Shown here: piece by piece, positions 1-41,846 of the stretch | Layout: the number at the start of each line of letters is the position of its first letter | Numbering within the stretch: the stretch's first letter is position 1 | IMG/VR virus record: IMGVR_UViG_3300045988_092202 | From: a virus | Length of the DNA: 41,846 nucleotides | Direction: 5' to 3' (one strand) | Notes under the pieces: generated by a model | Seen by the model: the letters and a program-made list of their open reading frames with translations, nothing else | Told to the model about the DNA's origin: nothing | Database searches by the model: none | Translations under genes and position numbers: made by a program

Positions 1-55
1 CCGCTCAGCCTGTAAAACAGGTCTGCCAGCTCCGGGTCGTCGTGCTTGTATTCCA
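1..55. repeat. Terminal overlap copy 1 (identical to 41792-41846). Indicates a circularly closed assembly.
   Basis: Direct comparison of the first 55 nt with the last 55 nt: identical (ccgctcagcctgtaaaacagg...gtattcca). Confidence 0.9.
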
Positions 56-131
56 TGGCCAACTCTGCATAGGTGTGTGCGTCTTCCAGCTCGTCCTCGA
101 TGTGCTCCATCAGCAGTTTGATTTCTTTCAT
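1..131 (-). CDS. N-terminal part of a junction-spanning 102-aa ferritin-like/four-helix-bundle protein. It continues at 41614-41846.
   Basis: ATG at 129-131 preceded by AAGGAGGCATAACCAC. Joining 56-131 to 41614-41846 gives 309 nt in frame: MKEIKLLMEHIEDELEDAHTY...EEMNHMNSLH...GMYKR*. It has two ExxH motifs. Confidence 0.7.
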   Translation of the reverse strand, partial: MKEIKLLMEHIEDELEDAHTYAELAMEYKHDDPELADLFYRLS

Positions 132-135
132 GTGG

Positions 136-468
136 TTATGCCTCCTTGATGTATCTCAAAAGTTTGTCGATCTCTGCCCGGTCAAAGGACAGCTTGCCGA
201 CAAACGGAATGTCAAATTCCAGTGGGTTTCGAATCTGCGGCGCAAAAGCGTTGTAAAGTGCGTCCTCATCGATTTTGCCATCGTCAAAAACGCCTGTTGC
301 CTGAACGGCAGGTATGCCCTCCATTTTTTCAAAAAGTTGGGGTGTCCTTTTTGCGTAGAGGGTAACAACACCGGCAACCACCACGGATTTTGTTTCAGGC
401 ATGTGCGGTAGCACTTCTCGCTCGATATACCGAAGCACACCGTTCACAAATCGCTCTTTAGAAACCAT
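136..468 (-). CDS. Hypothetical protein (110 aa)
   Basis: ORF track 136..480. The better start is ATG 466-468, with GGAGGT 5 nt upstream. No recognisable motif. Confidence 0.6.
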   Translation of the reverse strand: MVSKERFVNGVLRYIEREVLPHMPETKSVVVAGVVTLYAKRTPQLFEKMEGIPAVQATGVFDDGKIDEDALYNAFAPQIRNPLEFDIPFVGKLSFDRAEIDKLLRYIKEA

Positions 469-488
469 AGTTACCTCCAATTACTATA

Positions 489-508
489 GGGGCGGCAATT
501 GCCGCCCC
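489..508 (-). terminator. GC-rich stem-loop (GGGGCGGC-AATT-GCCGCCCC) downstream of the 150-aa gene
   Basis: Perfect 8-bp palindromic stem seen directly. There is only a weak T-rich tail (TATAGTAATT) on the minus strand. Confidence 0.4.
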
Positions 509-515
509 CCTTGGT

Positions 516-968
516 TTAACCAGCAGCGGCAGCAGTGGGAGCCGTCCAGCTGTTCTTAGCGGGCATGGGTTCAGGGCACACATTCCCGATGGGAATAACG
601 GTCTTGGTCAGCCCGGACAGCGTGTTAAGCGCAGATTGCATACAGCTGATGTTTGCGGTGATCTGGGCATTGACAACCGCCTGAGCGGAAATCTGCCCCT
701 CAACACCACGCAGACGACCGTCAAGATACTGGTACATGTCCAGAATCTTCTGGTCGGTGTAGGTGTTGGCATCCCGAAGCTTGATGTCGGCCTTGAGTGC
801 CGCAATCTCAGCGGACTGACCGGCCTCATACCGGTTGACAACATGGTCGCCTTCGGAGCAGCCGTTCACGGCGTTGAAGCCGCCTGCCATGTTCAGCAGG
901 GTAGCAATGCCGCCGATGTAGCCGCCGATACCGCCCACACGGTCAGCAGCAGTGAAATTCAGAGCCAT
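516..968 (-). CDS. Hypothetical protein with a Gly-rich hydrophobic N-terminus and a central coiled coil (150 aa)
   Basis: ATG 966-968 preceded by AAGGAGGAAATGTT. The N-terminus is GGIGGYIGGIATLLNMAGG; a heptad-like middle region follows. Confidence 0.65.
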   Translation of the reverse strand: MALNFTAADRVGGIGGYIGGIATLLNMAGGFNAVNGCSEGDHVVNRYEAGQSAEIAALKADIKLRDANTYTDQKILDMYQYLDGRLRGVEGQISAQAVVNAQITANISCMQSALNTLSGLTKTVIPIGNVCPEPMPAKNSWTAPTAAAAG

Positions 969-1020
969 AACATTTCCTCCTTAAATTTTTTGAAGTGGCC
1001 ACCTTCTACCCATATAGTAA

Positions 1021-1062
1021 CAAAAAACCAGGCGAACGAATCATCATCGTTTCGCCTGGTTT
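1021..1062 (-). terminator. Intrinsic terminator after the lysis/regulator block
   Basis: Minus-sense ACCAGGCGAAACG-loop-CGTTCGCCTGGT followed by TTTTTTG. Confidence 0.65.
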
Positions 1063-1087
1063 TCGTCGGAAAATCGTCAATTTGTCG

Positions 1088-1324
1088 TCAAATAATCAGA
1101 TCGTCCGGGAGTATGGCACTAAACCCCTTGACTGCATCATATTTCCGCTGCAATCGTCGGACGACCCTAGTTATCGTGGCTTGGGACACACTATATTTTT
1201 GTGATTGCCAGTATTGGCAGTGCCCGGCGGCACGGGTGGTTAAAACATCCTTTTCCAGCGGCGTAAGACACGCCAGCCGGTCGAACTCGTCAATGACCAC
1301 CCGATTTAATCCGGGCTTGTCCAC
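1088..1324 (-). CDS. Small sigma-70 region-4-like/HTH regulator (78 aa)
   Basis: Motif LTPLEKDVLTTR...SVSQATITRVVRRLQRKY resembles a region-4 HTH. The start is GTG, and the start position is uncertain. Confidence 0.55.
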   Translation of the reverse strand: MDKPGLNRVVIDEFDRLACLTPLEKDVLTTRAAGHCQYWQSQKYSVSQATITRVVRRLQRKYDAVKGFSAILPDDLII

Positions 1325-1332
1325 CTACCGCA

Positions 1333-1590
1333 TCAATCCTTCCTGGGAGAAATGTAAGTTCTTGCCTGCTTGCTGTCAGACATTCCGGCGGTGGTGGGAT
1401 CGTTGACCACACCCAGGATCACCAGCACACCAAACACGGCGTTGACCACGGCGATCAGTCGGTTGCCGATGTCGCCAACATCAAGGGTGTAGCCGAACAC
1501 GGCGGCCACGGTCTGGATCAGCAGCAGCACGGCGGGAATCACCGCCAGCCAGAAGTTTTTGTTTTTGAATCGTACAGTCCAGTTAATCAT
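1333..1590 (-). CDS. Holin, phi LC3-type (85 aa)
   Basis: MINWTVRFKNKNFWLAVIPAVLLLIQ...VVNDPTTAGMSDS is the classic Phage_holin_1 pattern. ATG 1588-1590 follows AAGGAGGAAAACAAA. Confidence 0.85.
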   Translation of the reverse strand: MINWTVRFKNKNFWLAVIPAVLLLIQTVAAVFGYTLDVGDIGNRLIAVVNAVFGVLVILGVVNDPTTAGMSDSKQARTYISPRKD

Positions 1591-1606
1591 TTTGTTTTCC
1601 TCCTTG

Positions 1607-1954
1607 TTATCGGTTGATAAGATATTTTTCAAGCTCATGCTTGGAGCTTATCATCTCGTCTACATTGTTTCCGTCAATCCCATGCCCCAGCAAGGCAAGG
1701 ATTGCGTGTTTAGTCACTTTGTCGCCCTCTGCAAGGCTGTCAATCGCCTTTTTGTCGTTGGTGAGATATTGCTTCACAAGGATCATATCTCCCTCCAGAG
1801 CGTCAAGGCGGCCATTCTGGGCGGCATCCGGGGCTTTGAGAGCCTTTATAATGCACACCACTTTTTCCCCAGCGTTGGCCAGTAGGATAATGGCGGCAGC
1901 AGTCCAGGCCACGATAGCCCAAATTTGCGGTAGCGTGATGTTTTCCGTGTGCAC
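1607..1954 (-). CDS. Membrane-anchored lysis-cassette protein (N-terminal TM plus helical domain)
   Basis: One hydrophobic helix (IWAIVAWTAAAIILLANAG). It sits between the endolysin and holin genes. The start is uncertain: GTG at 1954 lies directly after a G-run. Confidence 0.6.
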   Translation of the reverse strand: MHTENITLPQIWAIVAWTAAAIILLANAGEKVVCIIKALKAPDAAQNGRLDALEGDMILVKQYLTNDKKAIDSLAEGDKVTKHAILALLGHGIDGNNVDEMISSKHELEKYLINR

Positions 1955-1960
1955 TCCCCC

Positions 1961-2584
1961 CTATTTCGTCCACCGGCTGTATTTGCCGTTGTCGATATGT
2001 ACGCCCCAGCTATAGCGGCCTAGGCCGCCCCGTCCGGGCATTTTCTCCGCCTGTACCTGTTCGGCAATCTCCTGCAACCGGGAAACGGGAATATTGTCGC
2101 CGATGGGCGCAAGGTCAATGGCCTGGCCGGTCAGATGCAGGGAGTTCCACACGCCGCCCACGTTGGGGTCGGCATTGTGCTGCTTGCAGCGCACACCGGA
2201 GTTGACGTTCAGGGGCACACCGGCTCGGCGGCGGATTTCGTCAGCCAGCCGCACGGTTTCCTCGGCCATTTCTGCCGGGAAGCCGTTGCAGTACCTCCCG
2301 CCGCACTGACACCGGAACTCTGCCCGCTGGAAATACTTGATTTCGTCCCAGAACGTCCCCGTCTTGGCGTTTTCCACTTTGGCAGGTGTGTACATTCTCC
2401 CTGCCGCAACTGCCGCCAGCAGGGCGGTCTGGGTCTCCTGACCGGGGTCTCCGTCCGCCGTCAGCCCCTCCGCCGCCTGAAATAGCGTCACGGCCTGCCG
2501 GGTCTGGCTGCCGGTGATCCCGTCCGGTGCACCCACCGGGTAGCCCAGATACAGCAACAGACTTTGGATTTGCATTGTGGTCAT
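1961..2584 (-). CDS. Endolysin: PG_binding_1 domain plus Peptidase_M15-type (zinc D-Ala-D-Ala carboxypeptidase-like) domain
   Basis: N-terminus: LLYLGYPVGAPDGITGSQTRQAVTLFQ (peptidoglycan-binding repeat). C-terminus: SGVRCKQHN...SLHLTGQAIDL...GVHID (H/D/H metal ligands). Confidence 0.9.
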   Translation of the reverse strand: MTTMQIQSLLLYLGYPVGAPDGITGSQTRQAVTLFQAAEGLTADGDPGQETQTALLAAVAAGRMYTPAKVENAKTGTFWDEIKYFQRAEFRCQCGGRYCNGFPAEMAEETVRLADEIRRRAGVPLNVNSGVRCKQHNADPNVGGVWNSLHLTGQAIDLAPIGDNIPVSRLQEIAEQVQAEKMPGRGGLGRYSWGVHIDNGKYSRWTK

Positions 2585-2596
2585 GCGCCCACCCCC

Positions 2597-2749
2597 TTAC
2601 ACATTCAGGGCGGCACGAATGGCCTCCAGGTCGTCCACGGTCAGCCGGGGATAGTCCTCGGCGATTTCTTCGAAACTTTCGCCATTTGCGATCCGGACGC
2701 GGAACGCCCGAACCATAATGCGCAGCTTCAGGGCACTCAGGGTCTTCAT
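2597..2749 (-). CDS. Small protein (50 aa), possibly XkdX-like
   Basis: Not in the ORF track because it is under 60 aa: MKTLSALKLRIMVRAFRVRIANGESFEEIAEDYPRLTVDDLEAIRAALNV*. ATGA overlap with the upstream gene. The position after the fibre genes is typical. Confidence 0.5.
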   Translation of the reverse strand: MKTLSALKLRIMVRAFRVRIANGESFEEIAEDYPRLTVDDLEAIRAALNV

Positions 2750-2907
2750 TTCGTTTCACCTCCAATCAGGTCCGCCATCATCAAAATAATATCGTCCGTG
2801 GTGGTTTCCAGGTTGTCCAGCCGCTCCCCGGTGTTGTCCGGTTTCGGCTCCAGGTCGGCCTGGGTCAGGCCGTTCAGGGCGGCCAGCTTTTTTGCGATAT
2901 CATCCAT
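2746..2907 (-). CDS. Small protein (53 aa) downstream of the tail fibre
   Basis: MDDIAKKLAALNGL...ILMMADLIGGETK. ATGGATGA overlap with the stop of the fibre gene. Confidence 0.5.
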   Translation of the reverse strand: MDDIAKKLAALNGLTQADLEPKPDNTGERLDNLETTTDDIILMMADLIGGETK

Positions 2908-4984
2908 CCGTTCCCACCACCTTTGCAACGTCTACCATGATTTCCGTTTCCGACGGCACGGCCAGCTCAAAGCCGTCATCCAGGGCGGGATAATGCAGGT
3001 TAATTGTGCCGCCCGCCTCCACTCGAAAAATGCCGAAATCATCATCCGGCCACACGGCGGACAAGTCGATAACTTCCGGGGTGGCTAGTTCGTAGTATAG
3101 GGTTTGGCCAGCTATAGCGGCCACAAAATCATCAGTGGTTGTGTATGCCATATCACAAATCTGCAACTGATGGCCATTTGCGCCGATGCCAAAAACGCCA
3201 CGCCACGTCCCACCGCCAACATATGAATATTTTGCGGTTAGCAGATCGGAAGCATCCAGCACCATGGCATTAAAAGACGATTGGAAACGCCAGTTACCAT
3301 TGATAGTATCTTGCTTTCCAAATTTCAACGTCCCCAAATCCACCTGTCCAACCCGGTGATGATACTGCTTTGCCGCAAAATCAATGTAGTTATAGCAATC
3401 TGCCGATACCCCGATGCCATAGTCCGGGCACAAATCCCGGATGGCTTGCGGGATTGGGTAGGTGTTGGTGCTGTCCCCGGCGGCGTTGGCAACCCGCACC
3501 TCGTCCACCGGGGCATCCAGTAGGCTGTCGGTATATGGTTCGTACGCCACTGCGGTTTTGCTTATCATCACATTGGTATACCGTACAGTTCTGGCCACCT
3601 TTGCGCCACTATCGGTAGTGGCGTGGAAGTATAGCCGCATGACGCTCCCGTCCGGTATTGTGACGGTTTTTTTGCCGCTAGCTGTTAATCCACCTAAGGG
3701 CTTGACCGAACCACCGTCGTATGCGTAGATAGCAAGGTTCGGCGTAAAATCTGCATTGCTTGAATCCAAATTGGCTGTTATCACATATGTTCCAGGCCCG
3801 ATATCAGATAGCGTGATGCGCCATGCCTGCCATATTTCGTTAATGACCGGAACGGTAAAAACAATAGCGTTAGAATCCACTGTGGTAGTGATTGCGTTGG
3901 ATGGTGTCGTCAATGGGGTGTATCGTGTGATATCAAGCAGATTCCTACCCGTCCGGCTCATGCCGCCCGCCATACGCAGTGCGGCGTAATCCATAGCCCC
4001 GCTGGGCACGGTTACGCTGCTTCCGGCTCCGGTGACGGTCTCTGTGTCGTAGATGATACCCTTCGATTTTTTCCAAAGGTAATCCAGGCTCCGGGCGGTT
4101 CTGTCCGTCTCGGCCTTCAGGGCGGTGTTTTCGGCCTTTAATTCGGTCACGTCTTGCTGTGCCGCTGCCAGCCCTGCGGTATTGGCCCCGATCTGCTCCC
4201 GGTCTGCCGCTATGCCCTGAGCCGCTTCCTCCGCCTTGGCCTGGGCGGTTTCCGCCCCGGTTTTGGCCTCCACCGCCCCCGTCTGGGCGGTTTTGGCTTC
4301 CCGGGCCGCTTTCTCGGCGGCGGTTTTGGCGGTCTGCGCTTCCGTTTTTGCTGCCTCCGCCCCGGTTTGGGCTTGTTTTGCCCCAGCTTCCGCCGTCTCC
4401 GCCGCAGCGGCATTCTGGGCGGCTGCAAGTGCCGCCGCCTGGGCACTCTGGGCAGACTGTCCTGCCTGCCCGACGATGGCTTCCGCGTTCTTGGCTGCTT
4501 CCGTTGCGGTAGCAGCAGATAGCCCCGCCTGTCCGGCACTGGCCTCCGCACTCCGGGCGGATTCCGTAGCACTTGCCGCCGCATTTTTCGCCGCCTGGGC
4601 ACTCTGGGCCACGGCCTGGGTGTAGGGTTTCAGCGGTTCGTCCGGCTCCGGGCCGGGTTCTGCCATGGATCGGGTGGTATTGGTCTGATAGGTAATAGAT
4701 TTTGCCACAGCACCATTTTCGCCGAGCCACTGCAACTCCGCCTGCCCCCGTCCGGGGAAGGCCGTATCTGACCGAGTTACAATCCAATAGACTTTGTCGC
4801 CATCTTCGGTGACGGGGACAGGGTACGGCTTCTGGTCGTCCGACCGCTGGTGTACCAGATGCACAGTACCTGCCCCACGCCGGATATTTGGCAGGACAAC
4901 CCGCGTAACCAGCCCCTCGACCTGTTTCCCCAAGTCGATGACCCCGGCTCTGGGCACCACATCATAGATCATTGCATCAATCAT
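2900..4984 (-). CDS. Tail fibre / receptor-binding protein with a long Ala-rich coiled coil
   Basis: 694 aa from ATG 4982-4984 (MIDAMIYD); an alternative ATG is at 4972. It has a beta-rich N-domain, roughly 170 aa of A/Q/E/K-rich coiled coil, and a beta-rich C-terminal domain. It lies immediately upstream of the lysis genes. Confidence 0.8.
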   Translation of the reverse strand: MIDAMIYDVVPRAGVIDLGKQVEGLVTRVVLPNIRRGAGTVHLVHQRSDDQKPYPVPVTEDGDKVYWIVTRSDTAFPGRGQAELQWLGENGAVAKSITYQTNTTRSMAEPGPEPDEPLKPYTQAVAQSAQAAKNAAASATESARSAEASAGQAGLSAATATEAAKNAEAIVGQAGQSAQSAQAAALAAAQNAAAAETAEAGAKQAQTGAEAAKTEAQTAKTAAEKAAREAKTAQTGAVEAKTGAETAQAKAEEAAQGIAADREQIGANTAGLAAAQQDVTELKAENTALKAETDRTARSLDYLWKKSKGIIYDTETVTGAGSSVTVPSGAMDYAALRMAGGMSRTGRNLLDITRYTPLTTPSNAITTTVDSNAIVFTVPVINEIWQAWRITLSDIGPGTYVITANLDSSNADFTPNLAIYAYDGGSVKPLGGLTASGKKTVTIPDGSVMRLYFHATTDSGAKVARTVRYTNVMISKTAVAYEPYTDSLLDAPVDEVRVANAAGDSTNTYPIPQAIRDLCPDYGIGVSADCYNYIDFAAKQYHHRVGQVDLGTLKFGKQDTINGNWRFQSSFNAMVLDASDLLTAKYSYVGGGTWRGVFGIGANGHQLQICDMAYTTTDDFVAAIAGQTLYYELATPEVIDLSAVWPDDDFGIFRVEAGGTINLHYPALDDGFELAVPSETEIMVDVAKVVGTDG

Positions 4985-5093
4985 CGCAACCACCATCCAA
5001 TCCCAGCACAATACAAACAATCCAGACGGGCAGCATCAGCACCATGGTCAGGGTCAGCACCACCAGCCACAGCAGATTTGCCAGCGTTTTCAC
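4977..5093 (-). CDS. Candidate hydrophobic micro-protein (38 aa)
   Basis: GTG 5091-5093 lies 7 nt after a G7 run. The product is (M)KTLANLLWLVVLTLTMVLMLPVWIVCIVLGLDGGCDD*. Its stop overlaps the fibre start (GATGATTGA). Confidence 0.35.
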   Translation of the reverse strand: MKTLANLLWLVVLTLTMVLMLPVWIVCIVLGLDGGCDD

Positions 5094-5106
5094 AACAATA
5101 CCCCCC

Positions 5107-6009
5107 CTACAGTACATACAAGCTGTACACGCTAAACGCGCCTTTCGTGCCGATGGCAAATCCAACGTAATGACTTCCGGTCAGGCTGGACACGTCCAGC
5201 TCCAGGGTCTTCCGCCCGGTTGTGTTGGCAATGTGGTCATCATCCAGATACGCGGTCATATTGGCAATGGATTTTGTCACGTCCGCCGCAGAAATGGCCT
5301 TAGATGTAACCAGGTTGATACCGTCGTACTGGGTATAGTCCTTGCTGGCACCAACGGTAGTCACGTCGATGTCGGCCACGATCTTCCGGGCGGCGGTCAA
5401 ATCCAGCGTCTTGCCGGTGGCGATACCGGCGACCAGGCTTTGGGCGTTTTTAATGGCGACATAGCCGGTCTCCTGGGTCTGTGTCACTTTGCGCCCGGAA
5501 ATCAGCGGATTGGTCAGGCCGATGTCGGTCAGTACGCCGTTTTTCACGATCCATCGGCCGACGATCACGGTCTTTGTCTCCCCGGTTGCGTTCAGGGTGA
5601 CAGTCTCGGTCAGGTCTCCCGCCGTGACCGTCCAGGTGCCCGCCTTGTCCACGGTACACGCCCATGTGCCGGAGGTGTCCGGTGCGGTCAGGGTGGTGCT
5701 TCCATTCGTGGCCTTGCACACCGCCCCAGCAGGGTAGGAAATGTGCAAGGTTGCCGTAAAGAAGGTGATATCCGCTTCGTAGTCCGCCTTGATCTCCACG
5801 TTCTTGCTGGCCGTATCCGTGCCGTTGGTAATGGTAATTGTCCATGTGCCGGTAGAAAGCCCCTTGAACACCACAGCACCATCCGAAAACTTAGGAAGCT
5901 TAGATTTTCCGTCCTTGCTCACCGTTACCGTAGTTCCTGCCGGAGCAGTGACTGTCAAAGTAGCTCCATTTCTGCCCTTGAACCCATATAACGGAATCAT
6001 CTCACCCAT
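5107..6009 (-). CDS. Virion/fibre-associated beta-sandwich (Ig-like repeat) protein (300 aa)
   Basis: T/V/G-rich beta-strand repeats (TVTAPAGTTVTVSKDG, GTWTITITNG, GTWTVTAGD). TAATG coupling to the upstream gene. Confidence 0.65.
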   Translation of the reverse strand: MGEMIPLYGFKGRNGATLTVTAPAGTTVTVSKDGKSKLPKFSDGAVVFKGLSTGTWTITITNGTDTASKNVEIKADYEADITFFTATLHISYPAGAVCKATNGSTTLTAPDTSGTWACTVDKAGTWTVTAGDLTETVTLNATGETKTVIVGRWIVKNGVLTDIGLTNPLISGRKVTQTQETGYVAIKNAQSLVAGIATGKTLDLTAARKIVADIDVTTVGASKDYTQYDGINLVTSKAISAADVTKSIANMTAYLDDDHIANTTGRKTLELDVSSLTGSHYVGFAIGTKGAFSVYSLYVL

Positions 6010-6977
6010 TACCGCACCTCCACAGTTGCGTAAATATCCACGTCCGGCTTCTCTTCCAGGCAGGTAAATGTAAGCGTTTGCCTGTCACGCTCCGCATAAC
6101 TGACGCAAGAACAGGCTTCCAGCATGGCAAGCCGCTGCTCATTGGTTCCGGTTGGCTTTGCAATCACAGAGTGCTTTCGCTTATCAGCCAAGCCAAAGAC
6201 AGTCACAGACTGCGTATAGGGTGCGGTGTTGCCCCATCCATTCTTAGAAAGCGTGATATCCACCGAATTTTCTACGTTGAAAAGCTTCTCAATGGTTGCA
6301 TCACTTCCACGAATTCGCACCCGATAAAGCGGAATATCTCGTGTTGCTGCGCCAGAGTTGATATCGTCACGCTTGTATTCCGGATCGTTTGCACCGGAAG
6401 CGGTAATAGACGTTTCTCCGGCCAGCATCACGGCAGAAACAGTGTCCACACCGTCCGAATCCCTCACAACTCTGGCAACAATCAGGTCATTTCGATATGT
6501 GCCCAGTGTTGCGTAGGTTATGCGAAGCGTTTTATCAGCAGACATCTTTACAAGATTCCCCTGCATGATAAATTGTCCTTTTTTTACGACACAATAGGTT
6601 CCGGAGGCAATGGAAGAAATGGTATAAGCAAACGCATTCCCGCCCGGAATTACAAAGTCACCGCAGTTATAGGCGTTTTCCAGCACCGTTCCGATCATTG
6701 CGTTATGGGTGTTCAGCGCAGTGCCGGTTGCCTTGGCGTTTGCCGCTTTGTCCGCTTTCGTGAGCGTGGTATCCAGAATTCCTCTCAGAAGAGCGTCCAC
6801 GTCTACCAGCTCGTCCACGGAAGGAACCAGAACCTCATTGATGTACTGCTTGATTAGTTTTCCCGCCTCGTCAAACTTCGCCTTGAACTGATCCGGTTCC
6901 AGACCGTCATCCGCAAGCGGATAATCCCCCAGTTTGGAAATGATATTCAGGTCAGCACTCAGTTTCTCAATTGCCAT
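6009..6977 (-). CDS. Putative tail fibre/tail-spike-like protein (322 aa)
   Basis: The N-terminal motif LSADLNIISKLGDYPLADDGL...FKAKFDEAGKLIKQYINE recurs in Firmicute phage fibre proteins (from memory). It follows the portal gene. Confidence 0.6.
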   Translation of the reverse strand: MAIEKLSADLNIISKLGDYPLADDGLEPDQFKAKFDEAGKLIKQYINEVLVPSVDELVDVDALLRGILDTTLTKADKAANAKATGTALNTHNAMIGTVLENAYNCGDFVIPGGNAFAYTISSIASGTYCVVKKGQFIMQGNLVKMSADKTLRITYATLGTYRNDLIVARVVRDSDGVDTVSAVMLAGETSITASGANDPEYKRDDINSGAATRDIPLYRVRIRGSDATIEKLFNVENSVDITLSKNGWGNTAPYTQSVTVFGLADKRKHSVIAKPTGTNEQRLAMLEACSCVSYAERDRQTLTFTCLEEKPDVDIYATVEVR

Positions 6978-6980
6978 AGG

Positions 6981-8687
6981 TTACGCCACCCCCTCTCGAT
7001 TTAATGCCCGCTGGACAGAGCCGTTTCCGCTTCCACCGTGAACCGGGATGTCCTCGGAGGTGGTTTCCGTGCTCATCCCTGTGCCCTCGCTCTCTACAGG
7101 TATCGGGTTTGCCCGTGCCGCCCGGAAGTCGTTCAGAAGCTCTTGCTTTTTGGAAATGTATCCGTTGGGAAGCCGCTCCACATACTGCTCAGGGGTAATC
7201 AGACCGTTCATGAGCAGATTGTCAAGGGTCTGCATGGAGGCCATTTCCGACCAGTAAGAAGACGCTCCCACCTCCTGCTCGATGGAAATCTGCATTTCCC
7301 GCAGAGAAGAGAAGTCGAACGGAACCGTGAAATTCTGCTTCGGAAGCTCCATGCCGAGAGGCTGCTCTCCCACATCGTCCATGTCCATTGCCGCTTCCAC
7401 CATACGGGTTCCGTATTTCACCGTCATGATATCAATCCAGATACGACCGGCATCCTCCAGACACTTGTAGTCGTTCTGCTTCGTAAGCTCCATTGGCGTG
7501 TTGGCCGCTCTCTGCAAGGCGATAATGGCAGAAGTGTTATCCGGCCTGGAATCGCCCATAGCCACGTCAGACGCGCCCAGAAGGGAGTGGGTCTTGTCAA
7601 AGGACAGCTCGATAAACTGGGCGATCTGAGGGCTGATTGTTGCACCGTCAATGATTTTTGCAACGTTGTCAACGTTGCCGTTTACGCCGACAGAGGTTCC
7701 CACTCTGCCGTCCCAGTTCTTGATCCGGTTCCGGTCGTAGACGATTTTCGGGAAGGCAGTGGTCAGAAGAGAAATGCCCACCAGCGCAAACATCTTATTG
7801 ATGAACTTCTGATTTGCCAGCAGTCCCGTGACCATGGCCTGTCCGTGGTAACAGTCCCGGATATAGTCCCAGTTCAGCCACACCAGCGGATACAGGGTGT
7901 ACTCCGTGTCGTAGGCATCCCGGATAATGCCCTTTTCCGTGGATTCAATGCACCAGATTGTGCCGGTATCCCGGTTCCGGAAATAATAGGTCAGCACCGT
8001 GACCTTATCGTCCGTGTAGCTGTCATACTTATTCTGGAATTTCTCGGAATCTGCCTGAATCTCGTCCGGGTCTGCAATCTTGCAAAGCCCCTGCTCATGG
8101 TTGGTCTCCACCTTGTAGCGCACATCCTCCACCAGCTCCCGCCGGGAAATGATGACGTAGGGCTGCCGCTGAACATCCCGGCAATTGGGATTTCCGAAAT
8201 GCACCCGCAGATTGTCCACGATCTCAGCGACAATTTCGCCCTTTACGTCCTGGCCGTTCTCAATGGTCGGGTCAAAGTAGAAGTGCATACATCCGTCACC
8301 CGTCACCGCCGCATTTCGCAGGAACTCACGGTTCAGAGCCACAATGCGGTTGCGCTTGATGATCGCCGCAAACTGATTGCTCACAATCTCGCATACCCGC
8401 TCCAAGTCCTTCATGGTTGCCCTGGATGTGGAGGGCATAGGAAGTGCCCGCAGGGTCAGGTTATCAGAGGTGATTGTGGAGACCTGGAAATTGATAACCC
8501 GCTTGAACATATTGTAAGTGGGGGTAGGCAAGCCGTTTGCCTCTACGCCTTCCCACTGATTGCCGATGTAAAAATCCTCGTTGACCTTCACCTGGTCGTA
8601 AAGGCCGATCTGGTTGTTGAATCCATAGCATTTTTCAAAACGCTTTTGGATTTCCTCGTTGGTTGGGATTGCCTGTTTTCTTGCCAT
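6981..8687 (-). CDS. Portal protein (568 aa)
   Basis: The size, the NEDFYIGNQWEG motif near the N-terminus, an acidic C-terminal tail and the position in the head module all fit. Confidence 0.8.
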   Translation of the reverse strand: MARKQAIPTNEEIQKRFEKCYGFNNQIGLYDQVKVNEDFYIGNQWEGVEANGLPTPTYNMFKRVINFQVSTITSDNLTLRALPMPSTSRATMKDLERVCEIVSNQFAAIIKRNRIVALNREFLRNAAVTGDGCMHFYFDPTIENGQDVKGEIVAEIVDNLRVHFGNPNCRDVQRQPYVIISRRELVEDVRYKVETNHEQGLCKIADPDEIQADSEKFQNKYDSYTDDKVTVLTYYFRNRDTGTIWCIESTEKGIIRDAYDTEYTLYPLVWLNWDYIRDCYHGQAMVTGLLANQKFINKMFALVGISLLTTAFPKIVYDRNRIKNWDGRVGTSVGVNGNVDNVAKIIDGATISPQIAQFIELSFDKTHSLLGASDVAMGDSRPDNTSAIIALQRAANTPMELTKQNDYKCLEDAGRIWIDIMTVKYGTRMVEAAMDMDDVGEQPLGMELPKQNFTVPFDFSSLREMQISIEQEVGASSYWSEMASMQTLDNLLMNGLITPEQYVERLPNGYISKKQELLNDFRAARANPIPVESEGTGMSTETTSEDIPVHGGSGNGSVQRALNREGVA

Positions 8688-9163
8688 TACTCAGCCCTGC
8701 CCCCTTCTCTCGCCCGCTTCAGCTGGGCAACGGGATCATAGTCAAAGATATTCGCAAGGCCGCTTGCAAAATCATTCACACGGGAGGCCGCTTTCTGGGC
8801 TTCCTGATAGTCAAGCTGCAAATCAGCGCAGGCCTTTTTCAGCTCCTCCATTTGCTTTGCCAGCGCAAACACACAATCCTCCGTGCAGGCAGCGTCCTTT
8901 TTTACAGAATCCATTTCTACACGAAAATCAAATGTTGCTTTTTTAAGACCTACATCAACGTCCTTCAAAGCGTCTCTCAGTTTGGAAACCGATTCTGTCA
9001 TATCCTCGAATTGACAATGCACGGAATCCAGGCTGGATTCCAGAAGACTGCACATAGCGGTAAACCGCTGGTCAATGCGCTTTTTCTGATACAGGAACAG
9101 AGAGAAATCTACAACAGCGGTCAAAAGCGCAAACCCGCCGAGAATGAGAAGGGCAATAATCAT
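8687..9163 (-). CDS. Membrane-anchored coiled-coil protein (158 aa)
   Basis: N-terminal TM segment (MIIALLILGGFALLTAVVDFSLFLY) followed by a helical region. GGAGGT RBS. Confidence 0.65.
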   Translation of the reverse strand: MIIALLILGGFALLTAVVDFSLFLYQKKRIDQRFTAMCSLLESSLDSVHCQFEDMTESVSKLRDALKDVDVGLKKATFDFRVEMDSVKKDAACTEDCVFALAKQMEELKKACADLQLDYQEAQKAASRVNDFASGLANIFDYDPVAQLKRAREGGRAE

Positions 9164-9183
9164 TTGTACCTCCGTATCCGTTG

Positions 9184-9207
9184 CCGGGAGGGGGAAGCCC
9201 CTCCCGG
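9184..9207 (-). terminator. GC stem-loop after the capsid gene (attenuator-like)
   Basis: CCGGGAGGGG-GAAG-CCCCTCCCGG, a perfect 10-bp stem with no clear U-tract. Confidence 0.4.
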
Positions 9208-9218
9208 GTGTGTGTGAA

Positions 9219-10298
9219 TCAGGTAATCACATCTTTCGTAGCGGCACTCATGTACTTTCCATCCGCTTTCGCACAGCAGCGGAAAATGTCGCCAGGCGCA
9301 ACGGTCACAGCAGAACTGTACACCTTTGCTTCGGCAGAAGCATAGCGGGGGTCAGAGCCGTCAAGGGTGTAGTAAACAACACCGCTGGAGCTGTCCGTAA
9401 CCGTCGCCTTTCCGCTGGAAATGGATACAGACGGAGTAGGAGTGACGCTATCCTTCTTGCAGGCCACCGCCGCACCGGCACACAGAGAGGGCAGCACGAA
9501 AGCGTCGAACTTGCACCGGAACTGGAAGCGGTCGCCGTCCATGTTCTCAGAATCCTTGATGCCGCGCATAAGGTTAATCTTTTCGGGGGCGATGATGCTA
9601 TTTTTTGCAAAAATCGCAAAGTAGCAGTCATCCGGGAAGAACCGGGTCGGCACAGGCTTGACAACAAGGCCGTCAAACATCTTGATCTTGCCATTGGGGA
9701 TGGACTTTCCACCCAGAGAATCCAGTTCCACCCACTCGGTAGAGAGTTTCAGGACTTTCAGATAAGCTCTGGGGATGAACAGAGTGCCGGAATCATCCGG
9801 AACGCCCTCTTCGATCATTGCGGTATGCAGGTCAATGATCTGTTCCGCAATGGTGCTCTTGCCGGGTGCTGCCGCCAGAGCGGTATGAATGCCCGCCTCC
9901 GTGCACCACTTCTTCAGGCGGTACTTTTCCTTGAAAGGACGAATTTCCTTGTCGGTATACGCCTTCATAATGGCACCGGCCTTCTTGATGAAGAACTGTG
10001 CGTCATTATTGCCGCGGTCAACCGTCCGATCAAAGGAAATGTCCTGGGTCAGCTTGAATGCGTATCTGTAGTCGCCAACCTCGGTAGGAGTACCGAATCG
10101 GGAGCCGGTAGAGGGGTCTTGCTTCTTGTTGTAGTTGTTGACGGGAGACGTAGCGACTTCGTAAACATATACCATGTCGCTGCCGTTGAACTCAGCGTTC
10201 AGCGCATTGTTATATGCGCCCTCCGTAACAGATTTCAGGCTGTAGTATTCAGAAAGAGCCTTTCTGAACTCTTCGCCAAAGTGAATGGTTTCAGCCAT
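9219..10298 (-). CDS. Major capsid protein with a C-terminal Ig-like/CHB_HEX_C-like decoration domain
   Basis: 359 aa directly after the scaffold gene, with a strong RBS. The C-terminal YYTLDGSDP...Y motif is typical of chitobiase-C-like Ig domains. Confidence 0.8.
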   Translation of the reverse strand: MAETIHFGEEFRKALSEYYSLKSVTEGAYNNALNAEFNGSDMVYVYEVATSPVNNYNKKQDPSTGSRFGTPTEVGDYRYAFKLTQDISFDRTVDRGNNDAQFFIKKAGAIMKAYTDKEIRPFKEKYRLKKWCTEAGIHTALAAAPGKSTIAEQIIDLHTAMIEEGVPDDSGTLFIPRAYLKVLKLSTEWVELDSLGGKSIPNGKIKMFDGLVVKPVPTRFFPDDCYFAIFAKNSIIAPEKINLMRGIKDSENMDGDRFQFRCKFDAFVLPSLCAGAAVACKKDSVTPTPSVSISSGKATVTDSSSGVVYYTLDGSDPRYASAEAKVYSSAVTVAPGDIFRCCAKADGKYMSAATKDVIT

Positions 10299-10328
10299 AT
10301 ATTATTTTTTCTCCTTTCGTTAATTGGT

Positions 10329-11240
10329 TTATCCGAATAGCGCACGTCGGAAAGAATCAATTTCACTGTGCGTTGCTTTTCCGCCGGAATCCTGCTGACT
10401 GCCGGGAGAACTGCGGCGGTTCTTGGCATTTTTCTGCTCTGCGGCGAGTTTGCGTTCCAGTTCGGCGATCCTTTCCGCCTGCTGGCTGCGCTCCATCTTT
10501 CGGTAGGCCGCACTTAACGGCATACCTCCCTGAACATCCGGAAGCAGCTTATCAACCAGTTCATCGGTCAGCTCCACATCCGGGTATTCCTTGCGGAACT
10601 CCTCCACTTCCCGCTGCGCCCGGTTCTGGTCTTCGGATTCCTGCTTCTGCTCCTCGGCCTGCTTGGCCTTGGTAGCGGCAAGTTCCTTTTCCAGGCTGGC
10701 ATTCTTCAGCTCTGCCCTGGCTGCGTCCTCAGAGCCGCCCTGGCTCTTTCGGAAGTTCACATACAGGTTTTCGGTCAGCTGGCTCAGGTCTCCGCCGTCT
10801 TTGCCGGCGATCATCTGAAGCACGTCCAAAATAGCCTGCTGCTTGTCCAGCTTCCCTTGCAGGTCGGAAATGGTGCTCTCCCGCTCTTCTACCTGTCCCT
10901 TTACCCGGTCATAGTCCGCCCCCTTCTGAGCAAGGGCGGTCATTTCCTCAAGAGAGACGTTCCGTTCCTCTTTGTTGACCTTGAGGGTGTAGGTCTGGGC
11001 GGGTTCGCTGTCGGGCTTCTGACTGCCCTCTGTTCCGTCTTTGCCGTTGCCTTTGTCTTCGCCTTCCGGCTTCGGTTCCTCCCCGCTGGCCTGGCTGGGT
11101 TCGCCGCCGTCGGCATCGTCATTGACTTCGGGTGTTTCTTCGCTTCCCGAATCATTGGCTTCATCCGTTTCGGTATGGTATCCGTCATCACCAAATAAAG
11201 CGTCTCTGAATTCGTTCAGCTCAGTTCCTTCGTTCTCCAT
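10329..11240 (-). CDS. Scaffolding protein
   Basis: Acidic low-complexity N-terminus followed by a long charged coiled coil. It lies between terL and the capsid gene. Confidence 0.75.
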   Translation of the reverse strand: MENEGTELNEFRDALFGDDGYHTETDEANDSGSEETPEVNDDADGGEPSQASGEEPKPEGEDKGNGKDGTEGSQKPDSEPAQTYTLKVNKEERNVSLEEMTALAQKGADYDRVKGQVEERESTISDLQGKLDKQQAILDVLQMIAGKDGGDLSQLTENLYVNFRKSQGGSEDAARAELKNASLEKELAATKAKQAEEQKQESEDQNRAQREVEEFRKEYPDVELTDELVDKLLPDVQGGMPLSAAYRKMERSQQAERIAELERKLAAEQKNAKNRRSSPGSQQDSGGKATHSEIDSFRRALFG

Positions 11241-11310
11241 TGGTTGTACTCCTTTCGTTTCGGCTCTGGTAGGCCGTATATCTCAGCTCTGGTAGGCTGT
11301 AGATTATGTG

Positions 11311-12750
11311 TTAGCCCAGCATGTAGCTGCTGGAAACCCCGGTTCCGCACATGTAGCTGTAATAGTCCAAAGTGCTGTCGTCTTCTTCCTCGTCCGTCTC
11401 CGGTTCCTCGTTCCCGGCGGGGAGAGTGAAGGTCTGGGCAAAATACCGCAGAGCATCGGGGCCATGGGTGATTTCGTGGGGCTGCTTGGCTACGTCGTTC
11501 GGGTCTGTCTTGTCGTGCTGCAAGCATTTCAGGCTGTCGATCAGTGCCCCGCAGGTGGCGAAGATGATAAGTCCCGGCTTCCCGTCCTCCCGGATTTTCA
11601 GCATTTCCTTCAAGGCGTGCCAGCCCTGCTTCCGGTTATTGTCCGCCCGGTACAGAGCAAGGCCGCATTCCATGAAGGTGTTTGCCTGGGATTTTCCGTT
11701 TTCTCGGTTTCTTGCCCACAAATCCGGGGGCGCAATGGTGTAGTTTATCAGTTCATCGTGCCGGGTCAGCTCAAGCTGCATCCTGGCCGCCTCTGACACG
11801 ATCTGATCGGACATTTTATACTGCCGGTAGACGTAGCACCGCCCGTTGGGATCTTCCGCTACCCAGATACAGAAATGGCAGTCCAGGCCGTAGTCCATGG
11901 AGCGGTACTTGTTCCACTTCTCCGGAATCGGGAAGGGCTTGCAGGTGTGAATGCCATCCGTGAATTCCTCGAAGTACACGCCGCTCAGAGCGTTCCAGTC
12001 ACCGAACCGGTGTGCACGCCGCACGTCCTCCGGAAGCAAGTCCAGCTGCTCCACATAGTCCTTATTGATGTTCTTGTTGTCATCCACCGTAGCGGGAATG
12101 AAAACGTAATCATCCGGGTTCTCGGTTCCCCGGAAATCCCGGTCTACAAAAAGTCGTTTGACCCAAAAGTGGCCGACCGAACCTGGATTACAAGAAAGAT
12201 AGATTCTCTTCGGAAACTCGTTGTCGCCACGGACAATCGCCGCCAGACCTCGAAACTCGCTCTCCAGGAATTGTGTTGCCTCGTCAATGAAAAGCACGTC
12301 CCAGTTATTTCCCTGAAATTTTCCTTCGACTGCCGCTCCATAGTCCGGCATGTTGGAGAACTTGATCTTGCTTCCGTTTATCAGCGTCAGAAGGTGATCC
12401 GATTTATTGTACGAATACACCGATTCCGGGAGCAGCTTCAAGGCAGGCTGGATAATGGGGTTCTCAAGCTGGTCATACTCACGCCGGACAACAAGAATCT
12501 GGATTCCGGCGTAATTGAACGCAAGCAGCAGGAATTTCCGGACAATTGCCCAGGACTTGCCGCCGCCTCGCGCGCCGCCGTAGCAGGTGTACTTGCATGT
12601 GGAAAGGAAAAACTTCCACTGTGGTTCCGAGTTCGGAGCACCCAGGTCAACGATTATGCTGTTCTTTTCATCGTATTGTGCCCCTGCCGTCTTCCCCACC
12701 TCCTTGCAGACAAACAAAAAAGAGCCAAAGCAAATGTCTTTTTCAGACAT
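11311..12750 (-). CDS. terL: Terminase large subunit
   Basis: Walker A CYGGARGGGKS, Walker B VLFIDEA, and a C-terminal nuclease-like half. 479 aa. Confidence 0.92.
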   Translation of the reverse strand: MSEKDICFGSFLFVCKEVGKTAGAQYDEKNSIIVDLGAPNSEPQWKFFLSTCKYTCYGGARGGGKSWAIVRKFLLLAFNYAGIQILVVRREYDQLENPIIQPALKLLPESVYSYNKSDHLLTLINGSKIKFSNMPDYGAAVEGKFQGNNWDVLFIDEATQFLESEFRGLAAIVRGDNEFPKRIYLSCNPGSVGHFWVKRLFVDRDFRGTENPDDYVFIPATVDDNKNINKDYVEQLDLLPEDVRRAHRFGDWNALSGVYFEEFTDGIHTCKPFPIPEKWNKYRSMDYGLDCHFCIWVAEDPNGRCYVYRQYKMSDQIVSEAARMQLELTRHDELINYTIAPPDLWARNRENGKSQANTFMECGLALYRADNNRKQGWHALKEMLKIREDGKPGLIIFATCGALIDSLKCLQHDKTDPNDVAKQPHEITHGPDALRYFAQTFTLPAGNEEPETDEEEDDSTLDYYSYMCGTGVSSSYMLG

Positions 12751-12760
12751 TGCCCTGACT

Positions 12761-12913
12761 CTAAGCTCTGGCTTTGTAGCTTATCAGAAACGCTTCCCGA
12801 CACCTGTTGCAATACAGGGGGAAGTCTTTCAGCACCGTGGTAGGTGCTACCTTCGTGTTGGTCTTCTTTCCGCACTTCGGACAGATCAGAAAACCGTTTT
12901 TATTGACTTCCAT
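12761..12913 (-). CDS. Cysteine-rich KTR-domain protein (50 aa)
   Basis: Not in the ORF track. MEVNKNGFLICPKCGKKTNTKVAPTTVLKDFPLYCNRCREAFLISYKARA* matches the Cys_rich_KTR pattern CPxCxxKT...FPLxCxxC. RBS is GGGAGGGGAAT. Confidence 0.75.
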   Translation of the reverse strand: MEVNKNGFLICPKCGKKTNTKVAPTTVLKDFPLYCNRCREAFLISYKARA

Positions 12914-12936
12914 ATTCCCCTCCCATGTTTCAGAAT

Positions 12937-13028
12937 TGGCGGAGCAGGCAGGACTTGAACCTGCACACGGAAATCCATCCGTGAACGGGGTAGCAACCCG
13001 CCGCAGTACCTGTTATGCTTACTGCTCC
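12937..13028 (-). tRNA. tRNA-Ser (anticodon GCU), type II with a long variable arm
   Basis: Cloverleaf folded by hand: acceptor GGAGCAG/CTGCTCC, anticodon loop TTGCTAC, variable arm CACGGA-loop-TCCGTG, T arm GCAGG-TTCAAGT-CCTGC, then G-CCA. Confidence 0.85.
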
Positions 13029-13156
13029 GTATTGGACGGCGATCCAGAGGGGACTTTAACCCTGACCCTTGACCGATTTGGTGAAGCCTCGCTGTTCCAG
13101 CAGACCGCCGCCGTGTTGAGAGAAAGGAAACGCACCTTTGGCTGCATGATACAGCC

Positions 13157-13231
13157 TGGCACCGATGGCTGGGGTCGAACCAGCACCCGCCGGGTCAAAG
13201 CCCGGTGCACCGCCTGTTGTGCTACATCGGC
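13157..13231 (-). tRNA. tRNA-like gene with an aberrant 6-nt anticodon loop (UUG/Gln-like, or a pseudogene)
   Basis: The acceptor (GCCGATG/CATCGGT), D arm (GCAC-AACAGGCG-GTGC), T arm (GCTGG-TTCGACC-CCAGC) and G-CCA are all canonical. The anticodon arm, however, is CCGGG-CTTTGA-CCCGG. Confidence 0.6.
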
Positions 13232-13812
13232 ATATTTTCTTCTGTGCGGGATTTCAAATTCTCTTTTTTTGATTTTTTCAGGAGCCGGTTTCTATGCACC
13301 CCCGCCCCTTTTTCCGATACCCCCCTGCGCTTCTTTTTTCTCGTTACCGCTTATATAGTATTATTATAATATATATAATATAATACTTACTCTGTATAAG
13401 TAGATAGTAGATAATAACGTAGAAAGTATATTAACTGAGTTATATACTAAGTAATTACTTTTGAGTAGTATCCTACTATCTGAGTAGTAATTACTTGTAC
13501 TAATCACACCGAAGTTTTGAAAAACGGAGACCGGAGGGGGTCTTGGGGGTTCAAATCGTGCCCATGCGATATATATCTATACATACATAAGCGCATCCGC
13601 CCGTTTTTCCGCTTCCCCGTGGGGTGGGGATTGATTATCAAGCCCCTATCAATATACCCCACAAAAAAAATCTGAGCCGCCCTTATAGGCCAGCACCACC
13701 AGGGGCAGGCCATACCATAATAGCCCGTGCTGTCCGTCACCCGTGGAATTATGGCCAATCTGTAACATTGTCCGTCATAATGCCCAACAGATACCCCAAA
13801 ACCCCGGAATAA

Positions 13813-13840
13813 ACGCCACAAAATACTTATTTTGTTGCGT
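13813..13840 (-). terminator. Hairpin plus short U-tract immediately after terS
   Basis: Minus-sense ACGCAACAAAATA-loop-TATTTTGTGGCGT (one mismatch) followed by TTATTCC. Confidence 0.45.
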
Positions 13841-13853
13841 TCGCGGCTGATCG

Positions 13854-14261
13854 CTACTTGATGGCATCAATATAACGCCCGTCCCCGTTGCCAAACAGCA
13901 CCACGATAGGCGGCACGGCCTGCGCCTGCCCTGGCGGGGTGAAATAGTCCGTCCCTGCCTCCTTTGCCGCTATGGTGGCCTGATTGCGTCCCGTTGCCAG
14001 CGTCAAGGCGGCTACTTGGGTACGCATCCTGTCCAGCAGCACCGCCCGTCCGCTGTATGCGTTACTGCTGCTTTTGCCCCGCTGGTAGCACTCCCGCACC
14101 TCCGGGATGGAGTACCCGATGTAGGCGCAAAACATAGGCCATGTAACAATCCCGTGTGATCCGTCCGCGTAGTCCCGCAGAAAGGTATCAACCTTGCCTT
14201 TTAGCTCCTGCTCGGTCATGCAAAAAGCGATTGCGTAGCCGCTGTTTGCGTTGCCAGCCAT
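13854..14261 (-). CDS. terS: Terminase small subunit (135 aa)
   Basis: MAGNANSG...ELKGKVDTFLRDYADGS...WPMFCAYIGYSIPEVRECY is the typical Terminase_2-like N-terminal HTH pattern. ATG is at 14259-14261. Confidence 0.7.
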   Translation of the reverse strand: MAGNANSGYAIAFCMTEQELKGKVDTFLRDYADGSHGIVTWPMFCAYIGYSIPEVRECYQRGKSSSNAYSGRAVLLDRMRTQVAALTLATGRNQATIAAKEAGTDYFTPPGQAQAVPPIVVLFGNGDGRYIDAIK

Positions 14262-14570
14262 GGAAAACACCCCCAAAACCAGAACTTTTCCGTCTAAAAT
14301 GAATGGTAGCAAAGTTTTGCCCTGATGTCAAGCGGACTTGGCAAAAAAAGTTATATCGACCTGCGTTTTGTCTGCCGGTGCTGTGGTGTGCTGTCCTGCC
14401 CTGTGGGGCTTGCGTGTCGTGCCGTATATGCCACTGTGGGGCTGCTGGTTGACCTGTGCGGCCTATACAATATATAGGCAATGATTTACCATTTGGGCGG
14501 CATTTGCGCCGGCCTGGCGGACGCTCTGCGCCTCGCATGAAAATATTTTTGGGAAATGCGAAAAAAGGGC

Positions 14571-14599
14571 TTGACAAATGGGATATCCCATGATATAGT
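14571..14599 (+). promoter_or_regulatory. Near-consensus sigma-A promoter (TTGACA-17-TATAGT) with the palindrome TGGGATATCCCA in the spacer
   Basis: Read directly: -35 at 14571-14576 and -10 at 14594-14599. Confidence 0.7.
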
Positions 14600-14632
14600 G
14601 AAGCCATCCCAAAGGAAAGGAGGAAAAACAAA

Positions 14633-14776
14633 ATGACCATGCAGGAAGCATCCCGCATTATCTTAGGATTGCGCGCCGCTGGATGGACGGAGAAGGAAAT
14701 CAATGATTTCATCCTCTGGGTCGAAAGTGGAGACCCGCAATTCCGCCCAAAGTGCACTAAATCTGACGGGGAGTAA
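14633..14776 (+). CDS. Small protein (47 aa)
   Basis: AAAGGAAAGGAGGAAAAACAAA-ATG. Product: MTMQEASRIILGLRAAGWTEKEINDFILWVESGDPQFRPKCTKSDGE*. Confidence 0.6.
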   Translation: MTMQEASRIILGLRAAGWTEKEINDFILWVESGDPQFRPKCTKSDGE

Positions 14777-14822
14777 AAAGGTCGGGCCGGTTTTCCCGGC
14801 CCCGCCATAAAGGAGTGAAAAA

Positions 14823-14990
14823 ATGCCGGACAGTCAAGCGAAATCGTCCTGGGAAAAAGAAAATGTGCTAAAAGTCCTCGTAAAGGTCAATAGAAACCAG
14901 AACCCGCAATTATTTGATTTGCTGCAAAAAGCTGATAGTAAATCAGGTTTAGCCCGCGAACTTATGAATAGAGCAGTCAGCCAAAAATAG
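14823..14990 (+). CDS. Small protein (55 aa), possibly RHH-like
   Basis: AAAGGAGTGAAAAA-ATG. Product: MPDSQAKSSWEKENVLKVLVKVNRNQNPQLFDLLQKADSKSGLARELMNRAVSQK*. Confidence 0.55.
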   Translation: MPDSQAKSSWEKENVLKVLVKVNRNQNPQLFDLLQKADSKSGLARELMNRAVSQK

Positions 14991-14997
14991 AAAGCAA

Positions 14998-15029
14998 TCC
15001 CCCAGACCTTCCGGCCTGGGGGATTTTTT
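14998..15029. terminator. Bidirectional terminator shared by convergent genes
   Basis: TCCCCCAGACC-TTCC-GGCCTGGGGGA flanked by A-rich and T-rich runs. Confidence 0.7.
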
Positions 15030-15213
15030 ACGCTTCTTCGGCTTCCCGCCGCTTGCGCAGCGTGTCTAGTATATACTGTTGCACGCTTTGCCCCGCGTCC
15101 GCCGCCGCCTGGCGTATCTGCTGGCCTTCTTCTTTGGTCGGGCGGATCATGATGTTGTCCCGCCCCTTGTTATATTTGACGCTTGCCCTAGTGTGCGCTT
15201 CCGTCACTGCCAT
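15028..15213 (-). CDS. Ribbon-helix-helix (Arc/CopG-like) regulator (61 aa)
   Basis: MAVTEAHTRASVKYNKGRDNIMIRPTKEEGQQIRQAAADAGQSVQQYILDTLRKRR. ATG 15211-15213 follows GGAAGGATGTGATAGT. Confidence 0.7.
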   Translation of the reverse strand: MAVTEAHTRASVKYNKGRDNIMIRPTKEEGQQIRQAAADAGQSVQQYILDTLRKRREAEEA

Positions 15214-15235
15214 ACTATCACATCCTTCCGATACT

Positions 15236-15342
15236 ATAGTATCATGCGGCATCATAACCGTCAACGTACAAAATTCACATAATATAACCGTTAACATTGT
15301 GCAGCATTGCCACTGGACAATGTCAGTTAACGGTGCTATGAT
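15236..15342. promoter_or_regulatory. Divergent promoter/operator region: P(RHH) TTGACG-17-TACTAT on minus, P(J-domain) TGGACA-17-(TGc)TATGAT on plus, and three ACCGT(T/C)AAC boxes
   Basis: The boxes lie at 15257-15265, 15287-15295 and, inverted, 15326-15334. They overlap the minus -35 element and the plus spacer. Confidence 0.6.
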
Positions 15343-15392
15343 ATAGGCACAAAGCAAAACACCAAACAACAACAGATTTGGAGGATCACACC

Positions 15393-16346
15393 ATGAAATA
15401 CTTCACCACCTGTACCACCCTGGACGAGCTTAAGAAAGAATATCGCCGCTTGGCAATGGCCAACCACCCCGACCGGGGCGGCGGCGAGGCCACCATGAAG
15501 GCCATCAATGCCGAGTACGACGCGGTTTTCCCCGCCTTTAAGCTGGCCTATAACCGCACCGCCGAAACCCCCACCGCCGAGACCGCCCAGAGCACCCGCA
15601 GCGAGTTCTACACCGCCAACGGCTGGAAGGGCAGCAACTACGATTCCGCCCGCAGCTTAAAGGAGATCGCCCAGCTTGTCCGCCAGTTCATCAAGGAGCA
15701 GTTCCCCACCTATAAGTTCAGCGTCCGCACCTCCTACGCTTCCATGTGTCAGGAGCTCCACGTTGACCTGAAGGAAGCCCCCTGTAAGGTCTATAAGGAC
15801 TTTGAGGAGCTGACCGAGGAAGAAAAGAACACCGTCATTCGCAAGGCAGAGTATAATAGCGTTTTTGCCCCGACAAGCTGGACAGATGCCGGGCTGAAAG
15901 CCGAGTTTGAACGCATTTGGGAAACCAAAGGCAGCTTTTACCGGGTGCTCTCCGAACAGATTCAGGCCGCCGTGGAAGCGGTGGACGGCTATGTACAGTC
16001 TTACAATTTTGAGGATTGCGACGGCATGATCGATTATTTTCACGTCAATTTCTATTACTTCGGATGCGGAACGGATAACGTTCAGTTTGTCCCCAAAACC
16101 GCCCGGATCGCCAAACCCGCCGAGCCGAAGCCGGAAGAAAAGAAAGCCGATTCCCTCCGGGTGGTTTTCGTCCCTGAGTTTGACGGCGTAGAGGTTTATT
16201 TCCCCGGCAAGCCCGCCGAAGCCACCAGAACCGCCCTGAAAGCCGCCGGGTATCGCTGGCATAATAAAAAGCAATGCTGGTACGCCCGGAACACGGAGCA
16301 GCACTTGCAAGCCCTCCGGGCAATCGAAACCGGCCTGACCGCATAA
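15393..16346 (+). CDS. J-domain (DnaJ-like, HPD motif) protein with phage/conjugative-element-type C-terminal domains (317 aa)
   Basis: N-terminus: LDELKKEYRRLAMANHPDRGG...MKAINAEYD. C-terminus: VEVYFPGKPAEATRTALKAAGYRWHNKKQCWYA. RBS is TTGGAGGATCACACC. Confidence 0.85.
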   Translation: MKYFTTCTTLDELKKEYRRLAMANHPDRGGGEATMKAINAEYDAVFPAFKLAYNRTAETPTAETAQSTRSEFYTANGWKGSNYDSARSLKEIAQLVRQFIKEQFPTYKFSVRTSYASMCQELHVDLKEAPCKVYKDFEELTEEEKNTVIRKAEYNSVFAPTSWTDAGLKAEFERIWETKGSFYRVLSEQIQAAVEAVDGYVQSYNFEDCDGMIDYFHVNFYYFGCGTDNVQFVPKTARIAKPAEPKPEEKKADSLRVVFVPEFDGVEVYFPGKPAEATRTALKAAGYRWHNKKQCWYARNTEQHLQALRAIETGLTA

Positions 16347-16383
16347 GCGGGGCTTTCGTCCCCCATTGAAAGGAGATAAAACG

Positions 16384-16608
16384 ATGAAAAACTTTTGGAT
16401 TGCAGCAGATGTAGAGGCAAACGGAAAGTATTGTGCTTTTGCCTTTCCTGTTTCGGAAAACGAAAACTTGGTAAGAAGACTTCAGTTCAAACCGGGCAAT
16501 CTTTACAACGCCAATATCATGCCTAGCAAGAAAGCGGCCGTTGAAGTTGTCGCCGCCTGGAATGATGCACACAAGGCAAACGGGAATTACATGTTTGCGG
16601 AATCATAA
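16384..16608 (+). CDS. Hypothetical protein (74 aa)
   Basis: GAAAGGAGATAAAACG-ATG, with coding continuity after the J-domain gene. Confidence 0.6.
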   Translation: MKNFWIAADVEANGKYCAFAFPVSENENLVRRLQFKPGNLYNANIMPSKKAAVEVVAAWNDAHKANGNYMFAES

Positions 16609-16611
16609 AGC

Positions 16612-16643
16612 AAAAGCCGCCCCCATTTCGGGGGCGGCTTTTT
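16612..16643. terminator. Bidirectional terminator
   Basis: AAAAGCCGCCCCC-ATTTC-GGGGGCGGCTTTT, a perfect 13-bp stem. Confidence 0.8.
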
Positions 16644-16646
16644 GTG

Positions 16647-19600
16647 TTATTGCTGCTCTTCCCACCAGTCCACCACGTCAAGCTTTCCGCCGTACAGCTT
16701 CCAAAGCTTTTTCGCCATGTCCGCGCCGTAAATCTCCGCCAGTGCCTCCCGCTGCTTTTTGGCCTTGCCTTTTCCGTAGCCGTTGAAGCTTTGGTAAATT
16801 TCATAGGCCTGTGCATACTGCGCCGGGGTCATTCCCAGTTCCTTCCGTGCGTAGTCATATTTCAGCTCTGTCTTGTCGGATTTCGGGTTTTCCGGGTCAT
16901 AGTCCGGCATGTAAGCCTTCATCAGCTTATCCATTGCGCTTTCGCTGATACTTGCGCTGGTGATCGCCCGGTATTTCGCGCTGTTTCCCGTGCCGTCGGC
17001 GTGTTTCACCGCGTCCAGCACTTTCAGATAGGCCGTGGTGCTGACCCCGGCTTCCCGCGCCTCCAGATACTTTGCCGTATCGCCGGATACGTTTTCCTTG
17101 TACGCCGCTTTCTGGCTGTCGGTCATTTTGCTATAGGTGTCGTATGCGCTTTCCAGGGTCTCTTTCGCCGGCTTTTCGTCATAGCCGTAGTCCCATACCT
17201 TTTGCATGTCGCTGATGCCGCTTGCCATCTGCTTTGTAACCACGTCCATGACCGCCTCTTTTCCGATTTCCTCGGCGGTTCCGGTTTTCACCTCCTTGTA
17301 GTCCGTCACTGCCGCCCGGGCGTAGTCCGCCGCGTATCCCTTGACGGTTTTCAGGGCTTCCGCTTTCAGCTCGTCCGTGAGCTTCTGATAGTCCGGATTG
17401 TTCATCAGGGCACCGTAGTACTCCGATACCTTCCCGCCGTACTCCCGTTGATAGGTTTCCCGCTGTGCCCCGTCCAGCTCCACCGCCTCCCCGGCGGCGT
17501 TTTTTACCTGCATGGGGGCTTGCCGTTCCGGGTAGATTTCTTTGTCGTACTGCCCGCCGGTAGCGTCAGACAGTGCGCCCAAAGATTCCGTGATTGCGTT
17601 TGGCTGGTAGATTTGGCTGTTTGTCGTGTCAAACAGGTTGGCATATACGCCGCCCCGCTTCTGTTCCTCGCCCAGGCCGGAAATCTTTTTCGGCAAATCC
17701 TGTGCGCCGCCGGGAACGTTGGTCAGGAAAGCGTTTTTCGCGTATTCCGCCGCCGTCTGGCCTCTGGTGTCCCGGTAGTATCCGTCTGCCGCTTTCGCCC
17801 CCTGCTTGACGATCTGGGGAATGAAGCTGGATGCCGTTTCCCCGGCGTATTTTGCAACCGCTCCAAACGCCGCCGTCGGGTCTTTGGCTTCCACCGCGTC
17901 GCTGATGTCGGAAACCATGTCCGCGATATTTTGCAGTCCCGTCACCATGGGGCTGTCCATAAAAGCCCGGAAAACCGATTCCGCCGTTGCGCCCGGAAGG
18001 GCTTTCAGCATTCCCTGAATGTCGTCCTCCTGCGCCAATTCCGCCCCCAGATACATGTGGGTGTTGAACGGTTCCAGACTGTCCAGGCTGCTGATTACGT
18101 CTCCCGCCTGCCACTTGGTATCCCCGCCGGTGCTTTCCCTGGCTGCCGCCGACCAGTTGATCTGTGCCCCGCTCAGGCCGTCCGCCTGTTCCAGTGCCTT
18201 CTTGTTTTTGTCGTCGGCATTGGATACCCGGATAATTCCCTTTGCCGCCAGTGCCGTAAAGCCGCCAATCAGGGCAAGGCCGGTCACGCCCCGGCCAAAG
18301 TCCGAGGCAACCTGCCGCTGCCGGTTCACGTCAATGGACTTTCCCTGCTTTGCGTCGTGGATCAGGGAGGCCAGCTCGCCCAGACTTTTCATTACGCCGG
18401 TGCTGTAGTCCACGCCGGTCTGGGTTACGTTCATGGTCGTTCCCACAAAGGGCATGGCCGAATCTGCCGCAAATTCTCCGGCCGCTCCCAGTGCTCCGTC
18501 TCCGGATAAGCCTTTCTTTGCCTTCTTGCCGTATCGGGCAAGGGCAGAACCGTGTTCTTTTGTGTCCCCGTACTTGTCCGTTGCTTCCCAGGTTGCGTCC
18601 TTGAACGTCCGCCGGTTGGCCGTGAACTGGGACAGCCGGTCAATGTCCTCATCTCCCAGGCCGGAGTTTCTCAGCCCCTCCAGGCTTTCCGCCACCGCCG
18701 CGTTGGTGCCGCCCTCGAATACCTTGTCCGTTACCTCCAGGGCGTAATTCATGTACTTCTGATAGGCGTACAGGAGCCGCATTCCCAGGTTGCCCGTGGA
18801 GCGGAACGTTTTTCCGCCGTACTTTAACCTGTTCCCATCAGAAACGGCGGAATAGGAAGCGTCTACGTCTGTTTCAATGGGGATATTCAGCTCCACGCAT
18901 AGGGAAGCGAAGTCCGCCGCGCTTTTTGCTCCGTCGATGTAGGCTTTCGTGTGGGTGAAATCGTTTCCGGTCGTCCGTTTCCCGGTGAATTTGGAAATCA
19001 GCATGTCCATAGCCTGTCCGCCCAGGCTGTCGCTTGCCGAATCCAAAAGCCCCGTCGTTGCGTTTCCGCCGATATTCCGTCCAAAGCTTCTGAAACTGGT
19101 CAGGATGTTCTGTTTCCGGATTCCCATCATCACTTCTCTGTCCGTCCGCCGCCGGAAATCGTCCGGCATGGAGGCAATCTGGGTGTTGGCAATCTTCTTC
19201 AGGTCGTCAAAGTCCAGCTTTTTCAGGATTCTCCGGGCGTTCCAGGTCAGCTTGTCCGAGCTTCCGAACAAACCGGTTGTCTTTCTGGCCTGGGCGATCT
19301 GTGTAATTACCTTCTGCATTCCCGCCGTGTCTCCGTCCTCCACCGATTCAACGGCGATGGCAAGCCGGGTGATGCCCATGGAAACGTCCTTTCTCCAATC
19401 CTCAAAGCTCTTTCCGCTCTTTTCGGCGTTGTAGGTGGTCATTTCCTTTTTCAGGCCGGAAAGCCCCTTGATGGCCGTTTCGCAGGCGGATTCCGGGTCT
19501 GCCGCGTCCTTCATCGTCCCGCCGATGTTGAACGCCTGCACCGCCTGTCCGGCCTCCGTGGCCGTCTTTGCCAAACGTTGGTTTAATTCCGTGTATTCGT

Positions 19601-22600
19601 CCACGTCTCCGCTGTTGAAAAGCGACTTTACCGCAAGCCTCGCCGTTGCTACGTCCGTAGCAGTCAGGTTGTCCTTCTGCATCAGGTATTCATATTCTGA
19701 CCGTACCCGTTCCGGGGTGCTGGTTCTCTCCCTGGCCACGTCCATCACGTCCATGTTCCGCAGCTGTTGATAGTCTCCCGCCTTCGGGTCTACGGCAAGG
19801 GTTCCCTTGTAGCTTTCCCGGATGTCGTTGTCCGTTCCTCTCAGGCCGCTGTTGGTGAAGCTCTTGGACTTCATCGTCTTGCCCTCTGCGCTTGCCTGTG
19901 CGCCGGGAACATAGCCGTCCGGTGTCTGTGCCTGTCCGTTCGTTTCTGCCCTCTGCGCCCCTTCCTGGGCTTCCTGTGGCATTTCCTGCGGTGCGGCTTG
20001 CTGCTGTACCGGCTGTTCGTTCTGGACTTTCGGCTGCGGTACCGGCTGTGTGTTCCGCGCCTGGGGCTGCTGCTGTGCGTTCTGGACTGGGGGCTGTCCG
20101 TCTTGTGTGGACATGCCCTGGCTGTCCGCCGCTTGTGCACTATCAGAAAGCCTATTGACTTCCGAAACGTTTTGCTGTATAGTCGTGTTGGAAGTAGCTC
20201 CCCCGGCGGACGTTGCTTCCGAGCTGGGAGCAGTCCCACCAGGCGTTTCGGACGTAAAGGAATCGGCTTGTACAGATTCCGGGGTGGCTATGCTCCCGGC
20301 TTTTTTGTTTACATATTCCGTTTGCACAAATACGTCAAGCCGCTTGTCAGAAACTACGGCGACCACCGTCGTCGTTTCATTACCATTTGCTTTTCTGAAT
20401 TCGATGGCCGGTTTCCCGTTGTAGTCGCTGTCCGAGCGTTTAATGGAATCCGCGTTTTGTACAATGTCCGGGATTGCGATATAATCCGCTTCTGTTACCG
20501 CTCTTTGCCCCCTAGGTGCCTCTTTGCTTTCGTCCCCGTGGCTTTTCTTGATTTTTCGGATTTCGTCTTCCCCCAAGGTGAGATTATACCCGTCAACGTC
20601 AAGCCCTGTGGACTTGGAAATATCCGAGGCCAGCTCGTCTCCAATTGCGCCGAAGTACATCTTCTTGTTTGTTTTTTCCTCTCCGGAAAGCGCATTCTTG
20701 ACGAACTGTTTGAATTGGTCGATGCTGTCGCAAAGCACAATCCGCTTGCTGGATTTCCAGTTCTCGATCTGCTCTTGGCTGTAACTTCTTAATTTGTTCC
20801 AAACGCCGCCGCTTCCGGCGGCGTTTTTTTGCTCCGCCGCAGGCTCCGCCGAACCTTGCCCGTCCTCCATCCCCAGAGCCATTTTTGCCCTTCTGTCCAT
20901 TTCCGTGTCCGCCTTCGGTGCTTCCGGCTGGCTCTCCGGTTTCTGGCTTTCCTGGTTCATCACCCGGTCAAAGGCCTTGTCAAATTCCGCTTCCGAATCT
21001 GCCAGTAAATCCCCCGCTCTCGCTGGCTGCTCCTGGCCTGCCAGTGCTCTTGCCATCTGCTCCCCGTCAAGCGGTGCGGCCTTTTCGCCGTCCGGGGCTT
21101 CTGCCGCCGCCTGGGCAGGCTGTTCCTGGGGGTTCTGTGCGGCGGCTTCCGGAACGTCTGCGTTTTCTCCCCGGTTGGCAAGCTTGTATTTGGTCGTGGC
21201 CACCAGGCTGTTGAAACCTCCGGCAAGCCCGGAGACGATCATGGAGTAGAGGATGTCGTTCACCGTTCCCCTGTCCACAATGGCCTGAGCTTCCTCCAGG
21301 CTCATGTTCGGGTTCATGGTCATCATCTGGGCAACTTCCAGATTCCGCTCGCTTTTGTCTCGCATGATTGCCGCATCCGAAAACAGGCTCGCCAGCTGGG
21401 AGGCCGCTTCCTGCCCGCCCTCAATGCCCATGCTTCGCAGGAAGTTCAGGATATATCCGGCGCCGCCCTTCGCCGTGGAAATGCTGATTAGATTGTCCAG
21501 GGGGATTTTCTCCGTCAGCGCGTCCACCGTTGCGCTTGCGGTGGCGTATAGAAGCGCCTGGTCAGCGTTTGCTCCCCGGTTTGCCGCCGACTGCATGGCA
21601 CTGCCGAAGGTGTTTGCGCCCGCAATGCCCGCACCCACCAGGGAGCCGCCGCCGGTGAGCGTACCCAGAGCGATCCGTGCCCCGGTGTCCGCCATGCCCA
21701 TTCCCACGTCGTAGGCTCCCCCGGCAATTGCCCGCAGGGGGTTACTTCCGTCTCCGACGATGTTCTGCTTTACCTCGCCGCGCACGGCTCCAGACCAGTT
21801 TTGCAGCTGGGTTCCCTGGTTATATGGGTCAAGGTCGGTAAATTGTCCGGTTCCGTTCAGTGCCTCTCCCAGATAGCCGAGACTTGCCATGGAGCCGCCT
21901 ATCAGGTTCGCCGGGACAGTCAGTGTGCTGTTCCAGATCGGGTGCTTGTCTGCCGCTTCCTGCGCCGCCTGCTGCTGTTCGGCGGCCTTCTGGGCATTGG
22001 TTTCCCGTCTGCGTACCTCTGCCAGCTTCTCCAGGCTTTCCGCGTCCAGGTGCTCGTTTTCGGCAAACCAGGCTTCCAGCTCAGGCAGGCCGGTAGCCAG
22101 CGGGTCGGAAGCCGTGTCCTTCCGGTAGTTGTATTCGTCCAGTTTCTTCTGGCCTTCCTCGGAAAGCCGGGAAATGCTGTCCAGTCCGCTTTCCATGGTG
22201 GCCTGGTTCTGCTCCCGCTCCGCCTGAGAAACCGCCGCCTTCTTCTCGTTTAGCTCCTGGTCATAGTTCTGCCGTGCCTTCCGATTGGTCTCCTGAATCT
22301 GCTGGATCAGTGCGTCCTCATCGGAAATCCCCTCCATTGGAGCTGCTGCCGATGTTTCCGCCTGTGCCTTCTGGTAGGCGTTCTTCCAGTCTTCCGCCCG
22401 GGTCTCCTTGCGTTCCTGCTCGTAGTCCTCCAGCTCCTGCTTTTTCTGCTTGGTGTTCCGTCTGGCCTCCACGATCCTCCGGGTGGTGTCCGTGTAGGCA
22501 TCCTTCTTCGGGGCGTTGCTTCCCCGGTTCCAGAGCCGGTCTGCCGCCGTCACGGCGTTCGGGCTGTCCACCGTCTTCCCGGTTTTCAGCTGGTACTGCT

Positions 22601-22862
22601 TGATGGCGTTCTTGTATTCCTCCATCCCCTTGTCCTGGGTCTTTTCCCGGTCAGCCCGGTAGGCCTCGATTGCCTCCGCCCGGCTGTTGACCCCCGTTAC
22701 GGTAGCCGTTCCATCCGGGTTGTAGGTTATTGTGGACTTTTTCTTTTTCTTCTTTTCTTCGCCGTCTTCCTGCCTGCCGCTGGACAAATCCCGTCCGTCG
22801 CTCAGAGTATTTTTTGTCAGGTCTACAGGCCTGTTTCTCCATGCGCTCTGGTTTCCTGCCAT
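16647..22862 (-). CDS. Giant polyvalent virion (ejection-type) protein, 2071 aa, with an embedded PBECR-like nuclease module
   Basis: Single ORF. It has a coiled-coil N-terminus, a Gly/Ala-rich hydrophobic block (aa ~310-560) and Q/P-rich linkers. At aa ~690-855 it has ...LTLGEDEIRKIKKSHGDE...ADYIAIPDIVQNADSI...AIEFRK...VVAVVSDKRLDVFVQTEYV. Confidence 0.85.
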   Translation of the reverse strand: MAGNQSAWRNRPVDLTKNTLSDGRDLSSGRQEDGEEKKKKKKSTITYNPDGTATVTGVNSRAEAIEAYRADREKTQDKGMEEYKNAIKQYQLKTGKTVDSPNAVTAADRLWNRGSNAPKKDAYTDTTRRIVEARRNTKQKKQELEDYEQERKETRAEDWKNAYQKAQAETSAAAPMEGISDEDALIQQIQETNRKARQNYDQELNEKKAAVSQAEREQNQATMESGLDSISRLSEEGQKKLDEYNYRKDTASDPLATGLPELEAWFAENEHLDAESLEKLAEVRRRETNAQKAAEQQQAAQEAADKHPIWNSTLTVPANLIGGSMASLGYLGEALNGTGQFTDLDPYNQGTQLQNWSGAVRGEVKQNIVGDGSNPLRAIAGGAYDVGMGMADTGARIALGTLTGGGSLVGAGIAGANTFGSAMQSAANRGANADQALLYATASATVDALTEKIPLDNLISISTAKGGAGYILNFLRSMGIEGGQEAASQLASLFSDAAIMRDKSERNLEVAQMMTMNPNMSLEEAQAIVDRGTVNDILYSMIVSGLAGGFNSLVATTKYKLANRGENADVPEAAAQNPQEQPAQAAAEAPDGEKAAPLDGEQMARALAGQEQPARAGDLLADSEAEFDKAFDRVMNQESQKPESQPEAPKADTEMDRRAKMALGMEDGQGSAEPAAEQKNAAGSGGVWNKLRSYSQEQIENWKSSKRIVLCDSIDQFKQFVKNALSGEEKTNKKMYFGAIGDELASDISKSTGLDVDGYNLTLGEDEIRKIKKSHGDESKEAPRGQRAVTEADYIAIPDIVQNADSIKRSDSDYNGKPAIEFRKANGNETTTVVAVVSDKRLDVFVQTEYVNKKAGSIATPESVQADSFTSETPGGTAPSSEATSAGGATSNTTIQQNVSEVNRLSDSAQAADSQGMSTQDGQPPVQNAQQQPQARNTQPVPQPKVQNEQPVQQQAAPQEMPQEAQEGAQRAETNGQAQTPDGYVPGAQASAEGKTMKSKSFTNSGLRGTDNDIRESYKGTLAVDPKAGDYQQLRNMDVMDVARERTSTPERVRSEYEYLMQKDNLTATDVATARLAVKSLFNSGDVDEYTELNQRLAKTATEAGQAVQAFNIGGTMKDAADPESACETAIKGLSGLKKEMTTYNAEKSGKSFEDWRKDVSMGITRLAIAVESVEDGDTAGMQKVITQIAQARKTTGLFGSSDKLTWNARRILKKLDFDDLKKIANTQIASMPDDFRRRTDREVMMGIRKQNILTSFRSFGRNIGGNATTGLLDSASDSLGGQAMDMLISKFTGKRTTGNDFTHTKAYIDGAKSAADFASLCVELNIPIETDVDASYSAVSDGNRLKYGGKTFRSTGNLGMRLLYAYQKYMNYALEVTDKVFEGGTNAAVAESLEGLRNSGLGDEDIDRLSQFTANRRTFKDATWEATDKYGDTKEHGSALARYGKKAKKGLSGDGALGAAGEFAADSAMPFVGTTMNVTQTGVDYSTGVMKSLGELASLIHDAKQGKSIDVNRQRQVASDFGRGVTGLALIGGFTALAAKGIIRVSNADDKNKKALEQADGLSGAQINWSAAARESTGGDTKWQAGDVISSLDSLEPFNTHMYLGAELAQEDDIQGMLKALPGATAESVFRAFMDSPMVTGLQNIADMVSDISDAVEAKDPTAAFGAVAKYAGETASSFIPQIVKQGAKAADGYYRDTRGQTAAEYAKNAFLTNVPGGAQDLPKKISGLGEEQKRGGVYANLFDTTNSQIYQPNAITESLGALSDATGGQYDKEIYPERQAPMQVKNAAGEAVELDGAQRETYQREYGGKVSEYYGALMNNPDYQKLTDELKAEALKTVKGYAADYARAAVTDYKEVKTGTAEEIGKEAVMDVVTKQMASGISDMQKVWDYGYDEKPAKETLESAYDTYSKMTDSQKAAYKENVSGDTAKYLEAREAGVSTTAYLKVLDAVKHADGTGNSAKYRAITSASISESAMDKLMKAYMPDYDPENPKSDKTELKYDYARKELGMTPAQYAQAYEIYQSFNGYGKGKAKKQREALAEIYGADMAKKLWKLYGGKLDVVDWWEEQQ

Positions 22863-22868
22863 ATCATA

Positions 22869-24131
22869 TCACCCCATAAGGTCTTTCTCGCTCACGTCGT
22901 AGCTTCCGCCGCCGCTGTTATTCTTGCCCAGCTTTCCCTTCTTCTGCTGATCCCGCAAAAACCGCTGCCAGCTCTTGCTCGTTCCGGGGCTGCCGTGGGC
23001 GTTCAGCTTCCCGATCTGTTCGTCCGTCAGGCCGTAGAGCTTGCCAAGCATGGTGTAGTCCCGCTTTCTCTTGGCCAGGTCTTCTCCCACGAACTTCTGC
23101 AAATCCACAAGCTTCTGCTGCTCCTTGCTGGCCGCGTCAAGCAGTGCCTTGTTTCGCTCCGCGTTCACGCCTTCCAGGCTGTCGGCGATTCCCTTGCCGT
23201 AGTCCGCCCTTGCCTGTACCCCGGCCATGCCGCTGGTGGCATCCGCCGCCGCCTGTACCCCTCTCAGCTCCGTGAGCTTCCGCTGCAAGGCAGCGTCCCG
23301 GGCAAGCGCCGCCTGCGCCGCTACGCCGCTTCCCTGACCGTAGGCTCCCTGCACCTCCTGATAGTTCATGGCGTTTCGCAGGGCATCCACATAAGCCCCC
23401 GTCAGGCTTCCGTCCGTCTGCTGCTGCTGTGCCCGCCGCTGTGCCTCCAGCTCGGAGAGCTTCTGGGCATACTGGCTCTGTGCCGCCGCCTCCGCCGCCT
23501 GCTGCTTCGCGTCGTAAATCTGATTCACGGCTCCCTCGTTTTGCAGCACCTCCGCCCAGCTGTCGCCGGTGGTGTCCCGCTTGGGCAGCTCCCCGTTGGC
23601 CAGGGCATCCATAGCAGACCGGTCTCCCTTGCCGGAAAGCAGCGTTGCCCCCTGCTTCCGCAGCTCAAGCAGCTGGTTCTCCTCCGCCTTGGCAGCCTCA
23701 TACAGGGCCTGGGCTTTCTCCATATCATTGTTGGCCTGGGCTTGCTTGATGGCGGAGGCGTACTGCTCCCCCAGGAGCTTTCTCTGCCGCTCGATCTCAT
23801 AGTCGGCGTTGGCCTGCTTGCCTTCCAGGGCGTTCACGTCCGTTCTGCGCTGCCCCCATTGGGAAAGCGCCGCCTGCTGTCCCGCCCCTTGGCTCATCGT
23901 CCGGGTCTGGAAGTTCTTTCCCATCTGGTTTGCCTCTACCCTGGTTCTGGCAAGGTGGGTCTGGGTCTGCTGCTGCACCTGCTGCTTTGCGCTGTCCAGG
24001 GCGGCGTTGTTCTGTGCCAGATTCCCGGTCAGCATGTCCTTCTGCGCCGCGCCGGAATCTCCGTAAAGCTTGTTGATGTACTTATCCTCGTTCAGGGCAG
24101 AGGTTGCCGCCGTATCCTTGATTGTGGGCAT
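22869..24131 (-). CDS. Q/A-rich coiled-coil virion protein (420 aa)
   Basis: AAGGAGG RBS and long helical low-complexity sequence. It lies directly upstream of the giant protein. Confidence 0.7.
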   Translation of the reverse strand: MPTIKDTAATSALNEDKYINKLYGDSGAAQKDMLTGNLAQNNAALDSAKQQVQQQTQTHLARTRVEANQMGKNFQTRTMSQGAGQQAALSQWGQRRTDVNALEGKQANADYEIERQRKLLGEQYASAIKQAQANNDMEKAQALYEAAKAEENQLLELRKQGATLLSGKGDRSAMDALANGELPKRDTTGDSWAEVLQNEGAVNQIYDAKQQAAEAAAQSQYAQKLSELEAQRRAQQQQTDGSLTGAYVDALRNAMNYQEVQGAYGQGSGVAAQAALARDAALQRKLTELRGVQAAADATSGMAGVQARADYGKGIADSLEGVNAERNKALLDAASKEQQKLVDLQKFVGEDLAKRKRDYTMLGKLYGLTDEQIGKLNAHGSPGTSKSWQRFLRDQQKKGKLGKNNSGGGSYDVSEKDLMG

Positions 24132-24143
24132 GGTTCCGCCTCC

Positions 24144-24563
24144 TTAAAATGTCCCGTAGGGCAGCGGAATCGGCTCAAAGGAGCCGTCCGCGTTGTTCCG
24201 CATGTCGTTTAGTGCCTCCCGGTACTGGTTCATAAACCAGGCAGATAATGTGTCATTCTCCGCGCTTAATAGCTCCGCAGCCAGGTAGGGCGGCAGCAGC
24301 GACATGGCCAGCCCATCGTCCAGCCGGATAGCCTGGGTAAAATTCGGGTTCTTGAAATTCAGGTTGCTCAGCAGCGGAATGTCGTCCTCGTCCTCTTCTT
24401 CCAGCCGGGAATACTTGGCGATTCTCGGGATCACCGTGTTCAGAATGGAGATCGTGCGGTACTTGTATTCCCCGGTGTCCACCGTCATTGTGGAGCCGTC
24501 CGTCTCCCGCTGCTCGTCCATCAGATGAATTGCCATGTCAAATACTTCCTGCACCGTTACCAT
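24144..24563 (-). CDS. Putative head-tail adaptor-like protein (139 aa)
   Basis: ATG 24561-24563 follows AAGTAAGGAGGAAAGCCAT. The assignment rests on position and size only. Confidence 0.5.
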   Translation of the reverse strand: MVTVQEVFDMAIHLMDEQRETDGSTMTVDTGEYKYRTISILNTVIPRIAKYSRLEEEDEDDIPLLSNLNFKNPNFTQAIRLDDGLAMSLLPPYLAAELLSAENDTLSAWFMNQYREALNDMRNNADGSFEPIPLPYGTF

Positions 24564-24576
24564 ATGGCTTTCCTCC

Positions 24577-26433
24577 TTACTTTGCCATGGAAGCGTACCG
24601 GATTTGCTGGTCAAAGCCCAGCACCGTCCCCACCGCTCCCGGTTCCGTGATTTTGATAATGACCTTGTAATAGATAAATTTCTTCACCTTCAGCCGCACC
24701 CGGTGAATGCTCGGCCGGTCGTTGGTCGCAAATGTCCATGTCCGGAAGTTTACATTCAGCCAGTCGAAAACGGAGATTTCCGTCTCCTTGTCCAGGTAGT
24801 CCCCCCGCCGGTCGGTTTCGGCGGTCACCGTCACCTTCGTGCTGGCCTGGGGCAGAATGGAGAAGTACAGATAGCTGCTGTATTTCCGCCGGAAGTCCGC
24901 CCCAAAGCTCATGTTTCCGGATACCCAGATCGCCGGGATTGCCGCCGAACCCTCTTTCGGCAGTGCGTCCATGTGTGCGTACCGGCTCAGGGCGAAGGCT
25001 TCCGTGTCCGTGAAAAAAACCAGCTTCTTTCCGAAGCTTACGCACCGTGTCACGTTCCGGAAAACCTCGCCTCGGTACAGCAGCCACAGACCGCCGTCCT
25101 TTCCCAGCTCGTACCGGTTCACAGCCACCGTGCCCTGACTGTCGTTCAGGAAGACGTAATAGGTCTTTTCCACGCCGTCGTCGAAGGTAACAGCCTTTCT
25201 CAGGTCAGCGTCCTGCATAGTCCTTCCGATGGCATCCGATACCAGCACCGCGTACCGCTCATCTCTGGCAAAGCTGGCCTTCAGCCGCCACTCATACACC
25301 CCGCCCTTGTTCAGCGTCCGGGGGTAGTTGTTCACCGTCTGCACCTGCCCCACAGCGTCGCAGCCGAAGGTGTCGTTCACAGACCGCAGGTAGAAGCCCG
25401 CCGTGGTGGTCCCGTCCGTCAGCGTCACCGGCTCGTAGGAGATGCAGAAGGTCTCATCCTGCTTGAACACCAGAAGTTTCGAGTAGTGCCGCCGTAGTCC
25501 CGTAATTTCCGAAGCGGAAATGTCCACGCTTACCTCGTTCAGCGCCGGGAAGTACATGGCCGTGGTCTCTCCGTTCAGGGTGGGGCTTGTGTAGTAGCAT
25601 AGGTTCGTCCCGTTCCCGGCGGCAAACAGTCTCGTGTCCGTGGAGCCGTTGTAGCTTTCATGCAGGCGGCAGCGGATGATCTGCATCCGCGCCGTTTCCG
25701 CCGCTTCTGCGTCAATGCCGTAGGTGATCTCTACGTTCCCCACACCCTTGATCGGTGCGGACGTGAAGGTGAAGGTCTGGCTCTCCGGGGCAAAGCTTCC
25801 CATGACGCCAGGCGCATGGCTCTGCCCATCCACGCCGATGAGCGTTACCTCCGCCGCCTCCGGAGGAAGCACAAATTTTGTACTCTCTCCGTCTGCGCTG
25901 TAGGTGATTTTCCGGTACCGGGACAGAAGGTTGATCCGCTCCATGCTGGTTCCGCCGCCCGCCGGGGAGGCCCCCGCAAGCACCGTGGGAATGTAGGCCT
26001 CCGCTTCCGTGAATTTTTTGCCGCCGTATACCAGGCACTTTCCGGCACTGAAAATGTAGATGTCCCCGCCGAAGTCGAAGATGCTCACATAGCTGTTTTC
26101 TTTCGCTGTCAGCCCCAGTGCGCCGCTCTGCGCCCTTTTTACCGTGTTCCCGGATACATCCTCTTCAATGCAGGTTATCCGGTCTGCGCCTCCCTGGAAG
26201 TCGCACACAATAAGAAGGTTCTTCCCACCCACGGAACCAGACCAAACCCCCAGGATGTCCCCGAAGCTGTCAAAGCGTACCGCCCCAGGCCGAAGCCGCA
26301 GGTTGTAGTCGTCCGTGATGTAGAAGTTTTCCATTTTACTTGCCGTGCCCATTTCCAGCTCCGTGTCTCCGTCCCCGCTTTCCCGCAGACCCAGAAACCG
26401 GTCAACCGTAAACATTCTCATGTCCGAGCTCAT
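24577..26433 (-). CDS. Large beta-rich virion protein (putative tail/nozzle, 618 aa)
   Basis: ATG 26431-26433 follows GGGAGGAGGAAGACA. Beta-strand-rich sequence. It is the first gene of the virion block. Confidence 0.65.
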   Translation of the reverse strand: MSSDMRMFTVDRFLGLRESGDGDTELEMGTASKMENFYITDDYNLRLRPGAVRFDSFGDILGVWSGSVGGKNLLIVCDFQGGADRITCIEEDVSGNTVKRAQSGALGLTAKENSYVSIFDFGGDIYIFSAGKCLVYGGKKFTEAEAYIPTVLAGASPAGGGTSMERINLLSRYRKITYSADGESTKFVLPPEAAEVTLIGVDGQSHAPGVMGSFAPESQTFTFTSAPIKGVGNVEITYGIDAEAAETARMQIIRCRLHESYNGSTDTRLFAAGNGTNLCYYTSPTLNGETTAMYFPALNEVSVDISASEITGLRRHYSKLLVFKQDETFCISYEPVTLTDGTTTAGFYLRSVNDTFGCDAVGQVQTVNNYPRTLNKGGVYEWRLKASFARDERYAVLVSDAIGRTMQDADLRKAVTFDDGVEKTYYVFLNDSQGTVAVNRYELGKDGGLWLLYRGEVFRNVTRCVSFGKKLVFFTDTEAFALSRYAHMDALPKEGSAAIPAIWVSGNMSFGADFRRKYSSYLYFSILPQASTKVTVTAETDRRGDYLDKETEISVFDWLNVNFRTWTFATNDRPSIHRVRLKVKKFIYYKVIIKITEPGAVGTVLGFDQQIRYASMAK

Positions 26434-26893
26434 TGTCTTCCTCCTCCCGGTAGTCAAATATGTAGATTTCCGCCCGTGGGTTCTCCTTGTCATATAGCAC
26501 CCGGCTCCCGTCCCGGCTCCGGATGATCTTCCGGTTGTCATCCTGGAGAATGCCCTCCTTCACCAGAATGTCGTCCAGTGCTTCATATAAATTCAGGTCG
26601 TCCTTCCTGTGCCAGGTTCCGGTGTACAGCCGGTATACCAGCCGCACCTGACCGGCAATGGGGCTTTCCGGCTTTGGGTGTAGATACTGCGCCGCCTGAA
26701 AGGCGTATTCTGTGGTTGTCTTTCCGTTTTTCACAAACTGCCTGGCGTACTTTCCGCACACCGGGCATCGTTTTCCGCACCCCACAATCCGGTGACTGTT
26801 TTTTTTCGTCCGTGGGTCAAGCGGAATGACGTATTTTTGCAAAAGCAATCCCTGTTTCCCCCTTTGTATCAAAAAAGAGCCAGTGCTGCCCAT
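26402..26893 (-). CDS. rusA: RusA-family Holliday-junction resolvase
   Basis: The motif RKDDLNLYEALDDILVKEGILQDDNRKI plus the inserted CGKRCPVCGK match the RusA pattern. The start is uncertain (ATG 26893 or an internal TTG). Confidence 0.75.
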   Translation of the reverse strand: MGSTGSFLIQRGKQGLLLQKYVIPLDPRTKKNSHRIVGCGKRCPVCGKYARQFVKNGKTTTEYAFQAAQYLHPKPESPIAGQVRLVYRLYTGTWHRKDDLNLYEALDDILVKEGILQDDNRKIIRSRDGSRVLYDKENPRAEIYIFDYREEEDNELGHENVYG

Positions 26894-26955
26894 CGGCAAG
26901 CACCGGCTCTAAGCTCTCGCTTTTTGCTTATTGTAGCAAACAAATTCCCGGAAAT

Positions 26956-27150
26956 CTAGGAATGATCCGAACTTTCTTTTCGCTTAACATTTCGTTTCCG
27001 GGTCTCCCGCCGCACCGTGCACCCCGGCCCCGGCTCGCATGGCCTTCGCTTGCCGGTTATCAGGTAATAGTCGCACGTTGCGCTCTGCTCGTAGTAGCCT
27101 TCCAGGTAAATACACCCATTGCACGGGTGCTTTGGCAGATTTCGCTTCAT
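26956..27150 (-). CDS. Small Cys-rich protein (64 aa)
   Basis: CNGC...C...C pattern. RBS is GAGGTGGCGGC. Confidence 0.55.
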   Translation of the reverse strand: MKRNLPKHPCNGCIYLEGYYEQSATCDYYLITGKRRPCEPGPGCTVRRETRKRNVKRKESSDHS

Positions 27151-27159
27151 GCCGCCACC

Positions 27160-27606
27160 TCAGAAGGGCAGCTTCTCGTCGTCGCCTTCCAGCAAGGCGA
27201 AGTTGTTTTCCGGCTCCGGCGGCATGTATGGCGGCTGATATGGATATTGGCTCTGCGCCGGATTCCCGCCGCTCTGGTTGTCGGCGTCCTGCTTGCTCCC
27301 GCCGAAGTAGCAGTGATCCGCCACCACCTCCGCCGCCGTCCGCTTTTTGCCGTCCTTGTCCGTGTAGCTCCGCATCTGAAGCCGCCCGGACACGGCGATC
27401 AGCTTTCCCTTGGTGAAGTATTTGGAAACAAACTCTCCCGTCTGCCGCCAGGCCACGCAGTTGATAAAGTCCGCTTCCTTCTGCCCGTCACCGGAAAAGT
27501 CCCGGTCAACCGCCACACAGAAGCTAGCCACGGCAGTTCCGTTCCCCGTCCGCCGCAGCTCCGGGTCTCGCACCAGCCGCCCCATAATCGCAATGTGATT
27601 TAACAC
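27160..27606 (-). CDS. ssb: Single-stranded DNA-binding protein
   Basis: OB-fold N-terminus (IMGRLVRDPELRRTGNGTAVASF...), a G/Q/P-rich linker and an acidic tip DDEKLPF. Confidence 0.93.
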   Translation of the reverse strand: MLNHIAIMGRLVRDPELRRTGNGTAVASFCVAVDRDFSGDGQKEADFINCVAWRQTGEFVSKYFTKGKLIAVSGRLQMRSYTDKDGKKRTAAEVVADHCYFGGSKQDADNQSGGNPAQSQYPYQPPYMPPEPENNFALLEGDDEKLPF

Positions 27607-27610
27607 CAGC

Positions 27611-27769
27611 TCACTCCTTCCCCTTTTTCTTTTCTGCGATCCGCTTTTTCTCCGCTTCTTTCAGTGCATTAAACACCATGACGTATATGTCCATTGTGAA
27701 ATCCGTGTCCACCGGAATCAGCGGGGCGATAAAGTGCCAACAGTCCATGTATGTGAGTTCACTGTTCAT
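27611..27769 (-). CDS. Hypothetical protein (52 aa)
   Basis: ATG 27767-27769 follows AAAGGGGAACGAAAAAA. Confidence 0.45.
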   Translation of the reverse strand: MNSELTYMDCWHFIAPLIPVDTDFTMDIYVMVFNALKEAEKKRIAEKKKGKE

Positions 27770-27998
27770 TTTTTTCGTTCCCCTTTGCCAGCCATTCCAG
27801 AAACTTCTCCCTGTTTCTTGTGTATTCACGAATGCGGCTGTTTACATCCCTGGTGACCCAAAGCGCAACAATCGCCTTACACCAGGCTCGGAAAACGACA
27901 TAGATAATCAGAGCTGCCAGTAAAAGCACGAAAGCAAACCCGCCGAGCATCATAAAGCGCCTTCCAAGAAACAATGCGAATTCTTCAAGTGCGACCAT
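27759..27998 (-). CDS. Small membrane protein (79 aa)
   Basis: One TM segment (MMLGGFAFVLLLAALIIYVVF). RBS is GGAGGAATAAGG. Confidence 0.6.
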   Translation of the reverse strand: MVALEEFALFLGRRFMMLGGFAFVLLLAALIIYVVFRAWCKAIVALWVTRDVNSRIREYTRNREKFLEWLAKGNEKNEQ

Positions 27999-28000
27999 CC

Positions 28001-28336
28001 TTATTCCTCCTTCGGCGGTTCAGGCAGCGGCATCCGTGGGGTAAACTTCTTACAACAGGGGTAGCCGACGATCTCACCACAATTCTTGTTCCCGTAGACA
28101 ATATTTCCGACTATATTGTGGTCAAAATGACCGCACATGGTACAAATGAACATTTCGGCATCCTGCCACTTCTTCCGAAGCTGGACGACGGCTTTCTCGC
28201 GCTCCTGGAACCGCGCCACCGGCACGGCATCCACGGTTGGAGCCTTATCAATATCCTGGCAATAAACAAAATGTTCGCCATCGTCGGGGTCAGCAAACGC
28301 CTTTCCCTTGAGTTCGTCAGCATCAATCAGCCGCAT
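28001..28336 (-). CDS. Hypothetical Cys-rich protein (111 aa, MRLIDADEL family)
   Basis: ATG 28334-28336 follows GGAGGTGCGGGGA. C-terminal CTMCGH...C...CC cluster. Confidence 0.6.
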   Translation of the reverse strand: MRLIDADELKGKAFADPDDGEHFVYCQDIDKAPTVDAVPVARFQEREKAVVQLRKKWQDAEMFICTMCGHFDHNIVGNIVYGNKNCGEIVGYPCCKKFTPRMPLPEPPKEE

Positions 28337-28652
28337 TCCCCGCACCTCCTTCCTCCGGCATCTCCGGGAGGGGTTGCCAGTGGGTGATATGTCTGCCGGG
28401 TTCAAGTCCGTCCGGGTAAAAATACGGTGTACCGCCCACATAAGATTTCCGCGTGCGGCTTGCGATGTGCTTGTACTTATCAAGCGTCAGCACCGTGACA
28501 CCTATCTCCGGCAGCCTCTCGCCGCACGGAATCCACCTTGTCCGCTCCAACGCCACCATACCCATCCGGCAGGCCTCGTTCACCTCGTCCATGCCGTCAT
28601 AATTCTCCCGGTGTTCCGGGTCAAGGATTTCAATTGCTCGGTCAATTTTCAT
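28323..28652 (-). CDS. DUF551-domain protein
   Basis: RWIPCGERLPEIGVTVL...ITHWQPLPEMPEE matches the DUF551 signature. Confidence 0.75.
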   Translation of the reverse strand: MKIDRAIEILDPEHRENYDGMDEVNEACRMGMVALERTRWIPCGERLPEIGVTVLTLDKYKHIASRTRKSYVGGTPYFYPDGLEPGRHITHWQPLPEMPEEGGAGNAAD

Positions 28653-28989
28653 GGTTGTCCTCCAAATCCATTTTAGCGCCGCAGTTTGGGCAGTAGTTAT
28701 AATTCAGCAGCGGCAAATCTTCATCAATTTCAAAGCAAAATTCTTCGCCACAGGCTGTGCATCGATATGTTGTAAGGCTGTTCCAGTCATAGTCGTTTCT
28801 CAACCACTTACAATGCCGCACCGGCTCCACATCGGCGGCTGGGATTCTGTGAAAGTCCTCGGCCAAATCGTTATAGGCATCGGCATAGATTCCGCTTTCA
28901 CCACCCAGCTCTTCAAATGCTTTGCTCATTTCTTCGGACTGCTCGCGGATATAAGCAATCGCCGCCTCCCGGCTTATGTAATCACTCAT
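28642..28989 (-). CDS. Hypothetical protein with a C-terminal zinc ribbon (115 aa)
   Basis: ATG 28987-28989 follows GGAGGAATTGAA. CTACG...CPNCG. Confidence 0.6.
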   Translation of the reverse strand: MSDYISREAAIAYIREQSEEMSKAFEELGGESGIYADAYNDLAEDFHRIPAADVEPVRHCKWLRNDYDWNSLTTYRCTACGEEFCFEIDEDLPLLNYNYCPNCGAKMDLEDNHEN

Positions 28990-29483
28990 TTCAATTCCTC
29001 CACATAGCACCAGCTCTGGGGCGGGCGTTTAATTTTGTATCGCTCAAGCCAGACACCAGAGGCCCGTACACCGGTAAAATCGTCAAGTTCCATAGGCAAC
29101 GGGTAGAAAATACGAACATCTGAAATATTCCAGCCGTAAAGCGTCTGCCCCTTGCCGTAGTCCCACATGGCCCCATTTACCAGGCACGTTTTTAGAACAT
29201 AATCATCGTCAATGTCATAGGTTCCATACGGTTCGTTTTCCAGTTTGATTTTGTCGATGCCCGTGCAAGTAAACTCTGCGACAACCCTCCCGCGCCCACG
29301 GAATATCATGTGCCCGTCTTCGTCAATCCATGGGGTATCGCTCTTTCCTTGTGTCTCGTAAATATAGCACTTGAACGGCGTATCCAGTTTCGGACGGGTC
29401 TTTCTGACTTCCAGCGTCTTTTCCCCGCTGAGAATCTTTTCCACCCACTCCGGGCGAATGCTGATAAGTACCGCTTTAGCCAT
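28986..29483 (-). CDS. ASCH-domain protein (165 aa)
   Basis: MAKAVLISIRPEWVEKILSGEKTLEVRKTRP is the ASCH N-terminal signature. RBS is GGAGGGCTGAAC. Confidence 0.75.
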   Translation of the reverse strand: MAKAVLISIRPEWVEKILSGEKTLEVRKTRPKLDTPFKCYIYETQGKSDTPWIDEDGHMIFRGRGRVVAEFTCTGIDKIKLENEPYGTYDIDDDYVLKTCLVNGAMWDYGKGQTLYGWNISDVRIFYPLPMELDDFTGVRASGVWLERYKIKRPPQSWCYVEELK

Positions 29484-29676
29484 GTTCAGCCCTCCGGTTC
29501 CAAGCTTCACGCGCTTTTTCGGGCAGATATGTAAGCCCAGATGTTGCGCAGCACCTTCTGCATACCACGGTATACGCCCAATGCCGTTTTTCCGTATCTT
29601 CGACCGCTTCACGGTCAACGTTTATCTCTGCCTCGCCCCCGCAAAACGGGCAGGGCTTCAATTTGAATTCGTCCAT
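29476..29676 (-). CDS. lar: Lar-family restriction-alleviation-like protein (66 aa)
   Basis: MDEFKLKPCPFCGGEAEI...VVCRRCCATSG...AREAWNRR matches the Lar family pattern. Confidence 0.75.
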   Translation of the reverse strand: MDEFKLKPCPFCGGEAEINVDREAVEDTEKRHWAYTVVCRRCCATSGLTYLPEKAREAWNRRAEHG

Positions 29677-29713
29677 GTTATCTCCTTCCCGCCCGGGTTG
29701 CCCCGGGCTTGTA

Positions 29714-29830
29714 TTATCCCCACTGTTCCGCCATAGCTTTTGCAATCCCTGGGAAGGTCTTGCTTCTGACCTTTGCCCGGAACGCCTTGCAAACGGTTTG
29801 TGATTCTTCACAGGCTATCAAAACTTTCAT
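29714..29830 (-). pseudogene. Internally deleted remnant of a phage methyltransferase-like gene (38-aa in-frame mini-ORF)
   Basis: MKVLIACEESQTVCKAFRAK joined to VRSKTFPGIAKAMAEQWG. These are the typical N- and C-terminal ends of a roughly 200-aa family annotated as DNA cytosine methyltransferase (from memory). ATGA coupling to the upstream gene. Confidence 0.55.
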
Positions 29831-30723
29831 ACTTCCTCCGTTTCCATAAAATCCTCCATCCCCATCTGTCCCGGCAGCACATCGTATTCCATCCACCAGC
29901 GGAACACATCTTCGGCGGTGGTTCCCATACGCCACGAACCATCCAGCTTTCCACGCCGTCTGCGTTCTTCTAGCATCCTATCGAATGCCCGCAGATAGAG
30001 ATTTTTGTACTTCGGCCACCGGGCGAACTCGACTTCACGGGCTTTTTTGCCAGCCACCGGGCATCCGATACAGCCAACCCGGCGTTGCCCCTCTGCGTAA
30101 AGCGGGTTCATAGGGCATTGGGCATCCTCCAAAAAGCTGTATACATCCTCGTTTGTCCAGTCGATAATGGGGTTCACGACCCGCTTCGCTTTCAGGCGGC
30201 AATTTTCAAAAAGCATCCGCTTTTCGTCATTATCGTTTACAAGAATGATGTTTTCTTGCTTCGTTTTTCCTAGCTTTTCGTAGATTCCACGGTTGTTTTT
30301 TCTGGATACGGATTCAGCCCAACGAACCCCGGTGCAGATAAACCGCCCTGCCCCTCCTGTTTCTTTCAGCACAGAACAGCAGTAGCGCACCAGCCGTGTA
30401 GGCGGCATGAGCTTTTGCGGAATCAGGCTCCACATGGATACCCTCTGGCCTTTGTAAGTAGGCATATTAACCGTGCATTTATAGCCCAGTTCCTCGAGCC
30501 GCTTGAGCTCACTTCGGACGAACCGCACCGTCTCCGGGGCATCAGCGGTTGTGTGGCTGTGCAAAAACTCGCAAGGAATGCCGGAGCGCACCGCAAGCTC
30601 GGTGATAACCCCGGAATCTTTTCCGCCGGAAACGCAAATCACCAATGGCTTCTGATAGGCCATGAGGGACATATCAGAGGCAGCTTTCAGGCGTTCGATT
30701 GCCATTTGCTCCAAGTCATTCAT
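29827..30723 (-). CDS. PAPS-reductase-family (adenine-nucleotide alpha-hydrolase) protein (298 aa)
   Basis: The PP-loop VICVSGGKDSGV and the C-terminal Cys cluster CIGCPVAG. ATG is at 30721-30723. Confidence 0.85.
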   Translation of the reverse strand: MNDLEQMAIERLKAASDMSLMAYQKPLVICVSGGKDSGVITELAVRSGIPCEFLHSHTTADAPETVRFVRSELKRLEELGYKCTVNMPTYKGQRVSMWSLIPQKLMPPTRLVRYCCSVLKETGGAGRFICTGVRWAESVSRKNNRGIYEKLGKTKQENIILVNDNDEKRMLFENCRLKAKRVVNPIIDWTNEDVYSFLEDAQCPMNPLYAEGQRRVGCIGCPVAGKKAREVEFARWPKYKNLYLRAFDRMLEERRRRGKLDGSWRMGTTAEDVFRWWMEYDVLPGQMGMEDFMETEEV

Positions 30724-30925
30724 GGCTTTCTTCCACCGGGGAGCGGAGCCACGCAAGGCAGCAATCAAAGCATTTGGCCCCTTTACACACCCACTCAGGT
30801 ATCCTATCGCAGATATGGTCACCGCCGCTTATCAGTGTCGCCAACTCTTCGTCCGTCATAGCCCGGATTTTGTCGCCGTTGGTCAGCGGCTTGCAGGTTG
30901 CGCATTTTTCAGGTTTATTTTCCAT
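30716..30925 (-). CDS. Small Cys-rich protein (69 aa)
   Basis: MENKPEKCATCKPLTNGDKIRAMTDEELATLISGGDHICD...CFDCCLAWL. RBS is AAGGAGACTGAGAACG. This is the only credible part of track ORF 30716..31603. Confidence 0.6.
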   Translation of the reverse strand: MENKPEKCATCKPLTNGDKIRAMTDEELATLISGGDHICDRIPEWVCKGAKCFDCCLAWLRSPVEESHE

Positions 30926-31748
30926 CGTTCTCAGTCTCCTTATCCAACTGCTCCTGGCCATCATCGACCGGTGTTGTATCAATACGCAGTTCCGCAAGCT
31001 GTGCCGCCAGCAGATACGCCTGGGCGTGTACATTTTCACCATGGGTCTTTCCAACCTTTTCCCGGAACTCTGCCAGCGTCCCGAAGAAGCAGCCGATTGC
31101 GGCATGGATACCCCCTTTTTTGTCCCTGGTGAAGGTAATTGTATCATCCCGTGATCCAATAGGCCCGATTTCCAGGTGGCAGGCTTCACCGTATACCCTG
31201 GCATCACCGAAGACCCCGGCATCACCGTATACCCTGGCATCACCGGAGACCCAGGCATCACCGTATACCCTGGCATCACCGAAGACCCTGGCATCACCGT
31301 ATACCCTGGCATCACCGTATACCCTGGCATCACCGTATACCCCGGCATCACCGAAGACCCTGGCATCACCGAAGACCCTGGTATCACCGTATACCCTGGC
31401 ATCACCGGAGACCCAGGCTTCACCGAAGACCCAGGCATCACCGAAGACCCTGGCATCACCGTATACCCTGGCATCACCGAAGACCCAGGCATCACCGAAG
31501 ACCCTGGCATCACCGTATACCCTGGCATCACCGGAGACCCAGGCATCACCGTATACCCTGGCATCACCGAAGACCCTGGCATCACCGGAGACCCAGGCTT
31601 CACCGGCCTGATCTAGGTTTTCTTCCTTCTCCACCCAGCCGCCAGTTTCTCCGGCAGACACGTCCGTAAAGGCTACAACTGCCTTTATACGATGCAGGGT
31701 GATTGCGCCAATTTTTAAGGTTTCATCGGTTAATTCGTACTTTTTCAT
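30915..31748 (-). CDS. Hexapeptide-repeat (left-handed beta-helix-like) protein (277 aa)
   Basis: MKKYELTDETLKIGAITLHRIKAV... is followed by about 24 x G-D-A-[RW]-V-[YFS] and then a globular C-terminus. ATG is at 31746-31748. Confidence 0.8.
   Translation of the reverse strand: MKKYELTDETLKIGAITLHRIKAVVAFTDVSAGETGGWVEKEENLDQAGEAWVSGDARVFGDARVYGDAWVSGDARVYGDARVFGDAWVFGDARVYGDARVFGDAWVFGEAWVSGDARVYGDTRVFGDARVFGDAGVYGDARVYGDARVYGDARVFGDARVYGDAWVSGDARVYGDAGVFGDARVYGEACHLEIGPIGSRDDTITFTRDKKGGIHAAIGCFFGTLAEFREKVGKTHGENVHAQAYLLAAQLAELRIDTTPVDDGQEQLDKETENDGK
31182..31604 (-). repeat. Tandem array of about 23.5 x 18-bp units (coding; hexapeptide GDARVY/GDARVF/GDAWVS/GDAWVF)
   Basis: Units gtataccctggcatcacc, gaagaccctggcatcacc and ggagacccaggcatcacc repeat head-to-tail without spacers. 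Confidence 0.9.
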
Positions 31749-31767
31749 CTTGCATTTCCTTTCTGCG

Positions 31768-32595
31768 TTACGGTTCTTCTGTCCGTATTGTCGGTTCTTT
31801 CCACAACTTTTTCCGCAAAATCTCGTAGTGTTTTTCAGGGTCAGGCGGGTTATCCTGCCCTTCCAGCCATTTCCCCATCTGGATAATGGCAAACGTTACG
31901 TTCATTTCGCCGAAATCCGAAACCAAAGTCTCATATTCTCTTTGCGTCAGATAGACGTTTTGTCTCGTCCCGTGAGGCAGTCCGTGGGTTGCTGGCCGCC
32001 CTATACTACCTCCCTGGTCTATCCCGTTAGTATCACCTCGGATAGAAGTAGAAATTGGTAATGTTTGGTTAGGTAAGGTTAGGTTAGGTAAGGTAGGGGC
32101 GTTACTTGGCGTGACAGTAACGTTACCGTAACCGTTACACGGCGTTACATCTTCGCCCGGTTCTTCCGGTTCCGGCGTTACATCCGGAGAAGCGTCAGGC
32201 GTTACACCAGCGTTCTTTTTCCGTTCCCTGTAACGCTTGACACGCTCGGCGGTGTTCGCCTTTTGCCTGTCTGCGGCATCCTGCAAAAGGGAGGCGTATT
32301 CGTTCCAGTCATGTAGGTGTCGGTCTTCATCCAGCCACCGTGTTTTTATCAGAGCCGCCACGAATGCGGACGGCTTCTTTTTATACTCAGCGGCTTCCGC
32401 TATGGCTCTGTCGGAGCATTTGCTTAAATCGCCGTCTGTGGCGTTCTGCGCCGCCCATAGCCAGAGGGAAACCATCATACCGGCTGCTATGGCGTTCGGG
32501 TTTGCGTCAGCAGACCGTATGTTCAGCTCATCCGCAAGGTTGGTTGTCTTCGGGTGGTGTATCAGGTTGCTGTAAATCTGTATCCAGGGAATCAA
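31768..32595 (-). CDS. Replisome organizer / DnaD-like replication initiation protein
   Basis: N-terminus: IPWIQIYSNLIHHPKT...MMVSLWLWAAQNATDGDL. C-terminus: VYLTQREYETLVSDFGE. TTG start 8 nt after GGAGGGAGG. Confidence 0.65.
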   Translation of the reverse strand: MIPWIQIYSNLIHHPKTTNLADELNIRSADANPNAIAAGMMVSLWLWAAQNATDGDLSKCSDRAIAEAAEYKKKPSAFVAALIKTRWLDEDRHLHDWNEYASLLQDAADRQKANTAERVKRYRERKKNAGVTPDASPDVTPEPEEPGEDVTPCNGYGNVTVTPSNAPTLPNLTLPNQTLPISTSIRGDTNGIDQGGSIGRPATHGLPHGTRQNVYLTQREYETLVSDFGEMNVTFAIIQMGKWLEGQDNPPDPEKHYEILRKKLWKEPTIRTEEP

Positions 32596-33289
32596 CTTCC
32601 GAACCTCCCTCCGGCTTGGCTTCTTTGTGCTGGTGTAAAAATACGATCTTGCTTCTGTATGGGTCTGCGTTTTCCCTGAGCCAGTCCATGGCGGCTTCCA
32701 GGCTCATGTGAGACGCTTTCACACGTTCCTCATAGGAGAACACCCCTTGTTCCGTTTTTGCCGCCACACGCCGCTCCATGTCCTCCTGGGTGTAGTTGGC
32801 TTCAATCATGTAAAGGTCAAGCCTCGGTGCGGCAATGGGAATGTGGTGGGTGTCCGTGGCGTACATGGCCGTCCCCGGTTCCTCGCCGCCGCTTACGTTT
32901 ACGATCCACCCGACGTTCGGCACATCGTGCAGCAAATGAAAAGAGGACATTGTAATGTCCGTCCCGGTCAGAAAATCGTGGGTCTTCCCCGGCTCATCCT
33001 CCGGCCGAACCAGAAGAATCTTGTCCAGCGGAACCCTGGCCTGGGTCACAAGCGGGGTTATCAGATTCGCCGCACACACAAACCGTAGAAGCGGCCTTGT
33101 CTGGTTCAGCTTTCGGATGGTCTTGATGTTGAAGTGATCTCCGTGAATGTGGGTCAGAAATACAAGCCGGATTCGGTTTGCGTAGGGCTTCAGCCGCTTC
33201 CAGGAAACACCGCAATCGAAGAGGAGGAAGCCGTTCAGCAGAACGGCGTTCCCCTCCTTCCCGGAGCTGGAAATGATCTCACAGTTCAT
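32528..33289 (-). CDS. MBL-fold metallo-hydrolase
   Basis: The LTHIHGDH motif plus downstream His/Asp ligands. Synteny with SSAP/SSB is typical of Firmicute phage recombination modules. Confidence 0.85.
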   Translation of the reverse strand: MNCEIISSSGKEGNAVLLNGFLLFDCGVSWKRLKPYANRIRLVFLTHIHGDHFNIKTIRKLNQTRPLLRFVCAANLITPLVTQARVPLDKILLVRPEDEPGKTHDFLTGTDITMSSFHLLHDVPNVGWIVNVSGGEEPGTAMYATDTHHIPIAAPRLDLYMIEANYTQEDMERRVAAKTEQGVFSYEERVKASHMSLEAAMDWLRENADPYRSKIVFLHQHKEAKPEGGSEVDSLDTDLQQPDTPPEDNQPCG

Positions 33290-34154
33290 CCACGCTCACC
33301 TGCTTGCCGGCCTTTTTCTTGGGAGCCGGAGTCGGGCTGTCCTCCGGTGTCGCCGGTTCCTCCGGCGTGTCCTCCGCCACCTTCGGCAGCTTGAAGTAGT
33401 CCTCCCGCTTTGCGGCTCCCTCCCGCAGGGCGTTGTAGATGCCAGCCAATGTCTGACCGTCCATTGCCGTGAACACATTCAGCGGGTATCCGAAATACTG
33501 CTCGATGGACGAAAGCGGCACGGAAAAGTTTTTCTGGAAACGGTCGGTCATCTCCCTCAGCCGGTCGATGAGAGGCCGCTGCTCGCCGCTTTGGAGCGTC
33601 TTGTTGCACCGCTCCACCGCAGCGTCAACTACGTCACCGGGGATAATGTTCAGGATGCAGGCTCGTTTCCGCCGTGCGCCCTGGTTGGCTACCAGCTCAT
33701 AAATGTCTCTGGGGTCGGTCAGTACCTTCATGCCGTTCTTCGTGGAAATCTGATGTTTCACCGTGAAGATTTTGCATTCACGGGTGTTGGTCTCGATGTC
33801 CCAGCAGTAGGCCATGCAGGTAGATTCTCCCTCCTGCTGGGAAAGCTCCACCACGCCGCTCTGGATGTTGCCCCAGCTCTGGGCGATTGCTTCCGCCAGT
33901 CGGATAGATGGCCCCGTAACGTTTGTGCCGCCCTTGGGGTAGGAGTAGGTCGCCTTTGCGGCAAGCCCCTTCCGCTCACAGGCTCGCATGATCCGGGACA
34001 TTGCGGCGTTCTCGTCCCTGGGAAACCGCTTCGCCATGAAGACCGCCGCCTGTACCTCCTGGGCTTCCCTGGTGGAGAGCATACTGCTTGTGGGGGCGGA
34101 AGCGGAAGCCGCGGCCATTTCCTGTGCCTGGTAAAGGCTCATTTCGTTACTCAT
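33279..34154 (-). CDS. Putative single-strand annealing protein (RecT/Red-beta-superfamily-like)
   Basis: Its position between the DUF1351 and MBL/SSB genes. Motifs GPSIRLAEAIAQSWGN and ARRKRACILNIIPGDVVD loosely resemble Bet-type proteins. No P-loop. Confidence 0.55.
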   Translation of the reverse strand: MSNEMSLYQAQEMAAASASAPTSSMLSTREAQEVQAAVFMAKRFPRDENAAMSRIMRACERKGLAAKATYSYPKGGTNVTGPSIRLAEAIAQSWGNIQSGVVELSQQEGESTCMAYCWDIETNTRECKIFTVKHQISTKNGMKVLTDPRDIYELVANQGARRKRACILNIIPGDVVDAAVERCNKTLQSGEQRPLIDRLREMTDRFQKNFSVPLSSIEQYFGYPLNVFTAMDGQTLAGIYNALREGAAKREDYFKLPKVAEDTPEEPATPEDSPTPAPKKKAGKQVSVDEL

Positions 34155-35058
34155 TGTCGTTGTCCTCCTTGATGTTTTCTAATGTAATGCCAAGGGAGAG
34201 AGCGTAGGCCTTCATGGCCTTCAGGGCGGCCAGAGTGCCCGTTGCCCGGAATGCGGTGGTGTAGGTCTCTTCCTTGGGTTTCAGCTCAGGAGCGGCCTCC
34301 AGGAGCTTAGCCATGGCCTCCTGCTTCTTCTGCTCGAAGTCCTTCTGCTGGCTGACATAGGCCTTTGCCGCTTCCTGCTCCTGCTTCCGCCGGGATACCG
34401 TCAGAACCGCCTCGGAGAGCACCGGATATTTCCGGTATTCCGCCATGACCTCTTCGGCGTTCTCCATGCCAACGATGGTGTCCATGTCCTGCCGGACGGC
34501 GGCAATGCACTGGTCGATCCGCTCCATGACCTTTGCCAGGTCTTTCCGTCTGGCCATTGCCATATCCACCACGATCCCGCACCGGGAGAAGGGAATGAAG
34601 TCAATGCCCTTTGCCTGGCAGGCTTCCGTGAAGTAGGCCTTCAGCGTATCCATGCAGGCAGCTTTCAGCTTGTCCTGGTAGCCGTCGATCCACCGCTTGA
34701 GCTTCTGATCCGCGGCGGTGTAGGGGGTTTTGATGTAGTCGTTGTATTTTTTCTCGGCGGCCTCGTAGGGAGCCATGACCATTTTCTTTGCGGTCTTCCG
34801 CTCCTGCTCCAGCCGGTCAAACTCCTTGGCAAGGTCTGCCCGGATGCCCTTCAGGTATTTCAGGCTTTCGTCGTTCACCGGAAGGCTGTCCATATCTGCC
34901 GTCAGGGTTTCGATGCTCACCCGGAATTTCGTCAGGTTCTCGGAGATCACCGGCGGTTGGGTGCATACGATAGCGGGCAGCTCTGTTTCCTGACAGTCGC
35001 ATTTCTCGCCGGGGTCTAACGCCGCCCCGCAGTCGGGGCACTGATTCAGATAGCTCAC
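34147..35058 (-). CDS. DUF1351-like protein with an N-terminal zinc ribbon
   Basis: CPDCG...CDC followed by the DUF1351-type architecture (ENLTKFRVSIETL...KGIRADLAKEFDRLEQERKTAKKMVMAPY...). Confidence 0.7.
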   Translation of the reverse strand: MSYLNQCPDCGAALDPGEKCDCQETELPAIVCTQPPVISENLTKFRVSIETLTADMDSLPVNDESLKYLKGIRADLAKEFDRLEQERKTAKKMVMAPYEAAEKKYNDYIKTPYTAADQKLKRWIDGYQDKLKAACMDTLKAYFTEACQAKGIDFIPFSRCGIVVDMAMARRKDLAKVMERIDQCIAAVRQDMDTIVGMENAEEVMAEYRKYPVLSEAVLTVSRRKQEQEAAKAYVSQQKDFEQKKQEAMAKLLEAAPELKPKEETYTTAFRATGTLAALKAMKAYALSLGITLENIKEDNDNE

Positions 35059-35264
35059 CAGACTTCCGCCTCCTCATTAAAAATTGTCATGCTCTCGATG
35101 CACCGGGGGCAGTAGTAATCCTTCCGGTCATCTGCCTCGATGCACAGAACCATAGGCTCAGCTATCGGACGCCCGCACCGGGCGCAATGGGGAAGCCGTG
35201 CCAGGTACTTATCCCAGGTGGATTCCCGCCGTTCTGCCTGGGTGTAAGGGGCGTTAAATTCCAT
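35055..35264 (-). CDS. Small zinc-ribbon protein (69 aa)
   Basis: CARCG...CPRC. ATG is at 35262-35264. Confidence 0.55.
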   Translation of the reverse strand: MEFNAPYTQAERRESTWDKYLARLPHCARCGRPIAEPMVLCIEADDRKDYYCPRCIESMTIFNEEAEVW

Positions 35265-35613
35265 CGATCTCACCCCATTCCAGCTTTTCCTGCGCCGCCC
35301 GTGCAATCCGGGCGAAGAAAACGTAATTTGGGATCTTGTCCCTCCAGGCCGAGAACGTTCCGTGCAGATAGCCGTCCAGCACCCTTTGGTTGCTGTTTTG
35401 GAAGGCGTAATGGATGCAGCTCCGGATTCTCCGTTCTACCGTAGGTGCGGTACAGCCGTGCTTGACGGCAAGGGTCTTGTAGATATGCTGGTGTTTGCCG
35501 TTCATCCAGGCCAGGATAGCGTCTTCCAGCATGGAAAAGCCCAGCAGGTGCTCTCCTGCGCCAATGTCCAGAAGAATGTCGGTGATCGCCTTTCTTGCTT
35601 TCTTTTCGTCCAT
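35254..35613 (-). CDS. Spo0A C-terminal-domain-like DNA-binding protein (no receiver domain)
   Basis: It aligns by eye to B. subtilis Spo0A_C: ITDILLDIGAGEHLLGFSMLEDAI with [24 protein letters not shown], and TAPTVERRIRSCIHYAF with TASRVERAIRHAIEVAW. Confidence 0.75.
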   Translation of the reverse strand: MDEKKARKAITDILLDIGAGEHLLGFSMLEDAILAWMNGKHQHIYKTLAVKHGCTAPTVERRIRSCIHYAFQNSNQRVLDGYLHGTFSAWRDKIPNYVFFARIARAAQEKLEWGEIDGI

Positions 35614-35616
35614 GGT

Positions 35617-36015
35617 TCAGTCCTCACTTTCGTTTTCAATCGGGTAGTACAGCCGGAAAATGTACGACGCCGGGAATACTGCACTGGCCACGCAAAAGGT
35701 AATTGCCGCCCACACCGGGAAGGGGCTGAAAGCGGCGAAGCACAGGATTGCCAGGCACACCAGAATGTACTGCTTGATGGCCTCGAAAGCCTTGTATTCC
35801 CGCTCCATGTCCTCCCGTGCGGCCTTGTCAGCCGCCACCCGCTCGGCGATCAGCTCTTCCCGGCTGATTGCCTGGGCGGCTCTGGCCGCCCGGTGGGCGT
35901 TGATGCCGGAGATCATTTCCACTTCGTAGGCTTCCAGTGCCCGGTCTGCCGCCTGAGCGGCCTTTTCCTTCTGGTGATATTCCAGGTTGCGTTTGAAAAT
36001 ATCCTGAGTGTCCAT
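35617..36015 (-). CDS. Membrane protein (helical N-terminus, two C-terminal TM segments)
   Basis: ILVCLAILCFAAFSPFPVWAAITFCVASAVF. Good coding continuity. Confidence 0.6.
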   Translation of the reverse strand: MDTQDIFKRNLEYHQKEKAAQAADRALEAYEVEMISGINAHRAARAAQAISREELIAERVAADKAAREDMEREYKAFEAIKQYILVCLAILCFAAFSPFPVWAAITFCVASAVFPASYIFRLYYPIENESED

Positions 36016-36028
36016 AAAAATCTCCCCT

Positions 36029-36298
36029 TCACAGCGGTTTCACGTCACAGTCGGCCACAGATTGCAGCAGACCGGTTCTGAGGCTGACATACCGGTCAAC
36101 GCCGAAAGTATCAGAGTTCGCCACCCGGAAAACCTTTTCGCCGAAATCTTCCTCCATCCGGTATGTGGGAAAAGAGTAGCCTGCGCTCCTGATCGTCATG
36201 ACTTTTCCCAGCCACTTGTCCATTTCCCCGAAACTGTTCATGAGAAAGGTTCGGTGGTCTACGATCCGCACCTTGTCCCCAACTTTGTACTTTGCCAT
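36029..36298 (-). CDS. Hypothetical protein (89 aa)
   Basis: ATG 36296-36298 follows AAAGGAGAATGCGAT. The product begins MAKYKVGDKVRIVDH... Confidence 0.6.
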   Translation of the reverse strand: MAKYKVGDKVRIVDHRTFLMNSFGEMDKWLGKVMTIRSAGYSFPTYRMEEDFGEKVFRVANSDTFGVDRYVSLRTGLLQSVADCDVKPL

Positions 36299-36312
36299 AT
36301 CGCATTCTCCTT

Positions 36313-36507
36313 TCATGCCTTCTCTTCCAGCCACTTTTCAAAGTCGGCCTTCATAATGATAAACGTTCTTCTTCCGGTCTTGCCGGTTCTGATCTCCTGC
36401 CCGAAGGGAAAGACCCTCTGGCTGATTCCGTCAGCCAGGGTCTTTTTCGACATGGAGATTCCGTGTCGGCGCAGCTCCTGCACCACGTCCTCAAGCGTCA
36501 TTCTCAT
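36313..36507 (-). CDS. Excisionase/MerR-like HTH protein (Xis- or Cro-like, 64 aa)
   Basis: MTLEDVVQELRRHGISMSKKTLADGI...FIIMKADFEKWLEE fits the Xis-type winged HTH pattern. Confidence 0.6.
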   Translation of the reverse strand: MRMTLEDVVQELRRHGISMSKKTLADGISQRVFPFGQEIRTGKTGRRTFIIMKADFEKWLEEKA

Positions 36508-36643
36508 TGTCCTTGCCTCCTTCCTCGCTGCTCTCCCGAACGCTCAGGCCGTGCTTGAAGCCGTCCAGGAATGCCTTTGCCCGCTCGTTGCCCTCAATGG
36601 CACGGGTCAGGTCTTCCACCTGCTTAGTGATTTCTTCTGACAT
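36491..36643 (-). CDS. Small acidic protein (50 aa), first ORF after the switch-region element
   Basis: Translated by hand: MSEEITKQVEDLTRAIEGNERAKAFLDGFKHGLSVRESSEEGGKDNENDA*. RBS is GGAGGTGACATGAA. Confidence 0.5.
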   Translation of the reverse strand: MSEEITKQVEDLTRAIEGNERAKAFLDGFKHGLSVRESSEEGGKDNENDA

Positions 36644-36675
36644 TTCATGTCACCTCCAAAAAGATAAATGTATTT

Positions 36676-36937
36676 GCGTCACGCGGATTTGCGCACAAAC
36701 GTTTCGGTTGAAATCGAAACGGGATTGTGTTAGATTGGGTTTGTCACAGAAATTCCGGTCGGAATGTGGCAATCAACGGTGAAAGGGGGTGGGGCGCTAT
36801 GACAGGGATCGCAGGTTCGCTCGCTGAATCTTTCGTTACAGCCCTCATGCCGTTTCACCGTACCTCCGTCTAGGGCTATGGCTACCAGTCCATAGCCGGA
36901 AACGGCTTCCTCATTTGTGCGCAAATCCGCGTGACGC
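36676..36937. repeat. 262-bp element bounded by perfect 24-bp inverted repeats (GCGTCACGCGGATTTGCGCACAAA at 36676-36699; its reverse complement at 36914-36937)
   Basis: The arms were verified base by base. The 214-nt interior contains nested hairpins: 36700-36721, 36752-36765, and 36849-36906, which encloses 36874-36897. Confidence 0.85.
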
Positions 36938-36946
36938 TGCCGGAAA

Positions 36947-37126
36947 TTACTCTATAAAGATTTCTATGCAGTATCTGTGTATCTCCTCGTCCGTTGGAAG
37001 CTTATAGCCCTTATCCTTCATGTATCTGAGCAGAGCCTTTGCAAGAATCTGCAATTTGACAATCACGATGATACATGCCCCAAACAAAGTTCCTAAAAAA
37101 ATTAACACTAGCTTTAACTTCAGCAT
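36947..37126 (-). CDS. Small membrane protein (59 aa)
   Basis: GGAGGTGAAGTTA-ATG. The product begins MLKLKLVLIFLGTLFGACIIVIVKL... Lies in a low-GC segment. Confidence 0.55.
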   Translation of the reverse strand: MLKLKLVLIFLGTLFGACIIVIVKLQILAKALLRYMKDKGYKLPTDEEIHRYCIEIFIE

Positions 37127-37162
37127 TAACTTCACCTCCATCTTATTGAAAGGGACTTTCTT

Positions 37163-37399
37163 ATGAGTACAAAAGAAACAACCTATCGGGTAAATTGTCC
37201 GATTACCGGCAGACCAGAAGATGTCTACATTCGCTCCACCATATGGGAGGAAGTGTTCGTCGCTTCCTTTACTGGCTGCAACGGCCAGTGGAGCAGTGCC
37301 CCGGAATGTGAAGCCTGCCGGAAAGCCGCTCAGGCTAGGTTTGCCGCAGAGCATCCAGGAGCCCCCGGATCACCGTCAATCCATTGGCACAGGCCTTGA
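37163..37399 (+). CDS. Small Cys-containing protein (78 aa)
   Basis: AAAGGGACTTTCTT-ATG. CP...GC...CEAC pattern. Its 3' end overlaps the convergent ORF 37335-37580. Confidence 0.45.
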   Translation: MSTKETTYRVNCPITGRPEDVYIRSTIWEEVFVASFTGCNGQWSSAPECEACRKAAQARFAAEHPGAPGSPSIHWHRP

Positions 37400-37580
37400 G
37401 AAATGCTTCCTGGTCAAGCTCTGCGTAATATTGGATTCGGCTCAGAGCGTCTTCCAGCATTCCCTTCTGCGTGAGCCAGCCCAGATCGTGCAGAATCCAT
37501 GTGGAAAAATCCAACGCCTCCAGGTCAATCTCTTCTACCGTGCTCTTTTCCATCGTCGGATAGAATAACTTTTTGTCCAT
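37335..37580 (-). CDS. Hypothetical protein (81 aa)
   Basis: GAGGTGAAGTTA-ATG, the same initiation region as the gene at 37126. Helical sequence. Confidence 0.5.
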   Translation of the reverse strand: MDKKLFYPTMEKSTVEEIDLEALDFSTWILHDLGWLTQKGMLEDALSRIQYYAELDQEAFLKACANGLTVIRGLLDALRQT

Positions 37581-37612
37581 TAACTTCACCTCATTTCTGA
37601 AAGGAGATTCTT

Positions 37613-37912
37613 ATGAAAAAACTATGGGAATTCATTGTAGGGATATCGGTCTATGTCTTTTTTGCCTTCTTGGTATGGTTCCTTTACAGGACGTTTATCG
37701 ATGAAGACAGAAGCCTTTCCATTGTAGTGTTCAGCTTGACCTGCCTGATACTGGTCTTGGATACCCTGAATGCTGCCGCCAGCAACATAAAAGGGAAGCC
37801 ATATAAGAGTGTCATCGGCGGTTTACTGGAAAACAAAGACCTGAACCCGTGGTGTCATGCGGCACTTGCCGCCGTGTTTGTCCTTGGATGGATAAAGCTT
37901 GCATTGCTTTAA
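37613..37912 (+). CDS. Membrane protein (3 predicted TM segments, 99 aa)
   Basis: GAAAGGAGATTCTT-ATG and three hydrophobic stretches. Confidence 0.7.
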   Translation: MKKLWEFIVGISVYVFFAFLVWFLYRTFIDEDRSLSIVVFSLTCLILVLDTLNAAASNIKGKPYKSVIGGLLENKDLNPWCHAALAAVFVLGWIKLALL

Positions 37913-37934
37913 CATAAGAAAGAGAGGGTTATTT

Positions 37935-38756
37935 ATGGAGTATCTGATTGATATGGGCGCATTCGCCATAGCATGGGTTGTTGGAAATCTGTTTTCTGCA
38001 TCAATTACAACAATTGGCTGCTGTCTGTTCTGTGGGTTACCAATTGCGCAGAAGCTAAAGCCATACAGCGATTGCATCTATGTGAAGAGTGTCAAAAGCG
38101 TCTACATAGGTTCGATTTTGCGGCATGCCGCAATCCTGGCCGCCGCTTCCTGGGCGGTAGTGACCTATGCACCGCCTATGATGCGTTATGGCTTTTTCTT
38201 TTCCTATGCGTTCACCGTGCTGATCGGATATCGTGCATGGGGCAGAAATGAGCAAAACATTTCAGATTGTGCCGCCTTGATTGAAAAGCATTTCGTCCGT
38301 GGAAAAGAAGAGGAAGCCAATGCCGCTCTCTTCAAAGTTGCTACCGCTGATGGTTTGGAGCGGGAAGCACTGAATAAGTATCTGGAAATCCTGTGTGCGC
38401 TTTTCCTGATTGCGGGAATAATTTATGCGGTGTATTGCAGCGTCCCCAAAAATCAGGAAGCTGATAAGGAAGCGGCCTACAATAGCGGATATGAGACCGG
38501 CTACGGCGAGGGCTATTCCACCGGCTTTGACGAGGGAAAAGCCGTTCAGCGGGAACGGGACACAATCGGTGATTGCTCGATCATTGATCTTGCGCGTGCC
38601 GTCAGGGAGTATTACGGAGTAACCCCGGCGGAAGCATACCAAATTGTAGAAGCCTATGAAAATGAGAAGAAACACGGCGGTTATTCAAAAGAGGACTACG
38701 AAAATGCTATCGGAGCCATTTGGTTCGCCGCTGGCGTGTTCCCAACCAATGATTGA
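37935..38756 (+). CDS. Membrane protein (about 4 TM segments) with a G-Y-rich motif and a soluble C-terminal domain (273 aa)
   Basis: ATG 37935 follows GAGAGGGTTATTT. Hydrophobic segments, then AAYNSGYETGYGEGYSTGFDEG. Confidence 0.7.
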   Translation: MEYLIDMGAFAIAWVVGNLFSASITTIGCCLFCGLPIAQKLKPYSDCIYVKSVKSVYIGSILRHAAILAAASWAVVTYAPPMMRYGFFFSYAFTVLIGYRAWGRNEQNISDCAALIEKHFVRGKEEEANAALFKVATADGLEREALNKYLEILCALFLIAGIIYAVYCSVPKNQEADKEAAYNSGYETGYGEGYSTGFDEGKAVQRERDTIGDCSIIDLARAVREYYGVTPAEAYQIVEAYENEKKHGGYSKEDYENAIGAIWFAAGVFPTND

Positions 38757-38789
38757 CTACGCGATTATATTAACTCTCTTTGCGATATT

Positions 38790-38854
38790 TGTCAACATTT
38801 ATTTTCGCATTTTTCAAAATAAATATTGACAATGCGAGTTTTCAGGAGTATCAT
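38790..38854 (+). promoter_or_regulatory. Repressor promoter TTGACA-17-TATCAT overlapped by a 16-bp inverted repeat (TGTCAACATTTATTTT / AAAATAAATATTGACA)
   Basis: -35 at 38826-38831 and -10 at 38849-38854. Inverted-repeat arms at 38790-38805 and 38816-38831, with one mismatch. Confidence 0.65.
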
Positions 38855-38880
38855 ATAGGTGTGCAAGGGAGGTGATGCAC

Positions 38881-39243
38881 ATGCAAGAACGTATTCGAGA
38901 TGTCCGTAGGCATAGCGGACTGACACAATCAGAATTCGGAGAACGAATCGGTGTCAAGGGGAATACAGTGACCGGCTATGAAACCGGTGTGAGAACCCCA
39001 TCCGATGCAATCATTGTTTCTATCTGCCGGGAGTTCAATGTCAACGAGCAGTGGCTCCGGACAGGTCAGGGGAATATGTTCCTTCCCAAGACACGGGCGC
39101 AGGAGATCGGCGAGATCGTCCGAAACGCCGCCACCCGTGACCCGGAGGAATCCGTGAAGTTCTTCACCGAACTGCTGGGCGATATGACGGATGCGGAAAT
39201 CGCCATCATGTATGAGGTATTCCGGCGGCACTTCCCAAAATGA
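38881..39243 (+). CDS. XRE-family HTH repressor (CI-like, 120 aa)
   Basis: IRDVRRHSGLTQSEFGERIGVKGNTVTGYETGVRTPSDAIIVSICREFNVNEQWL. GGGAGG lies 8 nt upstream of ATG 38881. Confidence 0.88.
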   Translation: MQERIRDVRRHSGLTQSEFGERIGVKGNTVTGYETGVRTPSDAIIVSICREFNVNEQWLRTGQGNMFLPKTRAQEIGEIVRNAATRDPEESVKFFTELLGDMTDAEIAIMYEVFRRHFPK

Positions 39244-39244
39244 G

Positions 39245-39282
39245 AAAACCGGGGACAGCCGTCAATGGCCATCCCCGGTTTT
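39245..39282. terminator. Bidirectional terminator
   Basis: AAAACCGGGGA-loop-TCCCCGGTTTT. Confidence 0.65.
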
Positions 39283-39284
39283 CT

Positions 39285-39383
39285 TCAGGATAGGATACCG
39301 TATATCAGGTCGATGATGACCTCGCTCAGGCTGCTGTCTTCCAGCCGCCGCCGTATCCATTCCAGCTTTTGCTCCCGCCCCAT
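39285..39383 (-). CDS. Candidate 32-aa micro-protein
   Basis: ATAAGGAGGATACAAA-ATG. Product: MGREQKLEWIRRRLEDSSLSEVIIDLIYGILS*. A perfect TATAAT lies upstream (revcomp of 39423-39428), and the ORF ends at the bidirectional terminator. Confidence 0.45.
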   Translation of the reverse strand: MGREQKLEWIRRRLEDSSLSEVIIDLIYGILS

Positions 39384-39654
39384 TTTGTATCCTCCTTATA
39401 TTCAAATATATGTTCTAATATCATTATACCCCTGTTGTGTCCAATAAAGCGGACTGTTTGACCCCGCCCTCCCCGGAATTGTCCGGCTCCCCAGTGCCAC
39501 TTGGAAAGCCGGACGTGCCGCCGGAAGTGCGGTGTCCCTGGCCGCTGAGAAAACCCTACCATAAATTCAGATTTTGGAAAACCCACAAACCGGGAAGCTT
39601 CTCCCTTATTTGGCAAGCTTTCCCGGCAAAACCAGTGAGAGAGGATGTGCAACC

Positions 39655-40197
39655 ATGATTTTACAAGACATTTCTGACCGATGTGACCATCTCCCCGCCG
39701 CCCTCCGGGAGGAGAAGGAACGTCAGCACTACACCTACCCCCAGATCGCCCAGGCTACCGGCGTGCCGGAGCACACCGTGGGCAAGTTCTTCTCCGGCTC
39801 CCTGTCCAATCCCAGCGTCTTTCATGTGGCTGCCTTCTGCATCCTCTTTCATGTAAGCCTGGATTTCCTGTTCGGTATCTCAAACCCCCAGACCGATTCC
39901 CAGCTGCGCCAGGAGTTGGCCGTAACCAAGATGGCACTTTCCAAGGCCGAGGAACAGGTCTCCATCTACCGCACAGGCATTCAGGAGCGTAAGCCCCTCA
40001 TCTATGGCCTGTGCGGTCTTTGTATATCCCTTTCCCTTACGCTGGCTGCCTATGTCCGGCTGGACGCTCTGGCTCCCTCCGTTGGTCTGATTCGCCAGGA
40101 CAGCGTTTCCCCGGTCATCGTCATCGGGGTCTTGGCGGCGGTCTGCGCCTGCCTGTATCTGGCCTATGCCATTGTGAAAAGGGGGCGGAGGAAATGA
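39655..40197 (+). CDS. Membrane-tethered XRE-type HTH protein (180 aa)
   Basis: HTH YTYPQIAQATGVPEHTVGKFFSG, a coiled segment and two C-terminal TM helices. ATGA coupling to the integrase gene. Confidence 0.75.
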   Translation: MILQDISDRCDHLPAALREEKERQHYTYPQIAQATGVPEHTVGKFFSGSLSNPSVFHVAAFCILFHVSLDFLFGISNPQTDSQLRQELAVTKMALSKAEEQVSIYRTGIQERKPLIYGLCGLCISLSLTLAAYVRLDALAPSVGLIRQDSVSPVIVIGVLAAVCACLYLAYAIVKRGRRK

Positions 40198-41345
40198 TTT
40201 GCCCCAAATGCAAAAAGGCCGCCCCGGACGAGGCGGCCTTCTGCCCATGGTGCGGCAAGCGGCTCACCGCCCAGGAGCGGAAGCACCGGAAGCGGGCAAA
40301 CGGAACCGGTACGATCTGCCGCCTTTCCGGAAACCGTGCAAAGCCCTGGATGGCTCGCAAAAACGATGTGCTCATCGGTACCTTCGAGACCCGCTCGGAG
40401 GCACTGAAAGCCTTGGAGCGGCTCACGGATACTCAAATAAACGAGCTTTACAACCTGACCTTTTCGGAGGTCTACGAAAGGTGGGTGCGGGAGCATGGCC
40501 GGGAGGTTTCCGAGAAGCTGCTGAAGAACTACGAGCTGGCCTATACCCAGTGTGAAGCCCTCCACGGCAAGAGAATGCGCTCCCTGCGCCGGTCTGACTA
40601 CCAGGCCGCCGTCATTGCCCTGGAAGAGCAGGGGCTTTCCAAGTCCTCCTGTAATAAGCTCAGGACGATGCTTCGCCAGGTCTGCGAGTATGCCCAGATG
40701 GAGGGCATTCTCCACAGCAACCCCGCCGATGACCTGACCACCGTAGCCCGCCAGAAATCCACACGGGAAATCTTCACAGAGGAAGACATTGCAAAAATCA
40801 AAGTCTCTTCCCTGCCTGCCGCCCAGCTTGCCCTTATCATGATTTCCTCCGGATGCCGCCCCGGCGAACTCTTCACCGTGCCCCTTGCCAACTGCGGCAA
40901 GGATCACATGATCTGGGGCAGTAAGACAGAGGCGGGAAAGAACCGGGTGATCCCCATCGGTTCCGATGGGGTGGAGGCCTACCAGACCCTCACCATTCTT
41001 TCCACAGTCAAGGGCGGCACGCTCCTTGTGGATGGATACGCCGGAAGCCGCAACACAGAGAATTTCCGGCGGCGGGACTGGGCGCAGCTCATGCGGGAAA
41101 TAGGCCGGGAAGGCATGACCCCCTACAGCTGCCGGCATACCTTCATAACCCGTGCAATCCGTGGCGGCATCGACCTGATTTCCCTGGAAGCCATCGTCGG
41201 ACATGTGGATAAAGAGACCACAAAGCTCTATACCCACCTCCGGGCAAGCGATCTTGTCACCGCCGTCAGAGATTCCACCGCAAAAAATGCGGTTAGTAAC
41301 AAATCTGCAACGCGGAAAAACAGCCAGATTTCAAAAGCCGTCTAA
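40194..41345 (+). CDS. int: Tyrosine integrase with an N-terminal zinc ribbon (383 aa)
   Basis: CPKC...CPWCG at the N-terminus. Catalytic-type motifs GCRPGEL, SCRHTFITR and ...TKLYTHL. The adjacent tRNA fragment supports the call. Confidence 0.92.
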   Translation: MICPKCKKAAPDEAAFCPWCGKRLTAQERKHRKRANGTGTICRLSGNRAKPWMARKNDVLIGTFETRSEALKALERLTDTQINELYNLTFSEVYERWVREHGREVSEKLLKNYELAYTQCEALHGKRMRSLRRSDYQAAVIALEEQGLSKSSCNKLRTMLRQVCEYAQMEGILHSNPADDLTTVARQKSTREIFTEEDIAKIKVSSLPAAQLALIMISSGCRPGELFTVPLANCGKDHMIWGSKTEAGKNRVIPIGSDGVEAYQTLTILSTVKGGTLLVDGYAGSRNTENFRRRDWAQLMREIGREGMTPYSCRHTFITRAIRGGIDLISLEAIVGHVDKETTKLYTHLRASDLVTAVRDSTAKNAVSNKSATRKNSQISKAV

Positions 41346-41365
41346 AAGTTCGGAAAACGCAGAAA

Positions 41366-41397
41366 AAAGCCCAGAAACTTTCGTTTCCGGGCTTTAT
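41366..41397 (+). terminator. Intrinsic terminator after int
   Basis: AAGCCCAGAAAC-TTTC-GTTTCCGGGCTT followed by TAT. Confidence 0.65.
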
Positions 41398-41400
41398 CCG

Positions 41401-41450
41401 TGGTACGCCAGAAGGGACTCGAACCCCCGACCTACTGATTCGTAGTCAGT
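41401..41450 (-). other. attP core: 3' 50 nt of a tRNA-Arg(ACG) gene, from the anticodon stem to CCA
   Basis: The reverse complement reads ACTGA-CTACGAA-TCAGT-AGGTC-GGGGG-TTCGAGT-CCCTT-CTGGCGT-A-CCA. No matching 5' half lies upstream. Confidence 0.8.
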
Positions 41451-41613
41451 TTACATGAAATTCGCGGTGATATTTGTTAGTATTTTTCAGTATATTCCAG
41501 CAAAACACCGCAGATATAGCGGTAAAATATTACGTTGTATCTACTTGTATTTTACCAGTTAGCAACAAATTAGCAACACTGTAAAATACAAAATAGTTGA
41601 AATTGATAAAGCA

Positions 41614-41846
41614 TCAACGTTTGTACATCCCATGAAGCACCTCGACGTTCTCCGCCCTCTCAATGTCCCGCTTGTGCAGGTACTCATAGACAGCCATCAT
41701 AGCCTCAGGCGGCTCGCCCTTCTGCTTGCGGTATTCCTCGATGTGAGAAACCACGGCCTTGTGCAGGGAGTTCATGTGGTTCATTTCCTCTCCGCTCAGC
41801 CTGTAAAACAGGTCTGCCAGCTCCGGGTCGTCGTGCTTGTATTCCA
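41614..41846 (-). CDS. C-terminal part of the junction-spanning ferritin-like gene (see 1-131)
   Basis: In frame with 56-131 across the circular junction. Stop TGA at 41614-41616. Confidence 0.7.
   Translation of the reverse strand, partial: EYKHDDPELADLFYRLSGEEMNHMNSLHKAVVSHIEEYRKQKGEPPEAMMAVYEYLHKRDIERAENVEVLHGMYKR
41792..41846. repeat. Terminal overlap copy 2 (identical to 1-55)
   Basis: Direct comparison. Confidence 0.9.

Follow-up and report, generated by a model that had tools for sequence, protein, structure and literature searches.

A J-domain–LPD29 protein gene and a putative ribbon-helix-helix repressor in a variable accessory-gene hotspot of a temperate phage of gut Clostridia

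The window, a 41,846-nt stretch of viral DNA (IMG/VR record IMGVR_UViG_3300045988_092202), belongs to a P22-portal-type temperate phage (prophage) of gut Clostridia. Between positions 14571 and 16643 it carries promoters, two strong bidirectional terminators, five ORFs distributed over both strands and three ACCGTYAAC boxes. A preliminary description made from the sequence had presented this region as a self-contained island inserted between two virion blocks and had correctly placed its three promoters, two bidirectional terminators and five ORFs, each of which (orf47, orf55, RHH61, the J gene and orf74) is preceded by a Shine-Dalgarno sequence. The edges of the region and its terminators are as follows.

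13854..14261, minus strand: putative small terminase gene (terS), left edge of the hotspot; likely start ATG at 14261
14996..15025, both strands: bidirectional intrinsic terminator serving both orf55 and RHH61, whose transcripts converge; -21.7 kcal/mol, z-score -4.0, with U6 after the hairpin
16612..16642, both strands: bidirectional intrinsic terminator at the shared end of the J operon and the 2071-aa gene that converges on it; -28.0 kcal/mol, z-score -5.6, followed by a U-run
16647..22862, minus strand: gene of a 2071-aa polyvalent protein with a PBECR3 nuclease domain (2.3e-18), right edge of the hotspot

In the left flank lie the virion and packaging genes (terS, TerL, the major head protein, the P22-type portal and the tail fibre), whereas no structural annotation was found in the right flank, which holds the 2071-aa polyvalent gene and, beyond it, ORFs of 420, 156 and 654 aa; only one of the two proposed virion blocks was thus recovered. 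The terS ORF matched no family in profile searches that included NCBIfam, and its assignment is therefore by position alone; many loci have a homologous ORF of about 145-155 aa, placed upstream of TerL and transcribed divergently from a J gene. Genes homologous to the giant polyvalent gene end at the same place in L007, L088, L089 and L101-L104, and the orf47, orf55, orf74, RHH and J genes recombine freely among relatives between terS and this gene. Comparison of these loci indicates a hotspot of variable accessory genes, bounded by the small-terminase gene and the giant polyvalent-protein gene. Since the island is encoded on the other strand than the adjoining genes, with promoters and terminators of its own, co-transcription with the late genes is impossible. 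It is composed of two independent regulatory modules, A and B, whose genes shuffle among relatives, rather than of one unit. None of the island proteins matched known anti-defence or defence families in searches including PADLOC, PHROG and NCBIfam.

Module A consists of P1, orf47 and orf55.

14571..14599, plus strand: promoter P1, TTGACA-17-TATAGT, 11/12 matches
14633..14776, plus strand: orf47, small cargo gene, ORF with a Shine-Dalgarno sequence
14780..14806, plus strand: intercistronic GC hairpin in the orf47/orf55 gap; -19.9 kcal/mol, z-score -2.4, no U-tract on the plus strand
14823..14990, plus strand: orf55, conserved anchor gene of variable small-ORF arrays ("aca position"), ORF with a Shine-Dalgarno sequence

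The P1 spacer contains a perfect 14-bp palindrome, ATGGGATATCCCAT (14578-14591), which is unique in the window (0.04 occurrences expected) and is presumably the operator of module A. This palindrome had been overlooked in the preliminary description. Of the fetched loci, all six with an orf55 homologue contain the arrangement TTGACA-N-ATGGG-N4-CCCAT, which was absent from 100 others. The orf55 family comprises 19 proteins, and orf55 is the sole gene common to the variable small-gene operons; it closes the array in L088/L089 and opens it in L086/L087. Homologues of orf47, which had no match in Pfam, PHROG, PADLOC or NCBIfam, are paired with orf55 in L103, L088 and L089, and one lies just upstream of a J gene in L023. 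In L007 a different hairpin occupies the same intercistronic place. The earlier view of orf55 as RHH-like gained no statistical support: no DNA-binding fold was detected, and the AF2 model (pLDDT 57) is all-helical. Nevertheless, orf55 is the best candidate regulator, and candidate autoregulator, of P1. The near-consensus P1 would drive orf47 and then orf55, whose product would most likely bind the palindrome and shut off its own operon.

In module B, an RHH gene diverges from the J-LPD29 gene and orf74.

15028..15213, minus strand: RHH61, encoding a putative 61-aa ribbon-helix-helix repressor (Arc/Mnt/NikA/ParD-like), from profile matches and operator co-variation
15264-15236, minus strand: RHH61 promoter, TTGACG-17-TACTAT, 9/12 matches, -35 overlapped by operator box 1
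15254..15265, plus strand: putative operator box 1 (ATAACCGTCAAC), overlapping the -35 of the RHH61 promoter; position conserved in seven loci
15284..15295, plus strand: putative operator box 2 (ATAACCGTTAAC), between the two promoters, touching neither hexamer
15314..15342, plus strand: J operon promoter, TGGACA-17-TATGAT with an extended -10 TG, 10/12 matches, box 3 in its spacer
15326-15334, minus strand: putative operator box 3 (GTTAACGGT), within the J promoter spacer
15393..16346, plus strand: gene of the 317-aa J-LPD29-CTD protein (Pfam, AF2, Foldseek and PDB sequence search)
16384..16608, plus strand: orf74, small cargo gene sharing the J transcript, ORF with a Shine-Dalgarno sequence; the length of 74 aa first given for it is correct, with the ATG at 16384

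RHH61 gave Pfam matches that all fell under the gathering cutoffs (NikA-like, 4.4e-5; ParD, 4e-4; TacA, 8e-3), an NCBIfam match to MobA (2.5e-5) and weak PDB matches to Arc and DUF1778, the similarity to Arc being marginal (E about 0.04-0.08). Many of its 302 homologues have the NikA-like match. The 41.8-kb window contains exactly three copies of ACCGTYAAC, at 15257, 15287 and, on the minus strand, 15326, all within 78 bp, with 0.5 occurrences expected window-wide; the boxes were also detected as a 12-nt direct repeat and a 17-nt inverted repeat. The boxes had been said to overlap both divergent promoters, which is true of box 1 (RHH61 -35) and box 3 (J spacer) but not of box 2, which overlaps neither.

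Across seven aligned loci the three boxes lie at conserved positions, and the box in the J-promoter spacer of relatives is a perfect palindrome, ACCGTTAACGGT, TGAGTTAACTCA or ACATGTGTACATGT. Furthermore, the sequence of the boxes co-varies with the N-terminal arm and beta-strand of the RHH protein in three specificity classes, natural chimeras included.

Class 1: RHH RASVKYNKGRDNIMIRP; boxes ACCGTYAAC; the window, L017/L020, L042
Class 2: RHH AVLKYQRxRDNIMIRP; boxes GAGTWWACTC; L097-L100, L104
Class 3: RHH KANAKYxxxLDRIVIQP; boxes ATGTGTMCATGT; L002/L003/L090, L101-L103

Clusters of each operator motif are confined to loci of the corresponding class. L104 carries a J gene 95% identical to that of the window as well as the window's promoter backbone, yet all three boxes are swapped, and the L101 RHH protein is a chimera with a window-like C-terminal half and a class 3 N-terminus, accompanied by class 3 boxes. 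This co-variation suggests that RHH61 binds the boxes, and the earlier proposal that it represses the J gene through them is now well supported by comparative evidence from the aligned loci and the three classes. RHH control is optional, since no homologue of RHH61 occurs in L006-L013, which are the closest relatives, and in L007 the J gene lies directly downstream of orf55. The RHH-J association is also partly an ascertainment effect, because only about half of the loci fetched via RHH homologues have a J gene. Homologues of orf74 (74-93% identity), which had no family match in Pfam or PHROG, are found in L102, L103, L104 and L089, in operons that are RHH-controlled or of the orf55 type, with the J gene present or absent.

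The 317-aa protein begins with a J domain (residues 1-56, HPD at 25-27), followed by an LPD29 alpha/beta core (about 77-235), a low-confidence linker (236-252) and a C-terminal domain (CTD; residues 255-317) of beta-beta-alpha-beta-beta-alpha order (LKAAGYRWHNKKQCWY); the mean pLDDT of its AF2 model is 79. Pfam recognised LPD29 (6.7e-10, 40 bits vs a cutoff of 27), while DnaJ (24.7 bits, cutoff 27.8) and DUF5710 (0.015, 15.4 bits, cutoff 26.5) scored under their cutoffs; among 45 relatives, the three families matched 45, 44 and 18 proteins, respectively. The window protein's J domain is minimal, without a clear helix IV. Among relatives the HPD motif is invariant and the basic residues of helix II are invariant or nearly so. 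Foldseek matched the model to the Tim14 J domain (1.9 A across 44 residues), and the PDB sequence matches of the protein were J domains without exception. These results bear out the earlier description of a bona fide J domain that contains HPD and is joined to a polyvalent-type region. The proposed search for a structural relative of the region after the J domain, Foldseek included, found no solved one for LPD29 or the CTD.

The J-LPD29 family comprises >2,700 representative clusters from phages, conjugative elements and plasmids and from the N-terminus of polyvalent proteins, where the module heads proteins of 550-1061 aa with RadC, MuF_C, DUF6908, DUF3560 or methyltransferase domains. The J part matches 204 plasmid records. 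J genes are neighbours of orphan Dam methylases (two lineages of large phages) and of DUF6908 or DUF3560-like genes; in a Parabacteroides element the J gene stands beside DUF4313, DUF4120, DUF4121 and an N6-methylase, and another J gene belongs to an early operon with an adjacent HTH switch. L103 encodes a 160-aa J+CTD version without LPD29 that aligns over its full length with WP_015060286.1 of a conjugative Acinetobacter plasmid (34% identity, E 7e-35). Judged by gene content, these neighbourhoods would fit an anti-defence or takeover role.

On the strength of its J domain, the J-LPD29 protein probably recruits the host Hsp70 chaperone DnaK. We infer DnaK engagement, client and purpose as follows. 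The minimal J domain, with its HPD and basic helix II, would dock on host DnaK and trigger ATP hydrolysis, thereby loading DnaK onto whatever LPD29 and the CTD hold; the most likely purpose would be early establishment or counter-defence, in which a host or phage protein or DNA complex would be remodelled or titrated via Hsp70. Both module promoters would be driven by host RNA polymerase and limited by a repressor. RHH oligomers would bind the three operators, in the J-promoter spacer, over the RHH-promoter -35 and at the site in between. In a naive cell, both module B promoters would fire upon DNA entry, and accumulation of the RHH protein would then switch the cargo off; in a lysogen the cargo would remain silent. 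Predicted autoregulation of the RHH gene and an operator in the core of the cargo promoter favour such a burst at entry and subsequent shut-off over the steady expression from the prophage suggested earlier, and we infer the timing from this layout. Without regulation a DnaK hijacker would probably be toxic, as is the phage J-protein Rki, and tight shut-off would therefore be needed. Collectively, we lean, by somewhat more than even odds, towards self-limiting Aca/Arc-Mnt-like burst cassettes in a hotspot that would deliver a DnaK-recruiting establishment or counter-defence factor.

Several observations could instead point to a replication or establishment helper, in which a DUF5710-like CTD would bring the J domain to a phage initiator or DNA, so that DnaK would activate or remodel the replication complex. 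Comparable replication mechanisms are lambda P-DnaB release, DnaK/DnaJ monomerisation of Rep-type initiators and the T-antigen J domain. Besides the weak DUF5710 matches in 18 of the 45 relatives, the C-terminus of the J protein has a PHROG "primase" match (1.1e-7) and the best BFVD match carries the annotation "DNA topoisomerase I"; Acinetobacter plasmids encode Rep_3 initiators with a fused DUF5710, a domain also found on primases, a conjugative plasmid has the gene of the short J+CTD homologue between rep and parA, and the J gene of L105 lies early in an operon, adjoining an HTH switch. However, the DUF5710 score of the window protein is under the cutoff, and its gene sits in a cargo-shuffling hotspot far from the early and replication region (about 27-36 kb of the window). 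Moreover, the J gene is missing from L088, L089 and L102, close relatives that keep the hotspot, and is thus dispensable for replication; we consider this explanation unlikely. A doubtful case can also be made for a prophage-expressed moron serving lysogenic conversion, superinfection exclusion or defence, that is, host-benefiting cargo switched on in lysogens. The strand opposite to the lytic genes, the sigma-70-type promoters with flanking terminators and the variable hotspot content would all suit it, but the operator in the cargo-promoter core and the autoregulated RHH gene predict silent cargo at steady state, and PADLOC gave no match. The J-LPD29 module, moreover, also occurs on plasmids and a conjugative-type element and is part of polyvalent proteins, which were proposed to be early-invasion factors (PMC5512222).

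The resemblance to P22 immI, with RHH repressors and divergent promoters beside virion and packaging genes, would accommodate an antirepressor or induction module in which the J protein inactivates its own or a competitor phage's repressor via DnaK, comparable to P22 Ant; the hotspot of L002 holds a Bro-N/ANT antirepressor gene accompanied by an RHH-like gene of its own. Yet J-LPD29 showed no similarity to the Ant or Bro families in Pfam or PHROG, its broad spread on plasmids and in polyvalent proteins is ill-suited to a repressor-specific role, and we give this idea very little credence. Hardly any can be given to a morphogenesis co-chaperone that recruits DnaK to fold or assemble the adjoining virion or packaging proteins. 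The J gene does adjoin terS, TerL and the head genes, and some phages encode co-chaperones of their own, such as T4 gp31, but it lies on the opposite strand with an early-type promoter and a repressor, is missing from close relatives with the same virion genes, and has homologues on plasmids and conjugative elements, which make no virions.

The favoured burst-cassette reading has its closest counterparts in several known systems. In P22 immI, the RHH repressors Arc and Mnt control Pant/Pmnt with a burst-then-shut-off logic. Our locus shares with it the small RHH repressor(s), divergent promoters and operators in the promoter core, the placement of RHH61 divergent from the cargo (Mnt-like) and of orf55 inside the cargo operon (Arc-like), and the location of the cassette among late and virion genes of a P22-portal-type temperate phage. 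In contrast, the cargo consists of the J-LPD29 protein and small ORFs instead of the Ant antirepressor, there are three operators instead of two, the similarity of RHH61 to Arc is marginal, and orf55 is not demonstrably RHH. Aca14 is an RHH protein that represses neighbouring anti-defence operons, and LPD29 genes were reported within aca4 operons (NAR 2026, PMC13551039). As in Aca operons, a strong promoter with an inverted repeat precedes variable small cargo genes and a conserved small regulator, and as in Aca14 operons, the regulator would also control a neighbouring operon; unlike them, our locus has no known acr or anti-defence gene. RHH61 diverges from its cargo whereas the Aca14 regulator is co-operonic, and the operators differ in sequence, that of Aca14 being an AT-rich inverted repeat over the -10.

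Heat-shock control in Clostridia differs from that of the host of Rki, the one characterised phage J-protein. Rki (gp057w) of RB43, a virulent T4-like coliphage, is expressed early, is DnaK-specific, stabilises sigma-32 and is toxic if unregulated (PMC3486835); it shows that phage J-proteins can act through DnaK, and its toxicity provides a rationale for repressor gating of the window J gene. The resemblance, by the description of Rki, is limited to a phage-encoded J domain with HPD, as Rki has neither LPD29 nor the CTD and the hosts here are Clostridia. Solo LPD forms of polyvalent-protein domains were predicted to aid invasion in its early phases (Iyer et al. 2017, PMC5512222). The text of that study has no occurrence of J domain or DnaJ, and the J-LPD29 fusion thus appears undescribed. 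Like polyvalent proteins, the window protein has a central Pfam LPD29 domain, its module heads multi-domain RadC/MuF_C/DUF3560/methylase proteins and its gene adjoins the 2071-aa polyvalent gene; unlike them, it is a stand-alone gene product with its own promoter and repressor. Finally, whereas the short J proteins of conjugative or mobilisable plasmids lack LPD29, they share with the window protein, as in WP_015060286.1 of Acinetobacter, the same J domain and the C-terminal G-x-x-W ... K-W domain.

The window represents a temperate tailed phage with most of its genes on the minus strand, and its relatives trace to Clostridia of the gut, namely Faecousia, Pseudoflavonifractor, and uncultured Clostridiales. 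The island at 14571-16643 is bordered by a putative small terminase gene (terS) and a gene for a large polyvalent protein, within the following setting:

1961-2584, M15 endolysin
2900-5020, tail fibre
6981-8687, P22-type portal
9219-10298, major head protein
11311-12750, TerL, in the packaging/virion block
13854-14261, minus strand, putative small terminase, left edge of the island
16647-22862, minus strand, polyvalent protein of 2071 aa with a PBECR3 nuclease domain (residues 739-854), right edge of the island
about 27-36 kb, early region, with DUF1351, a metallo-beta-lactamase-fold protein, and a PAPS reductase
40011-41345, tyrosine integrase

The PBECR3 domain is barnase/EndoU/colicin-like, and the protein that carries it also contains long low-complexity stretches; in relatives, its homologues (1163-2125 aa) always end at the same variable hotspot, described below. 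The interval from terS to TerL contains two tRNA genes (12937-13028 and 13157-13231, minus strand), one of them a tRNA-Ser(GCT) and the other without a normal anticodon according to ARAGORN, yet with an Rfam tRNA score of 53.7 bits. These two tRNAs, both outside the island, were the only known RNA elements recovered by the Rfam scan. A promoter-like TTGACA-17-TACCAT sequence is present at 14303-14331 (minus strand); it precedes the probable start codon of terS (ATG at 14261) by approximately 40 bp and diverges from the island promoter P1. Minus-strand transcripts arriving from the polyvalent-protein gene should end at the terminator at 16612-16642, so terS may have its own promoter. The early region encodes the PAPS-reductase-domain protein and a YdcK beta-solenoid-repeat protein at 29827-30822 and 30915-31892 (both minus strand); phage PAPS reductases were discussed as possible DNA-modification or anti-Dnd factors in a 2026 Aca paper (PMC13551039). 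Among the fetched relative loci, which carry L-numbers here, L101 (5347-6143), L103 (6151-6946), and L104 (1179-1974) have a small Cys-rich (Cys_rich_KTR) ORF ahead of TerL. In several relatives, these three included, TerL was called as two genes of ~200 and ~291 aa, which may represent either a split or interrupted terminase or a gene-calling artefact; TerL of the window is intact (479 aa).

The anatomy set out in the preliminary description was confirmed, as we found three sigma-70-type promoters, two strong bidirectional terminators, and five ORFs with ribosome-binding sites. The ORFs form module A, in which P1 (TTGACA-17-TATAGT) is followed by orf47 and orf55, and module B, in which the gene for a 61-aa predicted repressor (RHH61) diverges from an operon encoding the 317-aa J protein and orf74. 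What did not hold was the view of the island as a single self-contained unit, since its parts shuffle among relatives. L007 carries P1-orf48-orf55-J and lacks RHH61 and orf74, and L104 carries an RHH-J-orf74-like arrangement and lacks module A. In L102, the RHH gene stands over small ORFs only, including orf74; L088 and L089 contain module A alone; and in L097-L100, ORFs of 38-68 aa lie under the RHH gene at a prophage end. Taken together, these arrangements describe a hotspot for cargo genes that draws on two reusable regulators, and the J gene is one of its frequent cargoes. In L002, the hotspot additionally contains a gene for a Bro-N/ANT antirepressor (6166-7398, minus strand), accompanied by a small CopG/RepB-like RHH gene of its own and an insertion sequence with a DDE transposase; this represents a second, immI-like module.

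The first of these regulators, RHH61, matched RHH families only, although all of its scores, in Pfam and elsewhere, remained slightly below cutoff (NikA-like, 24 bits against 27; ParD, 21.2 against 27.3; TacA, 16.6 against 21); the other matches were MobA of NCBIfam (2.5e-5) and Arc (E value of 0.04-0.08), and several relatives matched PF21983. All three ACCGTYAAC boxes proposed earlier as its operators lie within 78 bp and nowhere else in the 41.8 kb, with 0.5 occurrences expected. Box 1 overlaps the -35 element of the RHH promoter, box 2 is located between both promoters, and box 3 occupies the 17-bp spacer of the J promoter; the 5'-UTR of the J gene was computed to be unstructured. Seven aligned intergenic regions between RHH and cargo genes shared a common plan: from the RHH start, one box at the RHH promoter is followed by a second, middle box, the cargo promoter, and a CA-rich leader, and in each cargo promoter the -35 element was followed by a box, often a perfect palindrome, and then by the -10 element. 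By sequence, the boxes fell into three classes, each of which goes with its own variant of the arm and beta-strand at the N-terminus of the RHH protein (N-terminal 25 residues), while the C-terminal helices are constant:

class 1, RHH N-terminus RASVKYNKGRDNIMIRP, box of the ACCGTTAACGGT type, in the window, L017/L020, and L042
class 2, RHH N-terminus AVLKYQRxRDNIMIRP, box of the TGAGTTAACTCA type, in L097-L100 and L104
class 3, RHH N-terminus KANAKYxxxLDRIVIQP, box of the ACATGTGTACATGT type, in L002/L003/L090 and L101-L103

Two loci are particularly telling in this respect. The J gene of L104 is 95% identical to that of the window and the promoter backbone is shared, yet both its three boxes and its RHH N-terminus belong to class 2. 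In turn, the RHH protein of L101 is a natural chimera, with a C-terminal half identical to that of the window and with N-terminus and boxes of class 3. Such co-variation is what would be expected if the beta-sheet and arm of the RHH protein read the boxes. On the strength of this comparison, natural chimeras included, the proposed regulation of the J operon by RHH61 is well supported in silico. Since the operator sits in the core of the cargo promoter and the repressor is predicted to regulate itself, this arrangement predicts a burst of cargo expression on entry, followed by shut-off and by silence in lysogens. A search of the window for a wider RHH61 regulon yielded no further boxes; allowing one mismatch added sites at 1606 and 26404, no more than expected by chance. 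We also considered RHH61 as the antitoxin of a type II toxin-antitoxin pair (ParD/TacA type) and rejected this on gene arrangement: the gene is monocistronic, lying between a terminator and the divergent promoter, and no toxin domain was found near it.

The second regulator appears to be orf55. Inspection of P1 revealed a feature absent from the preliminary description, a perfect 14-bp palindrome (ATGGGATATCCCAT) at 14578-14591 within the promoter spacer. The corresponding ATGGG-N4-CCCAT pattern behind TTGACA was present in all six fetched loci with an orf55 homologue and in none of the 100 others, and the palindrome promoter of L103 was predicted before inspection and then found. The orf55 product belongs to a small family that is the constant member of variable small-ORF arrays at the same hotspot; these arrays comprise up to eight small ORFs (L089), with orf55 at the end. 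This co-occurrence suggests that orf55 is likely the autoregulator of P1, standing in the "aca position". Its earlier description as RHH-like gained no support from Pfam searches with all members, a PDB profile search, hhalign (probability of 0.6% against the RHH61 family and 0.1% against CopG), or AF2, whose monomer model is all-helical (pLDDT of 57); the S-K-S-G-L-A-R motif resembles helix B of CopG by eye only. A GC-rich hairpin that lacks a U-tract separates the first small ORF from orf55 both in the window (14780-14806) and in L007 (about 3665-3695), at a shared position and with different sequences, and it could serve as a processing, stability, or attenuation element.

The 317-aa protein does carry a J domain, as had been noted, and its HPD motif (H25-P26-D27) aligned with that of DNAJA1 and Escherichia coli DnaJ. 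In 45 relatives of 61-95% identity, this motif, in the loop that connects helix II to helix III, is invariant, and the basic residues K14, R18, and R19 of helix II are nearly so. The AF2 model placed helices at residues 10-24 and 32-56, forming the hairpin of helix II, loop, and helix III, and Foldseek superposed the J part on the J domain of Tim14 (44 residues, 1.9 A, 34% identity). Against Pfam PF00226 (DnaJ), the window protein scored 24.7 bits, below the gathering cutoff of 27.8, and covered profile positions 13-47 of 63; among the relatives, 44 of 45 matched DnaJ at an E value below 0.01, many of them with a precomputed PF00226 match, and PDB sequence matches were J domains without exception. 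The J domain is thus real but minimal and truncated. The polyvalent-type domain reported to follow it was identified as large polyvalent-protein-associated domain 29 (LPD29; Pfam PF18847, residues 89-152, 40 bits against a cutoff of 27, E value of 6.7e-10), which all 45 relatives matched. Overall, the AF2 model (pLDDT of 79) comprises four parts: the J hairpin is followed by the LPD29 core, which is alpha/beta, and a disordered linker then leads to a C-terminal domain with the order beta-beta-alpha-beta-beta-alpha. When the full-length model was compared with the PDB, the matches were confined to J domains and none was significant for LPD29 or the C-terminal domain; all BFVD matches were uncharacterised phage proteins with LPD29 or DnaJ. 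Similarly, a profile of the C-terminal domain gave nothing significant against PDB sequences (best match, the CNOT3 NOT-box; E value of 0.14). The modeled part predicted to bind the client, LPD29 plus the C-terminal domain, therefore appears to have no known fold relative among the structures searched.

An exhaustive search for the family yielded 2,709 representative clusters. Its unit, residues 1 to ~245 (J+LPD29), occurs alone, with a window-type C-terminal domain, or at the head of larger proteins of 550-1061 aa that contain RadC, MuF_C, DUF6908, DUF3560, or a methyltransferase. These partners correspond to the polyvalent-protein repertoire of Iyer et al. (PMC5512222), whose paper makes no mention of J domains. 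In L103 (2838-3320, minus strand), a phage protein of 160 aa has the same J domain (79% identical) fused to the C-terminal domain, which shows the pattern G-x-R-W...K-x-W, with no LPD29 in between, and this form is also found in L004 (6001-6519, plus strand). The L103 protein is homologous end to end to a 172-aa "J domain-containing protein" of conjugative Acinetobacter plasmids, so that, judged by sequence comparison, LPD29 looks like an insert into an older mobile-element protein made up of the J domain and the C-terminal domain. The J part matched 204 plasmid records, and annotated phage genomes gave three distant, unannotated matches only. Neighbours of J-LPD29 genes were orphan Dam methylases in two large-phage lineages, DUF6908 and a DUF3560-like gene, and DUF4313, DUF4120, DUF4121, and an N6-methylase in a Parabacteroides element region; one gene lies in an early operon adjoining an HTH switch. 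Several viral contigs of 44-79 kb (L015, L022, L024, L025, L027, and L033) end 90-260 bp past the terminator of the J gene, where the sequence is AT-rich. L024 and L027 (last ~150 bases) end at the identical nucleotide, and L027 runs on into Illumina adapter sequence, which suggests a physical genome end directly beside the J gene in this lineage.

We infer that the J protein is a DnaK-recruiting adaptor for establishment or counter-defence: the early, self-limited cassette would express it, and its LPD29 and C-terminal parts would pick a client relevant to either process. To our knowledge, Rki is the sole phage J-protein characterised to date. It is expressed early, is specific for DnaK, and is toxic when unregulated (PMC3486835), which provides a rationale for placing a repressor over the J gene. 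The main rival is a replication helper acting through the C-terminal domain, as DUF5710-like domains are found on Rep_3 initiators and primases; the domain of the window protein ranked as "DUF5710-like" only, with 15.4 bits against Pfam PF18974 (cutoff of 26.5) and with 18 of 45 relatives matching at an E value below 0.01 (best, 5e-4). A moron expressed from the prophage is less likely, and the promoter layout predicts silence at that stage. We likewise consider an antirepressor and an assembly chaperone less likely, and the contexts of J-LPD29 genes indicate an entry or establishment function common to phages and conjugative elements rather than morphogenesis. A reading as a defence system was discarded, as PADLOC gave no matches.

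Beyond the adaptor reading, we entertain as a long shot that the J-LPD29 and J+CTD proteins (CTD, C-terminal domain) form a general, hitherto unrecognised mobile-element device commandeering host Hsp70 at entry. The free protein would aim DnaK at host immunity or at a DNA-bound complex and dismantle the target. Where it forms the N-terminus of polyvalent proteins that are injected or transferred, the same unit would let DnaK draw the incoming effector polypeptide inside and refold it, in the manner of the mitochondrial Tim14/Pam18 import motor, and the RHH switch would exist because the hijacker is toxic if left on. A search of the literature found no account of J proteins of mobile elements in leading regions or in anti-defence.

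We know of almost no exploration of counter-defence or establishment genes in phages of strictly anaerobic gut Clostridia. The three operator classes matched to arm and strand variants represent natural swaps of RHH specificity that are testable and usable as orthogonal switches, and the regulators orf55 and RHH61, flanked by terS on one side and the polyvalent-protein gene on the other, provide a conserved anchor for guilt-by-association mining of new early or anti-defence cargo. J-domain proteins of mobile elements make up a very large and as yet uncharacterised family present in phages, conjugative elements, and plasmids. This suggests that Hsp70 hijacking is a common establishment step, and the main gain would come if this family proves to be a general Hsp70-hijacking device.

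None of orf47, orf74, and the J protein matched a known Acr or other anti-defence family in Pfam, PHROGs, NCBIfam, or PADLOC. In its predicted regulation, the region works like immI of P22 (Arc/Mnt) and like Aca-controlled anti-defence operons. The 2026 paper reported that the RHH protein Aca14 represses neighbouring operons and that LPD29 genes occur in aca4 operons (PMC13551039). The likeness to acr-aca loci extends to module A, in which orf55, a conserved small candidate regulator, is combined with an operon of variable small genes whose promoter carries an inverted repeat.

What the first reader, a model, noticed from the sequence alone, without database searches (positions are those of the whole stretch)
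36676..36937. 262-bp element with perfect 24-bp terminal inverted repeats at the heart of the genetic switch
GCGTCACGCGGATTTGCGCACAAA (36676-36699) is repeated as an exact reverse complement at 36914-36937.
- Each arm contains two palindromic sub-sites: GCGT-C-ACGC and TTTGCGCACAAA.
- The 214-nt interior has no credible ORF but folds into nested hairpins: CGTTTCG/CGAAACG, ATTCC/GGAAT, and GCCGTTTC...GAAACGGC enclosing GGCTATGG/CCATAGCC.
- It lies 32 nt upstream of the first early-operon RBS and 10 nt downstream of a small membrane-protein gene.

I see three readings:
1. Paired operators for repressor-mediated DNA looping.
2. A structured RNA leader whose 24-bp duplex would be an RNase III or termination-control site.
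3. A MITE-like insertion.

I do not recognise it as any known RNA family.
Basis: seen in the sequence. Interest (0 to 1): 0.7.

Follow-up and report, generated by a model that had tools for sequence, protein, structure and literature searches.

The report
Inverted-repeat-bounded antisense RNA cassette in prophage
The perfect 24-bp inverted repeat is real, but it frames a small promoter-plus-structured-RNA cassette that fires away from the phage's early lytic genes, not a jumping element or the repressor's operator pair; what the two arms do is still unproven.

Summary
In detail: 36676-36699 and 36914-36937 are exact reverse complements, which never occurred in shuffles.

Comparison with 23 related gut-phage loci changes the interpretation:
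- The left arm belongs to an invariant control block: the arm, a 22-bp palindrome, and a sigma-70 promoter (TTGAAA-17-TAGATT with TG) that points away from the early operon.
- The interior is this promoter plus an exchangeable structured-RNA cassette. It occurs in three forms of 259-427 bp and is missing in five or six phages.
- The right arm always closes the cassette.
- The RNA folds best in the promoter's sense (z -5.0 against -2.3, many G-U pairs). It carries a strong Shine-Dalgarno sequence with a 24-codon ORF, and a hairpin whose CUACCAGU loop recurs upstream of a late gene.

Readings that fail:
- Mobile element (MITE): no dispersed copies and no target duplications.
- Invertible promoter: 17 of 17 loci have the same orientation.
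- CI operator pair: the repressor varies while the arms do not.
- Known RNA family: no Rfam match.

The true immunity switch lies 2.1 kb away, at 38767-38854.

Best guess (0.4): leftward read-through RNA folds the arms into an RNase III-type helix just before the early operon. Main rival (0.3): two protein-binding sites flanking the promoter.

The parts
36676..36699 (.). Left arm, proximal to the early operon: GCGTCACGCGGATTTGCGCACAAA.
   Evidence: Exact inverted repeat. Present in all 23 related loci and unchanged in every one except L010, which has a single C>T change. This includes the loci that lack the other arm.
36700..36721 (.). 22-bp palindrome CGTTTCG-N8-CGAAACG. Its centre is the -35 hexamer: TTGAAA here, and the self-complementary TTGCAA in most relatives. 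It is a candidate operator.
   Evidence: Invariant in all loci apart from the A/C difference in the -35. A full-length Spo0A_C-domain DNA-binding protein is encoded in the early operon; any link between the two is inference.
36708..36736 (+). Outward-facing promoter-like site 'P_div': TTGAAA, 17 nt, TAGATT, with an extended -10 TG. The predicted start is near 36743.
   Evidence: 9 of 12 matches plus TG. Conserved in all loci. In L009 and L012 it lies about 45 nt upstream of the RBS of a divergent 149-aa gene. In L013 it lies upstream of the 78-aa Cys-rich gene.
36743..36770 (+). 5' stem-loop (SL1) of the predicted rightward RNA.
   Evidence: A second sequence variant (GTCAC-ACCTTACCAGCTGGAAG-TGAC) keeps the hairpin with different bases. 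It has a U-G wobble in the plus sense, which would be a C-A mismatch in the minus sense.
36776..36861 (+). 86-nt imperfect hairpin (SL2). It buries the Shine-Dalgarno sequence and most of the mini-ORF.
   Evidence: (I3). There are 6-7 invariant G-U pairs in the plus sense and one compensatory AU<->GC pair. The interior z-score is -5.0 on the plus strand against -2.3 on the minus strand.
36799..36873 (+). 24-codon ORF (MTGIAGSLAESFVTALMPFHRTSV). GAAAGGGGGTG lies 7 nt upstream of its ATG.
   Evidence: The ORF is intact in all 15 loci that carry the Z module. Four of the six substitutions are synonymous third-position changes (p about 0.04-0.1). Translation is not shown.
36874..36897 (+). Hairpin SL3: GGCTATGG-CTACCAGT-CCATAGCC. 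The conserved-loop motif is CUACCAGW.
   Evidence: The same loop sits on different stems in the X module of relatives and twice at 11261-11299 (minus strand).
36904..36913 (+). GGCTTCCTCA, a constant pyrimidine-rich (anti-Shine-Dalgarno-like) linker that precedes the right arm in every cassette form.
36914..36937 (.). Right (distal) arm, the exact reverse complement of the left arm. It always forms the outer end of the cassette.
   Evidence: Only its two outermost positions vary among 17 loci. Four different outside contexts begin exactly at its edge.
36491..36643 (-). First gene of the early lytic operon (50 aa). Its RBS GGAGGTG is at 36651-36657.
   Evidence: Some relatives carry an unrelated 54-aa gene here, behind the same leader.
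36947..37126 (-). 59-aa membrane-protein gene that ends 9 nt before the right arm.
   Evidence: This neighbour is not conserved. Other loci have a cytosolic protein of 76-89 aa here, or a gene on the other strand.
38767..38854 (.). The immunity switch proper: back-to-back consensus promoters (TTGACA-17-TAATAT leftward, TTGACA-17-TATCAT rightward) directly upstream of the XRE repressor gene (38872-39243, plus strand).
   Evidence: In the distant relative L026 the equivalent leftward promoter directly abuts the homologue of the 50-aa gene.
11261..11299 (-). Two tandem hairpins, CAGC-CTACCAGA-GCTG and CGGC-CTACCAGA-GCCG. They lie between the large-terminase gene and a 303-aa gene, just upstream of that gene's RBS.
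   Evidence: They are unchanged in L025, L106 and L107.

Best explanation
The 262-bp element is a promoter-plus-structured-RNA cassette. It sits in an island of about 2.1 kb of accessory genes that separates the repressor-controlled lytic promoter (38795->38767) from the early operon (starting at 36643).

**Shown**
- The left arm is part of an invariant control block: the arm, a 22-bp palindrome and an extended -10 sigma-70 promoter. The promoter fires rightward, away from the early operon.
- The interior is this promoter plus an exchangeable RNA module with a 5' hairpin, an 86-nt hairpin that buries a strong Shine-Dalgarno sequence and a 24-codon ORF, and a CUACCAGU-loop hairpin.
- The module folds significantly only in the rightward sense.
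- The right arm is an inverted copy of the left arm and always closes the module.

**Inferred**
- In lysogens the rightward promoter makes this RNA. It may read on into the plus-strand accessory genes.
- On induction, leftward transcription from the repressor-side promoter must cross the element to reach the early operon.
- In that leftward RNA the arms pair into a perfect 24-bp helix. The helix loops out the antisense copy of the cassette 32 nt before the first early start codon.
- A helix of that length is a substrate for host RNase III. The rightward RNA is also a perfect antisense partner of the same leader.
- Together they would decide how much read-through RNA becomes usable early-operon mRNA, either as a lysogeny safety catch or as a maturation step.
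For: **The repeat and its family**
- The arms are exact and non-random.
- There are 23 related loci: 17 with two arms (13 distinct sequences) and 5-6 with one arm. One of the six, L024, is cut 59 nt upstream of its arm and cannot be scored.
- The cassette is modular: Z only (259-262 bp), X only (294 bp) or Z-Y-X (424-427 bp). In each case the right arm is the outer boundary, in four different flanking contexts.

**The rightward promoter**
- It is conserved in all loci.
- In L009, L012 and L013 it is correctly placed upstream of divergent protein genes.

**RNA sense**
- Interior z-score is -5.0 on the plus strand and -2.3 on the minus strand. For L006 the values are -3.8 and -2.5.
- The alifold energy is -85 against -63.
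- SL2 has 6-7 invariant G-U pairs in the plus sense and one AU<->GC compensatory pair.
- SL1 is kept through a complete change of sequence.
- The CUACCAGW loop is shared with sense-strand hairpins in the late mRNA.

**Leftward transcription**
- The scan of 36300-39300 found no leftward sigma-70-like site except the one at 38795->38767, and only one weak leftward terminator-like site between it and the element.
- In L026 the equivalent promoter sits about 60 nt upstream of the homologous first early gene.

**The helix**
- The 24-bp helix appears in both the minimum-energy and centroid folds of 291-, 601- and 681-nt leftward-sense RNAs.
Against: - No transcript ends were measured. Read-through from 2.1 kb away is an assumption, and a weak local early promoter (TGCGCA-17-TACATT, overlapping the left arm) cannot be excluded.
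- Phages with only the left arm exist, so the helix is dispensable.
- The arms show no covariation. Their few changes are single transitions: two at the helix ends, and one internal change in the left arm of L010 that would break a pair in the leftward RNA. An RNA stem is therefore not favoured over two identical DNA sites.
- In L014 and L022 the right arm lies in the 5' leader of a gene driven by the rightward promoter. That suits a DNA roadblock or operator at least as well.
- The interior is poorly structured in the leftward sense.
- The ORF may mean that the rightward product is a small protein rather than a non-coding RNA.
Confidence: 0.4

Rival explanations
1. The arms are two copies of one asymmetric protein-binding DNA site. 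They flank the rightward promoter, centred near -55 and +182 to +346. A conserved phage protein binds both. It then either loops the DNA to shut the promoter or blocks elongation at the end of the cassette. The left copy also overlaps a weak local early promoter.
For: - Identical repeated sites of about 20 bp in phage control regions are usually operators.
- The left arm abuts a 22-bp palindrome at the -35.
- There is no intrinsic terminator after the RNA module, so a roadblock would explain where the RNA ends.
- In L014 and L022 the right arm sits just before the RBS of a downstream gene.
- Both arms have the same orientation relative to outgoing transcription, as mycobacteriophage stoperators do (from general knowledge).
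- DNA-binding candidates are conserved wherever the arms are: the 207-aa HTH-plus-membrane protein (87-100% identity), the Xis-like 64-aa protein, and the Spo0A_C protein.
Against: - No binding protein has been identified.
- The CI-like repressor varies while the arms do not.
- There is no further copy of the arm or its sub-sites anywhere in the genome, including upstream of the candidate regulators.
- An arm is not a dyad in itself.
- Identity over all 24 positions, including apparent spacer bases, is more than operators usually keep.
- Arm-to-arm spacings of 235, 238, 270 and 400-403 bp do not share a helical phase.
- The putative recognition region of the Xis-like protein differs between W and L001 although their arms are the same.
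Confidence: 0.3
2. The right arm has no selected function. It is a relic of how the RNA cassette was captured (an inverted duplication or template switch), and it still looks perfect only because the clade is young.
For: - All loci are very similar, with about 6% variable columns in the element. The arms are not significantly more conserved than the interior.
- The cassette and the right arm were lost independently several times: the single-arm loci keep different lengths of SL1.
Against: - Four different outside contexts all begin exactly at the outer edge of the right arm.
- Internal deletions that produced the Z-only and X-only forms all spared the arm and the 10-nt linker.
- An unrelated Lachnospiraceae prophage has a comparable 21-bp perfect repeat around a FuFi-1 RNA cassette.
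Confidence: 0.1
3. Invertible promoter. Recombination between the arms flips the interior, so that the internal promoter drives either the plus-strand accessory and lysogeny genes or the early lytic operon.
For: - The architecture matches: inverted repeats flank a promoter of about 200 bp, and in the present orientation it points away from the lytic operon.
- A tyrosine recombinase is encoded about 3 kb away, and the early operon encodes a homologue of the phage annealing-protein family phrog_3657, here called RecT-like.
Against: - All 17 two-armed assemblies show the same orientation.
- One-armed phages have the promoter fixed in this orientation.
- An arm has no internal dyad of the kind that serine or tyrosine invertases use (read from the sequence).
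- No dedicated invertase gene lies nearby.
Confidence: 0.04
4. Type I toxin-antitoxin pair. The 59-aa membrane protein is the toxin, and the convergent rightward RNA is its antisense antitoxin.
For: - The geometry is convergent.
- The neighbour is a small protein with one N-terminal membrane helix.
- The structured RNA of about 200 nt has its own promoter.
Against: - The membrane-protein gene is next to the right arm in only a minority of loci. Others have a cytosolic protein of 76-89 aa there, or a gene on the other strand.
- No terminator is found that would give a defined overlap.
Confidence: 0.04
5. MITE-like mobile insertion bounded by 24-bp terminal inverted repeats.
For: It has terminal inverted repeats, a small size, and coding capacity limited to the 24-codon ORF.
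Against: - There are no other copies in the window, in GTDB genomes or in IMG/VR beyond the homologous locus.
- There is no target-site duplication.
- Conservation runs through the left arm up to the early start codon.
- No empty site was found, whereas half-sites that keep only the left arm do occur.
Confidence: 0.02

Closest known systems
Correia/NEMIS (Neisseria) and ERIC-type miniature repeats, co-transcribed with neighbouring genes (from general knowledge)
   Same: - Length of about 100-260 bp with terminal inverted repeats of about 25 bp.
- They can carry outward promoters.
- When transcribed, the repeats fold into a long helix that RNase III cuts, which changes the fate of the mRNA.
   Different: - Those elements are dispersed in tens to hundreds of copies with target duplications.
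- This one is single-copy, occurs only at one phage locus, and has no duplication.
- Only its right arm behaves as a module boundary.
Phage cis-antisense and retroregulation systems: lambda OOP, P22 sar, lambda sib with RNase III, and the convergent promoters of phages 186 and P2 (from general knowledge)
   Same: - A small RNA is transcribed against the lytic leader from its own promoter.
- An RNA helix forms only in read-through transcripts and would mark them for RNase III.
- Lysogenic and lytic promoters converge.
   Different: - Here the helix is a long-range 24-bp pairing across 214-380 nt, not a local hairpin.
- The convergent promoters are about 2 kb apart.
- None of the RNAs is homologous, and nothing has been shown experimentally.
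Auxiliary-operator and looping systems (gal OE/OI, TP901-1 CI OR-OL-OD, 186 CI flanking sites) and mycobacteriophage stoperators (from general knowledge)
   Same: - Two identical sites lie upstream and downstream of a promoter, a few hundred bp apart.
- Their orientation is the same relative to outgoing transcription.
   Different: - The sites do not covary with the immunity repressor.
- There are only two copies in the genome.
- There is no dyad within a site.
- The spacing has no conserved helical phase.
Invertible promoters (fimS, Clostridioides difficile flgB and cwpV switches, Bacteroides capsule promoters) (from general knowledge)
   Same: Inverted repeats of about 20-30 bp bracket a promoter segment of about 150-300 bp.
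   Different: - Only one orientation is seen in 17 assemblies.
- There is no dedicated invertase.
- The arms lack a recombinase-type core.
FuFi-1 RNA (Rfam RF02986; Weinberg et al. 2017, PMC5737381), as found in prophage locus L069
   Same: - In an unrelated Lachnospiraceae prophage that has a homologue of the same annealing protein, a structured RNA of unknown function lies among the early genes.
- That RNA is transcribed against the early operon.
- It follows a strong promoter and a 22-codon ORF with a strong RBS.
- It is bracketed by a perfect 21-bp inverted repeat with a 371-nt spacer.
   Different: - There is no sequence or covariance-model similarity to the RNA here.
- In L069 one arm contains the -35 and the other abuts a true terminator.
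- This is one case only, so whether the arrangement is general is unknown.

Membership tests
MITE / non-autonomous IS | Multiple dispersed copies in host or phage genomes | tested here: not met
   The arm has 2 copies in the window, 0 hits in 185,579 GTDB species genomes, and 1 IMG/VR contig at the homologous locus.
MITE / non-autonomous IS | Target-site duplication flanking the terminal repeats, and empty sites in relatives | tested here: not met
   The flanks ...GTATTT| and |TGCCGG share no duplication. Relatives lacking the cassette keep the left arm and the promoter block.
MITE / non-autonomous IS | Terminal inverted repeats | tested here: met
   24 of 24 positions are complementary.
Invertible promoter (inverton) | Inverted repeats bracketing a promoter | tested here: met
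Invertible promoter (inverton) | Both orientations present in populations | tested here: not met
   17 of 17 two-armed assemblies share one orientation. Read-level data were not available.
Invertible promoter (inverton) | Dedicated invertase nearby, and a recombinase-type dyad core within each repeat | tested here: not met
   Only the phage integrase is present, at 40011-41345. The halves of an arm are not inverted copies of each other (read from the sequence).
Operator pair of the CI-like (XRE) immunity repressor | Operators covary with the repressor and recur at the repressor's own promoter | tested here: not met
   Repressor classes of 98-100, 66-67 and 38-46% identity all occur with identical arms. 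No arm-like site is found at 38760-38870.
Any Rfam 15 RNA family | Covariance-model match | tested here: not met
   No hit at the gathering threshold. At E<=10 there were only noise hits of 13-18 bits.
Intrinsic terminator | GC-rich hairpin directly followed by a U tract | tested here: not met
   The SL3 and X-module hairpins are followed by GGCUUCCUCA, not by U runs. The scan finds no terminator at either arm.
nut/boxB- or put-like antitermination RNA site | Same-sense RNA motif with its own conserved stem-loop in both divergent transcripts | tested here: inconclusive
   The same-sense requirement is met by the geometry. However, an arm alone has no structure beyond chance (z -0.26 and +0.25), and the leftward start site is unknown.
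Type I toxin-antitoxin | Conserved pairing of a small hydrophobic toxin gene with an overlapping antisense RNA | tested here: not met
   The membrane-protein neighbour is present in only 5 of 23 loci. Other genes abut the arm elsewhere.
Retron non-coding RNA | Terminal inverted repeats inside the transcript, and an adjacent reverse transcriptase | tested here: not met
   The predicted start lies inside the arms, so the left arm is not transcribed. None of the neighbouring proteins scanned has a reverse-transcriptase domain.
RNase III long-range processing stem (as around rRNAs) | At least about 20 bp of uninterrupted duplex formed by sequences flanking a structured domain in one transcript | tested here: inconclusive
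   The duplex is predicted in every leftward-sense context tested. Whether such a transcript exists, and whether it is cleaved, cannot be tested with these tools.

The most novel reading that the evidence does not exclude
The cassette RNA belongs to a phage-specific RNA regulon defined by hairpins with the loop CUACCAGW.
- The same loop occurs on four different stems: in the Z and X modules of the cassette, and twice in tandem just upstream of the RBS of the 303-aa (scaffold-like) gene next to the capsid gene.
- The lysogeny-side RNA could act as a decoy for an RNA-binding regulator of late-gene translation.
- Alternatively, its leftward antisense copy could form a loop-loop contact with the late mRNA.
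- In either case the 24-bp arms would delimit or release the RNA. This would be a previously undescribed link between the lysogeny region and capsid-operon translation.
Probability: 0.15. Interest if true: 0.7.

Novelty: new variant of a known kind. Interest (0 to 1): 0.45.

Why it matters
Little is known about how temperate phages of gut Oscillospiraceae-like hosts (host assignment tentative) control lysis and lysogeny.
- **Displaced lytic promoter:** the classical repressor-controlled lytic promoter has been moved 2 kb from its operon by accessory genes. A compact, exchangeable RNA cassette with its own outward promoter now sits at the entrance to the lytic operon.
- **If the arms act as an RNA clamp or as paired sites:** this would be a second control layer for prophage stability that standard annotation cannot see.
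- **Candidate new RNA:** the cassette is a candidate phage RNA family absent from Rfam.
- **Possible general design:** the similar inverted-repeat frame around a FuFi-1 RNA in an unrelated prophage may point to a general design for prophage RNA genes whose function is unknown.

Tried and rejected
**Searches that found nothing**
- Rfam on the window and the element, both strands, at gathering and E<=10 thresholds.
- BLAST of the element against 50,697 phage records, and of the L069 analogue.
- The Z-module hairpin searched in IMG/VR.
- A covariance model of the leader plus Z module searched over 80 distant prophage loci and the window. It found only itself.

**Searches that returned only the close clade**
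- Arm and interior patterns in IMG/VR matched only one related contig.
- Protein homologues of the first two early genes form only a very narrow clade.

**Readings rejected**
- MITE.
- Inverton.
- CI operators.
- Retron: the predicted start lies inside the arms and there is no reverse transcriptase.
- Type I toxin-antitoxin: the neighbour gene is not conserved.
- Arms as terminators or as boxB-like hairpins.
- A riboswitch-like alternative pairing (GCCGTTTC with either ACGGTGAAA or GAAACGGC): the second partner is missing in the Z-Y-X forms.
- A rightward promoter upstream of the left arm (CTGACA-17-AAAGAT): 8 of 12 matches, made of early-gene codons, and lost in loci that carry the alternative first gene.
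- The other long-range inverted repeats found in distant prophages: the L033 repeat lies in paralogous HTH coding sequences. The L064 and L073 repeats are each self-palindromic by eye and were not examined further.

**Inconclusive**
- Helical phasing of the arm spacings.
- Comparison by eye of the arms with the LexA, Spo0A, cre, Rex and CRP consensus sequences gave no convincing match.
Full report
**1. The observation**

The 24-nt arms at 36676-36699 and 36914-36937 are exact reverse complements separated by 214 nt. They form the longest inverted repeat in the region. With up to three mismatches the arm occurs only at these two places in the window, and none of 100 shuffles gave two matches.

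Three points in the finding need correction:
- TTTGCGCACAAA is a 5-of-6 near-palindrome, and neither sub-site recurs in the window above chance.
- The interior does hold a short ORF with a very strong ribosome-binding site.

**2. Genomic setting**

The window is a temperate phage or prophage, with almost all genes on the minus strand.
- To the left of the element, the minus-strand early operon starts at 36643. It encodes a 50-aa protein, a 64-aa Xis-like protein, a full-length Spo0A_C-domain protein, a DUF1351 protein and a homologue of the phage annealing-protein family phrog_3657, here called RecT-like.
- To the right lies a mosaic of small genes on both strands.
- Further right are an XRE repressor gene (38872-39243, plus strand), a 207-aa HTH-plus-membrane protein and a tyrosine integrase.

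The consensus scan of 36300-39300 found only three sigma-70-like promoters:
- a back-to-back pair directly upstream of the repressor gene: TTGACA-17-TATCAT rightward, and TTGACA-17-TAATAT leftward at 38795->38767;
- TTGAAA-17-TAGATT with an upstream TG at 36708-36736, on the plus strand. This one is inside the element and points away from the early operon.

No leftward promoter-like site lies between the element and the early operon.

**3. Relatives**

The arm 24-mer and interior patterns hit a single IMG/VR contig. A 21-mer from the arm hit none of the GTDB species genomes. I then collected 23 related loci, all from gut metagenomes, by looking up the exact 50-aa protein and by scanning metagenome contigs for the junction of core and arm.

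Seventeen loci have both arms (13 distinct sequences). Six show only the left arm; one of these, L024, is cut 59 nt upstream of its arm and cannot be scored. The comparison shows:
- **An invariant block.** It comprises the left arm, the palindrome CGTTTCG-N8-CGAAACG (whose centre is the -35, TTGCAA in most loci), the -10 TAGATT, and the first bases of the transcript (GTCACA). It is unchanged in every locus. The genes on both sides are swapped around it: the first early gene is either the 50-aa protein or an unrelated 54-aa protein behind the same leader.
- **A modular interior beyond that block.** It occurs as module Z alone (259-262 bp overall, as in the window), module X alone (294 bp), or Z-Y-X (424-427 bp).
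- **A constant closing end.** Every form ends with GGCTTCCTCA and then the right arm. Four different outside contexts begin exactly at the arm's outer edge.
- **One-armed loci.** The promoter there is followed within about 45-60 nt by the RBS of a divergent protein gene (149 aa in L009 and L012, the 78-aa Cys-rich protein in L013). This is the best evidence that the promoter is real. These loci keep different lengths of the 5' hairpin, so they look like independent replacements of a cassette-bearing ancestor.
- **L014 and L022.** A gene on the promoter's strand follows the right arm, so the arm is not an obligatory terminator.
- **Orientation.** All two-armed loci have the interior in the same orientation.

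**4. Readings this excludes**

- MITE. The element is single-copy and has no target duplication. Conservation runs through the left arm to the start codon. Half-sites occur instead of empty sites.
- Invertible promoter. All 17 loci share one orientation, one-armed phages have the promoter fixed the same way, there is no dedicated invertase, and the arms lack a dyad core.
- Operators of the immunity repressor. The XRE repressor falls into classes of 98-100, 66-67 and 38-46% identity among loci whose arms are identical. The repressor's own promoter region has its own repeats and nothing like the arm.
- A known RNA family. Rfam gave no match.

**5. The interior as RNA**

Without the arms, the interior folds much better than shuffles in the promoter's sense: z = -5.0 for the window and -3.8 for the Z-Y-X form. 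In the opposite sense the values are -2.3 and -2.5.

In the alignment of nine distinct Z sequences:
- the 86-nt hairpin has six or seven invariant G-U pairs in the plus sense, which would be A-C mismatches on the other strand;
- one pair switches between A-U and G-C;
- the 5' hairpin is preserved through a wholesale sequence change.

The ORF is intact in all Z-bearing loci. Four of six substitutions are synonymous third-position changes. In the X-only form its first two codons are fused in frame to a 31-codon ORF of module X. This is suggestive (p about 0.04-0.1) but does not prove translation.

Directly after the stop codon comes a hairpin with the loop CUACCAGU. A covariance model of the leader plus Z found nothing in 80 distant prophage loci, so the RNA is specific to this clade.

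**6. A shared loop motif**

CTACCAG occurs 11 times in the window against 2.9 expected. Three occurrences are 8-nt loops of hairpins with unrelated stems:
- the Z hairpin;
- two tandem hairpins (CAGC/GCTG and CGGC/GCCG stems) on the sense strand between the large-terminase gene and a 303-aa gene next to the major head protein gene. The second lies about 7 nt upstream of that gene's RBS.

Module X of the relatives carries a fourth, CCCGGC-CTACCAGA-GCCGGG. No other 7-mer is a loop three times in the window. Any 7-mer reached three in only 4 of 200 shuffles. A constant loop on variable stems is the signature of an RNA element read by a protein or by a complementary loop. This supports an RNA-level role for the cassette.

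**7. Where the lytic promoter is**

A more distant relative, L026 (74% identity in the RecT-like protein), has the classical compact switch:
- a repressor gene;
- three operator copies;
- a consensus promoter TTGACA-17-TATATT about 60 nt upstream of the homologue of the 50-aa gene;
- no arm and no cassette.

In the window, the equivalent leftward promoter is still a near-consensus site next to the repressor gene. About 2.1 kb of accessory genes, including the element, now lie between it and the early operon. Only one weak leftward terminator-like site intervenes. The simplest transcription map is therefore:
- leftward lytic transcripts cross the element;
- rightward transcripts from the internal promoter run against them.

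A weak local early promoter (TGCGCA-17-TACATT, overlapping the left arm) cannot be excluded.

**8. What the arms do**

This step is inference. If leftward transcripts cross the element, the arms will pair. The 24-bp helix is in the minimum-energy and centroid structures of 291-, 601- and 681-nt leftward-sense RNAs. A perfect helix of that length is a textbook RNase III substrate. It would sit 32 nt before the first early start codon and would form only in read-through RNA, which is the logic of lambda sib. The rightward RNA is in addition a perfect antisense partner. I rank this first, at 0.4.

The main rival (0.3) is that the arms are two copies of an asymmetric protein site flanking the rightward promoter, acting by looping or as a roadblock.
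- In favour: there is no terminator after the RNA; the right arm sits in the 5' leader in L014 and L022; and conserved DNA-binding proteins are available (the 207-aa HTH-membrane protein, the Xis-like protein and the Spo0A_C protein).
- Against: no binding protein is known, there are no other copies, an arm has no internal dyad, identity is perfect over all 24 positions, and the spacings are out of helical phase.

The data do not separate the two. The few arm changes are single transitions, mostly at the helix ends, and say nothing either way. An arm alone has no local structure. A functionless relic (0.1) is disfavoured because every rearrangement spared the complete right arm.

**9. A possible analogue**

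I scanned the 80 distant prophage loci for perfect inverted repeats of at least 16 nt with spacers of 60-700 nt. I estimate roughly 0.1-0.3 by chance; four were found.
- L033: the repeat lies in paralogous HTH coding sequences.
- L064 and L073: each repeat is self-palindromic by eye and was not examined further.
- L069: a 21-bp repeat brackets 371 nt containing an Rfam FuFi-1 RNA (95 bits) transcribed against the early genes. By eye, the RNA follows a strong promoter whose -35 lies in one arm and a 22-codon ORF with a strong RBS, and it ends at a terminator that abuts the other arm.

FuFi-1 is a conserved RNA of unknown function (PMC5737381). This is one case only, so it is a lead and not a rule.

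**10. Verdict**

The repeat is real and is not explained by any catalogued family. It is not the operator core of the immunity switch, not a MITE and, on present evidence, not an invertible promoter. It bounds a clade-specific, exchangeable cassette: an outward promoter plus a structured RNA, possibly encoding a small peptide, at the entrance to the early operon. The role of the arms is still unproven and comes down to two testable models.

Novelty: a new variant of known kinds (phage antisense RNA, long-range processing stem or auxiliary site). Interest: moderate.

Noticed in passing
window 11261-11299 (minus strand), 36874-36897 (plus strand); L006 about 2640-2660: A family of hairpins with a constant 8-nt loop CUACCAGW on unrelated stems. 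Two stand in tandem upstream of the RBS of the 303-aa gene beside the capsid gene. One is in the element, and one is in module X of the relatives. CTACCAG is about 4-fold over-represented in the window.
   Followed up: partly
window 38767-38854 compared with L026 1900-2060: The near-consensus leftward promoter beside the repressor gene has no leftward gene for more than 1 kb. In the relative L026 the same promoter directly drives the first early gene. In the window, about 2.1 kb of accessory genes on both strands (36650-38760) appears to have been inserted between promoter and operon.
   Followed up: partly
L069 3972-4384: A perfect 21-bp inverted repeat with a 371-nt spacer brackets an Rfam FuFi-1 RNA, a strong promoter (TTGAAA-17-TAAAAT with TG, its -35 inside one arm) and a 22-codon ORF. 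It lies in the early region of an unrelated Lachnospiraceae prophage.
   Followed up: partly
window 37124-37138 and 37578-37592: An identical 15-nt RBS-plus-start block (GAGGTGAAGTTAATG on the minus strand) heads two different small minus-strand genes. In L013 a junction lies exactly at this block, which suggests that it mediates recombination between accessory genes.
   Followed up: no
window 35254-35613 (minus strand): The early operon encodes a stand-alone, full-length Spo0A C-terminal DNA-binding domain (Pfam E = 8.5e-14). The half-sites of the 22-bp palindrome at the outward promoter (TCGAAAC / CCGAAAC) loosely resemble 0A boxes. The gene is absent from L009 and L012.
   Followed up: partly
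window 37163-37399 (plus strand); L001 6209-6418: Paralogous small Cys-rich proteins (motif GCNGQ...CPECxACxKAA) are encoded antisense to, and overlapping, small minus-strand genes. There are one or two copies per phage, and the gene is the direct cargo of the outward promoter in L013.
   Followed up: no
window 36644-36675 and the homologous leaders: The A/T-rich leader between the left arm and the early RBS exists in two lengths, 32 and 42 nt. They differ by a 10-nt duplication (TTTATCTTTA), independently of which first gene follows.
   Followed up: no
window 12940-13028 and 13160-13231 (minus strand): Two tRNA genes lie just upstream of the large-terminase gene.
   Followed up: no
window 39574-40197 (plus strand): A 207-aa protein with an XRE-type HTH and predicted membrane segments lies between the repressor and the integrase genes. 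It is conserved (87-100% identity) even in phages whose CI-like repressor is only about 40% identical, which makes it a candidate second regulator.
   Followed up: partly
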